From NCBI RefSeq assembly GCF_000189295.2, contig NC_016803.1, positions 3,390,001-3,422,000 on the forward strand: DNA of 32,000 bases, written 5' to 3'. Below are positions 1-32,000 of this stretch, piece after piece. The notes beneath the pieces are model-generated. The model had not been told where the DNA came from and did no database searches. It was given only the letters and a program-made list of their open reading frames with translations. Source of the stretch: Pseudodesulfovibrio mercurii (lineage in GTDB: Bacteria > Desulfobacterota > Desulfovibrionia > Desulfovibrionales > Desulfovibrionaceae). A program made the translations under genes and the position numbers. Within the stretch, counting starts at the first letter, position 1. Every line of letters begins with the position of its first letter.

Positions 1-1
1 G

Positions 2-1009
2 GCCTGGATTCAGGTCCTGGCCACGCCCATCCTGTCCATCACCGTGGTCCTGATCGTGGTCGAGCGGCTGCTCGGCATGGGCATCTTCGACCCGGCGCGG
101 GGCGGGGACCCGATCCTCTACCAGCACCTCTTCTGGATCTACTCCCACCCGGCGGTGTACATTATGATCCTGCCCGCCATGGGGGTCGTCTCGGACATCA
201 TCCCGGTCTTCTGCCGCAAGTCCATCTTCGGCTACAAGACCATCGTGGGCTCGTCCCTGGCCATCGCCTTCGCGGGCTCCCTGGTCTGGGCGCACCACAT
301 GTTCGTGTCCGGCATGTCCGACACGGCGGTCATGGTCTTCTCCTTCCTGACCTTCATCGTGGCCGTGCCCTCGGCCATCAAGGTCTTCAACTGGCTGTCC
401 ACCATGTACAAGGGGTCCATCCGGCTGGAGCCGCCGCTGGTCTTCGCGCTCGGCTTCATCCTGCTCTTCGCCATGGGCGGCATCACCGGCCTGGTGCTCG
501 GCTCCGCGGGCACGGACATGCACGTCCACGACACCTACTTCGTGGTCGGCCATTTCCACTATGTCATCTTCGGCGGCACGGGCTTCGGCATGTTCGCCGC
601 CATCCACTACTGGTTCCCCAAGATGTACGGCAGGATGTACAACCGCAGGCTGGCGACCACGGCGGCCCTGATCCTGATCGTCGGCCTGAACGGGCTGTAC
701 TTCCCCATGTACCTGCTCGGCCTGGAGGGCATGCCCCGGCGCTATTACGACTACCTGCCGCAGTTCACCTCCCTGCACCAGCTGTCCACCTACGGCTCGT
801 GGATCACCTTCGTGGGGCTCGCGCTCATGCTCGGGAACCTGATCCATTCGCGCTACCGGGGCGAGCCCGTGGGCCGCAACCCGTGGAAGGCGGCCACCCT
901 GGAGTGGACCCTGCCGTCCCCGCCGCCCACGCACAACTTCGACACCGAGCCGGTGGTCACCCACGGGCCCTACGACTTCAGCGAAGCGAGGGACGATGAC
1001 GGCGCATAG
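2..1009 (+). CDS. ctaD: cytochrome c oxidase subunit I (heme-copper oxidase catalytic subunit), C-terminal ~335 codons; 5' end lies outside the window
   Basis: The frame is open from base 2; track ORF 44..1009 is the same frame starting at an internal GTG. Hallmark motifs are WAHHMF (CuB His pair) and HDTYFVVGHFHYV (heme ligand region). Stop TAG at 1007-1009. Followed by subunits III, IV and II. Confidence 0.95.
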   Translation, partial: AWIQVLATPILSITVVLIVVERLLGMGIFDPARGGDPILYQHLFWIYSHPAVYIMILPAMGVVSDIIPVFCRKSIFGYKTIVGSSLAIAFAGSLVWAHHMFVSGMSDTAVMVFSFLTFIVAVPSAIKVFNWLSTMYKGSIRLEPPLVFALGFILLFAMGGITGLVLGSAGTDMHVHDTYFVVGHFHYVIFGGTGFGMFAAIHYWFPKMYGRMYNRRLATTAALILIVGLNGLYFPMYLLGLEGMPRRYYDYLPQFTSLHQLSTYGSWITFVGLALMLGNLIHSRYRGEPVGRNPWKAATLEWTLPSPPPTHNFDTEPVVTHGPYDFSEARDDDGA

Positions 1010-1592
1010 GGACGACCTCGGGGCCAAGATGGGCATGTGGATCTTCCTGTTCACGGAGATCCTGCTCTTCGGCGGCCTGTTCGTGCTCTATTCGGTGACG
1101 CTCGGCCGCTACCCCACGGAGTTCCACGAGGCGAGCAGGCTGCTGGACGTGACCCTGGGGACCACCAACACCGTGGTCCTGATCACCTCGAGCCTGTTCG
1201 CGGCCCTGTCCGTGGTCGGCCTGCGGAAGGGCAGCCCCCGGACGGCCAAGGCGTGCATGGCGGTCACCCTGGCCCTGGCCTGCTGCTTCCTGGTCATCAA
1301 GTATTTCGAGTGGTCCCACAAGATTCACGCGGGCATCTACCCCGGCGGGGAGACGCTCATCCAGTGGGAGCCGGGCAAGCAGGCCTTCTTCTCCCTCTAC
1401 TATACCATGACCGGCCTGCACGGCCTGCACGTGATCATCGGCATGGGCGTGTTCCTGTGGGTCTGGACCCGCATGGCGGCGGGCGCCTGCACCCCGGATC
1501 ACTTCGTGGCCCTGGAGAACGCCGGGCTGTACTGGCACCTGGTGGACCTCATCTGGATCTACCTCTTTCCGCTCTATTACCTTATCACCTAG
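996..1592 (+). CDS. cytochrome c oxidase subunit III
   Basis: 198 aa polytopic membrane protein. The GMWIFLFTEILLFGGLF and HGLHVIIG / YWHLVDLIWIYLF motifs are typical of subunit III. The ATG at 996 overlaps the subunit I stop by 14 nt; an alternative start is the ATG at 1029. Confidence 0.9.
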   Translation: MTAHRDDLGAKMGMWIFLFTEILLFGGLFVLYSVTLGRYPTEFHEASRLLDVTLGTTNTVVLITSSLFAALSVVGLRKGSPRTAKACMAVTLALACCFLVIKYFEWSHKIHAGIYPGGETLIQWEPGKQAFFSLYYTMTGLHGLHVIIGMGVFLWVWTRMAAGACTPDHFVALENAGLYWHLVDLIWIYLFPLYYLIT

Positions 1593-1603
1593 GCGGAGGC
1601 GGC

Positions 1604-1897
1604 ATGAACGAACACGAGCAGACGAAACGCCACGGGCCGGGCTACGGCCTGTTCATCGCGGTCTGGGCCGCGCTCATGGTCCTGACGGCCGTCACCGTGG
1701 AGGTCTCGACCATCCACCTGGGCTTCCTGAACGTGGTCGCGGCCATGGCCATCGCCTCGGTCAAGGCGTCCCTGGTGGTCTTTTTCTTCATGCACCTCAA
1801 GTATGAGAACCGGACCCTCAAGATCATGGTTCTGGTGGCCTTCGTCATCCTGGCCATCTTCATCGGATTCACCTTTTTCGACACGGCGAACAGGTAG
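1604..1897 (+). CDS. cytochrome c oxidase subunit IV family small membrane protein (prokaryotic CoxIV/CyoD-like)
   Basis: ATG at 1604 inside track ORF 1037..1897, giving 97 aa with three hydrophobic helices. Its position between subunits III and II fits. GGAGG lies at 1595-1599 upstream. The part of the track ORF 5' of 1604 overlaps coxIII out of frame. Confidence 0.8.
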   Translation: MNEHEQTKRHGPGYGLFIAVWAALMVLTAVTVEVSTIHLGFLNVVAAMAIASVKASLVVFFFMHLKYENRTLKIMVLVAFVILAIFIGFTFFDTANR

Positions 1898-1900
1898 GCC

Positions 1901-3124
1901 ATGTATCCGCAGATATTCAGCGCGGCCAGACAGGTGGACCAGGCCTTCCTGATCATTCTCGGGTTCGCCGTGTTCATCCTGGTGGCCGTGACCGCGACCA
2001 TGCTCTGGTTCCTGTGGCGCTACAACTGGCGGCGCAATCCGGTACCCACGGACATCAAGGGGTCCGTGGGCCTGGAGATTCTCTGGACCGTCCTGCCCAC
2101 CCTGATCGTGCTCGGCCTGTTCTGGACCGGCTGGACCTCGTTCAAGGCCATGCGGACCATCCCGGAAGGGGCCATGACCGTGGCCGTGGAGGGGCGCATG
2201 TGGTCCTGGCGGTTCACCTACGGAAACGGCAAGACCTCCGGGGAGCTGGTCATCCCGGTGGACACCCCGGTCAAGCTGACCCTGACCACCCGCGACGTGA
2301 TCCACTCCTTCTACGTCCCGGCCATGCGCGTGAAGTGGGACCTGGTGCCGGGCATGGACACCGACGCCTGGATTCAGTCCGACACCGTGGGCGACTACGA
2401 CATCTTCTGCGCAGAGTACTGCGGGCTCAAGCACGCGGACATGATCACCATCCTGCGGGTGGTGGACAAGGCGGAGTTCGAGACCTGGCTGAACGGCCGG
2501 GACGAGCCCGAGGAGGAGGAACTGGGCCTCTCCCTGCTTGAGGAGTACGGCTGCTTCGAGTGCCATTCCCAGGACCTCTCCGCCGAGAACGCCCCGAGCC
2601 TGCTCGACCTGGGCGGCAGGCGGGAGACCGTGATCCTGCGCGACGGCACGGAAAAGACGATCACGCCCGACGCCGCGTACATCCGTCAGTCCGTGCGCGA
2701 CCCCGGCGCGGCCCTGGTCAAGGGGTGGGACGACGGCATGCCGCCCTATGGGGACGAGCTGTCCGACGCACAGCTGGACATCATGGCCGCCTACCTGCTC
2801 AAGGGCGGCAAGGCCGAGGACAAGGGCGCGGCCCTGGCCGACGAACTCGGCTGCCTGGGCTGCCATACGGCCACGGGCGAGGACGACGTGGGCCCGACCT
2901 TCCTCGGCCTGTACGGGGCCGAGCGCAAGGGCAGGACCGCCGACGGCAAGCCCTACGCCCTCAAGGCGGACGACGACTACATCCGCCGGGCCATCACCGA
3001 TCCCTCGGCCAACGTGCCCGACGGGTTCGACGACGGCATGCCCGCCTTCGACGACCTGGACGCCGCGTCCGTGGACCAGCTCCTCGGCTATATCAGATCC
3101 CTGGGCAAGGAGGGCGACCAATGA
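1901..3124 (+). CDS. coxB: cytochrome c oxidase subunit II fused to a C-terminal di-heme cytochrome c domain
   Basis: 407 aa with two N-terminal TM helices. CuA motif HSFYVP ... CAEYCGLKHADM. Two CXXCH heme c sites (CFECH, CLGCH). The start is 3 nt after the subunit IV stop. Confidence 0.93.
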   Translation: MYPQIFSAARQVDQAFLIILGFAVFILVAVTATMLWFLWRYNWRRNPVPTDIKGSVGLEILWTVLPTLIVLGLFWTGWTSFKAMRTIPEGAMTVAVEGRMWSWRFTYGNGKTSGELVIPVDTPVKLTLTTRDVIHSFYVPAMRVKWDLVPGMDTDAWIQSDTVGDYDIFCAEYCGLKHADMITILRVVDKAEFETWLNGRDEPEEEELGLSLLEEYGCFECHSQDLSAENAPSLLDLGGRRETVILRDGTEKTITPDAAYIRQSVRDPGAALVKGWDDGMPPYGDELSDAQLDIMAAYLLKGGKAEDKGAALADELGCLGCHTATGEDDVGPTFLGLYGAERKGRTADGKPYALKADDDYIRRAITDPSANVPDGFDDGMPAFDDLDAASVDQLLGYIRSLGKEGDQ

Positions 3125-3975
3125 TCGCGGACCGGCTCGCGTCCATGGCGGCCCTGATCCGGCCCAAGGTCAGCCTGGCCGTGGCGGCCGGGAGCCTGTT
3201 CGGCGCGCTCTACCACGGCCATCTCCACGGCGGCGTGCAGATGGGTGCTGCCTTCACTGCGGCGGCCGGGGCCTTCCTGCTCTGCGGCGGGTGCTCGGCC
3301 CTGAACCAGGTCCAGGAGCGCGGGCGCGACGCGCGCATGGCCCGCACCCGGGAGCGACCCCTGGCCTCGGGGCGCATGACGCCGGGACGGGGGGCGCTCC
3401 GGGCCGGGCTGTTCGGCGGGGCCGGGCTGCTGCTCTTTTTTCTGGCCGGGGGGTGGCCCGTGCTGCTCGCCGGGCTCGCGGTGGTCGCGGTCTACAACGG
3501 GCTGTACACCCCGCTGAAGACGGTCTCGCCCACGGCCCTGCTGGCCGGAGGCGTGGCCGGGGCCGCGCCTCCCCTGACCGGCTGGCTGGCCGCCGGGGGG
3601 CCCGTGCTCGACCCGCACATTCTGGGGGTCACGGCCATCTTCTATCTCTGGCAGGTGCCGCATTTCTGGCTGCTGGCCGAGAAGCACCGCGCGGACTACA
3701 TTCGGGCCGGGTTCGCCGTGCTCGGGCCGGGCCTGGACCCGAAGCTCCGGGCCGGGCTCATGGGCGTCTGGGTAGCGGCCTATTTCACGGCGCTCGGCTG
3801 CTTCGCGGGGCTGGCCGGACCGGCCTCCCTGCGGGCCTTCGTCCCGCCAGTCCTGCTCCTGGCCGGGGCGGCCGCCGCCTGGCTGGCCGCGTCGGACCAC
3901 CCGCGCCCCGCCCTGGCGGCCATGCATTGCTCCCTGCCCCTGGGGCTCGCCACGCTCCTCCTCGCCACCACCTGA
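3121..3975 (+). CDS. cyoE: protoheme IX farnesyltransferase (heme O synthase)
   Basis: ATG at 3121 overlaps the coxB stop (ATGA at 3121-3124). 284 aa polytopic UbiA-family-like protein: NQVQERGRDARMARTRERPLASG, and YLWQVPHFWLLA typical of CyoE/CtaB. Confidence 0.9.
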   Translation: MIADRLASMAALIRPKVSLAVAAGSLFGALYHGHLHGGVQMGAAFTAAAGAFLLCGGCSALNQVQERGRDARMARTRERPLASGRMTPGRGALRAGLFGGAGLLLFFLAGGWPVLLAGLAVVAVYNGLYTPLKTVSPTALLAGGVAGAAPPLTGWLAAGGPVLDPHILGVTAIFYLWQVPHFWLLAEKHRADYIRAGFAVLGPGLDPKLRAGLMGVWVAAYFTALGCFAGLAGPASLRAFVPPVLLLAGAAAAWLAASDHPRPALAAMHCSLPLGLATLLLATT

Positions 3976-3991
3976 GCCCTCAAGGACGACC

Positions 3992-4417
3992 ATGCTCTGG
4001 ATTCATCCCCTGCTCCAACTCGCGGCCCTGCTCCTCGGCGTCCACGTCCTGCGCATGGGCGTCAACCGGTTCCGCTTCCAGCACCTGAAACGCAAGTGCG
4101 CCTTCGACTGGAAGGGGCATGTCCGGTACGGCAAGATCGTGGTCTGGACCTGGCTGGCGGGGCTGGTGATCGGGGCGTACGCGGCCGAGCGGGCCTGGGG
4201 CACGGCGGGACTGACCGGGCCGCATCACGCGGTCGGCCTGATCATGCTGCCGCTCCTTCTGGCCGGGCTGGTCACTGGCTTCATCCTGCAGAAGCCGAGC
4301 GGCAAGCGGCCCGGCCTGGCCCTGGCCCACGGCGCGGCCAACGCGGCCGCCTTCGCCCTGGCCCTGTACCAGGTCTGGTCCGGCGCGGAGGCCGTCCGCC
4401 TCCTGCTGCTCGGCTAG
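3992..4417 (+). CDS. small four-helix integral membrane protein with conserved-looking His residues (DUF4079-like?), function unknown
   Basis: 141 aa with four predicted hydrophobic helices. His residues sit in or near the helices (GVHVL, GPHHAVG, LAHGAAN). High GC3. Lies 16 nt downstream of cyoE on the same strand. Confidence 0.6.
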   Translation: MLWIHPLLQLAALLLGVHVLRMGVNRFRFQHLKRKCAFDWKGHVRYGKIVVWTWLAGLVIGAYAAERAWGTAGLTGPHHAVGLIMLPLLLAGLVTGFILQKPSGKRPGLALAHGAANAAAFALALYQVWSGAEAVRLLLLG

Positions 4418-4430
4418 TCCGGGCTAGTCC
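4412..4430. repeat. tandem direct repeat GGCTAGTCC-G-GGCTAGTCC at the junction of two convergent genes
   Basis: Read directly: 4412-4420 and 4422-4430 are identical. Copy 1 holds the TAG stop of 3992..4417 (+). Copy 2 holds the CTA (TAG on the minus strand) stop of 4424..5134 (-). Confidence 0.7.
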
Positions 4431-5134
4431 TCGAGAAAGTAGTCCACGCTGGTGACCACCCGGACCTTCTTGATCTCCGGGGTGTACTGGTCGCGGTCCT
4501 GGAGGGAGAAATACCCCTGGGAGGCGCGGCGGATGCCGCCCACGCGGGAGCCGGAGTCCTCGGCGAACTGCCGGGCCGCGTCCCGTGCGTTGCGGGTGGC
4601 CTCGGCGATCATGTCCGGCTTGACGGCGTTCAGGCCGGTGAAGGCGAAGGTCGGGCGGAACTCGTAGTTCTGGACCAGGAGCACCCCGCGCGGGACCAGC
4701 TCGCCGGCCACGGACATGGCCTTCTTGACCGTGGCGATGTCGCCCGAGCGCACGGTGATCACGGCCTGGGCCGTGTAGCGGTGGGCGGGCTGCCGGTTCG
4801 GGGAGTCGTACTGGTTCTCCTGGACCCTGGGGGCCGCGTTCATGATCTCGGCCTTGTCCAGCCCCTGCTCCTTGAGGAAAGCCATGACCTCGGCGCGCGA
4901 GCGGGCCAGGGCCGCGTCCAGGTCGGGCAGGGTGTCGGCGGCCACGCTGAAGCTGATGGGCCACATGGCCAGGTCGGCGGCCACCTCGCGCTCGGCCAGT
5001 CCCTTGACCGAGACGTAGCGGTCCATGGCCTTGAAATCGACCAGGGCTCCGGCCAGGACCCAGCAGCCGGCCACGAAGCCGACGGCCAGGATGAGGCCGG
5101 TCAGAAGGGAAGGGGCGAGAGGTCTGCGTTCCAT
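4424..5134 (-). CDS. SIMPL domain-containing protein (DUF541 family), N-terminal membrane anchor or signal
   Basis: 236 aa. N-terminal hydrophobic segment LLTGLILAVGFVAGCWVLAGA. The overall pattern (RYVSVKGLAEREVAADLA ... ARNARDAARQFAEDSGSRVGGIRRASQGYF) is typical of SIMPL/DUF541 proteins. Confidence 0.8.
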   Translation of the reverse strand: MERRPLAPSLLTGLILAVGFVAGCWVLAGALVDFKAMDRYVSVKGLAEREVAADLAMWPISFSVAADTLPDLDAALARSRAEVMAFLKEQGLDKAEIMNAAPRVQENQYDSPNRQPAHRYTAQAVITVRSGDIATVKKAMSVAGELVPRGVLLVQNYEFRPTFAFTGLNAVKPDMIAEATRNARDAARQFAEDSGSRVGGIRRASQGYFSLQDRDQYTPEIKKVRVVTSVDYFLED

Positions 5135-5256
5135 GGGGCGTCCTTTGCGGTTGGGGTGTGGATCGGTTTTGGAGGATACCTCGTTCGCCGGGGCCGGGCA
5201 AGGTGCAGAAGCGGGCGAGAGAGGTCGGGCGTTGCCGTTTTCCCGGTTTTTCGGTT

Positions 5257-5291
5257 AGACTATATTCTGGTATCCGACCCGAAATCCGACC
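5257..5291 (+). promoter_or_regulatory. candidate operator/promoter elements upstream of the thioredoxin-like/peroxiredoxin pair
   Basis: Near-palindrome AGACTATATTCT (5257-5268) overlaps a TATATT -10-like hexamer (5261-5266). It is followed by a direct repeat ATCCGACC at 5272-5279 and 5284-5291 (12-bp period). The -35 is weak (TTTTCC at 5238-5243). Confidence 0.3.
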
Positions 5292-5314
5292 TGCAACCCA
5301 ATGAGGAAAATACG

Positions 5315-5845
5315 ATGAAACGATATATCATGACCCTGGCCGCCTGCCTGCTCCTGTCCACGGGAGCCCTGGCCGCGGACCTCTTCCCGAACGTGGCCCT
5401 GGAGGGCAAGATCAGCCCGGAACAGCGCCAGTACCTGGGCGTGCCCGAACAGGACGCCCGGCTCTCGGACATCGCCTCGGACTTCGTGCTCGTGGAGGTG
5501 TTCAGCATGTACTGCCCCATCTGCCAGCACGACGCGCCAGGGGTGAACGAGATGTTCGCCAAGACCCTGGCCTCGGACAAGGCGGACAAGGTGCGCTTCG
5601 TGGGCATCGCGGCGGGCAACACCCCGTTCGAGGTGGCCTTCTACCGCAAGAAGTTCGACGTCCGATTCCCGCTCTTCGAGGACCCGGACTACACGGCCCA
5701 CAAGGCCGTGGGCAACGTCGGGACCCCGGCCTACTACCTGGTGGACATGCGCGACCGCAAGCGGGCGATCCTGCTCTTCCACGAGGGCGAGATCAAGGAC
5801 AAGGACGCTTTCCTGAAGAACATGCTGGAACTGGTGGGAAAATAG
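5315..5845 (+). CDS. secreted thioredoxin-fold thiol:disulfide oxidoreductase (TlpA/redoxin-like)
   Basis: ATG at 5315 with AGGAAAA at 5303-5309. Signal peptide MKRYIMTLAACLLLSTGALAAD. CxxC active site in VEVFSMYCPICQHD. 176 aa. Confidence 0.85.
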   Translation: MKRYIMTLAACLLLSTGALAADLFPNVALEGKISPEQRQYLGVPEQDARLSDIASDFVLVEVFSMYCPICQHDAPGVNEMFAKTLASDKADKVRFVGIAAGNTPFEVAFYRKKFDVRFPLFEDPDYTAHKAVGNVGTPAYYLVDMRDRKRAILLFHEGEIKDKDAFLKNMLELVGK

Positions 5846-5854
5846 GGGGTAGCC

Positions 5855-6433
5855 ATGAAACGCGCGCTGTTGTTCACCCTGCTGGCCTGGTGTCTGCTGG
5901 CCCCGGGAGCCCTGGCCGGGCACATGGAGACCTTCGATCCGGGCAAGCTCAAGCCCACGGACTCGACCCTCAAGGTCAAGGTCGGCGATCCGGCCCCGGA
6001 CTTCACCCTGCGCGAGATCAAGGGCGGCACGGTCTCCCTGCACGATTACCTGGGCAAGAAAAACGTGGTCCTGTCCTTCGTGCCTGCGGCCTGGACCCCG
6101 GTCTGCTCGGACCAGTGGCCGGGCTACAACCTGGCCCTGGACATGATCCACGACCTGGGCGCCGAGGTCATCGGCATCAGCGAGGACAACACCCCGTCCC
6201 AGGCCATGTGGGTCAAGGCCATGCACGGCCTGAACTTCCCGGTGCTGTCCGATTTCTGGCCCCACGGCAAGGCGGCGGGCGCGCTGGGCGTCCTCAGGAG
6301 CGACGGCACGGCCGAGCGGGCCATCTTCATCATTGATAGGCAGGGGATCATCCGCTACATCGACGTCCACGACATCAACTCGCGGCCCGACCTGGGCGGC
6401 ATTGTCAACGAACTGGAAAAACTCGCCGAGTAG
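5855..6433 (+). CDS. secreted peroxiredoxin (AhpC/TSA family)
   Basis: 192 aa. Signal peptide MKRALLFTLLAWCLLAPGALAG. Peroxidatic Cys motif FVPAAWTPVCSDQ. Starts 9 nt after the preceding gene. Confidence 0.9.
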   Translation: MKRALLFTLLAWCLLAPGALAGHMETFDPGKLKPTDSTLKVKVGDPAPDFTLREIKGGTVSLHDYLGKKNVVLSFVPAAWTPVCSDQWPGYNLALDMIHDLGAEVIGISEDNTPSQAMWVKAMHGLNFPVLSDFWPHGKAAGALGVLRSDGTAERAIFIIDRQGIIRYIDVHDINSRPDLGGIVNELEKLAE

Positions 6434-6436
6434 CCT

Positions 6437-7150
6437 CTAGTCGCCGGTCAGGGTCTCCCGTTCGCGGTCGAACAGCTCGGCGAACCTGGTGATGCCCAGG
6501 GTCTCGAACACGGACCGGAAGTTGCTCGACAGTCCGGCCAGGAAGATGCGCGTGCCGCCCGTGTGGCCGCGCAGCAGTTCGGTCAGGCCGGTGATGCCCG
6601 CGCCGTTGATGGAGGCGTTCTTCTCGAACTCGATGAGCACGGCCTCCTTGCCCATGGCCACGGCCTGCTCGAAGGCTTCGATCAGCCGGGGCATGGTCAT
6701 GGCCGAGACGTTGCCGCGCACGCCGATGACCGCGGCCCGGCTCTTCTCCTCAAGGACCACCTGGCCCTCGGCGTTGCGGGCGATGGTCATGCGCTCCCTG
6801 GCCCGGGTCAGGGCCTTTTCCAGGGCCTCGCGCTTGAGCGGCTTGTTGATGAAGTCCGTGGCGTCGAGGTTCAGGGCCTGGATGGCCAGGTCCATGTCGC
6901 CGTGGCCGGTGATGACGATGACCTCGGCGGCGGGATTGAGCTTCTTGATGGCCTTCAGGGCCTCGATGCCGTCCATGATCGGCATCTTGATGTCCGTCAG
7001 CACCAGTGCCGGGGATTCCCGCTTGAAGATCTCGACCCCCTCCAGGCCGTTCTCCGCGGTCAGCACTTCATAGCCGTAGGCGGTGAGCAGGAGGGTGAAC
7101 ATCTTCAGGGTGGGCCTTTCGTCGTCTATGACCAGTACTTTGTGGTTCAT
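6437..7150 (-). CDS. response regulator with receiver domain fused to a STAS (anti-sigma-factor-antagonist-like) output domain
   Basis: The real start is the ATG at 7150 ([11 protein letters not shown]...), which overlaps the kinase stop (ATGA at 7147-7150). REC motifs are LVLTDIKMPIMDG and FINKPL. The C-terminal ~100 aa (AVIGVRGNVSAMTMPRLIEAF...VLIEFEKNASINGAGITGLTELL...FLAGLSSNFRSVFETLGI) looks like a STAS fold. The rest of track ORF 6437..8446 is an out-of-frame overlay on the kinase gene. Confidence 0.88.
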   Translation of the reverse strand: MNHKVLVIDDERPTLKMFTLLLTAYGYEVLTAENGLEGVEIFKRESPALVLTDIKMPIMDGIEALKAIKKLNPAAEVIVITGHGDMDLAIQALNLDATDFINKPLKREALEKALTRARERMTIARNAEGQVVLEEKSRAAVIGVRGNVSAMTMPRLIEAFEQAVAMGKEAVLIEFEKNASINGAGITGLTELLRGHTGGTRIFLAGLSSNFRSVFETLGITRFAELFDRERETLTGD

Positions 7151-9156
7151 GCCTTGGTCTCTCCCCGGGAATTGGCGGCCGGAAATTCCATGCGGAAGAT
7201 CGTGCCGCGCCCCCTGGTGCTGTTGATGCGGATTTCTCCGCCGTAATCCTTGATGATGCCGTAGGTGATCGCCAGGCCCAGGCCCATGCCCTGGCCCGCT
7301 TCCTTGGTGGTGAAGAAGGGCTCGAAGATCTTCTGCTGGTCCTTCTCGTCGATGCCGCAGCCCGTGTCCTCCACCTCGATGAAGACCCGGTGATCCAGGT
7401 TGCCGGTGCGGATGCGGATGCGCCGGTCGCCGTCCGCGTCCTCGTTGGACACGTCGTCGATGGCGTCGCGGGCGTTGGTCACCAGGTTGAAGATGACCTG
7501 CTGCAACCGGTTGGAGTGGGCCTGGACCGTGGCGAGGTTGTCGGCCAGATCGAGTTCGAAGCGGATGTTGTCCAGCTCGAACTGCCGCCGGATCATGGAC
7601 AGGACCGCCCGGACCGGCTGGTTCAGGTCCACGGACTCCTCCATGAGGTCGGACTTGCGGCCGAAGGAGCGCAGGGTGTCGATGATCTCGGCGGCCCGGT
7701 CCACCTGGGCGGAGATTTCGTTGACCACTTCCTTGAAGTGTTCCTTGGGGATGGCCAGGTCCTCCTCCTGCATCATGGACAGGAATTCGCTGCCCACCTT
7801 GATGGCGTTGAGGGGCTGGTTGATCTCGTGGGCCATGCCCGCCGACATCTCGCCCAGGGACTTCATCTTGGCCGCCTGGATGAGCTGGGCGTCCTTCTCG
7901 ATGAGTTCGGTGATGTCCGTGACCGCGATGATGATGGCCTGCTTGCCCCGGTAGGAGATGGGGCAGGCGTGCATGTTCACGAAGAAGGGCTCGCCGCCGT
8001 TCTTGTAGTGCAGCCGCTTGGGGAAATAGATGCAGCCCCCGCCGCCCTCGATGAAGTAGTCGAGGCAGTCCGCGTTGTGCTCCGGACCCAGGTCCAGGAA
8101 CTTCATGCCGATGATCTCTTCCTTGTAGTAGCCGTAGAGCTCCATGGTGCGCGGGTTGGCGTCGCGGATGGTCCCGCTGGCGCAGTCCACGACGAAGATC
8201 GGGTCCGGGCCGGAGTCGAACAGGGAGCGGTACTTCTCCTCGGACTCGCGCAGGCGGCGGCGGTAGAGCTTGATGGACCAGACCATGTTGCGGAAGGAGT
8301 CGCCGAGCTGGACCACCTCGTCGCCCTCGTGCTTGCGGTAGAAGGCGCAGTCCGCACACTTGCGGTGGGTCTCGGCCGGGGTCTGGCCGCTGCGCGACTG
8401 GTCGAAGTGCCAGCAGGGCAGGTCCGTGTTGGTGAAGGCCGGGCACTCGGCCGAGTTCCAGTCCTCGCCCGAGCCGAGCTTGAGCGGGATGTCGAAGTTG
8501 CCCCGGCTGATCTCGTCGGACAGGCGGGTCAGGTCCGAGACCGGCTTGGTGATGTACTTGGACAGCCAGGAGGACAGGATGATGGTGATGATGACCACGG
8601 CCGAGATGAAGCCGAGGAAGGCCACGCGCAGCTTGCCCACCAGGGTGTCGATGTGCCGCTTGTTCAACCCCACGTGGACCGTGCCGATGCGGTACAGCCC
8701 CTCGTTGATGGCCGCGGCCAGGTCGTAGACCTCCTGGTTGCCCAGCTCCATGAGCTTGATGGAGTCCGCCTTGCCCGGCGGCAGGGTGTTGGCCCGCAGG
8801 TTGTCGGGCAGGGTGTGGGTCAGGGTGTGGGCCAGGATGCGGCCAGCCTGGTCCTCGATGAAGATGTAGGCCACCAGGTCCTTGCGCTGCCTGAGCCTGG
8901 CCTCGTCGAAGATCAGGACCAGGAGCTTGGGGATGTCGTTGTCCAGGATGTAGGAGCCGCCGCGCTCGGCCACGGAGTGGGCGATGGCGAAGCCGCGCAT
9001 CTCCAGCTCGTTGGTCAGGGAGGAGACCAGGATCCAGCGCGAGACCAGGGCGATGGCCACGGAGATGAACAGGACCGCCGCCAGCATGGAGACGAGCAGC
9101 TTCTCGCGCAGGCCGATGCGCGCGAATCGGGAGGAGAGCCGTTCGCCGGTGGTCAT
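7147..9156 (-). CDS. membrane sensor histidine kinase: extracytoplasmic sensor domain, HAMP with Cys-rich insertion, PAS, HisKA, HATPase
   Basis: 669 aa. Two TM segments (about aa 20-45 and 178-198) flank a ~130 aa extracytoplasmic domain. HAMP helix 1 is [22 protein letters not shown] is [20 protein letters not shown]-box [10 protein letters not shown] and G boxes are [16 protein letters not shown] and GMGLGLAI. Confidence 0.92.
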
Positions 9157-10376
9157 TTGCCGGTCTCCAGTTCCTTCTTGAACTCGGCCCAGTCCGTGAA
9201 GGGGATGAACTTGCCGTCGTGCAGCTTGGTGAAGTGGATGGCGTCCAGCCCCTGGCGGTCGAAGGGACCGTAGGTGATGGTCAGCCCCGGCCCGAGGGTG
9301 AAGTCCTTGATGGATTCGATGGCCTTGATGAACCCCTCGCGGGTCAGGTCGCGGCCCGCCCGGCGTAATCCCTCCACCAGGATCTCGGCGTTGAGGAACC
9401 CTTCGAGGCCCACGAAGCTCGGGGTGTCGTCAGGGTAGTAGCGGTGCAGCAGCTTGACATAGTTGGAGGCCGAGTCGTTCAGGTCGTCGGACTCCACCGG
9501 CGGCGGGACCACCTGGGACATGAACACGTGGGCCGGGGAGGCCCTGCCCACCCGCCAGGCCAGCTCTTCGGCGCCGACGAAGGACACGGTGTAGAATATC
9601 GGGTTGTAGCCCTCTTCCTCGGACAGGTTGATGAACCGGGCGCAGGCCCCGTATGTGCCGATCATGACCACGGCCTCGGCTCCGGACTTGCGGATGCGGT
9701 CCAGGCCGTCCTGGACATCCAGGGTGCCGCGGATGTAGGAGCCGCGCGCCACGGGCTCCAACTCGAATTTCTTGAGGGCCAGCTCGGTGCCGATGAGGCC
9801 GTCGAAGCCGTAGGCGTCGTACTGGTAGAAGACCGCGATCTTGGTCAACCCCAGGTCCTCGACCATGTGCCGGACCGCGGCCATGGTCTCCTGGTAGTAG
9901 GAGGCGCGGATGTTGACCACGTAGCGGTTGGGCGGCTGCCGGAGCGCGTTGGCCCCGGTGAACATGCCGATGAGCGGGACGTGGGCGTCCTCCACCAGGG
10001 GCAGGGCCTTGACCGTGGTCGGGGTGCCCACATAGCAGAACAGGGCGAAGACCTTCTTGTCGATGATGAACCGCTGGGTGTTGGCCAGGCACTGGGGCGG
10101 GTCGTAGGAGTCGTCGTCGGCCTCGATGCGGATCTTGCGGCCGTGGACCCCGCCGCGCTCGTTGACGTAGCGGATGTACGCCCGGGCCCCCTGGAGGGTC
10201 TGGGTGCCGAGGTAGCCCGCGTGGCCGGACAGGGGCAGGGAGGACCCGAGGATGATTTCGGTGTCGGACACCCCCGGCGTACCGGCATCCTCGGCGGTGG
10301 CCTTTTCGGACCGGCCGCAGCCGGCGAGACCCAGGGCCAGGAAGAGGAGGATGCAGAGGAGAGGGGCGTTTCGCAA
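9153..10376 (-). CDS. periplasmic type-I solute-binding lipoprotein (Leu/Ile/Val-binding LivK-like family)
   Basis: The stop overlaps the kinase start (ATGA at 9153-9156). I prefer the TTG start at 10376, preceded by GGAG with a 7-nt spacer. It gives a lipoprotein signal (M)RNAPLLCILLFLALGLAGC. The longest ORF start is 10478. The body (ILGSSLPLSGHAGYLGTQTLQGARAYIRYVNERGGVHGRKIRIEADDDSYDP) is typical of the family. Confidence 0.85.
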   Translation of the reverse strand: MRNAPLLCILLFLALGLAGCGRSEKATAEDAGTPGVSDTEIILGSSLPLSGHAGYLGTQTLQGARAYIRYVNERGGVHGRKIRIEADDDSYDPPQCLANTQRFIIDKKVFALFCYVGTPTTVKALPLVEDAHVPLIGMFTGANALRQPPNRYVVNIRASYYQETMAAVRHMVEDLGLTKIAVFYQYDAYGFDGLIGTELALKKFELEPVARGSYIRGTLDVQDGLDRIRKSGAEAVVMIGTYGACARFINLSEEEGYNPIFYTVSFVGAEELAWRVGRASPAHVFMSQVVPPPVESDDLNDSASNYVKLLHRYYPDDTPSFVGLEGFLNAEILVEGLRRAGRDLTREGFIKAIESIKDFTLGPGLTITYGPFDRQGLDAIHFTKLHDGKFIPFTDWAEFKKELETGK

Positions 10377-10625
10377 GGTACGGCTCCATGTTGGGGTCGG
10401 CGGCAAGGCGTTGCCATAATCCGTTACCGTCTCGTCGGCCAAAACACAAGACAGGTCCATTTCCCCACAAAGCAACATCGCCGCCCGTCCCCTGCGTCCG
10501 GGAGAAAAAGACCCCGGCAGTACGCGCCTGCCGAGGTCATGGCAAACTCCGTCAGCCCCGGGGCCTTTCGGCTGCCGGACGGTGTGGCTTACGGAGGTGT
10601 TCCCGCATGAGGTGTTCAGAGGGAG

Positions 10626-10660
10626 AAACCCCGGCGCGGGGCGAGGCCCGCGCCGGGGTG
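10626..10660 (-). terminator. rho-independent terminator downstream of fdhB
   Basis: On the minus strand: CCCCGGCGCGGGCC-TCG-CCCCGCGCCGGGG followed by TTTCTCCC. A GC-rich stem of about 12 bp, 12 nt after the fdhB stop. Confidence 0.8.
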
Positions 10661-10671
10661 GAGTAGGAGCG

Positions 10672-11397
10672 TTATGAGGTCATGCGCTTGACCGGACGGC
10701 CCAGGCTGGCCAGGAACTGCTTCCTGGACATGGGGCCGCGACGGACGTCGGAGGCGTCCGCGGACAGGGACTCGTAGTAGCTGTCCGGATCGGTCTGCAC
10801 CAGGTAGATGACCCGCACCGAGTCGGCATCCACCAGTTCCGCATCGGGGTATTTCACCGAGGCGGCCGCCAGCCGTTTCTCGGCCAGTGCCAGCATCTCG
10901 TCCCGGTCGCCGAAGTTCATGGCACCGGTCGGGCAGGTCTGCACGCAGGCGGGCAGCAGCCCGACCTTGACGCGGTCGACGCACATGTCGCACTTGACCA
11001 CCTGGCCGGTTTCCTCGTTGACCCGGGGGATGTTGTAGGGACAGGCCATGGCGAAGGCTTCCTTGTCAGGTTCGTCGGCCGTCAGTTCGGTGTAGATCAC
11101 GGCGCCGGTCTCCTGGTCATGGATGATGGACCCGGGAATGGTCATGGCATCCAGGCAGGGCGGCTCCACGCAGTGGCGGCACTGTTCCGGGAAGAACAGC
11201 CACTGCATGCCGTTGTCGCCCTCCACTTCCTGGAAGCGGACGAGCTTGAGGGTCGTGCCGGACAGGTCCTTGGGGTTCTGATGGGAGCCCCAGTTTTCGG
11301 TCTTCTCGGCGGGCAGTTTCTTCCATTGCTTGCAGGCAACCTGGCAACCACGGCAGGCCGTACACTTGGTCAGGTCGATGAAGAATGTCTTGCTCAT
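10672..11397 (-). CDS. fdhB: formate dehydrogenase iron-sulfur (beta) subunit, 4x[4Fe-4S] ferredoxin type, no membrane anchor
   Basis: 241 aa. Cys clusters are CTACRGCQVAC, CRHCVEPPC, CPYNIP and CDMCVDRVKVGLLPACVQTCPTGA. AAGGAGG lies upstream of the ATG at 11397. Starts 12 nt after fdhA. Confidence 0.92.
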   Translation of the reverse strand: MSKTFFIDLTKCTACRGCQVACKQWKKLPAEKTENWGSHQNPKDLSGTTLKLVRFQEVEGDNGMQWLFFPEQCRHCVEPPCLDAMTIPGSIIHDQETGAVIYTELTADEPDKEAFAMACPYNIPRVNEETGQVVKCDMCVDRVKVGLLPACVQTCPTGAMNFGDRDEMLALAEKRLAAASVKYPDAELVDADSVRVIYLVQTDPDSYYESLSADASDVRRGPMSRKQFLASLGRPVKRMTS

Positions 11398-11409
11398 GTC
11401 ATTCCTCCT

Positions 11410-14400
11410 TTACGCCTTACGGACGTTGACCATGAAGGCCTTGGTTTCGGGGATGCCCGTGTTCGGGTCGCCTACGGACGGGGTCAGCAGGTTGGCGGAG
11501 TCGCCGCCATCCTTGGGCCAGGTCCAGCCGAAGTGCCAGGGCAGGCCCACCTGATGGACCACGGTGCCCTGGATGGTGAACGGCTTGAGCCGCTTGGTCA
11601 CGATGGCCTTGGCCCACAGGGAGCCGCGCAGGGAGTCCACGATGACCTTGGTGCCGTTCTCGATGCCGCGCAGTTCGGCCAGTTCCGGGCTCATTTCCAC
11701 GAAGATCTGCGGCTCGCATTCGGTCAGCCAGTCGCAGTTTCGGGTCATGAGGCCGGTCTGCCAGTGCTCGGTCACGCGGTAGGTGGTGCCGATCAGGGGA
11801 TACCTGGGATCGCACACGGCCTTTTCCTCGGCGTCGAACTTGAGCGCCGTGGGGTTGTGCAGGGTGCTCGAGAAGGGATGCGACTTCACCGGGCATTCCA
11901 GCGGTTCGTAGTATTCCGGGAACGGACCGTCGGCCCGGCCGGGGCCGAACAGCTGGCCGAAGCCGTGCTTGCGCATGATGAACGCGTACTTGGTTCCGGG
12001 GGCCCAGCCGCCGTCGGGCACGTCGCCCACCCACTTCTCGCCGTTCCAGGCGATGACCGCCTTCTGCGGGTTGTAGGGGTTGCCCTTGAGGTCAACCGAG
12101 GCGCGGTTGTAGAGCACGCGGCGGTTGACGGGCCAGCACCAGGAGAAGTTCGGGTACAGGCCGATGTTGGCCTGCTCCGCGGTCTGGTTGAGGTCGCGGC
12201 GGGCGGCCATGTTGCCCTTCTCCGTGTAGGAGTGGCAGTACAGCCAGTTGCCCGAACAGGTGGAGCCGTCGGCCTGCAGGAAGGCGAAGCTGGGAACCTG
12301 CTCGCCCTTCTTGTAGAGCTTGTCCTTGATCGTGGTGTCGCGGGTGAAGTGCCCGTTGATCAGCTTGGCCGTCTTGTGGGAGTCGAACACGCCGTCGGTG
12401 GCGATGGCGTCCCAGGTCAGCCGGGTGATGGGCTTGGAGTAGACGCCGCCTTCCTTCTCGTACAGGTGGCGGACTTCCTTCATCAGGTCATAGATGAGGT
12501 CGCCGTCCGGCTTCTGGCCGTTGGGGGCGTCCGGTCCCTTGTAGCGCCACTGCATCCAGCGGCCGGAGTTGGTGATGGAACCTTCCTTCTCGATGGAGAC
12601 GGCGCAGGGCAGGAAGAAGACCTCGGTCTTGATCTTGGACGGGTCCATTCCTGGTCCTTCCCAGAACCATCCGGTTTCGTTGGGGAAGATGTTAACGTTC
12701 ACCAGCCAGTCCAGCTTGGCCATGGCCTGTCTGTTCTTGTTGGCGTTGGCGCCGGAACAGGCGGGGTTCATGCCCCAGGCGAGCAATCCCTTGAACTTGC
12801 CCTTGTCCATTTTGTCGAACAGGGTCAGCCAGGAGTATTCCATGGCAGACAGGGAGTCGAGCCGCGGGAGATACTGGTAGGCGTCTTCCGGGGTGTCTTC
12901 CTGCCACATGGCCTTGATCAGCGAGGCGGAGTACTTCGGGAAGTTGCCCCACCAGTTGGCGGACTTGGGATCGTGGGAGACCGGCGTGTTGGCCTTGTTG
13001 TACGCGGCCAGGTCGGGCTGGGAACCCAGGGGGGTCGCCAGGTAGCCGGGCAGGATGTGGTACAGCAGGCAGTGGTCCGTGGACCCCTGGACGTTGGATT
13101 CGCCGCGCAGGGCGTTGACGCCGCCGCCGGCCACGCCGATGTTGCCGAGCAGCAGCTGGATCATGGCCATGGTACGGATGTTCTGCACGCCCACGGTGTG
13201 CTGGGTCCAGCCCATGGCGTACATGATGGTCCCGGCCTTGTCAGCCTTGCCGGTGGCCGCGTAGGTCTCGTACAGCTTGACCAGGTCTTCCTTCTTCATG
13301 CCCGAGATGTCGGCGACCTTGTCCAGATCATAGCGCTCGTAGTGCTTCTTGAGCAGCTGGTACACGCACTTGGGATCTTTCAGGGTCGGGTCCTTCTTCG
13401 GGTTGCCCTCGGCGTCCATGGCAAAGGCCCAGTTGGACTTGTCATAGGTCCGGGTGGACTCGTTGTAGCCGGAGAACAGGCCGTCGTTGAACGAGAACTT
13501 GTCGCCGACGATGAAGGAGGCGTTGGTGTAGTTGACCACGTAGTCGTGGAAGATCAGGTCCTTGTCCAGGATGTACTTGATCATGCCGCCGAGCACGGCG
13601 ATGTCCGCGCCGGAGCGGATGCCCGCGTAGAAGTCGGCCTTGGCCGAGGTCCTGGTGAAACGGGGATCGACGTGGATCAGGGTGGCGCCGTTTTCCTGCG
13701 CCTTGGTCACCCACTTGAAGGAAATGGGGTGGTTTTCGGCAGCGTTGCTGCCCATGATGAGAACACAATTGGAGTTCTGGATGTCAATCCAGTGGTTGGT
13801 CATCGCACCGCGTCCGAACGACTCTGCCAGAGCCGCAACAGTCGCGCTGTGTCAGATACGTGCCTGGTGCTCTATGTACACCAGGCCGAGGCTGCGGAGC
13901 ATGGTCTGGTAGGCCCAGCACTCCTCGTTGTCCAATGCGGCGGAGCCCAGGGAGGCGATGCCGTCGCAGCGGTTGACCACCTGGCCCTTGGCGTTCTTCT
14001 CGGTCCAGGTCGCGTCGCGGGTGTCCTTGATCCGGCGGGCGATGGTTTCCAGCGCCCAGGACAGGGAGACCTTCTTGAATTTGTTGGAGTAGGGAGCCCG
14101 GTACAGGACCGAGTCCGGACGGCGGTCGTTGTCGGCCAGCTGCCAGATGGAGGCGCCCTTGGCGCACAGGGCGCCTTCGTTGATCGGATGGTCGGGGTCG
14201 CCCTCGACGTTGATGGCCTTCATGTCCTTGAGGGACGTGTTGACGACCAGGCCGCAGCCCACGGCGCAGTAACAACATACGGTCGTGGTCTGCTTGCTCC
14301 ATTTCGGGTCCAGGGCCGATGCGTGGTCAGGCAGCGTCGCCGCCTTGGCCTTGCAGCCGAACCCGAGCCCGCCGAACGCCGTGGCCGTTGCCGCGACGGC

Positions 14401-14436
14401 GGAGAGCTTGAGGAAGTTTCTCCGGTTGGTGTGCAT
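11410..14436 (-). CDS. fdhA: periplasmic formate dehydrogenase catalytic (alpha) subunit, selenocysteine-containing, Tat-exported Mo/W-bis-PGD enzyme
   Basis: Track ORFs 13852..14436 and 11410..13803 are in one frame, separated only by TGA at 13852-13854. Translation reads ...LGLVYIEHQARI-U-HSATVAALAESFGRGAMTNHWIDIQNSNC, the canonical Sec active-site context. Twin-Arg signal MHTNRRNFLKLSAVAA. N-terminal FeS motif CCYCAVGC...C. 1008 codons. Confidence 0.95.
13819..13835 (-). other. candidate SECIS apical hairpin downstream of the fdhA UGA
   Basis: mRNA CGGCUCU-GGC-AGAGUCG forms a 7-bp stem (one G.U pair) starting 17 nt after the UGA. Flanking CGCG...CGCG could extend it into a stem-loop of about 45 nt. 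Position fits bacterial SECIS elements. Folding was done by eye only. Confidence 0.5.
13852..13854 (-). other. in-frame UGA selenocysteine codon of fdhA
   Basis: TCA on the plus strand is TGA on the minus strand, flanked by the conserved QARI / HSATV context of Sec formate dehydrogenases. Confidence 0.9.
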
Positions 14437-14460
14437 TCTACCTCCTGTGTTGAGTGCGGG

Positions 14461-14691
14461 TCAGCGCCCGCGGATCTCGCGGCCGAGGGCCACGAGGAGC
14501 TTGTAGCCGCCGGACAGTACGGCGGGGCCGCGGACGGTCTCGGCGACGGCGGGTTCCGCGCAGCTCCTGCGGAACACGGGGGCCATCGTCTCGGCCGCCA
14601 GACGGACCTCGGTCGCGTTCAACCCCAGCCCCGCGAAGGGCATGGGGCCGGCGGCGGCTCCAGTCGGCAAGTGTTGGTTGTTCATGCGCAT
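14461..14691 (-). CDS. small hypothetical protein (76 aa), first cistron or leader ORF upstream of fdhA
   Basis: ATG at 14691 is preceded by GGGAGAGG with a 7-nt spacer. GC3 is very high throughout the frame. It ends 24 nt before the fdhA start. I recognise no family. Confidence 0.4.
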   Translation of the reverse strand: MRMNNQHLPTGAAAGPMPFAGLGLNATEVRLAAETMAPVFRRSCAEPAVAETVRGPAVLSGGYKLLVALGREIRGR

Positions 14692-14765
14692 GCGCGTGCC
14701 TCTCCCATTGCTTTGGTTATCCCCCTTATGATGCATTCGGGGCGAGGCGGCAAAAAATCCCGTCT

Positions 14766-14781
14766 TGTGGAACTTTTCACA
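14766..14781. promoter_or_regulatory. CRP/FNR-family-like palindrome TGTGG-AACTTT-TCACA in the AT-rich region upstream of the small ORF/fdhAB
   Basis: Matches TGTGA-N6-TCACA at 9 of 10 positions. Centred about 82 nt upstream of the 14691 start. An 8-bp palindrome AACATGTT lies next to it at 14790-14797. Confidence 0.35.
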
Positions 14782-14914
14782 CAGGAAAAAACATGTTCAT
14801 TTTAACAGGATGGCGCTATTGCTGGGCCCACTTTATGTCAATTTTGGCATAAGTCGATTTCCGCCCCACGGTTTGACACCGGCAAAAATCCGCCCAAAAA
14901 GGGGTTTTCGGGCC

Positions 14915-14948
14915 TGAAAAGGACCGGTTCCTCTGGCGGAACCGGGCC
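14915..14948 (-). terminator. rho-independent terminator after the transposase-like gene
   Basis: On the minus strand: CCGGTTCC-GCCAGA-GGAACCGG followed by TCCTTTTC. Lies about 30 nt after the stop at 14975. Confidence 0.75.
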
Positions 14949-14974
14949 TCGGCATGCGCGTCGGGTGCGCCCGT

Positions 14975-15904
14975 CTAGTCGGTGTCGGGCACCAGGGCGC
15001 AGAGGTAGGCGGCCAGGATCTCGGCCAGGGGCTTTTCGCGGTTGTTGAAGCGGAACTCCAGCTCCTTCATGTACAGGGGGAAGCGCTGGCAGGAGATGCC
15101 CCGGAACTTCTTGATGCGCGACTGGGCGTATCCCCAGAATTCGTCGTGCACCGCGTCGATGTGCGGGGGCTCGTCGTAGCGGCGGATGACCTCGTAGGGC
15201 AGGGAGTCGTTGCCGCAGAACATGAGCGCGTCGTACTCCTTGTAGCGGTCCGTGTAGACCAGGTTGCCCGAGCGGATGAGCTTCAGGTGGAAGTTCATGT
15301 GGAAGTGGAACAGGGTCTCGGCCTGGAAGCCGGGCACCAGGTCGATGAAGACCAGGTCGTCGCGGCGCAGGATGCCGTAGACCGGGATGGTGTCCATGCG
15401 CATCTCGCGCGGCCCGCCGGTCAGCCGGTTGCCCTTGAGGTAGGAGTCCAGCCCCGTGGCCGGGCTGATCAGCTGCCGGGCGTCCAGGGCGTTGGCCAGG
15501 ATGGCGAAGCGGATGGCGGTCAGGGCCTTGTAGACCGTGTTGTAGGACAGCCCGAGTTCCTCCTTCATCTGGTGAACCGAGCGCTCCTCCACGAACAGGA
15601 CGATGAGCCGCAGCCATTCGGCCGGGTTCAGAGCCCCGTTGTTGATCCACCGGCCCGAGAAGGGCTGGAAGGTGTACTTGCAGGCCGCGCAGCGCAGCCG
15701 TTCTCCGGACAGGGAGTAGACCTTGCGGTGGCCGCAGCGCGGGCAGAAGGGGTCGCCCGTGGGCCAGGCCAGCTCCAGCAGGTAGTCCCTGGCCTTGTCC
15801 TCGTCGTGCAGCAGGGCCTCGAAGGCCGCGCCGTGGTCCGGCGAAACGATGGCCGGCATGATGTGCGAACTGTTCGGCATGACGTCCCGTGGTGCTTCGG
15901 GCAT
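14975..15904 (-). CDS. IS1595/ISXO2-like transposase-family protein (Zn-ribbon + DDE-type domain), apparently without IS termini
   Basis: 309 aa. Zn-ribbon CPRCGHRKVYSLSGERLRCAACKYTF. Followed by the family-typical W..LI / HTH segment, then the candidates MRMDT, VYTDRYKEYDAL and HDEFWGYAQSRIKKFRG...YMKELEFRFNNRE. GGGAGG lies 5 nt upstream of the ATG at 15904. Starts only 15 nt after the fdhE stop. Confidence 0.85.
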   Translation of the reverse strand: MPEAPRDVMPNSSHIMPAIVSPDHGAAFEALLHDEDKARDYLLELAWPTGDPFCPRCGHRKVYSLSGERLRCAACKYTFQPFSGRWINNGALNPAEWLRLIVLFVEERSVHQMKEELGLSYNTVYKALTAIRFAILANALDARQLISPATGLDSYLKGNRLTGGPREMRMDTIPVYGILRRDDLVFIDLVPGFQAETLFHFHMNFHLKLIRSGNLVYTDRYKEYDALMFCGNDSLPYEVIRRYDEPPHIDAVHDEFWGYAQSRIKKFRGISCQRFPLYMKELEFRFNNREKPLAEILAAYLCALVPDTD

Positions 15905-15919
15905 GGGCCCCTCCCGCGG

Positions 15920-16807
15920 TTAGAACCCCCAGGCGGACAGGGTCGCCCGTCGGTATCCCTGGTTCGCGGCCACATAGTCCAGGGCCAGGGAATCCAGGTC
16001 GTCCAGGACCGGGAGCGCCACGCGGTCCAGGTTCCGGAAGTCGATGGTCTTGACGTAGCTCTTGCAGGACTCGCAGACGTCCACCCGGAAGCCGGGCTCC
16101 TCGTCCACGGTGAAGAAGGTCAGCTTCTTCTGGTCGTCCTCGCCGCAGACCGGGCAGCTGATGCGCTTGATCCGGTAGTGGTGGCGGCAGAATGAACAGG
16201 TGGCGTGCCGGAACCCCTCCTTCTGTTCCAGGGAGGAGATGAGCGGCATGGACCCGCAGATGGGGCAGGTGCCCACGGGCTGGACCTTCACCTCGGGCAG
16301 CTTTTCGGCGAGCAGCCCGGCCGCGGCCTCCATGGACGGGCCCATGGCCGCCATGACCAGGAAGGGCAGGGTCCGGGGGGCGTCCTGCATGCGCTCGGCC
16401 CAGCGGCCGAAAAAGGCGGTGTCGTCGTCCAGGAAGCGGCGGAACAGCTCGTCCGGGGTCAGGTCCCCGGCCTCAAGGGCCTCGGCCACGATCCCGGCGC
16501 CTTCGCCCAGGGGACCGCCCGCCTTGCGGACCAGGGCGACGAGCTTGCCGAGCAGGCTCTCGGCCTGGGCCCGGTCAAAGGGAAAATCCTCGCGGTTGAT
16601 CAGCGAGACGCCCTGGAGCACGGCCTCGGGCGGGGTCAGGGCCTCGTCCGGCGGCAGGACCACCCGGGCTTCGGGCAGGGCGGCCAGTTGCAGGTGCGTG
16701 ACCTCGTCGAGCAGATCGATGAGTTCGGCGGATATGTAGGACTTCTTTCTCAGCTGGGCGAGCTTGCGGTCGAGCCTGCTCGTTTCAAGGGTCATGTCGC
16801 GTTCCAT
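15920..16807 (-). CDS. fdhE: formate dehydrogenase accessory protein FdhE
   Basis: Cys-pair motifs CPICGS, CSFCRH, CPVCGE and CESCKSY are typical of FdhE. I prefer the ATG at 16807 (GGAG with a 6-nt spacer) over the TTG at 16819 used by the ORF track. Confidence 0.92.
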   Translation of the reverse strand: MERDMTLETSRLDRKLAQLRKKSYISAELIDLLDEVTHLQLAALPEARVVLPPDEALTPPEAVLQGVSLINREDFPFDRAQAESLLGKLVALVRKAGGPLGEGAGIVAEALEAGDLTPDELFRRFLDDDTAFFGRWAERMQDAPRTLPFLVMAAMGPSMEAAAGLLAEKLPEVKVQPVGTCPICGSMPLISSLEQKEGFRHATCSFCRHHYRIKRISCPVCGEDDQKKLTFFTVDEEPGFRVDVCESCKSYVKTIDFRNLDRVALPVLDDLDSLALDYVAANQGYRRATLSAWGF

Positions 16808-16869
16808 GTTGTTCTCCAAAGTGTTTTCCTATCGTGAAAAACAGTAGGAGTGCGTGACGCATCTTGCCA

Positions 16870-16899
16870 AAGGTTTTACACTTACTCAAGGTTTTACAC
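16870..16899. repeat. 12-bp direct repeat AAGGTTTTACAC x2 (18-bp period) in the AT-rich fdhE upstream region
   Basis: Identical copies at 16870-16881 and 16888-16899, 60-90 nt upstream of the fdhE start. They sit in a stretch of about 170 bp that is clearly more AT-rich than the surrounding sequence (16830-17000). Confidence 0.6.
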
Positions 16900-17004
16900 C
16901 AAACAGTGTCAACCAATTGGAATACATGGAATTAAATTTAACAATTATGCTAAAGTGGACATACTTATTATAGAATGGCTCAATAAAACAGGCGGGTTAC
17001 AAAG

Positions 17005-17041
17005 GTCGAAAAAATCATGACCCAAAGCGGGAAGGGGGTCA
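17005..17041 (-). terminator. possible terminator overlapping the fdhD stop
   Basis: On the minus strand: TGACCC-(12 nt)-GGGTCA followed by TGATTTTTTC. The stem is short and the loop large, but the T-tract is good. Confidence 0.4.
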
Positions 17042-17824
17042 GAAGCCGATAATCCGGCCGGTGTCGTTGTAGACCCAGAAGCTGTCCGCGCGGATGTTGC
17101 CGATGAGGGTGATGCCGGTCTTCCTGGCCAGTTCCACCGAGAAGCTGGTGGCCACGGCCGTGGAGGCCAGGACCGGGACGCCGATGCGGACCACCTTGAG
17201 CAGGATTTCCGAGGCCACCCGGCCGGTGGTCACGATGAGCTTGTCGTCCACGGCCACGTCGTCCAGGAAGCACTGGCCGCAGATCATGTCGATGGCGTTG
17301 TGCCGTCCGATGTCCTCGCGGAACAGGAGCATCTCGTCCGGGGTGCACAGGGAGGAGTTGTGGCAGCCGCGCGTGGTCTTGTACAGGACCGAGCGCTCGT
17401 GCAGCTCCCCGGCCAGGGCCAGGATCTGATCCGGGGTGACGCGCACGTCGCCGCCGACCTTGCGCTTGGAGATGGTCGCCACGTTGCGCCCGAAGTTGGT
17501 GCCCTTGCCGCAGCCCGAGGTGATGGACCGCTCCATGACCCGGTCCTTCCACGGGTCGTGGCAGACCTCCACCTCGGCCACCAGCCGGTCGCCCTCGTCG
17601 CGCACGGTCAGGTCCGTGAGCTGGGCCGGGCTGGAGATGAAGGCGTCGGACTTGAGAAAGCCCACGGCCAGGTACTCCGGGTACTTGGCCGTGCACAGCA
17701 GGGTGACCACCTCGCGCCCGTTGAGCACGATGGTCAGCGGCACCTCCCGGATGGCGCTGATTCTCTTGCGGGTGAACCCCCGCCGGTATTCGTGGACGTC
17801 GTATTCGTGTGTTTCCGCGCTCAT
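17039..17824 (-). CDS. fdhD: formate dehydrogenase accessory sulfurtransferase FdhD
   Basis: ATG at 17824 (MSAETHEY...) with GGAGG 6 nt upstream. Motifs VEVCHDPW, SGCGKG (active-site Cys loop) and GRHNAIDM are typical of FdhD. 261 aa. Confidence 0.92.
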   Translation of the reverse strand: MSAETHEYDVHEYRRGFTRKRISAIREVPLTIVLNGREVVTLLCTAKYPEYLAVGFLKSDAFISSPAQLTDLTVRDEGDRLVAEVEVCHDPWKDRVMERSITSGCGKGTNFGRNVATISKRKVGGDVRVTPDQILALAGELHERSVLYKTTRGCHNSSLCTPDEMLLFREDIGRHNAIDMICGQCFLDDVAVDDKLIVTTGRVASEILLKVVRIGVPVLASTAVATSFSVELARKTGITLIGNIRADSFWVYNDTGRIIGF

Positions 17825-18089
17825 GGCCGCCTCCGCTCCCTTCCGCCCCCTTCCTATAACCGGGGGGCGGGTTCGGGCAAGCGGACCCATTTTACCCTGA
17901 CTCTCACACTGGGGCGGGCGGCGCTGACCTTAACAATTCTTGATGGACCGGCCGGTATCCCGGTGACCGGACGCCGCGATAAGGATTATGAACGGTCCGC
18001 TCCCGCCCGCCTTCCGCCCACGGGAAGGGGAGACTGTCGTCGGCAGTTGCCGGGGGGCTGGAAGAGAGCGGATTAACCAGGAGATGTCT

Positions 18090-18560
18090 ATGGAAATTCA
18101 ATCGTTGAGTTCCATGACCGGCATGATGGGAATGCAGGGCGGCATGATGAAGGCGACGGAGAAACCCGATGCCGAACAGATGTCCACCGACTTCCTCGAC
18201 GCCATGGATTCGGACGGGGACGGCCAGCTCAGCCAGTCGGAGTTCTCCGTGGGCGATGGCGAGACCATCGACGACGAGGCCTTCGACGCCCTGGACACCA
18301 ACCAGGACGGGTTCGTCTCCCAGGAGGAGCTCGAGGCCGACGCCCAGTCGAAGATCAATTCGATGTCGTCCATGTTCCAGGCCGGGAGCATGTTCTCCGG
18401 CATTGAGCAGACCGGCGACAGCGAGCAGTTTCAGCAATTGCTGGACATGATGGGGTCGTCCTCCTCGGACCAGGCGTCCGGGGCCTTGGCCTACGGCCAG
18501 ATGCAGGACGGTTCCTACGACATGGGTTCGTACGCCTCGGCCCTGAGCCTGAGCGCGTGA
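18090..18560 (+). CDS. acidic Met-rich protein with a pair of EF-hand Ca-binding loops
   Basis: Two canonical loops, DSDGDGQLSQSE and DTNQDGFVSQEE. AGGAG lies 6 nt upstream of the ATG at 18090 (alternative ATG at 18084). By my count 16 Met, 3 Lys and 0 Arg in 156 aa. Confidence 0.8.
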   Translation: MEIQSLSSMTGMMGMQGGMMKATEKPDAEQMSTDFLDAMDSDGDGQLSQSEFSVGDGETIDDEAFDALDTNQDGFVSQEELEADAQSKINSMSSMFQAGSMFSGIEQTGDSEQFQQLLDMMGSSSSDQASGALAYGQMQDGSYDMGSYASALSLSA

Positions 18561-18597
18561 CCGGTCCCACAGACCTTCCTTAGGGACCTCGGTCCCC

Positions 18598-18628
18598 GGC
18601 CGCCCCTCGCGGGCGGCCGTTTTTTTTA
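18598..18628 (+). terminator. rho-independent terminator after the EF-hand gene
   Basis: GGCCGCCC-CTCGC-GGGCGGCC followed by GTTTTTTTT. Confidence 0.88.
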
Positions 18629-18650
18629 CCCCCGAAAGGAGGCGTGAGCG

Positions 18651-18875
18651 ATGATCTACCCGGCCCCCATCCCCCTGGACCGCCTCAAGAGGGTCCTGAG
18701 CGTGCTGCGCGACAATCCCGGCCTGCCTCCGGCCGCCCTGGCCGAAGGGCGCGCGTCCGGCCCGGCCCGGTTTGATGCCCGGCTACAGGGCCTCGAGCAG
18801 GGAGGTCAGGGTGTCGCCCTGGGCCGTGTAGGTGGCGAGCAGGGCGTCGAGGGCGGCGTACTTGCGCTCCAGTGA
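18651..18875 (+). CDS. orphan ORF with strong SD; possibly a 5' gene remnant running antisense into fliD
   Basis: AAAGGAGG lies 8 nt upstream of the ATG at 18651. The first ~44 codons (18651-18782) have coding-like GC3. The last 93 nt overlap the fliD 3' end on the opposite strand. Confidence 0.2.
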   Translation: MIYPAPIPLDRLKRVLSVLRDNPGLPPAALAEGRASGPARFDARLQGLEQGGQGVALGRVGGEQGVEGGVLALQ

Positions 18876-20507
18876 CGTCTCCAACGCGTCCAACCGTTTC
18901 TCCTCATTGTAAATCTGGTTGTCCAGGCTGGTCACGCTCTCCTCGTAGTGGTCGATGAGGATGGTCAGGGAGCCGGTCTCCGCGTTGGTCACCGTGTCCA
19001 GGGCGTCGGACAGCTCGCCGATCTTGCCCTGCTTGACCCGGGCCGTGCCCTCGTAGTCGCCGTCCGCGCCCGAGGCGATGGACAGGTAGAGGCCCTTGGC
19101 GTCGCCCGAGGTGGCCAGGATGGTCTGGCCGTCTATGGCGGCCTCCTCGCCGTCGATGGTGGCCGAGGTGATCTCGCCGCCCGAGATGGTGTACTTGACC
19201 TCGTGCTCACCCGCTCCGGTGACCCCGTCGATGACCGAGATGACCTGGAAGTCCTCGCTGTCCGACTCGCCCTCGGCCCTGGCCGAGAACAGGGAGGCCA
19301 CGGCCGCGGCGTCCGTGTCCAGGGCGTCCTCCAGCTCATCCTCGTCCAGGAGGAGCTGGCCGTAGGTGTCGGAGTCCTCGTCCGTGTCCGTGTAGAAGCC
19401 GATTTGGGACAGGGCGTTGTAGTAGTCGCCGCCGGTCTCCTCGTCGTACCGCGTGAAGCCCAGGGCGGACGATGACAGGATGGACTTGATGTTGTTGTAG
19501 ACGATGTCCAGGGCGTAGCTGTCCAGGGTGTAGGTCTCGCTGTCGTCGTCCGTGTCCTGCTCCTCGGTGACGCGGCCGGTCAGGATCTGGATGTCCTCGA
19601 TGATGGCGTTGAGGGACTCCTGGAACTCCAGGATGGTGTCGTACATGTCGTCGGTGTCGTACTCCACCGAGACCTGGAGGGTGTCGCCGTCCGTGGTGTC
19701 CTTGAGGTTGAAGGTCAAGCCGTCCACCACGTCGTCGATGGCGTTGGAGTCGCGCTCGATCCAGTCGCCCTCGCCCGGCGGGAAGCCGTCCACCTTGATC
19801 TGCGAGTTCTGGCCGGTCTGGGTGTTGACGAAGCCGCCCGCGCTCATGCCGCTCAGGGAGCCCGTGTCCGTGATCGTGATGTTGTTGTCCGCGCCCGCGT
19901 CGCAGCTCTTGAGCATCAGGTAGCAGGCGTCGCCGTCGTTCATGATGGAGGCCTCGAACTTGTCGCGGGCGTCCACCGAGCCGTTGATGGTCGTGATCAG
20001 CCCCTCCAGGGTGGTCCCGGCGGCCACGTCGATGGTGATGTCCTCGCCGCCGTAGTTCACGGTCAGGGTGGTGGCCTCGTCGGCGATGACCGTGTCCTCG
20101 GACTCGTAGGCGGTGTCCATGTTCACCCAGACGTCGTTCAGGGCCAGCTGGTTGACGGAGATGGTGTGGATGCCCGGTTCGGCGTCGCCGTCGGCGTCCA
20201 CCTCCACCTGGTCGTCGCTGACCTCGGCGACCATGGAGTAGAACTCGTCGGGCTCGTCCATGTCGTCCAGGATGTCGTTGAATTCGTCGATCTCGTCCGA
20301 GAGCTGGTCCATGAGGTCGATGAGGTATTCGTACTCCTCCTTCTGGTCCTCGTATTCCTCCAGCTGGTAGCTCTCGGAATCCACGATGGCGTCGATGATC
20401 TCGGAGAAGTCCGTGCCGTTGCCGAGCCCCGAGAAGGAGATGTCCCCGGAGGTGGTCAGCGGCTCGTAGGCCTCGACGGTGCTGGAAAGGGAGGAAACGT
20501 AGCCCAT
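18783..20507 (-). CDS. fliD: flagellar filament capping protein FliD (hook-associated protein 2)
   Basis: 574 aa. N-terminal ISFSGLGNGTDFSEIIDAIV. C-terminal coiled coil LDNQIYNEEKRLDALETSLERKYAALDALL. GGAGG lies upstream. Starts 9 nt after flgL. Confidence 0.88.
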   Translation of the reverse strand: MGYVSSLSSTVEAYEPLTTSGDISFSGLGNGTDFSEIIDAIVDSESYQLEEYEDQKEEYEYLIDLMDQLSDEIDEFNDILDDMDEPDEFYSMVAEVSDDQVEVDADGDAEPGIHTISVNQLALNDVWVNMDTAYESEDTVIADEATTLTVNYGGEDITIDVAAGTTLEGLITTINGSVDARDKFEASIMNDGDACYLMLKSCDAGADNNITITDTGSLSGMSAGGFVNTQTGQNSQIKVDGFPPGEGDWIERDSNAIDDVVDGLTFNLKDTTDGDTLQVSVEYDTDDMYDTILEFQESLNAIIEDIQILTGRVTEEQDTDDDSETYTLDSYALDIVYNNIKSILSSSALGFTRYDEETGGDYYNALSQIGFYTDTDEDSDTYGQLLLDEDELEDALDTDAAAVASLFSARAEGESDSEDFQVISVIDGVTGAGEHEVKYTISGGEITSATIDGEEAAIDGQTILATSGDAKGLYLSIASGADGDYEGTARVKQGKIGELSDALDTVTNAETGSLTILIDHYEESVTSLDNQIYNEEKRLDALETSLERKYAALDALLATYTAQGDTLTSLLEAL

Positions 20508-20516
20508 GACGGCCTC

Positions 20517-21710
20517 CTAGATGTAGTCGAGCAGGGACATGCTCATGATGCTGGACGAGGTGGACAGGACCGCCTCGTACACGTAGTTGGCCTGCTCCAA
20601 CTCGACCACGAGCTGGGTGGCGTCCGCGTCCTCGATGGAACTGATGGAGTTGGTGGTCAGCGACTTGACCAGGGAGAGCGAGGTCTGGGTGTAGGTGATC
20701 TTGTTCTCCCGCGCGCCGATGTCGGCCGCGCCGGTCTCCACGGTCTCGTGGCAGTCGCCCAGGTCCTCGAGACACTGGGCCACGGCCTCGGAGTCCCCGT
20801 TCTGCATGTGGACGATGCAGTCGGACAGGGTCTCGAACAGGTTGGGCGAGCCGTAGGCCTGGCCCGTGGACGGGTCCACGCCCCCGAAGATGTCGCTGCC
20901 CACGGAGTTCATGTCCACGGACGTGCTCTCGGAGATGCCCACGGACATGGCCTTGGCACTGCCGGTGTAGACGCAGGCCGGGCGCAGGTAGAAGAGCGAG
21001 CCCCCGCCGTCGTCGTCGGCCGCCGTGACGGCCGTGGACGCGGCCAGCTCCACCTGGGCGTCGCCCAGGTCAAGGACCGTGTCGCCCGCGGCCAGGGTGG
21101 CCGAGGTCCAGGTGTCGCCGCCGTCCGTGGAGTATTCGTAGTCCAGGGCGTCGGTGCCCACGGTCCCGCTTGACGTGAAGCGCACGGCCACGGTGTCGTC
21201 CACCTCGCCGGTCAGGGAGACGAAGTCCGAGGCCGCGAGGGCGTCATTGGACAGGGTCACGCCCAACCCCATCTCGTAGGCGTTGTCCCCGGTGTCGTCC
21301 CCGGCGAAGATGGAGTCCGAGCCCACCTGGGTGTTGGCGATGGCGTACAGGGCGTCGAGGTAGCCCTGCATCTCCAGGGCCATCATGTCGAGTTCCTCGT
21401 CGGTGTAGGTCTCGGTGGAGGCCTGCTCGGCCAGCTCCAGGGCCGCCGTGATGGTCTCGCTGGCCGTGCCCAGGACGTCGTCGGCCGTGCCCAGGTAGTC
21501 CAGGGCCACGCCGCAGTTGTCGATGTACCCGGTCAGGGAGTTGCCGTAGCCGCTGAGTTCGACGATCCTGCCCATGCCCGCCGGGTCGTCCGACGGGCTG
21601 TTCACCTGCTTCTGGCTGGCGTTCATGATCGTCAGCTTGGTGACGTCGTTGAGCGCCGAGTTCATCTGGTTGAGGCTGAGCGAGTAGATCTGTGCCGTGC
21701 TGATGCGCAT
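20517..21710 (-). CDS. flgL: flagellar hook-associated protein 3 FlgL
   Basis: 397 aa. N-terminus MRISTAQIYSLSLNQMNSALNDVTKL...SPSDDPAG. Flagellin-like C-terminal helix. Position is directly after flgK. Confidence 0.9.
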   Translation of the reverse strand: MRISTAQIYSLSLNQMNSALNDVTKLTIMNASQKQVNSPSDDPAGMGRIVELSGYGNSLTGYIDNCGVALDYLGTADDVLGTASETITAALELAEQASTETYTDEELDMMALEMQGYLDALYAIANTQVGSDSIFAGDDTGDNAYEMGLGVTLSNDALAASDFVSLTGEVDDTVAVRFTSSGTVGTDALDYEYSTDGGDTWTSATLAAGDTVLDLGDAQVELAASTAVTAADDDGGGSLFYLRPACVYTGSAKAMSVGISESTSVDMNSVGSDIFGGVDPSTGQAYGSPNLFETLSDCIVHMQNGDSEAVAQCLEDLGDCHETVETGAADIGARENKITYTQTSLSLVKSLTTNSISSIEDADATQLVVELEQANYVYEAVLSTSSSIMSMSLLDYI

Positions 21711-21726
21711 GGATGGCTCCTTTGGA

Positions 21727-23736
21727 TCAGACCATGTCCAGGACGGTTTCCATCATTTCCCTGGTCACGCTGATGATCTGTGCGGCGGCCTCGTAGGCCT
21801 GCTGGTACTTGGTCAGTTCGATGAGCTCCTCGTCCACGTTGACCTCGGAGGTCGAGGCCTGCTGCTCGTAGAGGTAGTCCACCGAGGTCTGGGCGTAGGT
21901 CTGCTGGAGCTCGGCGGCGGACGCGGCCGCGCCCACCGAGGCCACCAGGGAGGCCAGGGCCGAGGTCAGGGTGGTCTCGGTACCGCCCACGGTCACGGTC
22001 TGTTCGCCCAATTCGGCCATGATCGAGGCCACCTCGTTGGAGCCCGAGGATGTCAGGCCGTCCTCGCCGACCACGCCGGTGTTGAGGTGCGAGGTGTTCG
22101 TGGTCACGTAGTCGTCGATGCCGATGGTCCCGGCGTCGGTGCCGGTGAAGTAGGTGTTCAGGCCCAGCGCGGCCAGGAGCCCGGAGGTGTCGCCCGCGAC
22201 CTCGAACTCCATGTCCGTGCCCGAGGACAGGATCAGCTGTCCGTCGGTGATGGTGGCGGTCAGCTCCCCGGCGAAGGCCGCGTTGATGTCGGCGGCCACG
22301 TCGTCCAGGGAGTCGGTGGCCGGGTCGATGGACAGGATGGCCGTGGTCGAGACGTTGCCGTCCGCGTCGTAGGTGATCAGGGTCAGCTCGCCCGCCTCGA
22401 TGTTGTCCTCGTAGTGCAGGCCGCTGTTGCTGAGCATGGCCGACGAGTCGTCCACGGAGTAGCTGGCGGTCAGCGACGTGTGGTGTTCGAGCCCCGCGCC
22501 CTGGGAGTGGGCCGAGTTGACCTCCCAGATGATGGACTCGGCCAGGTCGTCCAGCCCGGCGATGGTGTCGTAGACCGTATCGTCGCGGACCGTGAACAGA
22601 CCGGCCAGGCTGCCGCTGGAGGTCCGCCCGGAGACGTTGTCGCCGCTGTCGTCGGTCAGGGGGGTGATGTTCTTCAGGCCGCCGTCGCCGGACTCCCAGT
22701 ACAGGCCGGACTTGGCCATGACCGTGTAGCGGTCGCCCTCGGCGTGGTCGGCCGTGCCGTCCTCGAACCAGAGGGTGATGCCCTCGATCTCCACCGAGTT
22801 GTCCTCGCCGTCGGCGGTGTAGAGCATGACGTCGCCGTTGTCGTCGGTCAGCCAGGTGCTGCCGCCGTCGGTGGAGACCTTGAACTGGGCCGTGCCGTCC
22901 GGGCCCGAGGAGACGAACTCGATGAGCAGCTCTTCGCCGGACTCGCCCGAGAAGTTCAGGGTCCCGTCGTAGTCCGAGCCGCGCACCAGGGACTGGGTCA
23001 CCCCGATGTCCGCGTAGACCAGGTTGTGGGTGTCGGTTCCGTCCACGAGCGAATATCCCTCCTCGGTCAGGATGGTGACCGTGTTGTCGGACTGGTAGAG
23101 GACGTCCACGCCGATGAGGGCGTCCAGCTCCCGGATCATCTGGTCGCGGTCGGACACGGCCTGGTTGTCGTCCGGGTTGGCCGCGATGGCCGCGTTGGCC
23201 TCGGCGATGTCGCTGATCAACTGGTTGGCCTCGTCCACCTGGTCCTGGATGTCCGCGTTGATGGTCTCGACCATGGTGTCCAGGGTGGAGGAGGTGGAGT
23301 TCAGCGCGTAGACCAGGGTCTCGGTGGTGCCGAGCAGGTCCTCGCGGGCGGACAGGGAGTCCGGGTCCGTGACCAGCTCGTTCCAGGCGTCGAAGAACTC
23401 CTCCATGACGTCGGACAGGCCGCCGTCGGACTGGTTCAGCAGGGAATCGAGCTGGTCCAGGTAGTCCAGCGCGCTGGACTGGGTGGCCAGGTCGGCCACC
23501 GCGTCCAGGTACTGTGCCTCCACGAACTTGTCCCACTCGGACTGGATGGACGTGATGTCCGCGCCCGTGCCCACGGTCAGACCGTTGATGGTGATGGAGC
23601 TGCTCGTGTCGTACTCCACCGTGGTGCGCTGGTAGCCGGTGGTGTCCGCATTGGCGATGTTGTTGGACGCGTTGTTGACCGAGACCTGCGCGTTTTGCAG
23701 GGACGTCTTCCCGATGTTGTAGAGATTGTTGATCAT
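21727..23736 (-). CDS. flgK: flagellar hook-associated protein 1 FlgK
   Basis: 669 aa. N-terminus MINNLYNIGKTSLQNAQVSVNNASNNIANADTTGYQR. C-terminus ELIELTKYQQAYEAAAQIISVTREM. Confidence 0.93.
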   Translation of the reverse strand: MINNLYNIGKTSLQNAQVSVNNASNNIANADTTGYQRTTVEYDTSSSITINGLTVGTGADITSIQSEWDKFVEAQYLDAVADLATQSSALDYLDQLDSLLNQSDGGLSDVMEEFFDAWNELVTDPDSLSAREDLLGTTETLVYALNSTSSTLDTMVETINADIQDQVDEANQLISDIAEANAAIAANPDDNQAVSDRDQMIRELDALIGVDVLYQSDNTVTILTEEGYSLVDGTDTHNLVYADIGVTQSLVRGSDYDGTLNFSGESGEELLIEFVSSGPDGTAQFKVSTDGGSTWLTDDNGDVMLYTADGEDNSVEIEGITLWFEDGTADHAEGDRYTVMAKSGLYWESGDGGLKNITPLTDDSGDNVSGRTSSGSLAGLFTVRDDTVYDTIAGLDDLAESIIWEVNSAHSQGAGLEHHTSLTASYSVDDSSAMLSNSGLHYEDNIEAGELTLITYDADGNVSTTAILSIDPATDSLDDVAADINAAFAGELTATITDGQLILSSGTDMEFEVAGDTSGLLAALGLNTYFTGTDAGTIGIDDYVTTNTSHLNTGVVGEDGLTSSGSNEVASIMAELGEQTVTVGGTETTLTSALASLVASVGAAASAAELQQTYAQTSVDYLYEQQASTSEVNVDEELIELTKYQQAYEAAAQIISVTREMMETVLDMV

Positions 23737-23763
23737 CGCGTCCTCCGATCAGGTCTTTGACGT

Positions 23764-25314
23764 CTAGCGCTTCAGGCCGATGGCCGTGGACAGCAGGGTG
23801 TCCGCCGTGGTGATGATCTTCGAGTTGGCCTGGTAGGCCGCCTGGATGATGATCAGGTTGGTCAGCTGGGTGGCGGTGTCCACGTTGGACTGCTCCAGGG
23901 AGTTGGAGGCGATGGTCCCGAACCCGGCCGAACCCGGCGTGCCGACCAGGGCCTGGCCGGACTCGGTGGTGGCGGAGTAGAGGTTGCCGCCCTCGGAGTA
24001 GAGCCCCTGGGTGTTGGTGAAGTCGGCCAGGGCGAAGGTGTACAGCTCCTGGCTCTGGCCGTTGGTGTAGCTACCCTCGATGACGCCGTTCTCGTTGATG
24101 GTGATGTCCGTCAGTTCGCCGGGCGCGTAGCCGTCCTGGCTCAGGGTGTAGGTGGCCGAGCTGGAGGTGGTGCTGGTGGTGGCCGCCGTGGACAGGACCC
24201 CGGTGTTGAATGAGGGCAGTTCGTCCGGGGTGGTCGCGGCGGTCATGTCGTCCAGGGAGTCGATGCCGCCGGTGGTGTCCCAGCCCGTGCCCGTGGCGAA
24301 GTCCGAGTTGGAGAGGCCGAAGTTCATGGACACGGTCTGGTTCTCGTCCGCGCCGGTGAAGTTGCACTCGAACACGGGCAGCCCGTCGTTGTCGAAGTCG
24401 GCCAGGACCCAGTTCTCCTCGGCCAGGGGGTCGGTGGTGTCGGTCGGGGTGTCGGACAGGGTGAAGGCGGTCATGGACTGCAGGTCGCCCGAGGTGGAGA
24501 AGGTCAGGGTGCCGGTGACCAGCAGGCCCGCCGCGCTGGTGTCGGCCATGTCCGTGCCCTCGAAGTCGCGCATGTCCTCGCTGGCGTCGCAGCAGACCAT
24601 GTATTCCCAGACGATGGAGCCGTCGTCGGTCTCCACGGGATCGTAGTACACGGTCAGGTCGTGGGACGCGCCGTTCTCGTCGTAGACGGTGATGGTCGTC
24701 TGGTAGGCGTAGCGCGAGTCGTCCAGGGCCGGGTCCGCGGTGCCGTCGTAGATCTCGAACAGGGCGGCGTAGGGGTTGGTGGAGGAGGTCGTGTTGTCCG
24801 TCTCGGTGGAGTCCAGGTTGACCTGGATGGCGACCTCGCCGGTGGCCTGGGGCGGGGACTGGGAATTGTCGATCTGGATGTCCACCAGCCCGCCGGTGAT
24901 GGAGCCGTCCTCGGTCTCCCATCCCTGGACGTGGTTGCCGTGGGAGTCCACCAGGTAGCCGTCCGTGTCGAGGGTGAAGCCGCCGTCGCGGGTGTAGTAG
25001 GTGTTGCCCGTGTCCGGGTCGACCACGATGTAGAAGCCGTCGCCGTTGATGGCCACGTCCGTGACCGAGTTGGTGGTCTCGTAGGCCCCCTGGGAATAGT
25101 CCGTGGTCAGGGAGGAGGTGGTCACGCCGTTGCCCACCTGGCCGAGGGAGCCCCCGGCGTAGACCGTGGAGTAGAACACGTCCTCGAAGGCGATGGACAC
25201 GGACTTGTAGCCGGTGGTCGTGGAGTTGGCGAGGTTGTTGCTGACCACAGAAGTCGCCTGGCTCTGGGCCTGGAGGCCGGAAATGCCGGTATACATGGAA
25301 CCGCTGATGCTCAT
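23764..25314 (-). CDS. flgE: flagellar hook protein FlgE
   Basis: 516 aa. N-terminus YTGISGLQAQSQATSVVSNNLANSTTTGYK. C-terminus LEQSNVDTATQLTNLIIIQAAYQANSKIITTADTLL. Confidence 0.93.
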   Translation of the reverse strand: MSISGSMYTGISGLQAQSQATSVVSNNLANSTTTGYKSVSIAFEDVFYSTVYAGGSLGQVGNGVTTSSLTTDYSQGAYETTNSVTDVAINGDGFYIVVDPDTGNTYYTRDGGFTLDTDGYLVDSHGNHVQGWETEDGSITGGLVDIQIDNSQSPPQATGEVAIQVNLDSTETDNTTSSTNPYAALFEIYDGTADPALDDSRYAYQTTITVYDENGASHDLTVYYDPVETDDGSIVWEYMVCCDASEDMRDFEGTDMADTSAAGLLVTGTLTFSTSGDLQSMTAFTLSDTPTDTTDPLAEENWVLADFDNDGLPVFECNFTGADENQTVSMNFGLSNSDFATGTGWDTTGGIDSLDDMTAATTPDELPSFNTGVLSTAATTSTTSSSATYTLSQDGYAPGELTDITINENGVIEGSYTNGQSQELYTFALADFTNTQGLYSEGGNLYSATTESGQALVGTPGSAGFGTIASNSLEQSNVDTATQLTNLIIIQAAYQANSKIITTADTLLSTAIGLKR

Positions 25315-25344
25315 GATGTCGCTCCTTGCTGGATTCGGTCGGGG

Positions 25345-26022
25345 TTACTGGGTGGCGTAGGTCACGTCGGCCAGGTACACGGTCCGGCCGTCATCGAGGG
25401 TCAGGACGACGCCGTCGTCGGAATTGCTCACGCCGGTCACGGTGCCGGTGGTCGAGGTCGAGCAGCTCACCTCGTCGCCGTCTTCGTCGGTGGCCGTGGC
25501 CAGGACGTAGTAGTTGCCGTCATCGGCCTCGTCGCCGTTGTAGTCGGTGCCGTCCCAGGCGAAGGACACGGTTCCCGCTTCAAGCCCGGTGAAGGTCTGG
25601 GTGTCCACGATGGACCCGCTGGTGTCGTAGATGTTCACGACCAGCTCGGCCGCGTCGTCGTCCAGGGTCAGGTACAGGGAGGAGACGTCGTCCCCGTCCT
25701 TGTTGATGGTGTAGCCGTCGGCCTCCACCTCCTTGCCCAGGTAGTCGAGTCCGGAGGAGATTCCCTGAGCGTCGAGGGCGTCGGTCAGGGTGTCCATCTT
25801 CTCGTTCATCTCGGTGAGCTGTTCGAGCTGGGAATACTGGGTCATCTGATCGACCATCTGGGTGTTGTCCACGGGCTCGGTGGGGTCCTGGTACTCGAGC
25901 TCGGTGCACAGCAGGGTGATGAAGTCGTCCGAGGTCAGCGACGTGGCGCTCTCGGTGGTCGTGGTCGTGTCGGTGTACGACGCGAGCAGGGACTCGTAGT
26001 AGCTGGTGGTGTCGATGCTCAT
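25345..26022 (-). CDS. flgD: flagellar hook assembly (capping) protein FlgD
   Basis: ATG at 26022 with AAAGGAGGAAGG upstream. Motif DDFITLLCTELEYQDPTEPVDNTQMVDQMTQYSQLEQL is typical of FlgD. 225 aa. The start overlaps the upstream sigma gene's stop (ATGA at 26019-26022). Confidence 0.9.
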   Translation of the reverse strand: MSIDTTSYYESLLASYTDTTTTTESATSLTSDDFITLLCTELEYQDPTEPVDNTQMVDQMTQYSQLEQLTEMNEKMDTLTDALDAQGISSGLDYLGKEVEADGYTINKDGDDVSSLYLTLDDDAAELVVNIYDTSGSIVDTQTFTGLEAGTVSFAWDGTDYNGDEADDGNYYVLATATDEDGDEVSCSTSTTGTVTGVSNSDDGVVLTLDDGRTVYLADVTYATQ

Positions 26023-26603
26023 GAGACCTTCCTCCTTTCGGACGGCTCCGGCTCGTCGGTTTCGGCCAGGGGGGCGGAGGCGCCGTAGTGGATGCGCAGC
26101 CGGTCGAGGGCCTGGAACTTGATGCTGCGGACCGTGCGCGAGGTGATGCCGAGCTTCTGAGCGATCTCGCAGGCGATCAGTCCGTCCCGGTAGTAGAGGG
26201 TGACGACCTCGGCCTGGCGGTCGGTCAGCACGCCCGCGGGCAGGCTGAACAGGTTGGCGTCGAGGCCGCCCTCGGAGCTGCTCTGGGGGGCGTCGGTGAG
26301 CACGGACTCCATCCAGCGCAGCTTCTTTCTGTAGTAGTCGATGGCGGTGGTGCGGCAGATGATGTTGAGCCAGGTGATGAAGGAGCACTTCTCGTCGTTG
26401 TAGCGGGAGATATAGTCGTTCTTGAAAATCTTCAGGGCGATTTCCTGGTATATATCATCTATCTCCGCACTCTGGAGGTTGATACTCCTGGACTTCACAA
26501 AGTTTATGATGAGCTTATATATGAGTCTGGAATGTTCACTGAACAGACGGTCATATGATATCTCGTCATATCGTTTCTGGATTTCCATTACTGTGCTGCT
26601 CAT
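26019..26603 (-). CDS. short sigma-70-family RNA polymerase sigma factor, ECF-like (regions 2 and 4 only)
   Basis: ATG at 26603 follows GGAGGTTAAAA. Region-2-like DDIYQEIALKIFKN...FITWLNIICRTTAIDYYRKK. Region-4 HTH LTDRQAEVVTLYYRDGLIACEIAQKLGITSRTVRSIKFQALDRL. 194 aa with only about 30 aa of linker. The upstream ATGs of track ORF 26019..26654 lie 5' of the predicted promoter. Confidence 0.85.
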   Translation of the reverse strand: MSSTVMEIQKRYDEISYDRLFSEHSRLIYKLIINFVKSRSINLQSAEIDDIYQEIALKIFKNDYISRYNDEKCSFITWLNIICRTTAIDYYRKKLRWMESVLTDAPQSSSEGGLDANLFSLPAGVLTDRQAEVVTLYYRDGLIACEIAQKLGITSRTVRSIKFQALDRLRIHYGASAPLAETDEPEPSERRKVS

Positions 26604-26627
26604 TTTTAACCTCCTGCATTCCAGTTG

Positions 26628-26643
26628 AGCAATGCAGGTGCCG
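26628..26643 (-). promoter_or_regulatory. sigma-54 (RpoN) type promoter for the sigma-flgDEKL-fliD operon
   Basis: The minus strand reads CGGCAC-CTGCA-TTGCT, against the consensus TGGCAC-N5-TTGCW. The GG and GC dinucleotides are separated by exactly 10 nt. The predicted start is about 14 nt upstream of the ATG at 26603. Confidence 0.5.
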
Positions 26644-26852
26644 ACCAACATCAAGTTGGATTAAAGTCGTATCGATTTTTCTTTGAGCGACATTCACGTG
26701 AAATAAAGATTTCCGGTTCGACGGGGCAGATCGCCTGAGAAATTGAAGAAAATTTAAGGTTGATTCGTGGGGAAAGGGGCGCGGGGCGGCCCGGACCGGG
26801 CGCGTGGCGGGGGAGGGGAGATTTTTTCCTTCTCATGCGTGAAAAGTGCAAC

Positions 26853-26910
26853 CGTCCGGGGATGCCGGACGATAGTACCATTGAGGGCCGGTCCCTAAGG
26901 GGACCGGCCC
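26853..26910 (-). terminator. tandem hairpins downstream of the flagellin gene
   Basis: On the minus strand: GGGCCGGTCCCC-TTA-GGGACCGGCCC (26885-26910), 20 nt after the stop. Then CGTCCGG-CATCC-CCGGACG (26853-26871) followed by GTTGCACTTTTC. The U-tracts are weak. Confidence 0.55.
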
Positions 26911-26930
26911 ACGGTTGGAGAAGGTGCGGA

Positions 26931-27791
26931 CTAGCCGCCGATGAGCGACAGGGCCATCTGCGGGAGCGAATTGGCCTGCGAGAGCATCGCCACGGCAGAT
27001 TGGGTAATGATCTGCTCCTTGGTGTACTCGGTCATCTCGGTGGCGACATCCACATCGGAGATGCGGGACTCCGAGGCCTGAAGGTTCTCGGCCTGGATTT
27101 CGAGGTTGGAGATGGTGGCCGTCAGACGGTTCTGCATGGCGCCGAGGTTGGCCCGGACATTGTCCTTGGACTCGATGGCGTCGTTCAGGGCGTCCAGGGC
27201 GGCCTGGGCGGCCGCCTGGGTGGAGACCACCGCGCCCGCCTTGTCCACGCCCGCCGCCAGGCCCACGCCCAGGGCGGAGGCCGTGCAGTTGGCGATGGTC
27301 ACGTCGTACTTGTCCTCCGCGGCGTCGTTGCCCGTGCCGAAGTGGATGGTCACGCCGTCGGCGGAGAGGTTGCCGTTGAGCAGGTAGATACCGTTGAAGT
27401 CCGTGGCGTTGGCGATACGGGTGATCTCCGAGGCCATGGCCTGGTATTCGGAGTCGATGATCAGCCGCTGGGCGTCCGTGTAGGTACCGGTGGCGGCCTG
27501 CTCGGCCAGTTCCTTCATGCGGATGAGCTTTTCATCGATGACGGACAGCGCGCCGTCGGCGGTCTCGATCATGGAGATGCCGTCGTTGGCGTTGCGGATG
27601 CCCTGGTTGAGGGTGGAGATGTCCGAGCGCATGAGCTCGCGGACGGCCAGGCCGGCGGCGTCGTCGGCCGAGGAGTTGACGCGAAGGCCCGAGGACAGGC
27701 GTTCCGTGGACGTGCTCAGCGCGCTGTAGGCGCCGTTCAGGTTACGGGCGGCGGCACTTGCCATAAGGTTGTTGTTAACTACGAGAGCCAT
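26931..27791 (-). CDS. fliC: flagellin
   Basis: ATG at 27791 (MALVVNNNLMASAAARNLNGAYSALSTSTERLSSGLRVNSSADDAAGLAV) with AAGGAGG upstream. C-terminus AENLQASESRISDVDVATEMTEYTKEQIITQSAVAMLSQANSLPQMALSLIGG. 286 aa. Confidence 0.93.
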   Translation of the reverse strand: MALVVNNNLMASAAARNLNGAYSALSTSTERLSSGLRVNSSADDAAGLAVRELMRSDISTLNQGIRNANDGISMIETADGALSVIDEKLIRMKELAEQAATGTYTDAQRLIIDSEYQAMASEITRIANATDFNGIYLLNGNLSADGVTIHFGTGNDAAEDKYDVTIANCTASALGVGLAAGVDKAGAVVSTQAAAQAALDALNDAIESKDNVRANLGAMQNRLTATISNLEIQAENLQASESRISDVDVATEMTEYTKEQIITQSAVAMLSQANSLPQMALSLIGG

Positions 27792-27963
27792 GATTCCTCC
27801 TTGAATGGTTATGCTTCCATGCATTTTCTCCGTCACGATGATCGGAGAACCAAAATTGCCCATGTATACGAAACGGACAGGGGCAAACGTTCATGGAGGA
27901 AAAATATGCCGGGCAAAGATTCGGCGGCCGGCGGCGGTTTGCTGAATGTAAAACTGAGGTTTC

Positions 27964-27982
27964 TTAATGTTCTTAACATTAA
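27964..27982. promoter_or_regulatory. perfect 8-bp inverted repeat TTAATGTT-CTT-AACATTAA in the divergent flagellin / regulator intergenic region
   Basis: Read directly. It sits in an AT-rich stretch. A second inverted repeat, ATCATAA-(14 nt)-TTATGAT, lies at 27999-28026 just upstream of the regulator gene's SD. Confidence 0.4.
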
Positions 27983-28047
27983 TTGATTCGGATTTTATAT
28001 CATAATTTCTTCTGAATCTTTATGATGCATTCAAAAGGAGTGTGTTG

Positions 28048-28758
28048 ATGAAAGACCTGTTGCTGATCGACGACGACCCTGAACTGGCCGAAATGCTCCA
28101 GGCCTATCTCGGCGGCGAGGGGCTCGGCCTCGATGCGGCCGTATCCGGGAGCGCCGGTCTGGAAATGGCCCGGAAAGGGGATTACGAGCTGGTCATCCTG
28201 GACGTCATGCTCCCGGATACCAGCGGGTTCAACGTGCTGACCAAGCTGCGCGCCGTGTCCGGCGTGCCGGTCATCATGCTCACCGGGCGCGGGGAGGAGA
28301 TCGACCGGGTGGTCGGCCTGGAGATGGGCGCGGACGACTACGTGTCCAAGCCGTTCCAGCTGCGTGAGCTGCTGGCCCGCATCCGCGCGGTGCTGCGCCG
28401 CTACGGCAGCGGGGCCGAGGAGGCCGGTGACATGGCCGCGGTCAAGGCCAAGCCGGGCATCGAGATCGGCGAGGTCCACCTGAACCGCAACGCCCGGAAC
28501 ATGACCATCGGCGGCCTGCCCGTGCACCTGACCTCCACCGAGTTCGACATCCTGGAGATGCTCGCCCTGAACATGGGCAACGTGGTGGACCGCGTGAGCC
28601 TCATGGAGAAGGCGCTGGGCCGTAACGAGGATTTCGACGACTACGTGCTCAACGTGCACATGAGCAACCTGCGCAAGAAGCTGGACCGCAACGTCAGCAT
28701 CAAGACCATCCGGGGGCGGGGCTATCTCCTGGCCGTCCCCCAGGAAGAGGCCGTGTAG
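28048..28758 (+). CDS. OmpR/PhoB-family response regulator (REC + winged-helix DNA-binding domain)
   Basis: ATG at 28048 with AAAGGAG 7 nt upstream. REC motifs LLIDDD, LVILDVMLPDTSG and YVSKPF. Winged helix: LTSTEFDILEMLALNMGNVVDR...IKTIRGRGYLL. Confidence 0.92.
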   Translation: MKDLLLIDDDPELAEMLQAYLGGEGLGLDAAVSGSAGLEMARKGDYELVILDVMLPDTSGFNVLTKLRAVSGVPVIMLTGRGEEIDRVVGLEMGADDYVSKPFQLRELLARIRAVLRRYGSGAEEAGDMAAVKAKPGIEIGEVHLNRNARNMTIGGLPVHLTSTEFDILEMLALNMGNVVDRVSLMEKALGRNEDFDDYVLNVHMSNLRKKLDRNVSIKTIRGRGYLLAVPQEEAV

Positions 28759-30672
28759 ATGGGGCTCGACCGGTGGCGGCCGGTTTCCCTGTGCATCGTC
28801 TTCCTGCTGCTTTGGTCCACGGCCTGCCTGGCCGATGACGACCTGTCCGAGCTGGGGCTCGAGGAGCTCATGCAGGTGGAGGTGGCCAGCGCCACCCGCC
28901 GGACCGAGCCCCTGTCGCGCATCCCGGCGGCGGTCACGGTCCTGACCGAGGAGGACATCTTCCGGTCGGGCGCGACCAACGTGCCCGAGGCGTTGCAGCT
29001 CGTGCCCGGCGTGCACGTGGCCCAGACCAACACCGACCGTTGGGCCGTCGGCATCCGGGGCTTCAACGGCATCCTGAGCAACAAGCACCTGGTCCTGGTG
29101 GACGGCAGGCCGGTGACCTCGCCGGTCATGACCGGGGTGCAGTGGGACAACATCGTGCCCATCAGCATGATCAAGCGCATCGAGGTGGTGCGCGGCACCC
29201 GCACCAGCCTGTGGGGCGCGGAGTCCTTCACCGGGGTCATCAACATCATCACCAAGAACGCCTTCGAACTGCAGGGCGGACAGTCCGTGACCACGGGCGG
29301 CACCCGGGGCGTGGGCGAGACCGTGCGCCAGGGGGTGAAGACCGGCGACAATTCGGCCCTGGCGGTCTACGGCACGGGCCAGTACCTCAACGGCAACTGG
29401 CTGACCAGCCGCCACGGGGACCGCGACGGCAACGAGTGGAACAAGGTCCAGGGCGGCCTGCGCGCGGACTGGGAGAACGCCTTCACCGACGCCCTGTCCG
29501 TGCAGTGCGACCTGGTCCGCTCCAACACCGAGGAGGACGGTCCCGGCGGTCCCGGTCCGGGAGGCGTCCCGGAGACCCGCTCGCGCAGCGACGTCAACGG
29601 CTACGCCCAGTTCGTTTGGGACCGGGCCACGGGCCTGGACTCCAACCTGCGCTTCCGGACCTCCTACACCCGCGACACGGCCATGCTCGCCGACCTGGAC
29701 GGCGGGGTGAACGTCCTGGACGCCGAGCTGACCTCGGCCATGGAGCAGATGGGCCGCCACTACCTGACCTGGGGCCTGGGCACCCAGTATTTCTGGGACG
29801 ACGTGCACGACGGGAGCAACACGAACATCGACCGGGAGCACATCTACACCTGGACCGGCAGCGGCTTCCTGCGCGACCGCATCACCCTGCTGCCGGAGTC
29901 CCTCTATTTCATCGCCGGGCTGAAGGCCGACGCCCTGGGCGAGGGGACCACTGAGCTCCAGCCTACGGTCCGCCTGCTGCACACCCGGGACGACGCCGAG
30001 TACTGGCTGGCCGTGTCGCGCGGGGTGCGCGCGGACACCCGCTACCAGCGCAGCGGGACCTACGTGATCAACGTCGGGGGCACGGACTACCAGGTCGAGG
30101 CGCCGGGCAACCTCAAGACCGAAAAACTCGTCTCCTACGAGGCGGGCTACCGTCAGGCCCTGACCCAGGACGCCCGGTTCGACCTCTCCCTGTACGTCAA
30201 CGACTACTCCGAACTGCTCATGCTCGAGCTGGACAAGACCACCCACACGGCCAAGGTGACCAACTCCCTCAAGGGCACGGCCTACGGCCTGGAGGCCATG
30301 TTCGAGTGGACCGCCGCCGACTGGCTGACCCTCAAGCCCTCGGTCAGCCTCATCTACCAGAACCTCTACGGCCTGGAGTCCGGGCCGGTGGGCGACTCCA
30401 TGCCCGAAGAGGGGTTCGGCGGCGAGGTCAAGCTGCAGATCCTGACCAAGCCGCTCAAGGACGTGGGCTTCGACCTCTTTCTCGGCTACATCGACAGCCC
30501 GGACCAGCTCCACCTGCCCGCCTACTTCAACGTGGACGCCCACGCCTCCTGGCGGGTCTCGGACGCGCTCCTGCTCGAACTCATCGGCCGCAACCTCGGC
30601 GGCTCCCACGAACAGTTCTCGGAAATGGCCGTGGGCCCGAGCCTGGATTGCCGGATAACCTGGGACTTCTGA
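28759..30672 (+). CDS. TonB-dependent outer-membrane receptor
   Basis: The ATG directly abuts the regulator's stop (TAG ATG). It has a signal peptide. Plug motifs are VTVLTEEDIFRSGATNVPEALQLVPGV, IRGFN and IEVVRGTRTSLWGAESFTGVINIITK. Beta-barrel-like alternating C-terminal part ends in ...ITWDF (terminal aromatic). Confidence 0.9.
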   Translation: MGLDRWRPVSLCIVFLLLWSTACLADDDLSELGLEELMQVEVASATRRTEPLSRIPAAVTVLTEEDIFRSGATNVPEALQLVPGVHVAQTNTDRWAVGIRGFNGILSNKHLVLVDGRPVTSPVMTGVQWDNIVPISMIKRIEVVRGTRTSLWGAESFTGVINIITKNAFELQGGQSVTTGGTRGVGETVRQGVKTGDNSALAVYGTGQYLNGNWLTSRHGDRDGNEWNKVQGGLRADWENAFTDALSVQCDLVRSNTEEDGPGGPGPGGVPETRSRSDVNGYAQFVWDRATGLDSNLRFRTSYTRDTAMLADLDGGVNVLDAELTSAMEQMGRHYLTWGLGTQYFWDDVHDGSNTNIDREHIYTWTGSGFLRDRITLLPESLYFIAGLKADALGEGTTELQPTVRLLHTRDDAEYWLAVSRGVRADTRYQRSGTYVINVGGTDYQVEAPGNLKTEKLVSYEAGYRQALTQDARFDLSLYVNDYSELLMLELDKTTHTAKVTNSLKGTAYGLEAMFEWTAADWLTLKPSVSLIYQNLYGLESGPVGDSMPEEGFGGEVKLQILTKPLKDVGFDLFLGYIDSPDQLHLPAYFNVDAHASWRVSDALLLELIGRNLGGSHEQFSEMAVGPSLDCRITWDF

Positions 30673-31208
30673 TGGGTGCGCTGCGGCCGATACTCGTCGC
30701 CGCCCTGGCCTGGGCGCTGCTCCTGCCGTCGCTCCCGGCCCTGGGCGGGACGCGCCTGACCGCCACCCCGGACCAGCTGCGCGCCCTGTACGTGCAGCGG
30801 CTGGTCAAGTATGCGGCCTGGCCGGAGGGCGCGGGCCCGGCGCCGGGCCGTCCCTTCGTGGTCGCGGCCACGGACCCGGCCCGGCTGCGCCCCTACTTCC
30901 CGGCGCCGGACAACGGCGACCCCGCCTTCGAGCTGGTCCAGTGGCCCGCCGAGTGCGACGTGCTCGTCCTGGTCGGCGCGTCCCGGCGGGAGGTCGCGGC
31001 CATCCTCAAGCGCGTGGCGGACAGGCCCGTGCTGACCATCACCCAGGACCCGGACGGCCCGGCCCTGGGCGCGATCATCAATTTCGTCATGCAGGGCGGC
31101 CGCCTCAAGCTCGAGGTCAGCCCCGAGGCGGCCCGCCGGGCCGGGCTGACCATCAGCTCCCGGCTGCTGCAACTGGCCCGCATCTACCGGGAGGCGCCCC
31201 GTGACTAA
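30672..31208 (+). CDS. YfiR-family periplasmic protein (DUF4154)
   Basis: The ATG overlaps the receptor stop (TGATG). Signal peptide MGALRPILVAALAWALLLPSLPALG. Motifs YVQRLVKYAAWPEG and VLTITQDPDGPALGAIINFVMQGGRLKLEVSPEAARRAGLTISSRLLQLA are typical of DUF4154/YfiR. Confidence 0.85.
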   Translation: MGALRPILVAALAWALLLPSLPALGGTRLTATPDQLRALYVQRLVKYAAWPEGAGPAPGRPFVVAATDPARLRPYFPAPDNGDPAFELVQWPAECDVLVLVGASRREVAAILKRVADRPVLTITQDPDGPALGAIINFVMQGGRLKLEVSPEAARRAGLTISSRLLQLARIYREAPRD

Positions 31209-31227
31209 GCCCGCGCGCCCCCCCAAG

Positions 31228-32000
31228 ATGACCCCCCTGGGCCGGAAGATCGCGGCGGCCATCCTCGGCACCACCCTGGTGGCCCTGGCCCTGAGCTTTC
31301 TCCTCAACGCCATCCCCATGGTCAACGCCTACCGTCAGGAGGGCGTGGACAAGGCCCGCTCCCTGGCCGAGCTCATGGCCCGCTCCCTGGCCGCGCCCGT
31401 GGACTTCGACGATCCCGAGGCCGCGGCCGAGAACCTGCGCACCCTGTCCCTCAATCCCAACGTGCTCGGAGCGGCCGTGTACCTCGGCAACGCCGCGCCC
31501 TTCGCCGTGTACGGCACGCCGCCGGACTTCGCCTCCCTGGCCGGGCCGGGGGTGACCACCTCCCTGTCCGCCCTGACCGTGGCGGCCGGGATTCCCTGCG
31601 GCAGCACCGGCTGCCTGGTGGTCCTGAACGTCTCCCTGGCCGGGCAGTGGGGGCTGCTCAAGTCCTACCTGGTCAGCGGCGGGCTCATCCTGCTCGGGGT
31701 GTTCGTCTTCTGCTTCAAGCTGGCGGGCACGTTCCGGCGCAGGCTCGGCGACCCCCTGCGCGAGCTGACCGAGGCCATCGGCGACATCTCCGGCAGCCGG
31801 GACTACTCCCGCCGCGTGGACTACCGCAGCGACGACGAGCTGGGCGTGCTCGTGGCCGAGTTCAACGCCATGCTCGAGCGCATCGAGGACCGCGACGACC
31901 GCTTGAACCGGCACCGCGAGATGCTCGAACAGCGGGTCGAGGAACGGACCCTGCAACTCAAGGTCAAGCAGCTCGAACTGCTCAAGAACAACCGCCAGCT
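31228..32000 (+). CDS. membrane sensor protein, N-terminal CHASE8-like periplasmic domain + HAMP + coiled coil; 3' end outside the window (kinase or cyclase output unknown)
   Basis: The frame is open from GTG 31201 / ATG 31228 to the window end, which is why it is absent from the ORF track (no stop). TM1 is IAAAILGTTLVALALSFLL. A ~120 aa domain follows (ARSLAELMARSLAAPVDFDDPEAAAENLRTLSLNPNVLGAAVY). TM2, then HAMP (LGDPLRELTEAIGDISGSRDYSRRV...DELGVLVAEFNAML). The GTG at 31201 overlaps the YfiR-like stop. Confidence 0.8.
   Translation, partial: MTPLGRKIAAAILGTTLVALALSFLLNAIPMVNAYRQEGVDKARSLAELMARSLAAPVDFDDPEAAAENLRTLSLNPNVLGAAVYLGNAAPFAVYGTPPDFASLAGPGVTTSLSALTVAAGIPCGSTGCLVVLNVSLAGQWGLLKSYLVSGGLILLGVFVFCFKLAGTFRRRLGDPLRELTEAIGDISGSRDYSRRVDYRSDDELGVLVAEFNAMLERIEDRDDRLNRHREMLEQRVEERTLQLKVKQLELLKNNRQ

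Follow-up and report, generated by a model that had tools for sequence, protein, structure and literature searches.

An ECF-type sigma factor at the head of a hook operon as a candidate late-gene regulator of flagellin in Pseudodesulfovibrio and its relatives

Late-gene sigma factors and the Pseudodesulfovibrio mercurii locus

Flagellar hierarchies are the textbook case of assembly-coupled transcription, and FliA with FlgM is seen as a near-universal late switch. Hierarchies in which sigma-54 stands above FliA operate in Vibrio, Pseudomonas, Campylobacter and Helicobacter. The locus described here comes from Pseudodesulfovibrio mercurii, whose strain ND132 is a genetically tractable model for mercury methylation, and lies in a window (the whole stretch of DNA analysed) of 32,000 nucleotides. 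It is similar to these hierarchies in that an alternative sigma factor of the middle, hook-basal-body tier would turn on flagellin, with sigma-54 above it. It differs in that the window sigma has neither a sigma3 domain nor a linked FlgM and is encoded by the first cistron of a flgD-flgE-flgK-flgL-fliD operon, coupled to flgD. Furthermore, FliA promoters have the form TAAA-N15-GCCGATAA, whereas the flagellin motif found here is of a GAAC..CGT type.

In Bacillus subtilis, the gene for the late flagellar sigma, sigD, shares a transcript with genes for the hook and basal body, and CsrA-FliW adds a gate on the translation of flagellin. However, SigD is a three-domain FliA-family factor under FlgM control, and its gene lies distally in the 27-kb fla/che operon, which is read by sigma-A, while the window sigma is a two-domain ECF protein at the proximal end of a predicted sigma-54 operon. 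The ECF sigma factor of the Hrp type III secretion regulons in Pseudomonas syringae and Erwinia, HrpL, is made from a promoter of the sigma-54/enhancer-binding-protein kind without a cognate anti-sigma factor, and turns on type III secretion substrate genes. The same logic is proposed below for the window sigma, but HrpL serves an injectisome, is monocistronic and reads the box GGAACC-N15/16-CCACNNA. No HrpL-specific sequence relation was found among the top NCBIfam hits of the window sigma.

RpoE6 of Azospirillum brasilense, an ECF sigma factor controlling flagellin, was described in 2025 (PMC12826043), and the literature yielded no other ECF regulator of flagellin. Orthologues of RpoE6 share more than 50% identity (PMC12826043). 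Its match to the window sigma reaches 23% identity, 33 bits and an hhalign value of 59, measured against an RpoE6 sequence read from a figure by OCR that may hold small errors. This is the generic level of ECF factors with a shared fold, and the window sigma is therefore not an RpoE6 orthologue. RpoE6 is encoded last in fliC2-fliD-fliS-rpoE6-asf6, is autoregulated and has an anti-sigma factor, Asf6 (PMC12826043). Its promoter, CGCCAG-N16-CGTGAG, is unlike the flagellin motif of this locus, and the paper gives no sigma-54 input and no flgD coupling (PMC12826043). RpoE6 nevertheless provides a precedent for an ECF sigma driving a flagellin gene. A preliminary description of the window had placed its sigma outside the usual flagellar scheme. 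This must be qualified by RpoE6, an unrelated ECF factor that controls Azospirillum flagellin (PMC12826043). Taken with this non-orthologous alphaproteobacterial factor, the locus suggests that flagellin came under the control of ECF sigmas on more than one occasion.

The sigma factor and the operon it heads

The sigma gene, its upstream elements and the genes behind it are arranged as follows.

26717..26742, minus strand: AT-rich element resembling TTAAGTTTTATTCA; distance to the downstream sigma-54 promoter about 90-110 nt; columns partly conserved
26628..26642, minus strand: sigma-54 type -24/-12 promoter, GGCACCTGCATTGCT; the sigma start codon follows after about 25 nt
26603..26019, minus strand: sigma gene, ECF-type (sigma2 + sigma4), 194 aa, first cistron of the operon
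26019..26036, minus strand: coupling junction, with AGGAGG (26036..26031) within the last sigma codons and ATGA (26022..26019) joining flgD start and sigma stop
25345..26022, minus strand: flgD (hook cap); Pfam FlgD, FlgD_ig and FlgD_tudor; product 100% identical to P. mercurii FlgD
23764..25314, minus strand: flgE (hook), from Pfam
21727..23736, minus strand: flgK (hook-associated protein 1), from Pfam
20517..21710, minus strand: flgL (hook-associated protein 3), 397 aa; Pfam Flagellin_N and Flagellin_C with low scores; position conserved
18783..20507, minus strand: fliD (filament cap), from Pfam

Pfam places Sigma70_r2 at residues 20-94 of the 194-aa sigma and Sigma70_r4 at residues 125-170, and finds no Sigma70_r3; region 1.1 is absent as well. 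In an AlphaFold2 model, two helical domains (17-103 and 128-175) flank a linker of about 24 disordered residues, which leaves no room for a sigma3 domain. The ECF superfamily model TIGR02937 is passed with 67.1 bits (cutoff 42.9) over residues 17-170, while the FliA_WhiG model TIGR02479 is failed with 32.1 bits (cutoff 189.6), its aligned part being residues 126-170 (r4) only. None of the curated NCBIfam subfamily or equivalog models reaches its cutoff. The closest PDB folds to the model are the ECF sigmas SigL, SigK, sigmaE, SigH and BldN, and for the sigma4 domain the general r4 model of Pfam gives 48 bits and its ECF r4_2 model a lower 32 bits. The preliminary description had read the protein as an ECF-like sigma with regions 2 and 4 alone and had proposed a profile classification; Pfam, the two TIGR scores and the structural model agree on the former, and the latter puts the protein in the ECF superfamily, with no sign of a FliA orthologue bearing region 3.

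The sigma gene is under purifying selection (dN/dS 0.09-0.46). The motifs of both domains are invariant across the family, and the 46 invariant residues cluster in sigma2 and sigma4. Between genera, the family persists at 30% identity beside the same neighbour genes. Its limit lies near 113 bits; weaker matches in the representative library belong to ECFs of a general kind whose gene surroundings are unrelated (L040), and one locus (L037) is too short for family assignment.

From flgD through flgE, flgK and flgL to fliD, the gaps measure 30, 27, 16 and 9 nt on one strand, and a pattern scan of the operon strand found no terminator-like site within the operon. Pfam identities and coordinates thereby confirm the five closely spaced hook and hook-associated genes first reported from the open reading frames. 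The overlap of the sigma stop with the flgD start, seen at the same time, is likewise real: ATGA at the junction is preceded by AGGAGG, and the overlap is kept in relatives (ATGA, or 11 nt, in 11 of 11 loci checked, plus L041 and L042). This overlap and the flgD Shine-Dalgarno sequence account for the conserved sigma C-terminus, ..RRKVS, in which they lie. Such a Shine-Dalgarno within the open reading frame, together with the ATGA overlap, points to translational coupling from sigma to flgD.

A sigma-54 promoter had been proposed directly upstream of the sigma gene, and GGCACCTGCATTGCT is indeed the sole exact match to GGCAC-N5-TTGCT in the window. One sigma-54-type match alone is not significant, as 1.8 are expected when up to one mismatch is allowed. 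Conservation adds to it: the GG and TTGCT columns are invariant across nine aligned loci in which the surrounding intergenic sequence is poorly conserved, and the -24/-12 element is kept in all 13 loci of the window's type (the nine aligned plus L036, L038, L041 and L042). In D. vulgaris, the hook operon DVU1445-1443 falls within the DVU1063 regulon, which is that of a sigma-54 activator. The AT-rich element further upstream, to which L036 has a similar counterpart, is a candidate site for IHF or an enhancer-binding protein. No ECF-type motif precedes the sigma gene of the window, which thus does not display the autoregulation feature of ECF sigmas.

Neither the window nor the 12 other loci of the same variant has an anti-sigma gene adjacent to sigma, and the window holds no FlgM-like ORF. 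The only intervening ORF, of 76 aa at 26651..26881 between flagellin and sigma, was rejected as a gene or anti-sigma; it has no Pfam hit and falls in an indel-rich region. The earlier statement that no anti-sigma ORF adjoins the sigma gene thus stands.

The flagellin gene, its candidate promoter and related loci

The gene next to the sigma operon encodes flagellin, and its flanks carry conserved elements.

27865..27893, minus strand: candidate ECF-type flagellin promoter, TGAACG-N15-TTCGTATA; unique in the window, 0.04 expected
27792..27823, minus strand: flagellin 5' leader, with a small hairpin UGCAUGGAAGCA (GGA in the loop) and then the Shine-Dalgarno sequence AAGGAGGA
26931..27791, minus strand: flagellin, the proposed target, 286 aa; Pfam Flagellin_N + Flagellin_C
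26885..26910, minus strand: hairpin after the flagellin stop codon; stem kept by compensatory changes in the nine-locus alignment

The order flagellin / sigma-flgD-flgE-flgK-flgL recurs in 13 of 13 loci of the same type (Pseudodesulfovibrio, Halodesulfovibrio and relatives), so the synteny survey suggested earlier shows the sigma-flgD layout to extend across genera. Flagellin lies directly upstream of sigma in all eight genome loci, and also in L036, L038 (from the Halodesulfovibrio cluster), L041 and L042; in these same loci the gene order continues to flgL(-fliD).

Upstream of flagellin, the nine-locus alignment contains invariant AACG and CGTATA columns, and the conserved form of the motif is T[GA]AACG-N15-TYCGTATA. 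When 558 kb were searched for T[GA]AAC[GA]-N16/17-CGTAT[AT], 13 of the 14 matches preceded a flagellin ATG by 66-82 nt, against 0.67 expected by chance. These 13 all precede flagellin genes adjoining sigma, and the motif is unique in each locus and present in every sigma-containing locus whose upstream sequence was readable. This promoter motif, conserved next to sigma, is newly described here. ECF target promoters have AAC in the -35 and CGT in the -10, and the motif, with AACG and CGTATA in these places, may be recognised by the hook-operon sigma. The spacer from AAC to CGT, 17-18 nt, is slightly above the typical ECF promoter length. Scanning for sigma-70 at the motif returned nothing, and the last two positions of TATAnn vary in the alignment, which argues against a sigma-70 -10 element.

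The sigma-28 pattern TAAAG-N11-14-GCCGATA had no match in the window or in 38 loci, and the window flagellin has no sigma-54 promoter, the sole window match being the one before the sigma gene. Both pattern scans thus uphold the earlier remark that this flagellin has neither kind of promoter. Its proposal as a candidate target of the sigma is now supported by the upstream ECF-type motif and by a look-alike before sigma genes of a sister variant. Three Desulfovibrio species have FliA promoters of the canonical form CTAAAGT..GCCGATA (PMC9769857 Fig. S4). The flagellin motif departs from them by CGT instead of CGA and by 2 additional bp in the spacer. Its -10, TCCGTATA, is loosely like the sigma-28 -10, GCCGATAA, and given this resemblance FliA may recognise it.

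The sister variant is found in Fundidesulfovibrio and on a Desulfocurvus-like contig (L032 and L039). Here the sigma gene is directly followed by an ORF for a small soluble zf-HC2-like HxxxCxxC protein of 91-98 aa, whose zf-HC2 score of 21.1 bits falls slightly short of the 22.2 bits that Pfam requires. In both loci the sigma gene has TGGATG-N15-CTCGTATA in front of it, and the flagellin motif shares this -10 and this spacing; a pattern search established the match, as MAFFT left the shared motif out of register. Autoregulation of this sort is the hallmark of ECF sigmas, and the arrangement links both the CGTATA -10 and the N15 spacing with the sigma family. By this reading of the sequence, the autoregulation feature of ECF sigmas is present in the two anti-sigma-containing relatives. 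The sister variant is thereby similar to classical ECF/zinc-binding (zf-HC2, ZAS) pairs, having a sigma, an HxxxCxxC protein and a matching sigma promoter, whereas in the window variant the anti-sigma gene is missing and a sigma-54 promoter replaces the autoregulatory one. Genera without the sigma have the order fliK-flgD-flgE-flagellin, and their hook-adjacent flagellin carries a sigma-54 promoter, the ECF motif being absent.

The leader elements GCATGGATGC and TCAAGGAGGA are invariant in the flagellin upstream alignment and occur also in L038, L041 and L042; they are candidate CsrA-type sites. The hairpin behind the flagellin stop codon, followed by a T-tract in L007 and L008, is probably a terminator that parts the flagellin transcript from the sigma operon. 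A gene for an OmpR-family response regulator is the conserved divergent neighbour of flagellin, and TTAAGAA direct repeats, 10 nt apart, lie in the intergenic region between the two. On the minus strand, an 869-aa ORF (28000..30609) was dropped in favour of the response regulator and a TonB-dependent receptor on the plus strand. The window has no match to Rfam families.

A proposed sigma-54/ECF/flagellin cascade

We propose that this lineage-specific ECF-type sigma of the Desulfovibrionaceae is the late-gene (flagellin) sigma of a three-tier cascade, with a probability of roughly 60%. The succession from sigma-54 to ECF sigma to flagellin would most likely be an uncharacterised variant of the FliA-based flagellar cascade. 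The sigma-54 promoter, its activator presumably being the flagellar enhancer-binding protein, would yield one sigma-flgD-flgE-flgK-flgL-fliD mRNA. Sigma would be translated first, and the junction with its internal Shine-Dalgarno and ATGA overlap would hand ribosomes over to flgD. In consequence, sigma would be present only when hook and junction proteins are made, and roughly in proportion to them. It would then guide RNA polymerase to T[GA]AACG-N15-TYCGTATA before flagellin. More speculatively, the lack of a linked anti-sigma would leave timing to the cascade itself, and the conserved CsrA-type leader sites would fine-tune flagellin synthesis. In the sister variant, sigma would be autoregulated and a small zf-HC2-like anti-sigma retained. 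The 'checkpoint' and 'stoichiometric' roles that the preliminary description gave to sigma stay conjectural.

Such a cascade would constitute a conserved alternative in environmentally important sulfate reducers, with an ECF-type sigma placed between sigma-54 and flagellin and tied to hook-cap synthesis. The predicted pairing of sigma and promoter is simple and detailed (TGAACG-N15-TCCGTATA), and the natural variants with and without an anti-sigma offer a ready comparison for the loss or replacement of a checkpoint.

The motif could instead be read by another sigma factor, a drifted FliA/sigma-28 or an unlinked ECF, with the hook-operon sigma serving a different regulon such as envelope or chemotaxis genes. 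The -10 TCCGTATA and the -35 T[GA]AA are vaguely like TAAA-N15-GCCGATAA, FliA exists in other Desulfovibrionaceae, and the link between sigma and motif is one that we infer. This reading is unlikely, though not lightly dismissed, given that the canonical FliA promoters of three Desulfovibrio species have another spacing and a CGA core, that 13 of 14 motif matches adjoin sigma, that hook-adjacent flagellins of sigma-less genera have sigma-54 promoters instead of the motif, and that the same -10 and spacing stand before the sigma gene in the anti-sigma variant. Late flagellar sigmas are usually checkpointed, and the zf-HC2-like protein of the sister loci indicates that the family can be under anti-sigma control. 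It is therefore conceivable, if rather improbable, that the sigma drives flagellin but is restrained by an unlinked and possibly secreted, FlgM-like anti-sigma, forming a true hook-completion checkpoint like that of FliA/FlgM. Against this stand the 13 loci of the window's variant, all without an anti-sigma ORF, and the replacement of the autoregulatory ECF promoter by a sigma-54 promoter, as expected if control had moved to transcription; the CsrA-type sites of the flagellin leader could also supply the checkpoint.

Much less probable is that the motif is an operator of the OmpR-family response regulator or a sigma-70 promoter, and the sigma incidental to flagellin expression. The regulator is a conserved divergent neighbour with TTAAGAA repeats in the shared intergenic region, but these stand some 70 nt before the flagellin -35 and nearer the start codon of the regulator. 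The motif itself is bipartite with promoter geometry (fixed spacing, 66-82 nt to the ATG), the sigma-70 scan was negative, and critical sigma-70 -10 positions are not conserved; furthermore, the regulator adjoins the sigma operon of the Desulfocurvus-like locus with no flagellin in between. We give almost no credence to the sigma being a degenerate remnant without a role in transcription, kept for the flgD ribosome-binding site at its 3' end. Conservation for such a DNA-level reason applies to the last five residues only, while the invariant residues concentrated in sigma2/sigma4, the dN/dS values and the survival of the family across genera with the same neighbours all speak against it.

The proposed cascade, with the ECF-type sigma acting on flagellin, can be extended to a bolder and distinctly tentative scenario. 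An ECF family that was once autoregulated and under anti-sigma control might have shed the anti-sigma and passed under the sigma-54 promoter of the hook genes. Flagellin would then be timed purely by co-translation with FlgD/FlgE, with no secretion-coupled anti-sigma, and the secretion checkpoint would have moved to the mRNA through the CsrA-type sites. In Pseudodesulfovibrio, Halodesulfovibrio and relatives, the main sigma for late genes would be this one and not FliA. A literature search on FliA/FlgM returned nothing for Pseudodesulfovibrio. Dde_1501/1502 of Oleidesulfovibrio alaskensis G20, with 'unknown' promoters (PMC9769857), were considered and set aside; an RpoN promoter is mapped for Dde_1501, and no named member of the sigma family comes from that organism. 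In D. ferrophilus, a fliA mutant still forms truncated flagella and three fliC genes have unassigned promoters, which would fit a third promoter class.

An ECF-type sigma factor at the head of the hook operon

The first cistron of the flgD-flgE-flgK-flgL-fliD hook operon encodes a small two-domain sigma factor:
26603..26019, minus strand: sigma ORF, 194-aa product

Pfam recognizes Sigma70_r2 (residues 20-94, 33.6 bits) and Sigma70_r4 (residues 125-170, 48.1 bits), with no region 3 found. The ECF superfamily model TIGR02937 is the sole NCBIfam model to pass (residues 17-170, 67.1 bits against a cutoff of 42.9). The FliA/WhiG model TIGR02479 aligns to residues 126-170 only and reaches 32 bits where 189.6 are required; the curated NCBIfam ECF subfamily models all fall far short of their cutoffs. 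In the AlphaFold2 model (mean pLDDT 70), helical domains at 17-103 and 128-175 are joined by a disordered 24-residue linker, thus leaving no cryptic sigma3. Foldseek against the PDB places ECF sigmas at the top (M. tuberculosis SigL, SigK and SigH, E. coli sigmaE, BldN and AlgU), with FliA and WhiG below them. These analyses show that the preliminary description of the protein as ECF-like and not FliA was correct. Its dN/dS against Pseudodesulfovibrio orthologues is 0.09-0.46.

The operon is also organized as that description had it. The sigma TGA (26021..26019) overlaps the flgD ATG (26022..26020) on the minus strand, and the five hook and hook-associated genes lie downstream in the same orientation, spaced by 30, 27, 16 and 9 nt. 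A pattern scan found no terminator-like site on that strand within the operon. AGGAGG lies 8 nt 5′ of the flgD ATG, within the sigma reading frame. The protein ends in ..RRKVS or similar in all 78 Pseudodesulfovibrio relatives, and these codons constitute the AGGAGG-N-TCATGA junction; the C-terminus is conserved because the ribosome-binding site and start codon of flgD are.

The FlgD of the window matches Pseudodesulfovibrio mercurii FlgD at 100% identity. The 78 relatives of the sigma (46-90% identity) all belong to Pseudodesulfovibrio, and the order flagellin, then sigma-flgD-flgE-flgK-flgL-fliD, is identical in 8/8 orthologous genome loci. A profile search of the full representative library recovers distant family members at 30-45% identity, five of which were inspected. 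Loci L036, L038, L041 and L042 share the arrangement of the window, including the sigma/flgD overlap, and the L038 cluster includes Halodesulfovibrio spirochaetisodalis WP_066852896.1. The fifth, L039, represents a second variant of the family, the anti-sigma variant. Named family members come from Pseudodesulfovibrio, Halodesulfovibrio, Fundidesulfovibrio and Desulfocurvus only.

Upstream of the sigma gene lies the following element:
26642..26628, minus strand: sigma-54 type element GGCACCTGCATTGCT, the sole such site in the window

It sits ~25 nt 5′ of the sigma ATG and leaves a ~15-nt leader containing GGAGG. Because 1.8 such elements are expected by chance at up to 1 mismatch, a single match is not significant alone, and the case for a sigma-54 promoter rests on conservation. 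GG-N10-TTGCT is invariant in the nine-locus alignment of the flagellin-sigma intergenic region, despite 51% overall identity and numerous indels, which bears out the near-consensus promoter first noticed there. The distant loci carry GGAAT-N5-TTGCT (L036, L042), GGTAT-N5-TTGCT (L038) and GGCAT-N5-TTGCT (L041) before the sigma gene. In D. vulgaris, the sigma-54 activator DVU1063 has the fliK-flgD-flgE operon in its regulon (PMC4641369), so sigma-54 control of hook genes is the family norm. A conserved AT-rich element (26717-26742, minus strand; consensus TTAAGTTTTATTCA), ~90-110 nt 5′ of the sigma-54 promoter and recognizable in L036, may be a binding site for IHF or an enhancer-binding protein.

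The candidate flagellin promoter and the sigma that may read it

The adjacent flagellin gene (27791..26931, minus strand), the proposed target, is preceded by a conserved motif:
27893..27865, minus strand: flagellin upstream motif TGAACGTTTGCCCCTGTCCGTTTCGTATA, invariant blocks in the nine-locus alignment

Two invariant blocks, T-AACG and T-CGTATA, flank 15 unconserved nt. The motif occurs once in the window (0.04 expected) and once in each locus. Across the 558 kb of sequence covered, T[GA]AAC[GA]-N16/17-CGTAT[AT] has 14 matches, against 0.67 in shuffled sequence. All but one of them (13/14) sit 66-82 nt 5′ of a flagellin start codon in sigma-containing loci, including both Halodesulfovibrio-type flagellins (TAAACA..CGTATT), L041 and L042. 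AAC and CGT are the signature of ECF promoters, and the motif carries both.

The main rival explanation is that another sigma reads this promoter. A sigma-70 promoter is unlikely, since TATAnn is unconstrained at its final two positions and a sigma-70 scan reported nothing at the motif. The FliA promoters of D. ferrophilus, O. alaskensis and D. vulgaris are CTAAAGT-N12-GCCGATA (PMC9769857 Fig. S4); the flagellin motif departs from them, with CGT where they have CGA and 2 additional bp in the spacer. Desulfovibrionaceae lacking the sigma, with FlgD 34-45% identical, served as controls: D. aminophilus (L033), Megalodesulfovibrio paquesii (L034) and a metagenomic contig (L035). Their order is fliK-flgD-flgE, then a flagellin gene, and in 3/3 this flagellin has a clear sigma-54 promoter instead, TGGCAC/T-N5-TTGCTT. 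The sigma and the ECF-type motif are therefore present together and absent together.

The best available link between the sigma family and a CGTATA-type promoter comes from the anti-sigma variant, where such a promoter appears to precede the sigma's own operon. In Fundidesulfovibrio butyratiphilus (L032, sigma 28% identical) and a contig with a Desulfocurvus vexinensis-type protein (L039, 32%), the order is sigma, a 91-98 aa ORF, then flgD-flgE-flgK-flgL:
L032:5496-5771 and L039:6585-6881, between the sigma gene and flgD: small soluble HxxxCxxC protein, 91-98 aa

HxxxCxxC reads HFRKCRMC in L032 and HLVECPLC in L039, and the zf-HC2 score is 21.1 bits, just below the Pfam cutoff of 22.2; these are candidate small ZAS-type anti-sigmas of the flagellar ECF sigma. 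Both loci have TGGATG-N15-CTCGTATA 5′ of the sigma gene, in surroundings too divergent for MAFFT alignment. The -10 and spacing equal those of the flagellin motif and the -35 alone differs, as expected of divergent sigma4 domains. ECF sigmas classically autoregulate in this way, through an ECF-type promoter placed before their own operon.

L042 has two flagellin genes in tandem. The second (L042:3381-3787) lacks the ECF-type motif and has a sigma-54-like TGGAGT-N5-TTGCA instead, so that neighbouring flagellins may depend on different sigma factors.

A proposed cascade and its parallels

Sequence and conservation suggest that sigma-54 and an activator would fire the operon, and that the sigma would then be translated along with FlgD, FlgE and the junction and cap proteins. 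As the motif association suggests, it would subsequently transcribe the adjacent flagellin gene. Because the variant of the window has no linked anti-sigma, any temporal delay would stem from the cascade itself. A checkpoint may act on the flagellin mRNA leader:
27792-27823, minus strand (also L038:395-430 and 2485-2520, L041:3765-3810, L042:2490-2525): flagellin 5′ leader hairpin and Shine-Dalgarno GGA

An invariant small hairpin, GCAUGGA(U/A)GC, holds one GGA in its loop, and a second is part of the AAGGAGGA Shine-Dalgarno. CsrA sites in flagellin mRNAs typically look like this (B. subtilis hag), which makes a FliW/CsrA-type translational checkpoint plausible.

The sigma/hook/flagellin design is real, conserved and uncharacterized. 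It represents a novel version of the flagellar sigma cascade rather than a system of a different kind. In its proposed function the sigma resembles FliA, as a late switch under sigma-54, but each of the membership criteria applied places it outside FliA. In HrpL wiring, sigma-54 drives an ECF sigma without an anti-sigma, which in turn drives type III secretion substrate genes; the wiring proposed here would resemble it. Among published systems, RpoE6/Asf6 of Azospirillum comes closest: the ECF sigma RpoE6 is encoded within a flgD-E-K-L-fliC2-fliD-fliS cluster and is required for a small flagellin (PMC12826043). RpoE6 autoregulates through the fliC2 promoter CGCCAG-N16-CGTGAG and is paired with an anti-sigma (PMC12826043), unlike the variant of the window, which has none linked. 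RpoE6 is only 23% identical to the window's sigma, and the two look to have been recruited independently.

Neighbouring genes and other features

Divergent from the flagellin gene are:
28048-28758, plus strand: OmpR-family response regulator
28759-30672, plus strand: TonB-dependent receptor

The regulator is a conserved neighbour in Pseudodesulfovibrio, the Halodesulfovibrio-type loci, L041 and L042, where a Plug receptor follows it; L041 adds DUF4154 and a CHASE8 kinase. In the Desulfocurvus-like L039, a 47% identical regulator directly adjoins the sigma operon. The flagellin/response-regulator intergenic region contains a TTAAGAA-N3-TTAAGAA direct repeat (27959-27977, minus strand; 10-nt period) within a conserved AATGTTAAGAACATTAAGAAAC block; the repeat may be the regulator's operator.

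Further features of the window are:
11410-14436, minus strand: formate dehydrogenase catalytic subunit (TAT signal, Fe4S4 and molybdopterin domains)
14975-15904, minus strand: IS1595-family transposase (DDE_Tnp_IS1595 and zinc ribbon), inserted between the formate dehydrogenase genes and fdhE/fdhD
44-3124, plus strand: haem-copper oxidase subunit I, and subunit II fused to two cytochrome c domains

The in-frame TGA interrupting the catalytic subunit, in the motif HQARI-U-HSATV, is a selenocysteine codon, and a pseudogene reading is rejected. The haem-copper oxidase genes occur in a nominally anaerobic sulfate reducer.

Follow-up and report, generated by a model that had tools for sequence, protein, structure and literature searches.

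A TonB-dependent receptor (T), a YfiR-like DUF4154 protein (Y) and a CHASE8-HAMP sensor (S), encoded side by side in the sulfate-reducing bacterium Pseudodesulfovibrio, probably form one relay from the cell surface to the cytoplasm (probability approximately 0.7). We base this reading on the T-Y-S gene order, which is conserved and tightly coupled, on the provision of one Y per T, and on partner sensors that combine CHASE8 with HATPase_c. In the window (the whole 32,000-nucleotide stretch of DNA analyzed), the three genes follow a gene for an OmpR-type regulator, and the four co-directional genes are best explained as one operon encoding a pathway that spans the cell envelope. The features of the region are:

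26019–26603, minus strand: ECF-type sigma factor gene, two genes from the cassette and within the flagellar flgD-flgE operon
26931–27791, minus strand: flagellin gene, divergent from the cassette (NCBIfam flagellin, 2.5e-73)
27960–27980, no strand assigned: direct-repeat element TTTCTTAATGTTCTTAACATT with two copies of TTCTTAA, conserved in a seven-genome intergenic alignment (A4)
28012–28027, plus strand: promoter-proximal block CTGAATCTTTATGATG, conserved in the same alignment
28048–28758, plus strand: OmpR/PhoB-family response regulator, 236 amino acids (Pfam Response_reg, 1.8e-26; Trans_reg_C, 2e-20)
28759–30672, plus strand: TonB-dependent receptor T, 637 amino acids (Pfam Plug, 1e-22, residues 52–160; TonB_dep_Rec_b-barrel, 2.1e-10)
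30672–31208, plus strand: periplasmic YfiR-fold DUF4154 protein Y, 178 amino acids (Pfam DUF4154 "YfiR/HmsC-like", 4e-25)
31201–32000, plus strand: sensor histidine kinase S, N-terminal 266 amino acids within the window (Pfam CHASE8, 4.2e-10; HAMP, 8.9e-11)

Organization of the operon and its products

Direct reading of the gene junctions bore out the original prediction of same-strand genes whose stops and starts abut or overlap. The regulator stop codon (TAG, 28756–28758) abuts the T start codon (ATG, 28759–28761), the T stop and Y start share 1 nt within TGATG (30670–30674), and S starts at a GTG (31201–31203) located 8 nt inside Y, which stops at TAA (31206–31208). The sequence AAGGAG lies 5′ of the regulator start codon, ATG 28048. 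Pfam searches upheld all four domain assignments.

T has a signal peptide (residues 1–25), a Ton-box-like segment, QVEVASA (residues 39–45; nt 28873–28893), and a beta-barrel that closes with a C-terminal Phe. In the AF2 model (pLDDT 82, pTM 0.84), disorder before the plug is limited to residues 20–51, and the structural neighbors found by Foldseek are Cir, BtuB and ChuA (TM 0.76–0.82). The receptor had been described as lacking a FecA-type N-terminal extension, which agrees with the short disordered N terminus of the model, with the failure of a Pfam search to find an STN signaling domain in T, and with a PDB sequence search in which the plug alignment starts at approximately precursor residue 42, as it does for BtuB and Cir. 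The equivalent point in FecA and FpvA is at chain residues 109–152, which gives them approximately 50–110 more N-terminal residues than T. Its intact plug, Ton-box-like segment and modeled fold give T the look of a usual compact transporter and accord with ligand import no less well than with protein capture.

Y carries a signal peptide, a single cysteine (C95) and a conserved C-terminal helix, L-x-ISSRLL-x-LA. Its DUF4154 assignment passes the Pfam profile search (89 bits; cutoff 24.9), and structure prediction confirms a YfiR fold: for the AF2 model (pLDDT 85), YfiR accounted for all 15 top Foldseek matches in the PDB, followed by small substrate-binding proteins and an L-Trp-binding ABC domain. 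The most conserved region of Y comprises the C-terminal helix and the surface that mediates protein contacts in YfiR. YfiR has two cysteine pairs, both of which are absent from Y, so details of YfiR may not transfer.

S is laid out as TM1, CHASE8 (nt 31339–31521), TM2, HAMP (nt 31732–31890) and the start of a coiled coil; its CHASE8 assignment likewise passes the Pfam search (40 bits; cutoff 27). HisKA and HATPase_c domains are predicted beyond position 32000, because orthologous S proteins (499–514 amino acids) contain both; this output is read from orthologs with 56–72% local identity (P0001–P0003) and from loci whose receptors are 42–84% identical. The original prediction allowed either a two-component or a c-di-GMP output, and the HisKA/HATPase output of the orthologs makes the cassette the former.

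Conservation of the T-Y-S trio

Counting co-occurrence showed the gene neighborhood to be conserved, as the original prediction presupposed. Among 80 loci with receptor homologs, drawn from many phyla, 65 had a Y gene and 53 had the full T-Y-S series (47 strict and 6 variant arrangements). In a reciprocal sample that started from Y proteins, T was upstream in 64/66 and S downstream in 72/74 informative metagenome loci; adjacency of this kind is far beyond chance. The 80 receptor-homolog loci come from Acidobacteriota, Planctomycetota, Verrucomicrobiota, Nitrospinota, Nitrospirota, Gemmatimonadota, Armatimonadota, Spirochaetota and Desulfobacterota as well as in Alpha-, Beta- and Gammaproteobacteria, and the receptor-YfiR-kinase core is common to at least 12 bacterial lineages. 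Nearly all neighboring sensors (45/46) have CHASE8 together with HATPase_c.

Coupling between the genes is tight. The median gap from Y to S is 0–1 nt, 4-nt overlaps are common, and a 13-nt overlap between T and Y is seen repeatedly across phyla. Loci with several receptors (L011 and L012) have a separate Y for each T; L012 contains one Y-S pair and two more T-Y pairs. No family other than T, Y and S recurs at the trio loci, and this includes inner-membrane transporters, TonB/ExbBD and OmpA/YfiB-like genes. T is the only conserved outer-membrane partner there, with no recurrent YfiB-like OmpA lipoprotein, which fits an outer-membrane role for T in the pathway.

NCBIfam holds linked models for three families in an order identical to that of the window: NF053590 (TOL_0244 family TonB-dependent receptor), NF053591 (TOL_0243 family YfiR-like periplasmic protein) and NF053592, a sensor histidine kinase named "YfiR-like protein-associated" by the curators. 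The TOL_ names derive from locus tags. These models are the best NCBIfam matches of T, Y and S, respectively, with scores of 379.8, 82 and 121 bits against cutoffs of 645, 125 and 194. Scores so far under the cutoffs point to a divergent Desulfovibrionaceae branch; the receptor cutoff is passed by members of our locus set from Gemmatimonadota, Sulfuricella and Verrucomicrobia. Beyond its sub-cutoff scores, the Desulfovibrionaceae version differs from the NCBIfam trio in its non-hybrid kinase, the OmpR-type regulator that heads the operon and the divergent flagellin gene.

The regulator and the flagellin neighbor

The regulator consists of a receiver and a winged-helix DNA-binding domain, and even its best NCBIfam matches, CpxR and MtrA among them, fall short of the cutoff. 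The flagellin gene is divergent from the cassette, as first reported, and this arrangement is kept in six loci (L001, L004, L084, L085, L086 and L087) that span at least three Desulfovibrionaceae genera and receptor identities down to 42%, while the right flank differs among them. A motility/sessility link had been proposed on this basis; the divergent synteny stands within the Desulfovibrionaceae, but the flagellin link and the OmpR regulator are both confined to that lineage and are not general to the trio. The flagellin gene is context and a possible regulatory target, outside the conserved trio. Overall, the original prediction was borne out in part: checks of neighborhood conservation, of sensor output and of the DUF4154 and CHASE8 profiles, any of which could have refuted it, did not.

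Located in a promoter region shared with the flagellin gene, the direct repeat TTTCTTAATGTTCTTAACATT occurs only once in the window (100 shuffles gave 0 matches) and is a candidate site for binding by the OmpR-type regulator. TATGAT in CTGAATCTTTATGATG is a possible −10 hexamer. In a scan for consensus promoters, no sequence gave a full sigma-70 match, which would fit an activator-dependent promoter.

Proposed mechanism and alternatives

In the YfiBNR/TpbB system of Pseudomonas aeruginosa, YfiN, a CHASE8-HAMP diguanylate cyclase, is freed when a lipoprotein of the outer membrane sequesters YfiR in the periplasm. The cassette resembles YfiBNR, with which AwsXRO and HmsCDE are grouped as related systems, in its three-compartment layout: the gene for a periplasmic YfiR-fold protein adjoins those for a CHASE8-HAMP sensor of the inner membrane and a protein of the outer membrane (PMC4655355; PMC4887326). 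It differs in its outer-membrane partner (a TonB-dependent receptor, where YfiBNR has an OmpA-like lipoprotein that binds peptidoglycan), its output (a histidine kinase and OmpR regulator rather than GGDEF) and its gene order (T-Y-S rather than yfiR-yfiN-yfiB).

By analogy, the version of the relay that we prefer is direct capture of Y by T, a tentative choice that falls somewhat short of even odds. TonB captures Ton boxes by edge-strand pairing. YfiR and YfiB bind each other in the same manner (PMC4655355), and this, the YfiR fold of Y and the curators' name for the kinase model are further grounds for proposing capture within a relay. The YfiR surface that binds YfiB is the conserved one thought to bind the periplasmic domain of YfiN (PMC4655355). 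Y would bind the periplasmic CHASE8 domain of S and set its kinase/phosphatase balance, as YfiR does with YfiN, and T would be the outer-membrane input governing the amount of free Y. Once ligand-loaded and TonB-engaged, T would expose its periplasmic face together with the Ton-box region at its N terminus and capture Y in a YfiB-like role, which would relieve, or impose, the control of S by Y. S would phosphorylate the OmpR-type regulator, which would act at the TTCTTAA direct repeat to autoregulate the operon and possibly tune flagellin. Every protein-protein contact, the direction of control and the regulon are inferred. Several observations weigh against the relay and capture: no T-Y or Y-S fusion proteins were present among the 150 best Y relatives, T is transporter-like, approximately 12 of the 80 receptor homologs, dispersed over the tree, have no Y nearby, the YfiR cysteines are missing, and the S output comes from orthologs.

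Import by T of a ligand bound by Y or CHASE8 is an equally good reading to sequestration of Y by T. T would import a small molecule, Y (half of a substrate-binding-protein fold) or CHASE8 would bind it, and the Y-ligand complex would switch the kinase with T and Y never touching; taken as a whole this is possible rather than probable. The models are PfeA-PfeS/PfeR and PirA-PirS/PirR of Pseudomonas aeruginosa, in which a TonB-dependent receptor and a two-component system sense an imported siderophore and the receptor gene adjoins histidine kinase and OmpR-family regulator genes, as in the cassette. To our knowledge, these have neither a YfiR-like third component nor a CHASE8 sensor domain, and across phyla their genes do not keep such an adjacency in a fixed order. 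The import route would also work like LuxP-LuxQ and TorT-TorS, which belong with ChvE-VirA to the binding-protein-dependent kinases. Each of these histidine kinases is controlled by a soluble protein of the periplasm that docks on its sensor domain. Unlike Y, with its half-domain YfiR fold, that partner is a full two-lobe binding protein, and these systems lack a dedicated gene for an outer-membrane receptor. Import suits the plug and Ton-box-like segment of T, whose nearest structures are true transporters, and the substrate-binding proteins among the structural matches of Y; the site at which YfiR binds its partner also binds vitamin B6 or L-Trp (PMC4887326). The one-to-one provision of Y would suit ligand-specific pairs, and with no conserved inner-membrane transporter nearby, the cargo would stop in the periplasm, like a signal. 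However, the 13-nt T/Y overlap and strict adjacency exceed the needs of mere co-expression, and conservation in Y peaks in the part that YfiR uses for protein contacts.

It is unlikely that Y and S work on their own as a YfiR-YfiN-type sensor of envelope stress or redox state, with T a nutrient transporter that is the target of, or a passenger in, the operon and provides no signaling input. Two-component systems that merely regulate an adjoining TonB-dependent receptor gene are common, Y-S pairs occur without an adjoining receptor (L002, L153 and L164), and some receptor homologs stand without Y. Such a separation sits poorly with a T-Y adjacency of 97% in the reciprocal sample, with overlaps conserved in many phyla, with the private Y of each T even beside a single S, and with T-Y pairs that have no CHASE8 kinase directly downstream (L032, L039 and L041). 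Moreover, many partner kinases are hybrids without a DNA-binding regulator nearby, which precludes T from being merely the regulated target.

Surface signaling of the FecA-FecR-FecI type through the ECF-type sigma factor encoded nearby, a reading that leaves the two-component genes unrelated, is effectively refuted by the absence of an STN domain from T: the sigma factor gene is close and conserved in Desulfovibrionaceae loci, but it lies inside a flagellar operon on the opposite strand, no sigma factor gene recurs at trio loci of other phyla, and no FecR-like anti-sigma factor gene was seen. A TonB-dependent receptor is an established envelope-signaling input in FecA-FecR-FecI and only a proposed one in the cassette, and the output there is an ECF sigma factor rather than a two-component system.

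For the relay as a whole, we found no paper on the T-Y-S trio, and no functional study of it, in the literature searched; the original description of an uncharacterized route stands to that extent, although the linked NCBIfam models show that the families had been noticed. The trio is a good candidate for an undescribed form of surface-to-cytoplasm signal transfer.

Gene organization and domain content of the cassette

The cassette comprises four plus-strand genes, read from the sequence and assigned with Pfam, the last of which is cut by the end of the window.

28048-28758, plus strand, OmpR-family regulator, 236 aa
28759-30672, plus strand, TonB-dependent receptor, 637 aa
30672-31208, plus strand, YfiR-like (DUF4154) periplasmic protein, 178 aa
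31201 to beyond 32000, plus strand, CHASE8-HAMP sensor, 266 aa visible

The regulator stop codon (TAG, 28756-28758) is followed immediately by the receptor start codon (ATG, 28759-28761), the receptor and YfiR-like genes share TGATG at 30670-30674, and the sensor starts from GTG at 31201, 8 nt inside the YfiR-like gene, which ends in TAA at 31206-31208. These are exactly the junctions of the original prediction, which was made from the sequence alone, and all four of its domain calls hold in Pfam. The regulator has the receiver and winged helix of the OmpR/PhoB family (Pfam Response_reg and Trans_reg_C); it reaches no NCBIfam equivalog cutoff and so is not CpxR, OmpR, PhoB or another named regulator.

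The receptor consists of a plug (residues 52-160) in a TonB-dependent beta-barrel (Pfam), with a Ton-box-like segment, QVEVASA, at residues 39-45 and a C-terminal Phe. Its AlphaFold2 model (pLDDT 82, pTM 0.84) is disordered over residues 20-51, after which plug and barrel are normal; it resembles Cir, BtuB and ChuA/ShuA most closely (TM 0.76-0.82). A FecA-type N-terminal extension had been predicted to be absent and, accordingly, there is no STN match in the receptor (Pfam) and only about 26 residues separate the signal peptide from the plug. The plug alignment starts at approximately precursor residue 42, as in BtuB and Cir, whereas the equivalent point in FecA and FpvA lies at chain residues 109-152, i.e., approximately 50-110 additional N-terminal residues. 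A FecA-type transducer combines an STN domain of about 80 amino acids with a FecR-type anti-sigma factor and an ECF sigma factor, a combination that this receptor does not have; no FecR-like gene was seen near the cassette.

The DUF4154 and CHASE8 assignments both passed profile searches (Pfam). The YfiR-like protein matches DUF4154 "YfiR/HmsC-like" (PF13689) (E = 4e-25; 89 bits, cutoff 24.9). Its AlphaFold2 model (33 homologs, pLDDT 85) has the YfiR fold as well; P. aeruginosa YfiR, either free or YfiB bound, accounts for the first 15 PDB matches (TM 0.55-0.70), ahead of small substrate-binding proteins and an L-Trp-binding ABC domain. At the sequence level the protein resembles YfiR only weakly (E ~6e-4), over the C-terminal half. 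The hallmarks of the family (W-P, PVLT and a C-terminal helix, L-x-ISSRLL-x-LA) map to the part of YfiR that forms a conserved partner surface, which binds YfiB and has been proposed to bind YfiN too (PMC4655355). A signal peptide is present without a lipobox. YfiR has two cysteine pairs, C71-C110 and C145-C152, involved in redox and folding control; the YfiR-like protein has a single cysteine, C95, and therefore lacks both. C95 is equivalent to YfiR C110 and is kept in 37 of 42 trio YfiR-like proteins (the trio being receptor, YfiR-like protein and sensor), with a C71 equivalent in just 16 of the 42.

In a 50% representative library, 27,584 clusters match the DUF4154 family at E ≤ 1e-3; among the best 150 of these, no fusion to a receptor or kinase was found. 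The best-scoring relatives in that library (proteins P0177-P0181, P0187 and P0192) are 340-378 amino acids long and contain two tandem DUF4154 domains. [quoted passage not shown]

In the sensor, CHASE8 (4.2e-10) is followed by HAMP (8.9e-11) in Pfam. The original prediction had left open a two-component or a c-di-GMP output. In complete orthologous loci the sensor is a CHASE8-HAMP-HisKA-HATPase_c histidine kinase of 499-514 amino acids, so the output is a two-component system and not c-di-GMP. At best, the window's sensor reaches 61 bits against NCBIfam DgcN/YfiN, whose cutoff is 325. Of 46 sensors encoded beside a receptor and a YfiR-like protein, all but one combine CHASE8 with HATPase_c (45); receiver domains make 24 of the 46 hybrid kinases, Hpt is present in 15, and only three have extra GGDEF/EAL domains.

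The trio is conserved across many phyla

Diverse receptor homologs were aligned (alignment A1) and one genome per species was scanned, which produced 80 loci from many phyla (L004-L083), three of them ending at contig ends; genes were counted with profiles built from the window's proteins. A DUF4154 gene was present in 65 of the 80 loci. Strict receptor, YfiR-like, sensor order was found in 47, or 53 if variants are counted; the six variants have a tandem receptor, one inserted acetyltransferase gene, or the YfiR-like gene ahead of the receptor. The window itself fits the broad arrangement, with receptor, DUF4154 and CHASE8-HAMP kinase genes directly adjacent on the same strand. All-against-all ORF clustering of the 80 loci returned only three real recurrent families, the receptor (79), sensor (63) and YfiR-like protein (63), and the other recurrent clusters were read as antisense shadow ORFs. 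No recurrent TonB/ExbBD, inner-membrane transporter, OmpA/YfiB-like protein or flagellin emerged from this clustering.

For a reciprocal sample, metagenome contigs (L088-L167) were scanned from a narrower alignment of the YfiR-like protein (A6), the broader one (A5) being too divergent. The matches listed numbered over 560 for receptor relatives and over 570 for YfiR-like relatives; the reciprocal loci are the best 80 of the latter, closest to a Gemmatimonadota YfiR-like protein, so the sample is biased to the receptor-linked subfamily and to YfiR-like proteins of soil Gemmatimonadota- and Acidobacteriota-like type. Within this biased sample, the receptor gene lies directly upstream of the YfiR-like gene in 64 of 66 informative loci and the sensor gene directly downstream in 72 of 74, and the full trio is present in 57 of 80, with contig ends truncating most of the others. 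The gene neighborhood on which the original prediction relied is thus conserved in both directions.

The gap between the YfiR-like and sensor genes has a median of 0-1 nt, and 4-nt overlaps are frequent. The overlap of the receptor end with the DUF4154 start is unusually conserved at exactly 13 nt (39/56 metagenome loci and 13/56 of the receptor-homolog genome loci, in different phyla); the window's own overlap is 1 nt. Some loci have several receptors: L011 (1941-10389) has a receptor-receptor-YfiR-like array plus a receptor-YfiR-like pair, multiple receptors with their own YfiR-like protein for each, and L012 (117-13317) has one YfiR-like-sensor pair plus two further receptor-YfiR-like pairs. 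Both loci suggest multiple input modules for one kinase. Receptors without a YfiR-like gene were considered as a separate paralog clade, an idea that was rejected because they fall in scattered positions across the tree; several of them simply come first in a tandem receptor pair followed by a YfiR-like gene. At the Zoogloea ramigera locus (L032, 7980-13330), a receptor and DUF4154 protein are followed by Hpt-containing and REC-PAS-GGDEF-EAL proteins with no CHASE8 kinase, a variant that may feed into c-di-GMP.

A Desulfovibrionaceae branch adjoining flagellar genes

The arrangement in the window recurs in P. karagichevae, P. indicus, P. cashew, Desulfovibrio aminophilus and a Maridesulfovibrio genome, and on two fragmentary contigs (L001 and L003). 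Looking up the exact sequences of the window's receptor and YfiR-like protein returned no recorded gene, and the flanks were taken from homologous loci. The Desulfovibrionaceae kinase is non-hybrid, the OmpR-family regulator gene heads the operon, and it abuts or overlaps the receptor gene in all genomes of the family examined. A flgK-flgE-flgD-ECF-type sigma-flagellin block is divergent from the cassette in 6/6 loci with a left flank and holds to 42% receptor identity; the right flank is different in each genome. The divergent flagellin gene first seen in the window is a kept arrangement, and the possible motility link drawn from it is confined to Desulfovibrionaceae, as flagellin is not recurrent in the 80 loci. 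Downstream of the cassette, P. karagichevae (L004, 12044-15677) and P. indicus (L084, 11156-14657) encode a dCache-HAMP adenylate/guanylate cyclase and an SBP_bac_1 protein, a flank that is not kept in other genera.

The shared intergenic region contains two conserved elements.

27960-27980, TTTCTTAATGTTCTTAACATT, candidate operator, conserved in the alignment
just 5' of the regulator's ribosome-binding site, CTGAATCTTTATGATG, conserved block

The candidate operator occurs once, with no further copies in the window. Scans of the intergenic region for consensus promoters and terminators gave no match, including no full sigma-70 consensus. We infer that the operon autoregulates from an activator-dependent promoter, with a possible effect on flagellin too. 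On the flagellin side, the leader/promoter region (27792-27900, minus strand) has three blocks common to seven genomes, GTGCATCCATGCAT, ATGTATACGGA and CGTTCATG. GTGCATCCATGCAT could form a GGA-loop hairpin by the ribosome-binding site, resembling a CsrA/FliW-type control site, and ATGTATACGGA and CGTTCATG may be promoter elements.

The ECF-type sigma gene between flgD and the flagellin gene is kept in all Desulfovibrionaceae loci. Its product scores 67 bits against TIGR02937 (cutoff 43) and is not FliA; an ECF sigma gene inside a flagellar operon is unusual. No anti-sigma gene was evident near it at the Desulfovibrionaceae loci.

ECF-type sigma genes at Desulfovibrionaceae loci (flgD overlap of 4 nt in each of L084-L087)
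Window, 26019-26603, minus strand
P. indicus (L084), 4260-4838
P. cashew (L085), 4268-4849
D. aminophilus (L086), 4313-4852
Maridesulfovibrio (L087), 2961-3506

Other features of the window

The formate dehydrogenase alpha subunit gene (11410-14436, minus strand) appears as two ORFs split by an in-frame TGA at 13852-13854, which lies within the motif HQARI-U-HSATV and is a selenocysteine codon. The N terminus of the subunit has a TAT signal and an Fe4S4 domain, and related genes lie nearby.

10672-11397, FdhB-like
15920-16819, FdhE
17039-17890, FdhD

Between fdhA and fdhE/fdhD is an IS1595-family transposase gene (14975-15904, minus strand; DDE_Tnp_IS1595 plus zinc ribbon). At 7147-10478 (minus strand), an sCache_3_2-HAMP-PAS histidine kinase gene overlaps an upstream Peripla_BP_6 binding-protein gene, a classic binding-protein-plus-kinase layout unrelated to the cassette.

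The trio is catalogued but functionally unstudied

NCBIfam holds three linked models for the trio, NF053590 ("TOL_0244 family TonB-dependent receptor"), NF053591 ("TOL_0243 family YfiR-like periplasmic protein") and NF053592 ("sensor histidine kinase, YfiR-like protein-associated"), so curators have already recognized it. The window's proteins fall below all three cutoffs, which places them on a divergent branch outside the curated models: the receptor scores 379.8 bits (cutoff 645), the YfiR-like protein 82.2 (cutoff 125; match confined to the C-terminal half, residues 92-171) and the sensor 121.3 (cutoff 194). NF053592 models the N-terminal sensor domain, and the match spans model positions 2-222 out of 223; the low sensor score is therefore not due to the protein being cut off where the window ends. 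Desulfovibrionaceae receptors score 353-380 bits against NF053590, the Maridesulfovibrio ortholog being at 353; several Gammaproteobacteria receptors are narrowly under the cutoff (579-633 bits), and receptors from Gemmatimonadota, Sulfuricella and Verrucomicrobia loci (L050, L006 and L033) pass it (676-814 bits). One contig encodes a protein that matches the receptor at 100% identity; the nearest named relatives of the receptor are from Pseudodesulfovibrio species (74-84% identity).

Public records give the trio proteins generic names only, and a full-text literature search, with most subscription journals outside its coverage, found no paper on the cassette. The route had been put forward as not known to be characterized, which agrees with the literature search, but the trio itself was already in NCBIfam. 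P. aeruginosa PA3268-PA3271, considered as a possible example, was dropped because the papers found treat PA3271 together with CrbS-type sensors. The window's copy is a divergent version of this catalogued, functionally unstudied trio.

TonB-dependent receptors are not known to signal other than through an N-terminal domain, anti-sigma factor and ECF sigma factor, or indirectly by the imported substrate, and the one known role of YfiR is as the central component of the YfiBNR c-di-GMP switch. The window's sensor resembles that system in having CHASE8 followed by HAMP. YfiBNR differs in its OmpA-like peptidoglycan-binding lipoprotein, YfiB, which has no counterpart among the window ORFs scanned or the genes called in the orthologous loci and none that recurs in the 80 loci, and in the output of YfiN, a GGDEF diguanylate cyclase, whereas orthologous trio sensors end in HisKA and HATPase_c. 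The description that fits the cassette best is a YfiBNR-like tripartite envelope-signaling variant whose outer-membrane part is a TonB-dependent receptor and whose output is a two-component system.

A possible receptor-YfiR-kinase relay

Comparative sequence data indicate that the receptor, YfiR-like protein and sensor probably act as one functional unit (probability approximately 0.7). This part of the original interpretation is supported; the way in which the receptor provides input fits either capture of the YfiR-like protein or ligand import. By analogy, the YfiR-like protein most likely binds the periplasmic domain of the kinase, because it is homologous to YfiR, with the same fold, and is paired with the same CHASE8-HAMP sensor type as YfiN.

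For direct capture, as originally proposed, the receptor itself would take the YfiR-like protein. At rest, this YfiR-fold shuttle would hold the CHASE8 histidine kinase in check; the receptor, which has no signaling domain, would then report ligand occupancy or TonB engagement by capturing it. The strict pairing of one YfiR-like protein per receptor, the conserved translational overlap and the receptor being the sole conserved outer-membrane partner all argue for capture. TonB binds Ton boxes by edge-strand pairing. Edge-strand pairing also joins YfiR to YfiB (PMC4655355), which likewise favors capture.

Ligand import fits the data too: the receptor would bring in a ligand bound by the YfiR-like protein or the CHASE8 domain. 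The receptor is transporter-like, the YfiR-like protein has a half-binding-protein fold, and YfiR binds vitamin B6 or L-Trp at the partner site (PMC4887326). A receptor that is merely a co-expressed transporter would not readily account for linkage this deep and this tight. Signaling by the FecA-type route through the nearby ECF-type sigma is excluded: the receptor lacks an STN domain, no anti-sigma gene was seen nearby and the sigma gene is part of the flagellar operon.

TonB-dependent signaling is known in two classes, FecA-type transducers that work with anti-sigma factors and simple systems that import a substrate and then sense it. We tentatively propose, at rather less than even odds, that the trio could be a third, undescribed class that captures a YfiR-like protein, occurs in a dozen or more phyla and is linked to motility in Desulfovibrionaceae. 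There, the trio would be wired to an OmpR-type regulator that shares the flagellin promoter region, linking a surface cue to motility.

If true, a receptor-YfiR-kinase relay would join the TonB-receptor and YfiR fields, make the YfiR-CHASE8 pair a general periplasmic partner-switch module feeding phosphorelays, and give a role to a cassette of many environmental phyla. In sulfate reducers, the relay may tie a surface cue to flagellar gene expression.
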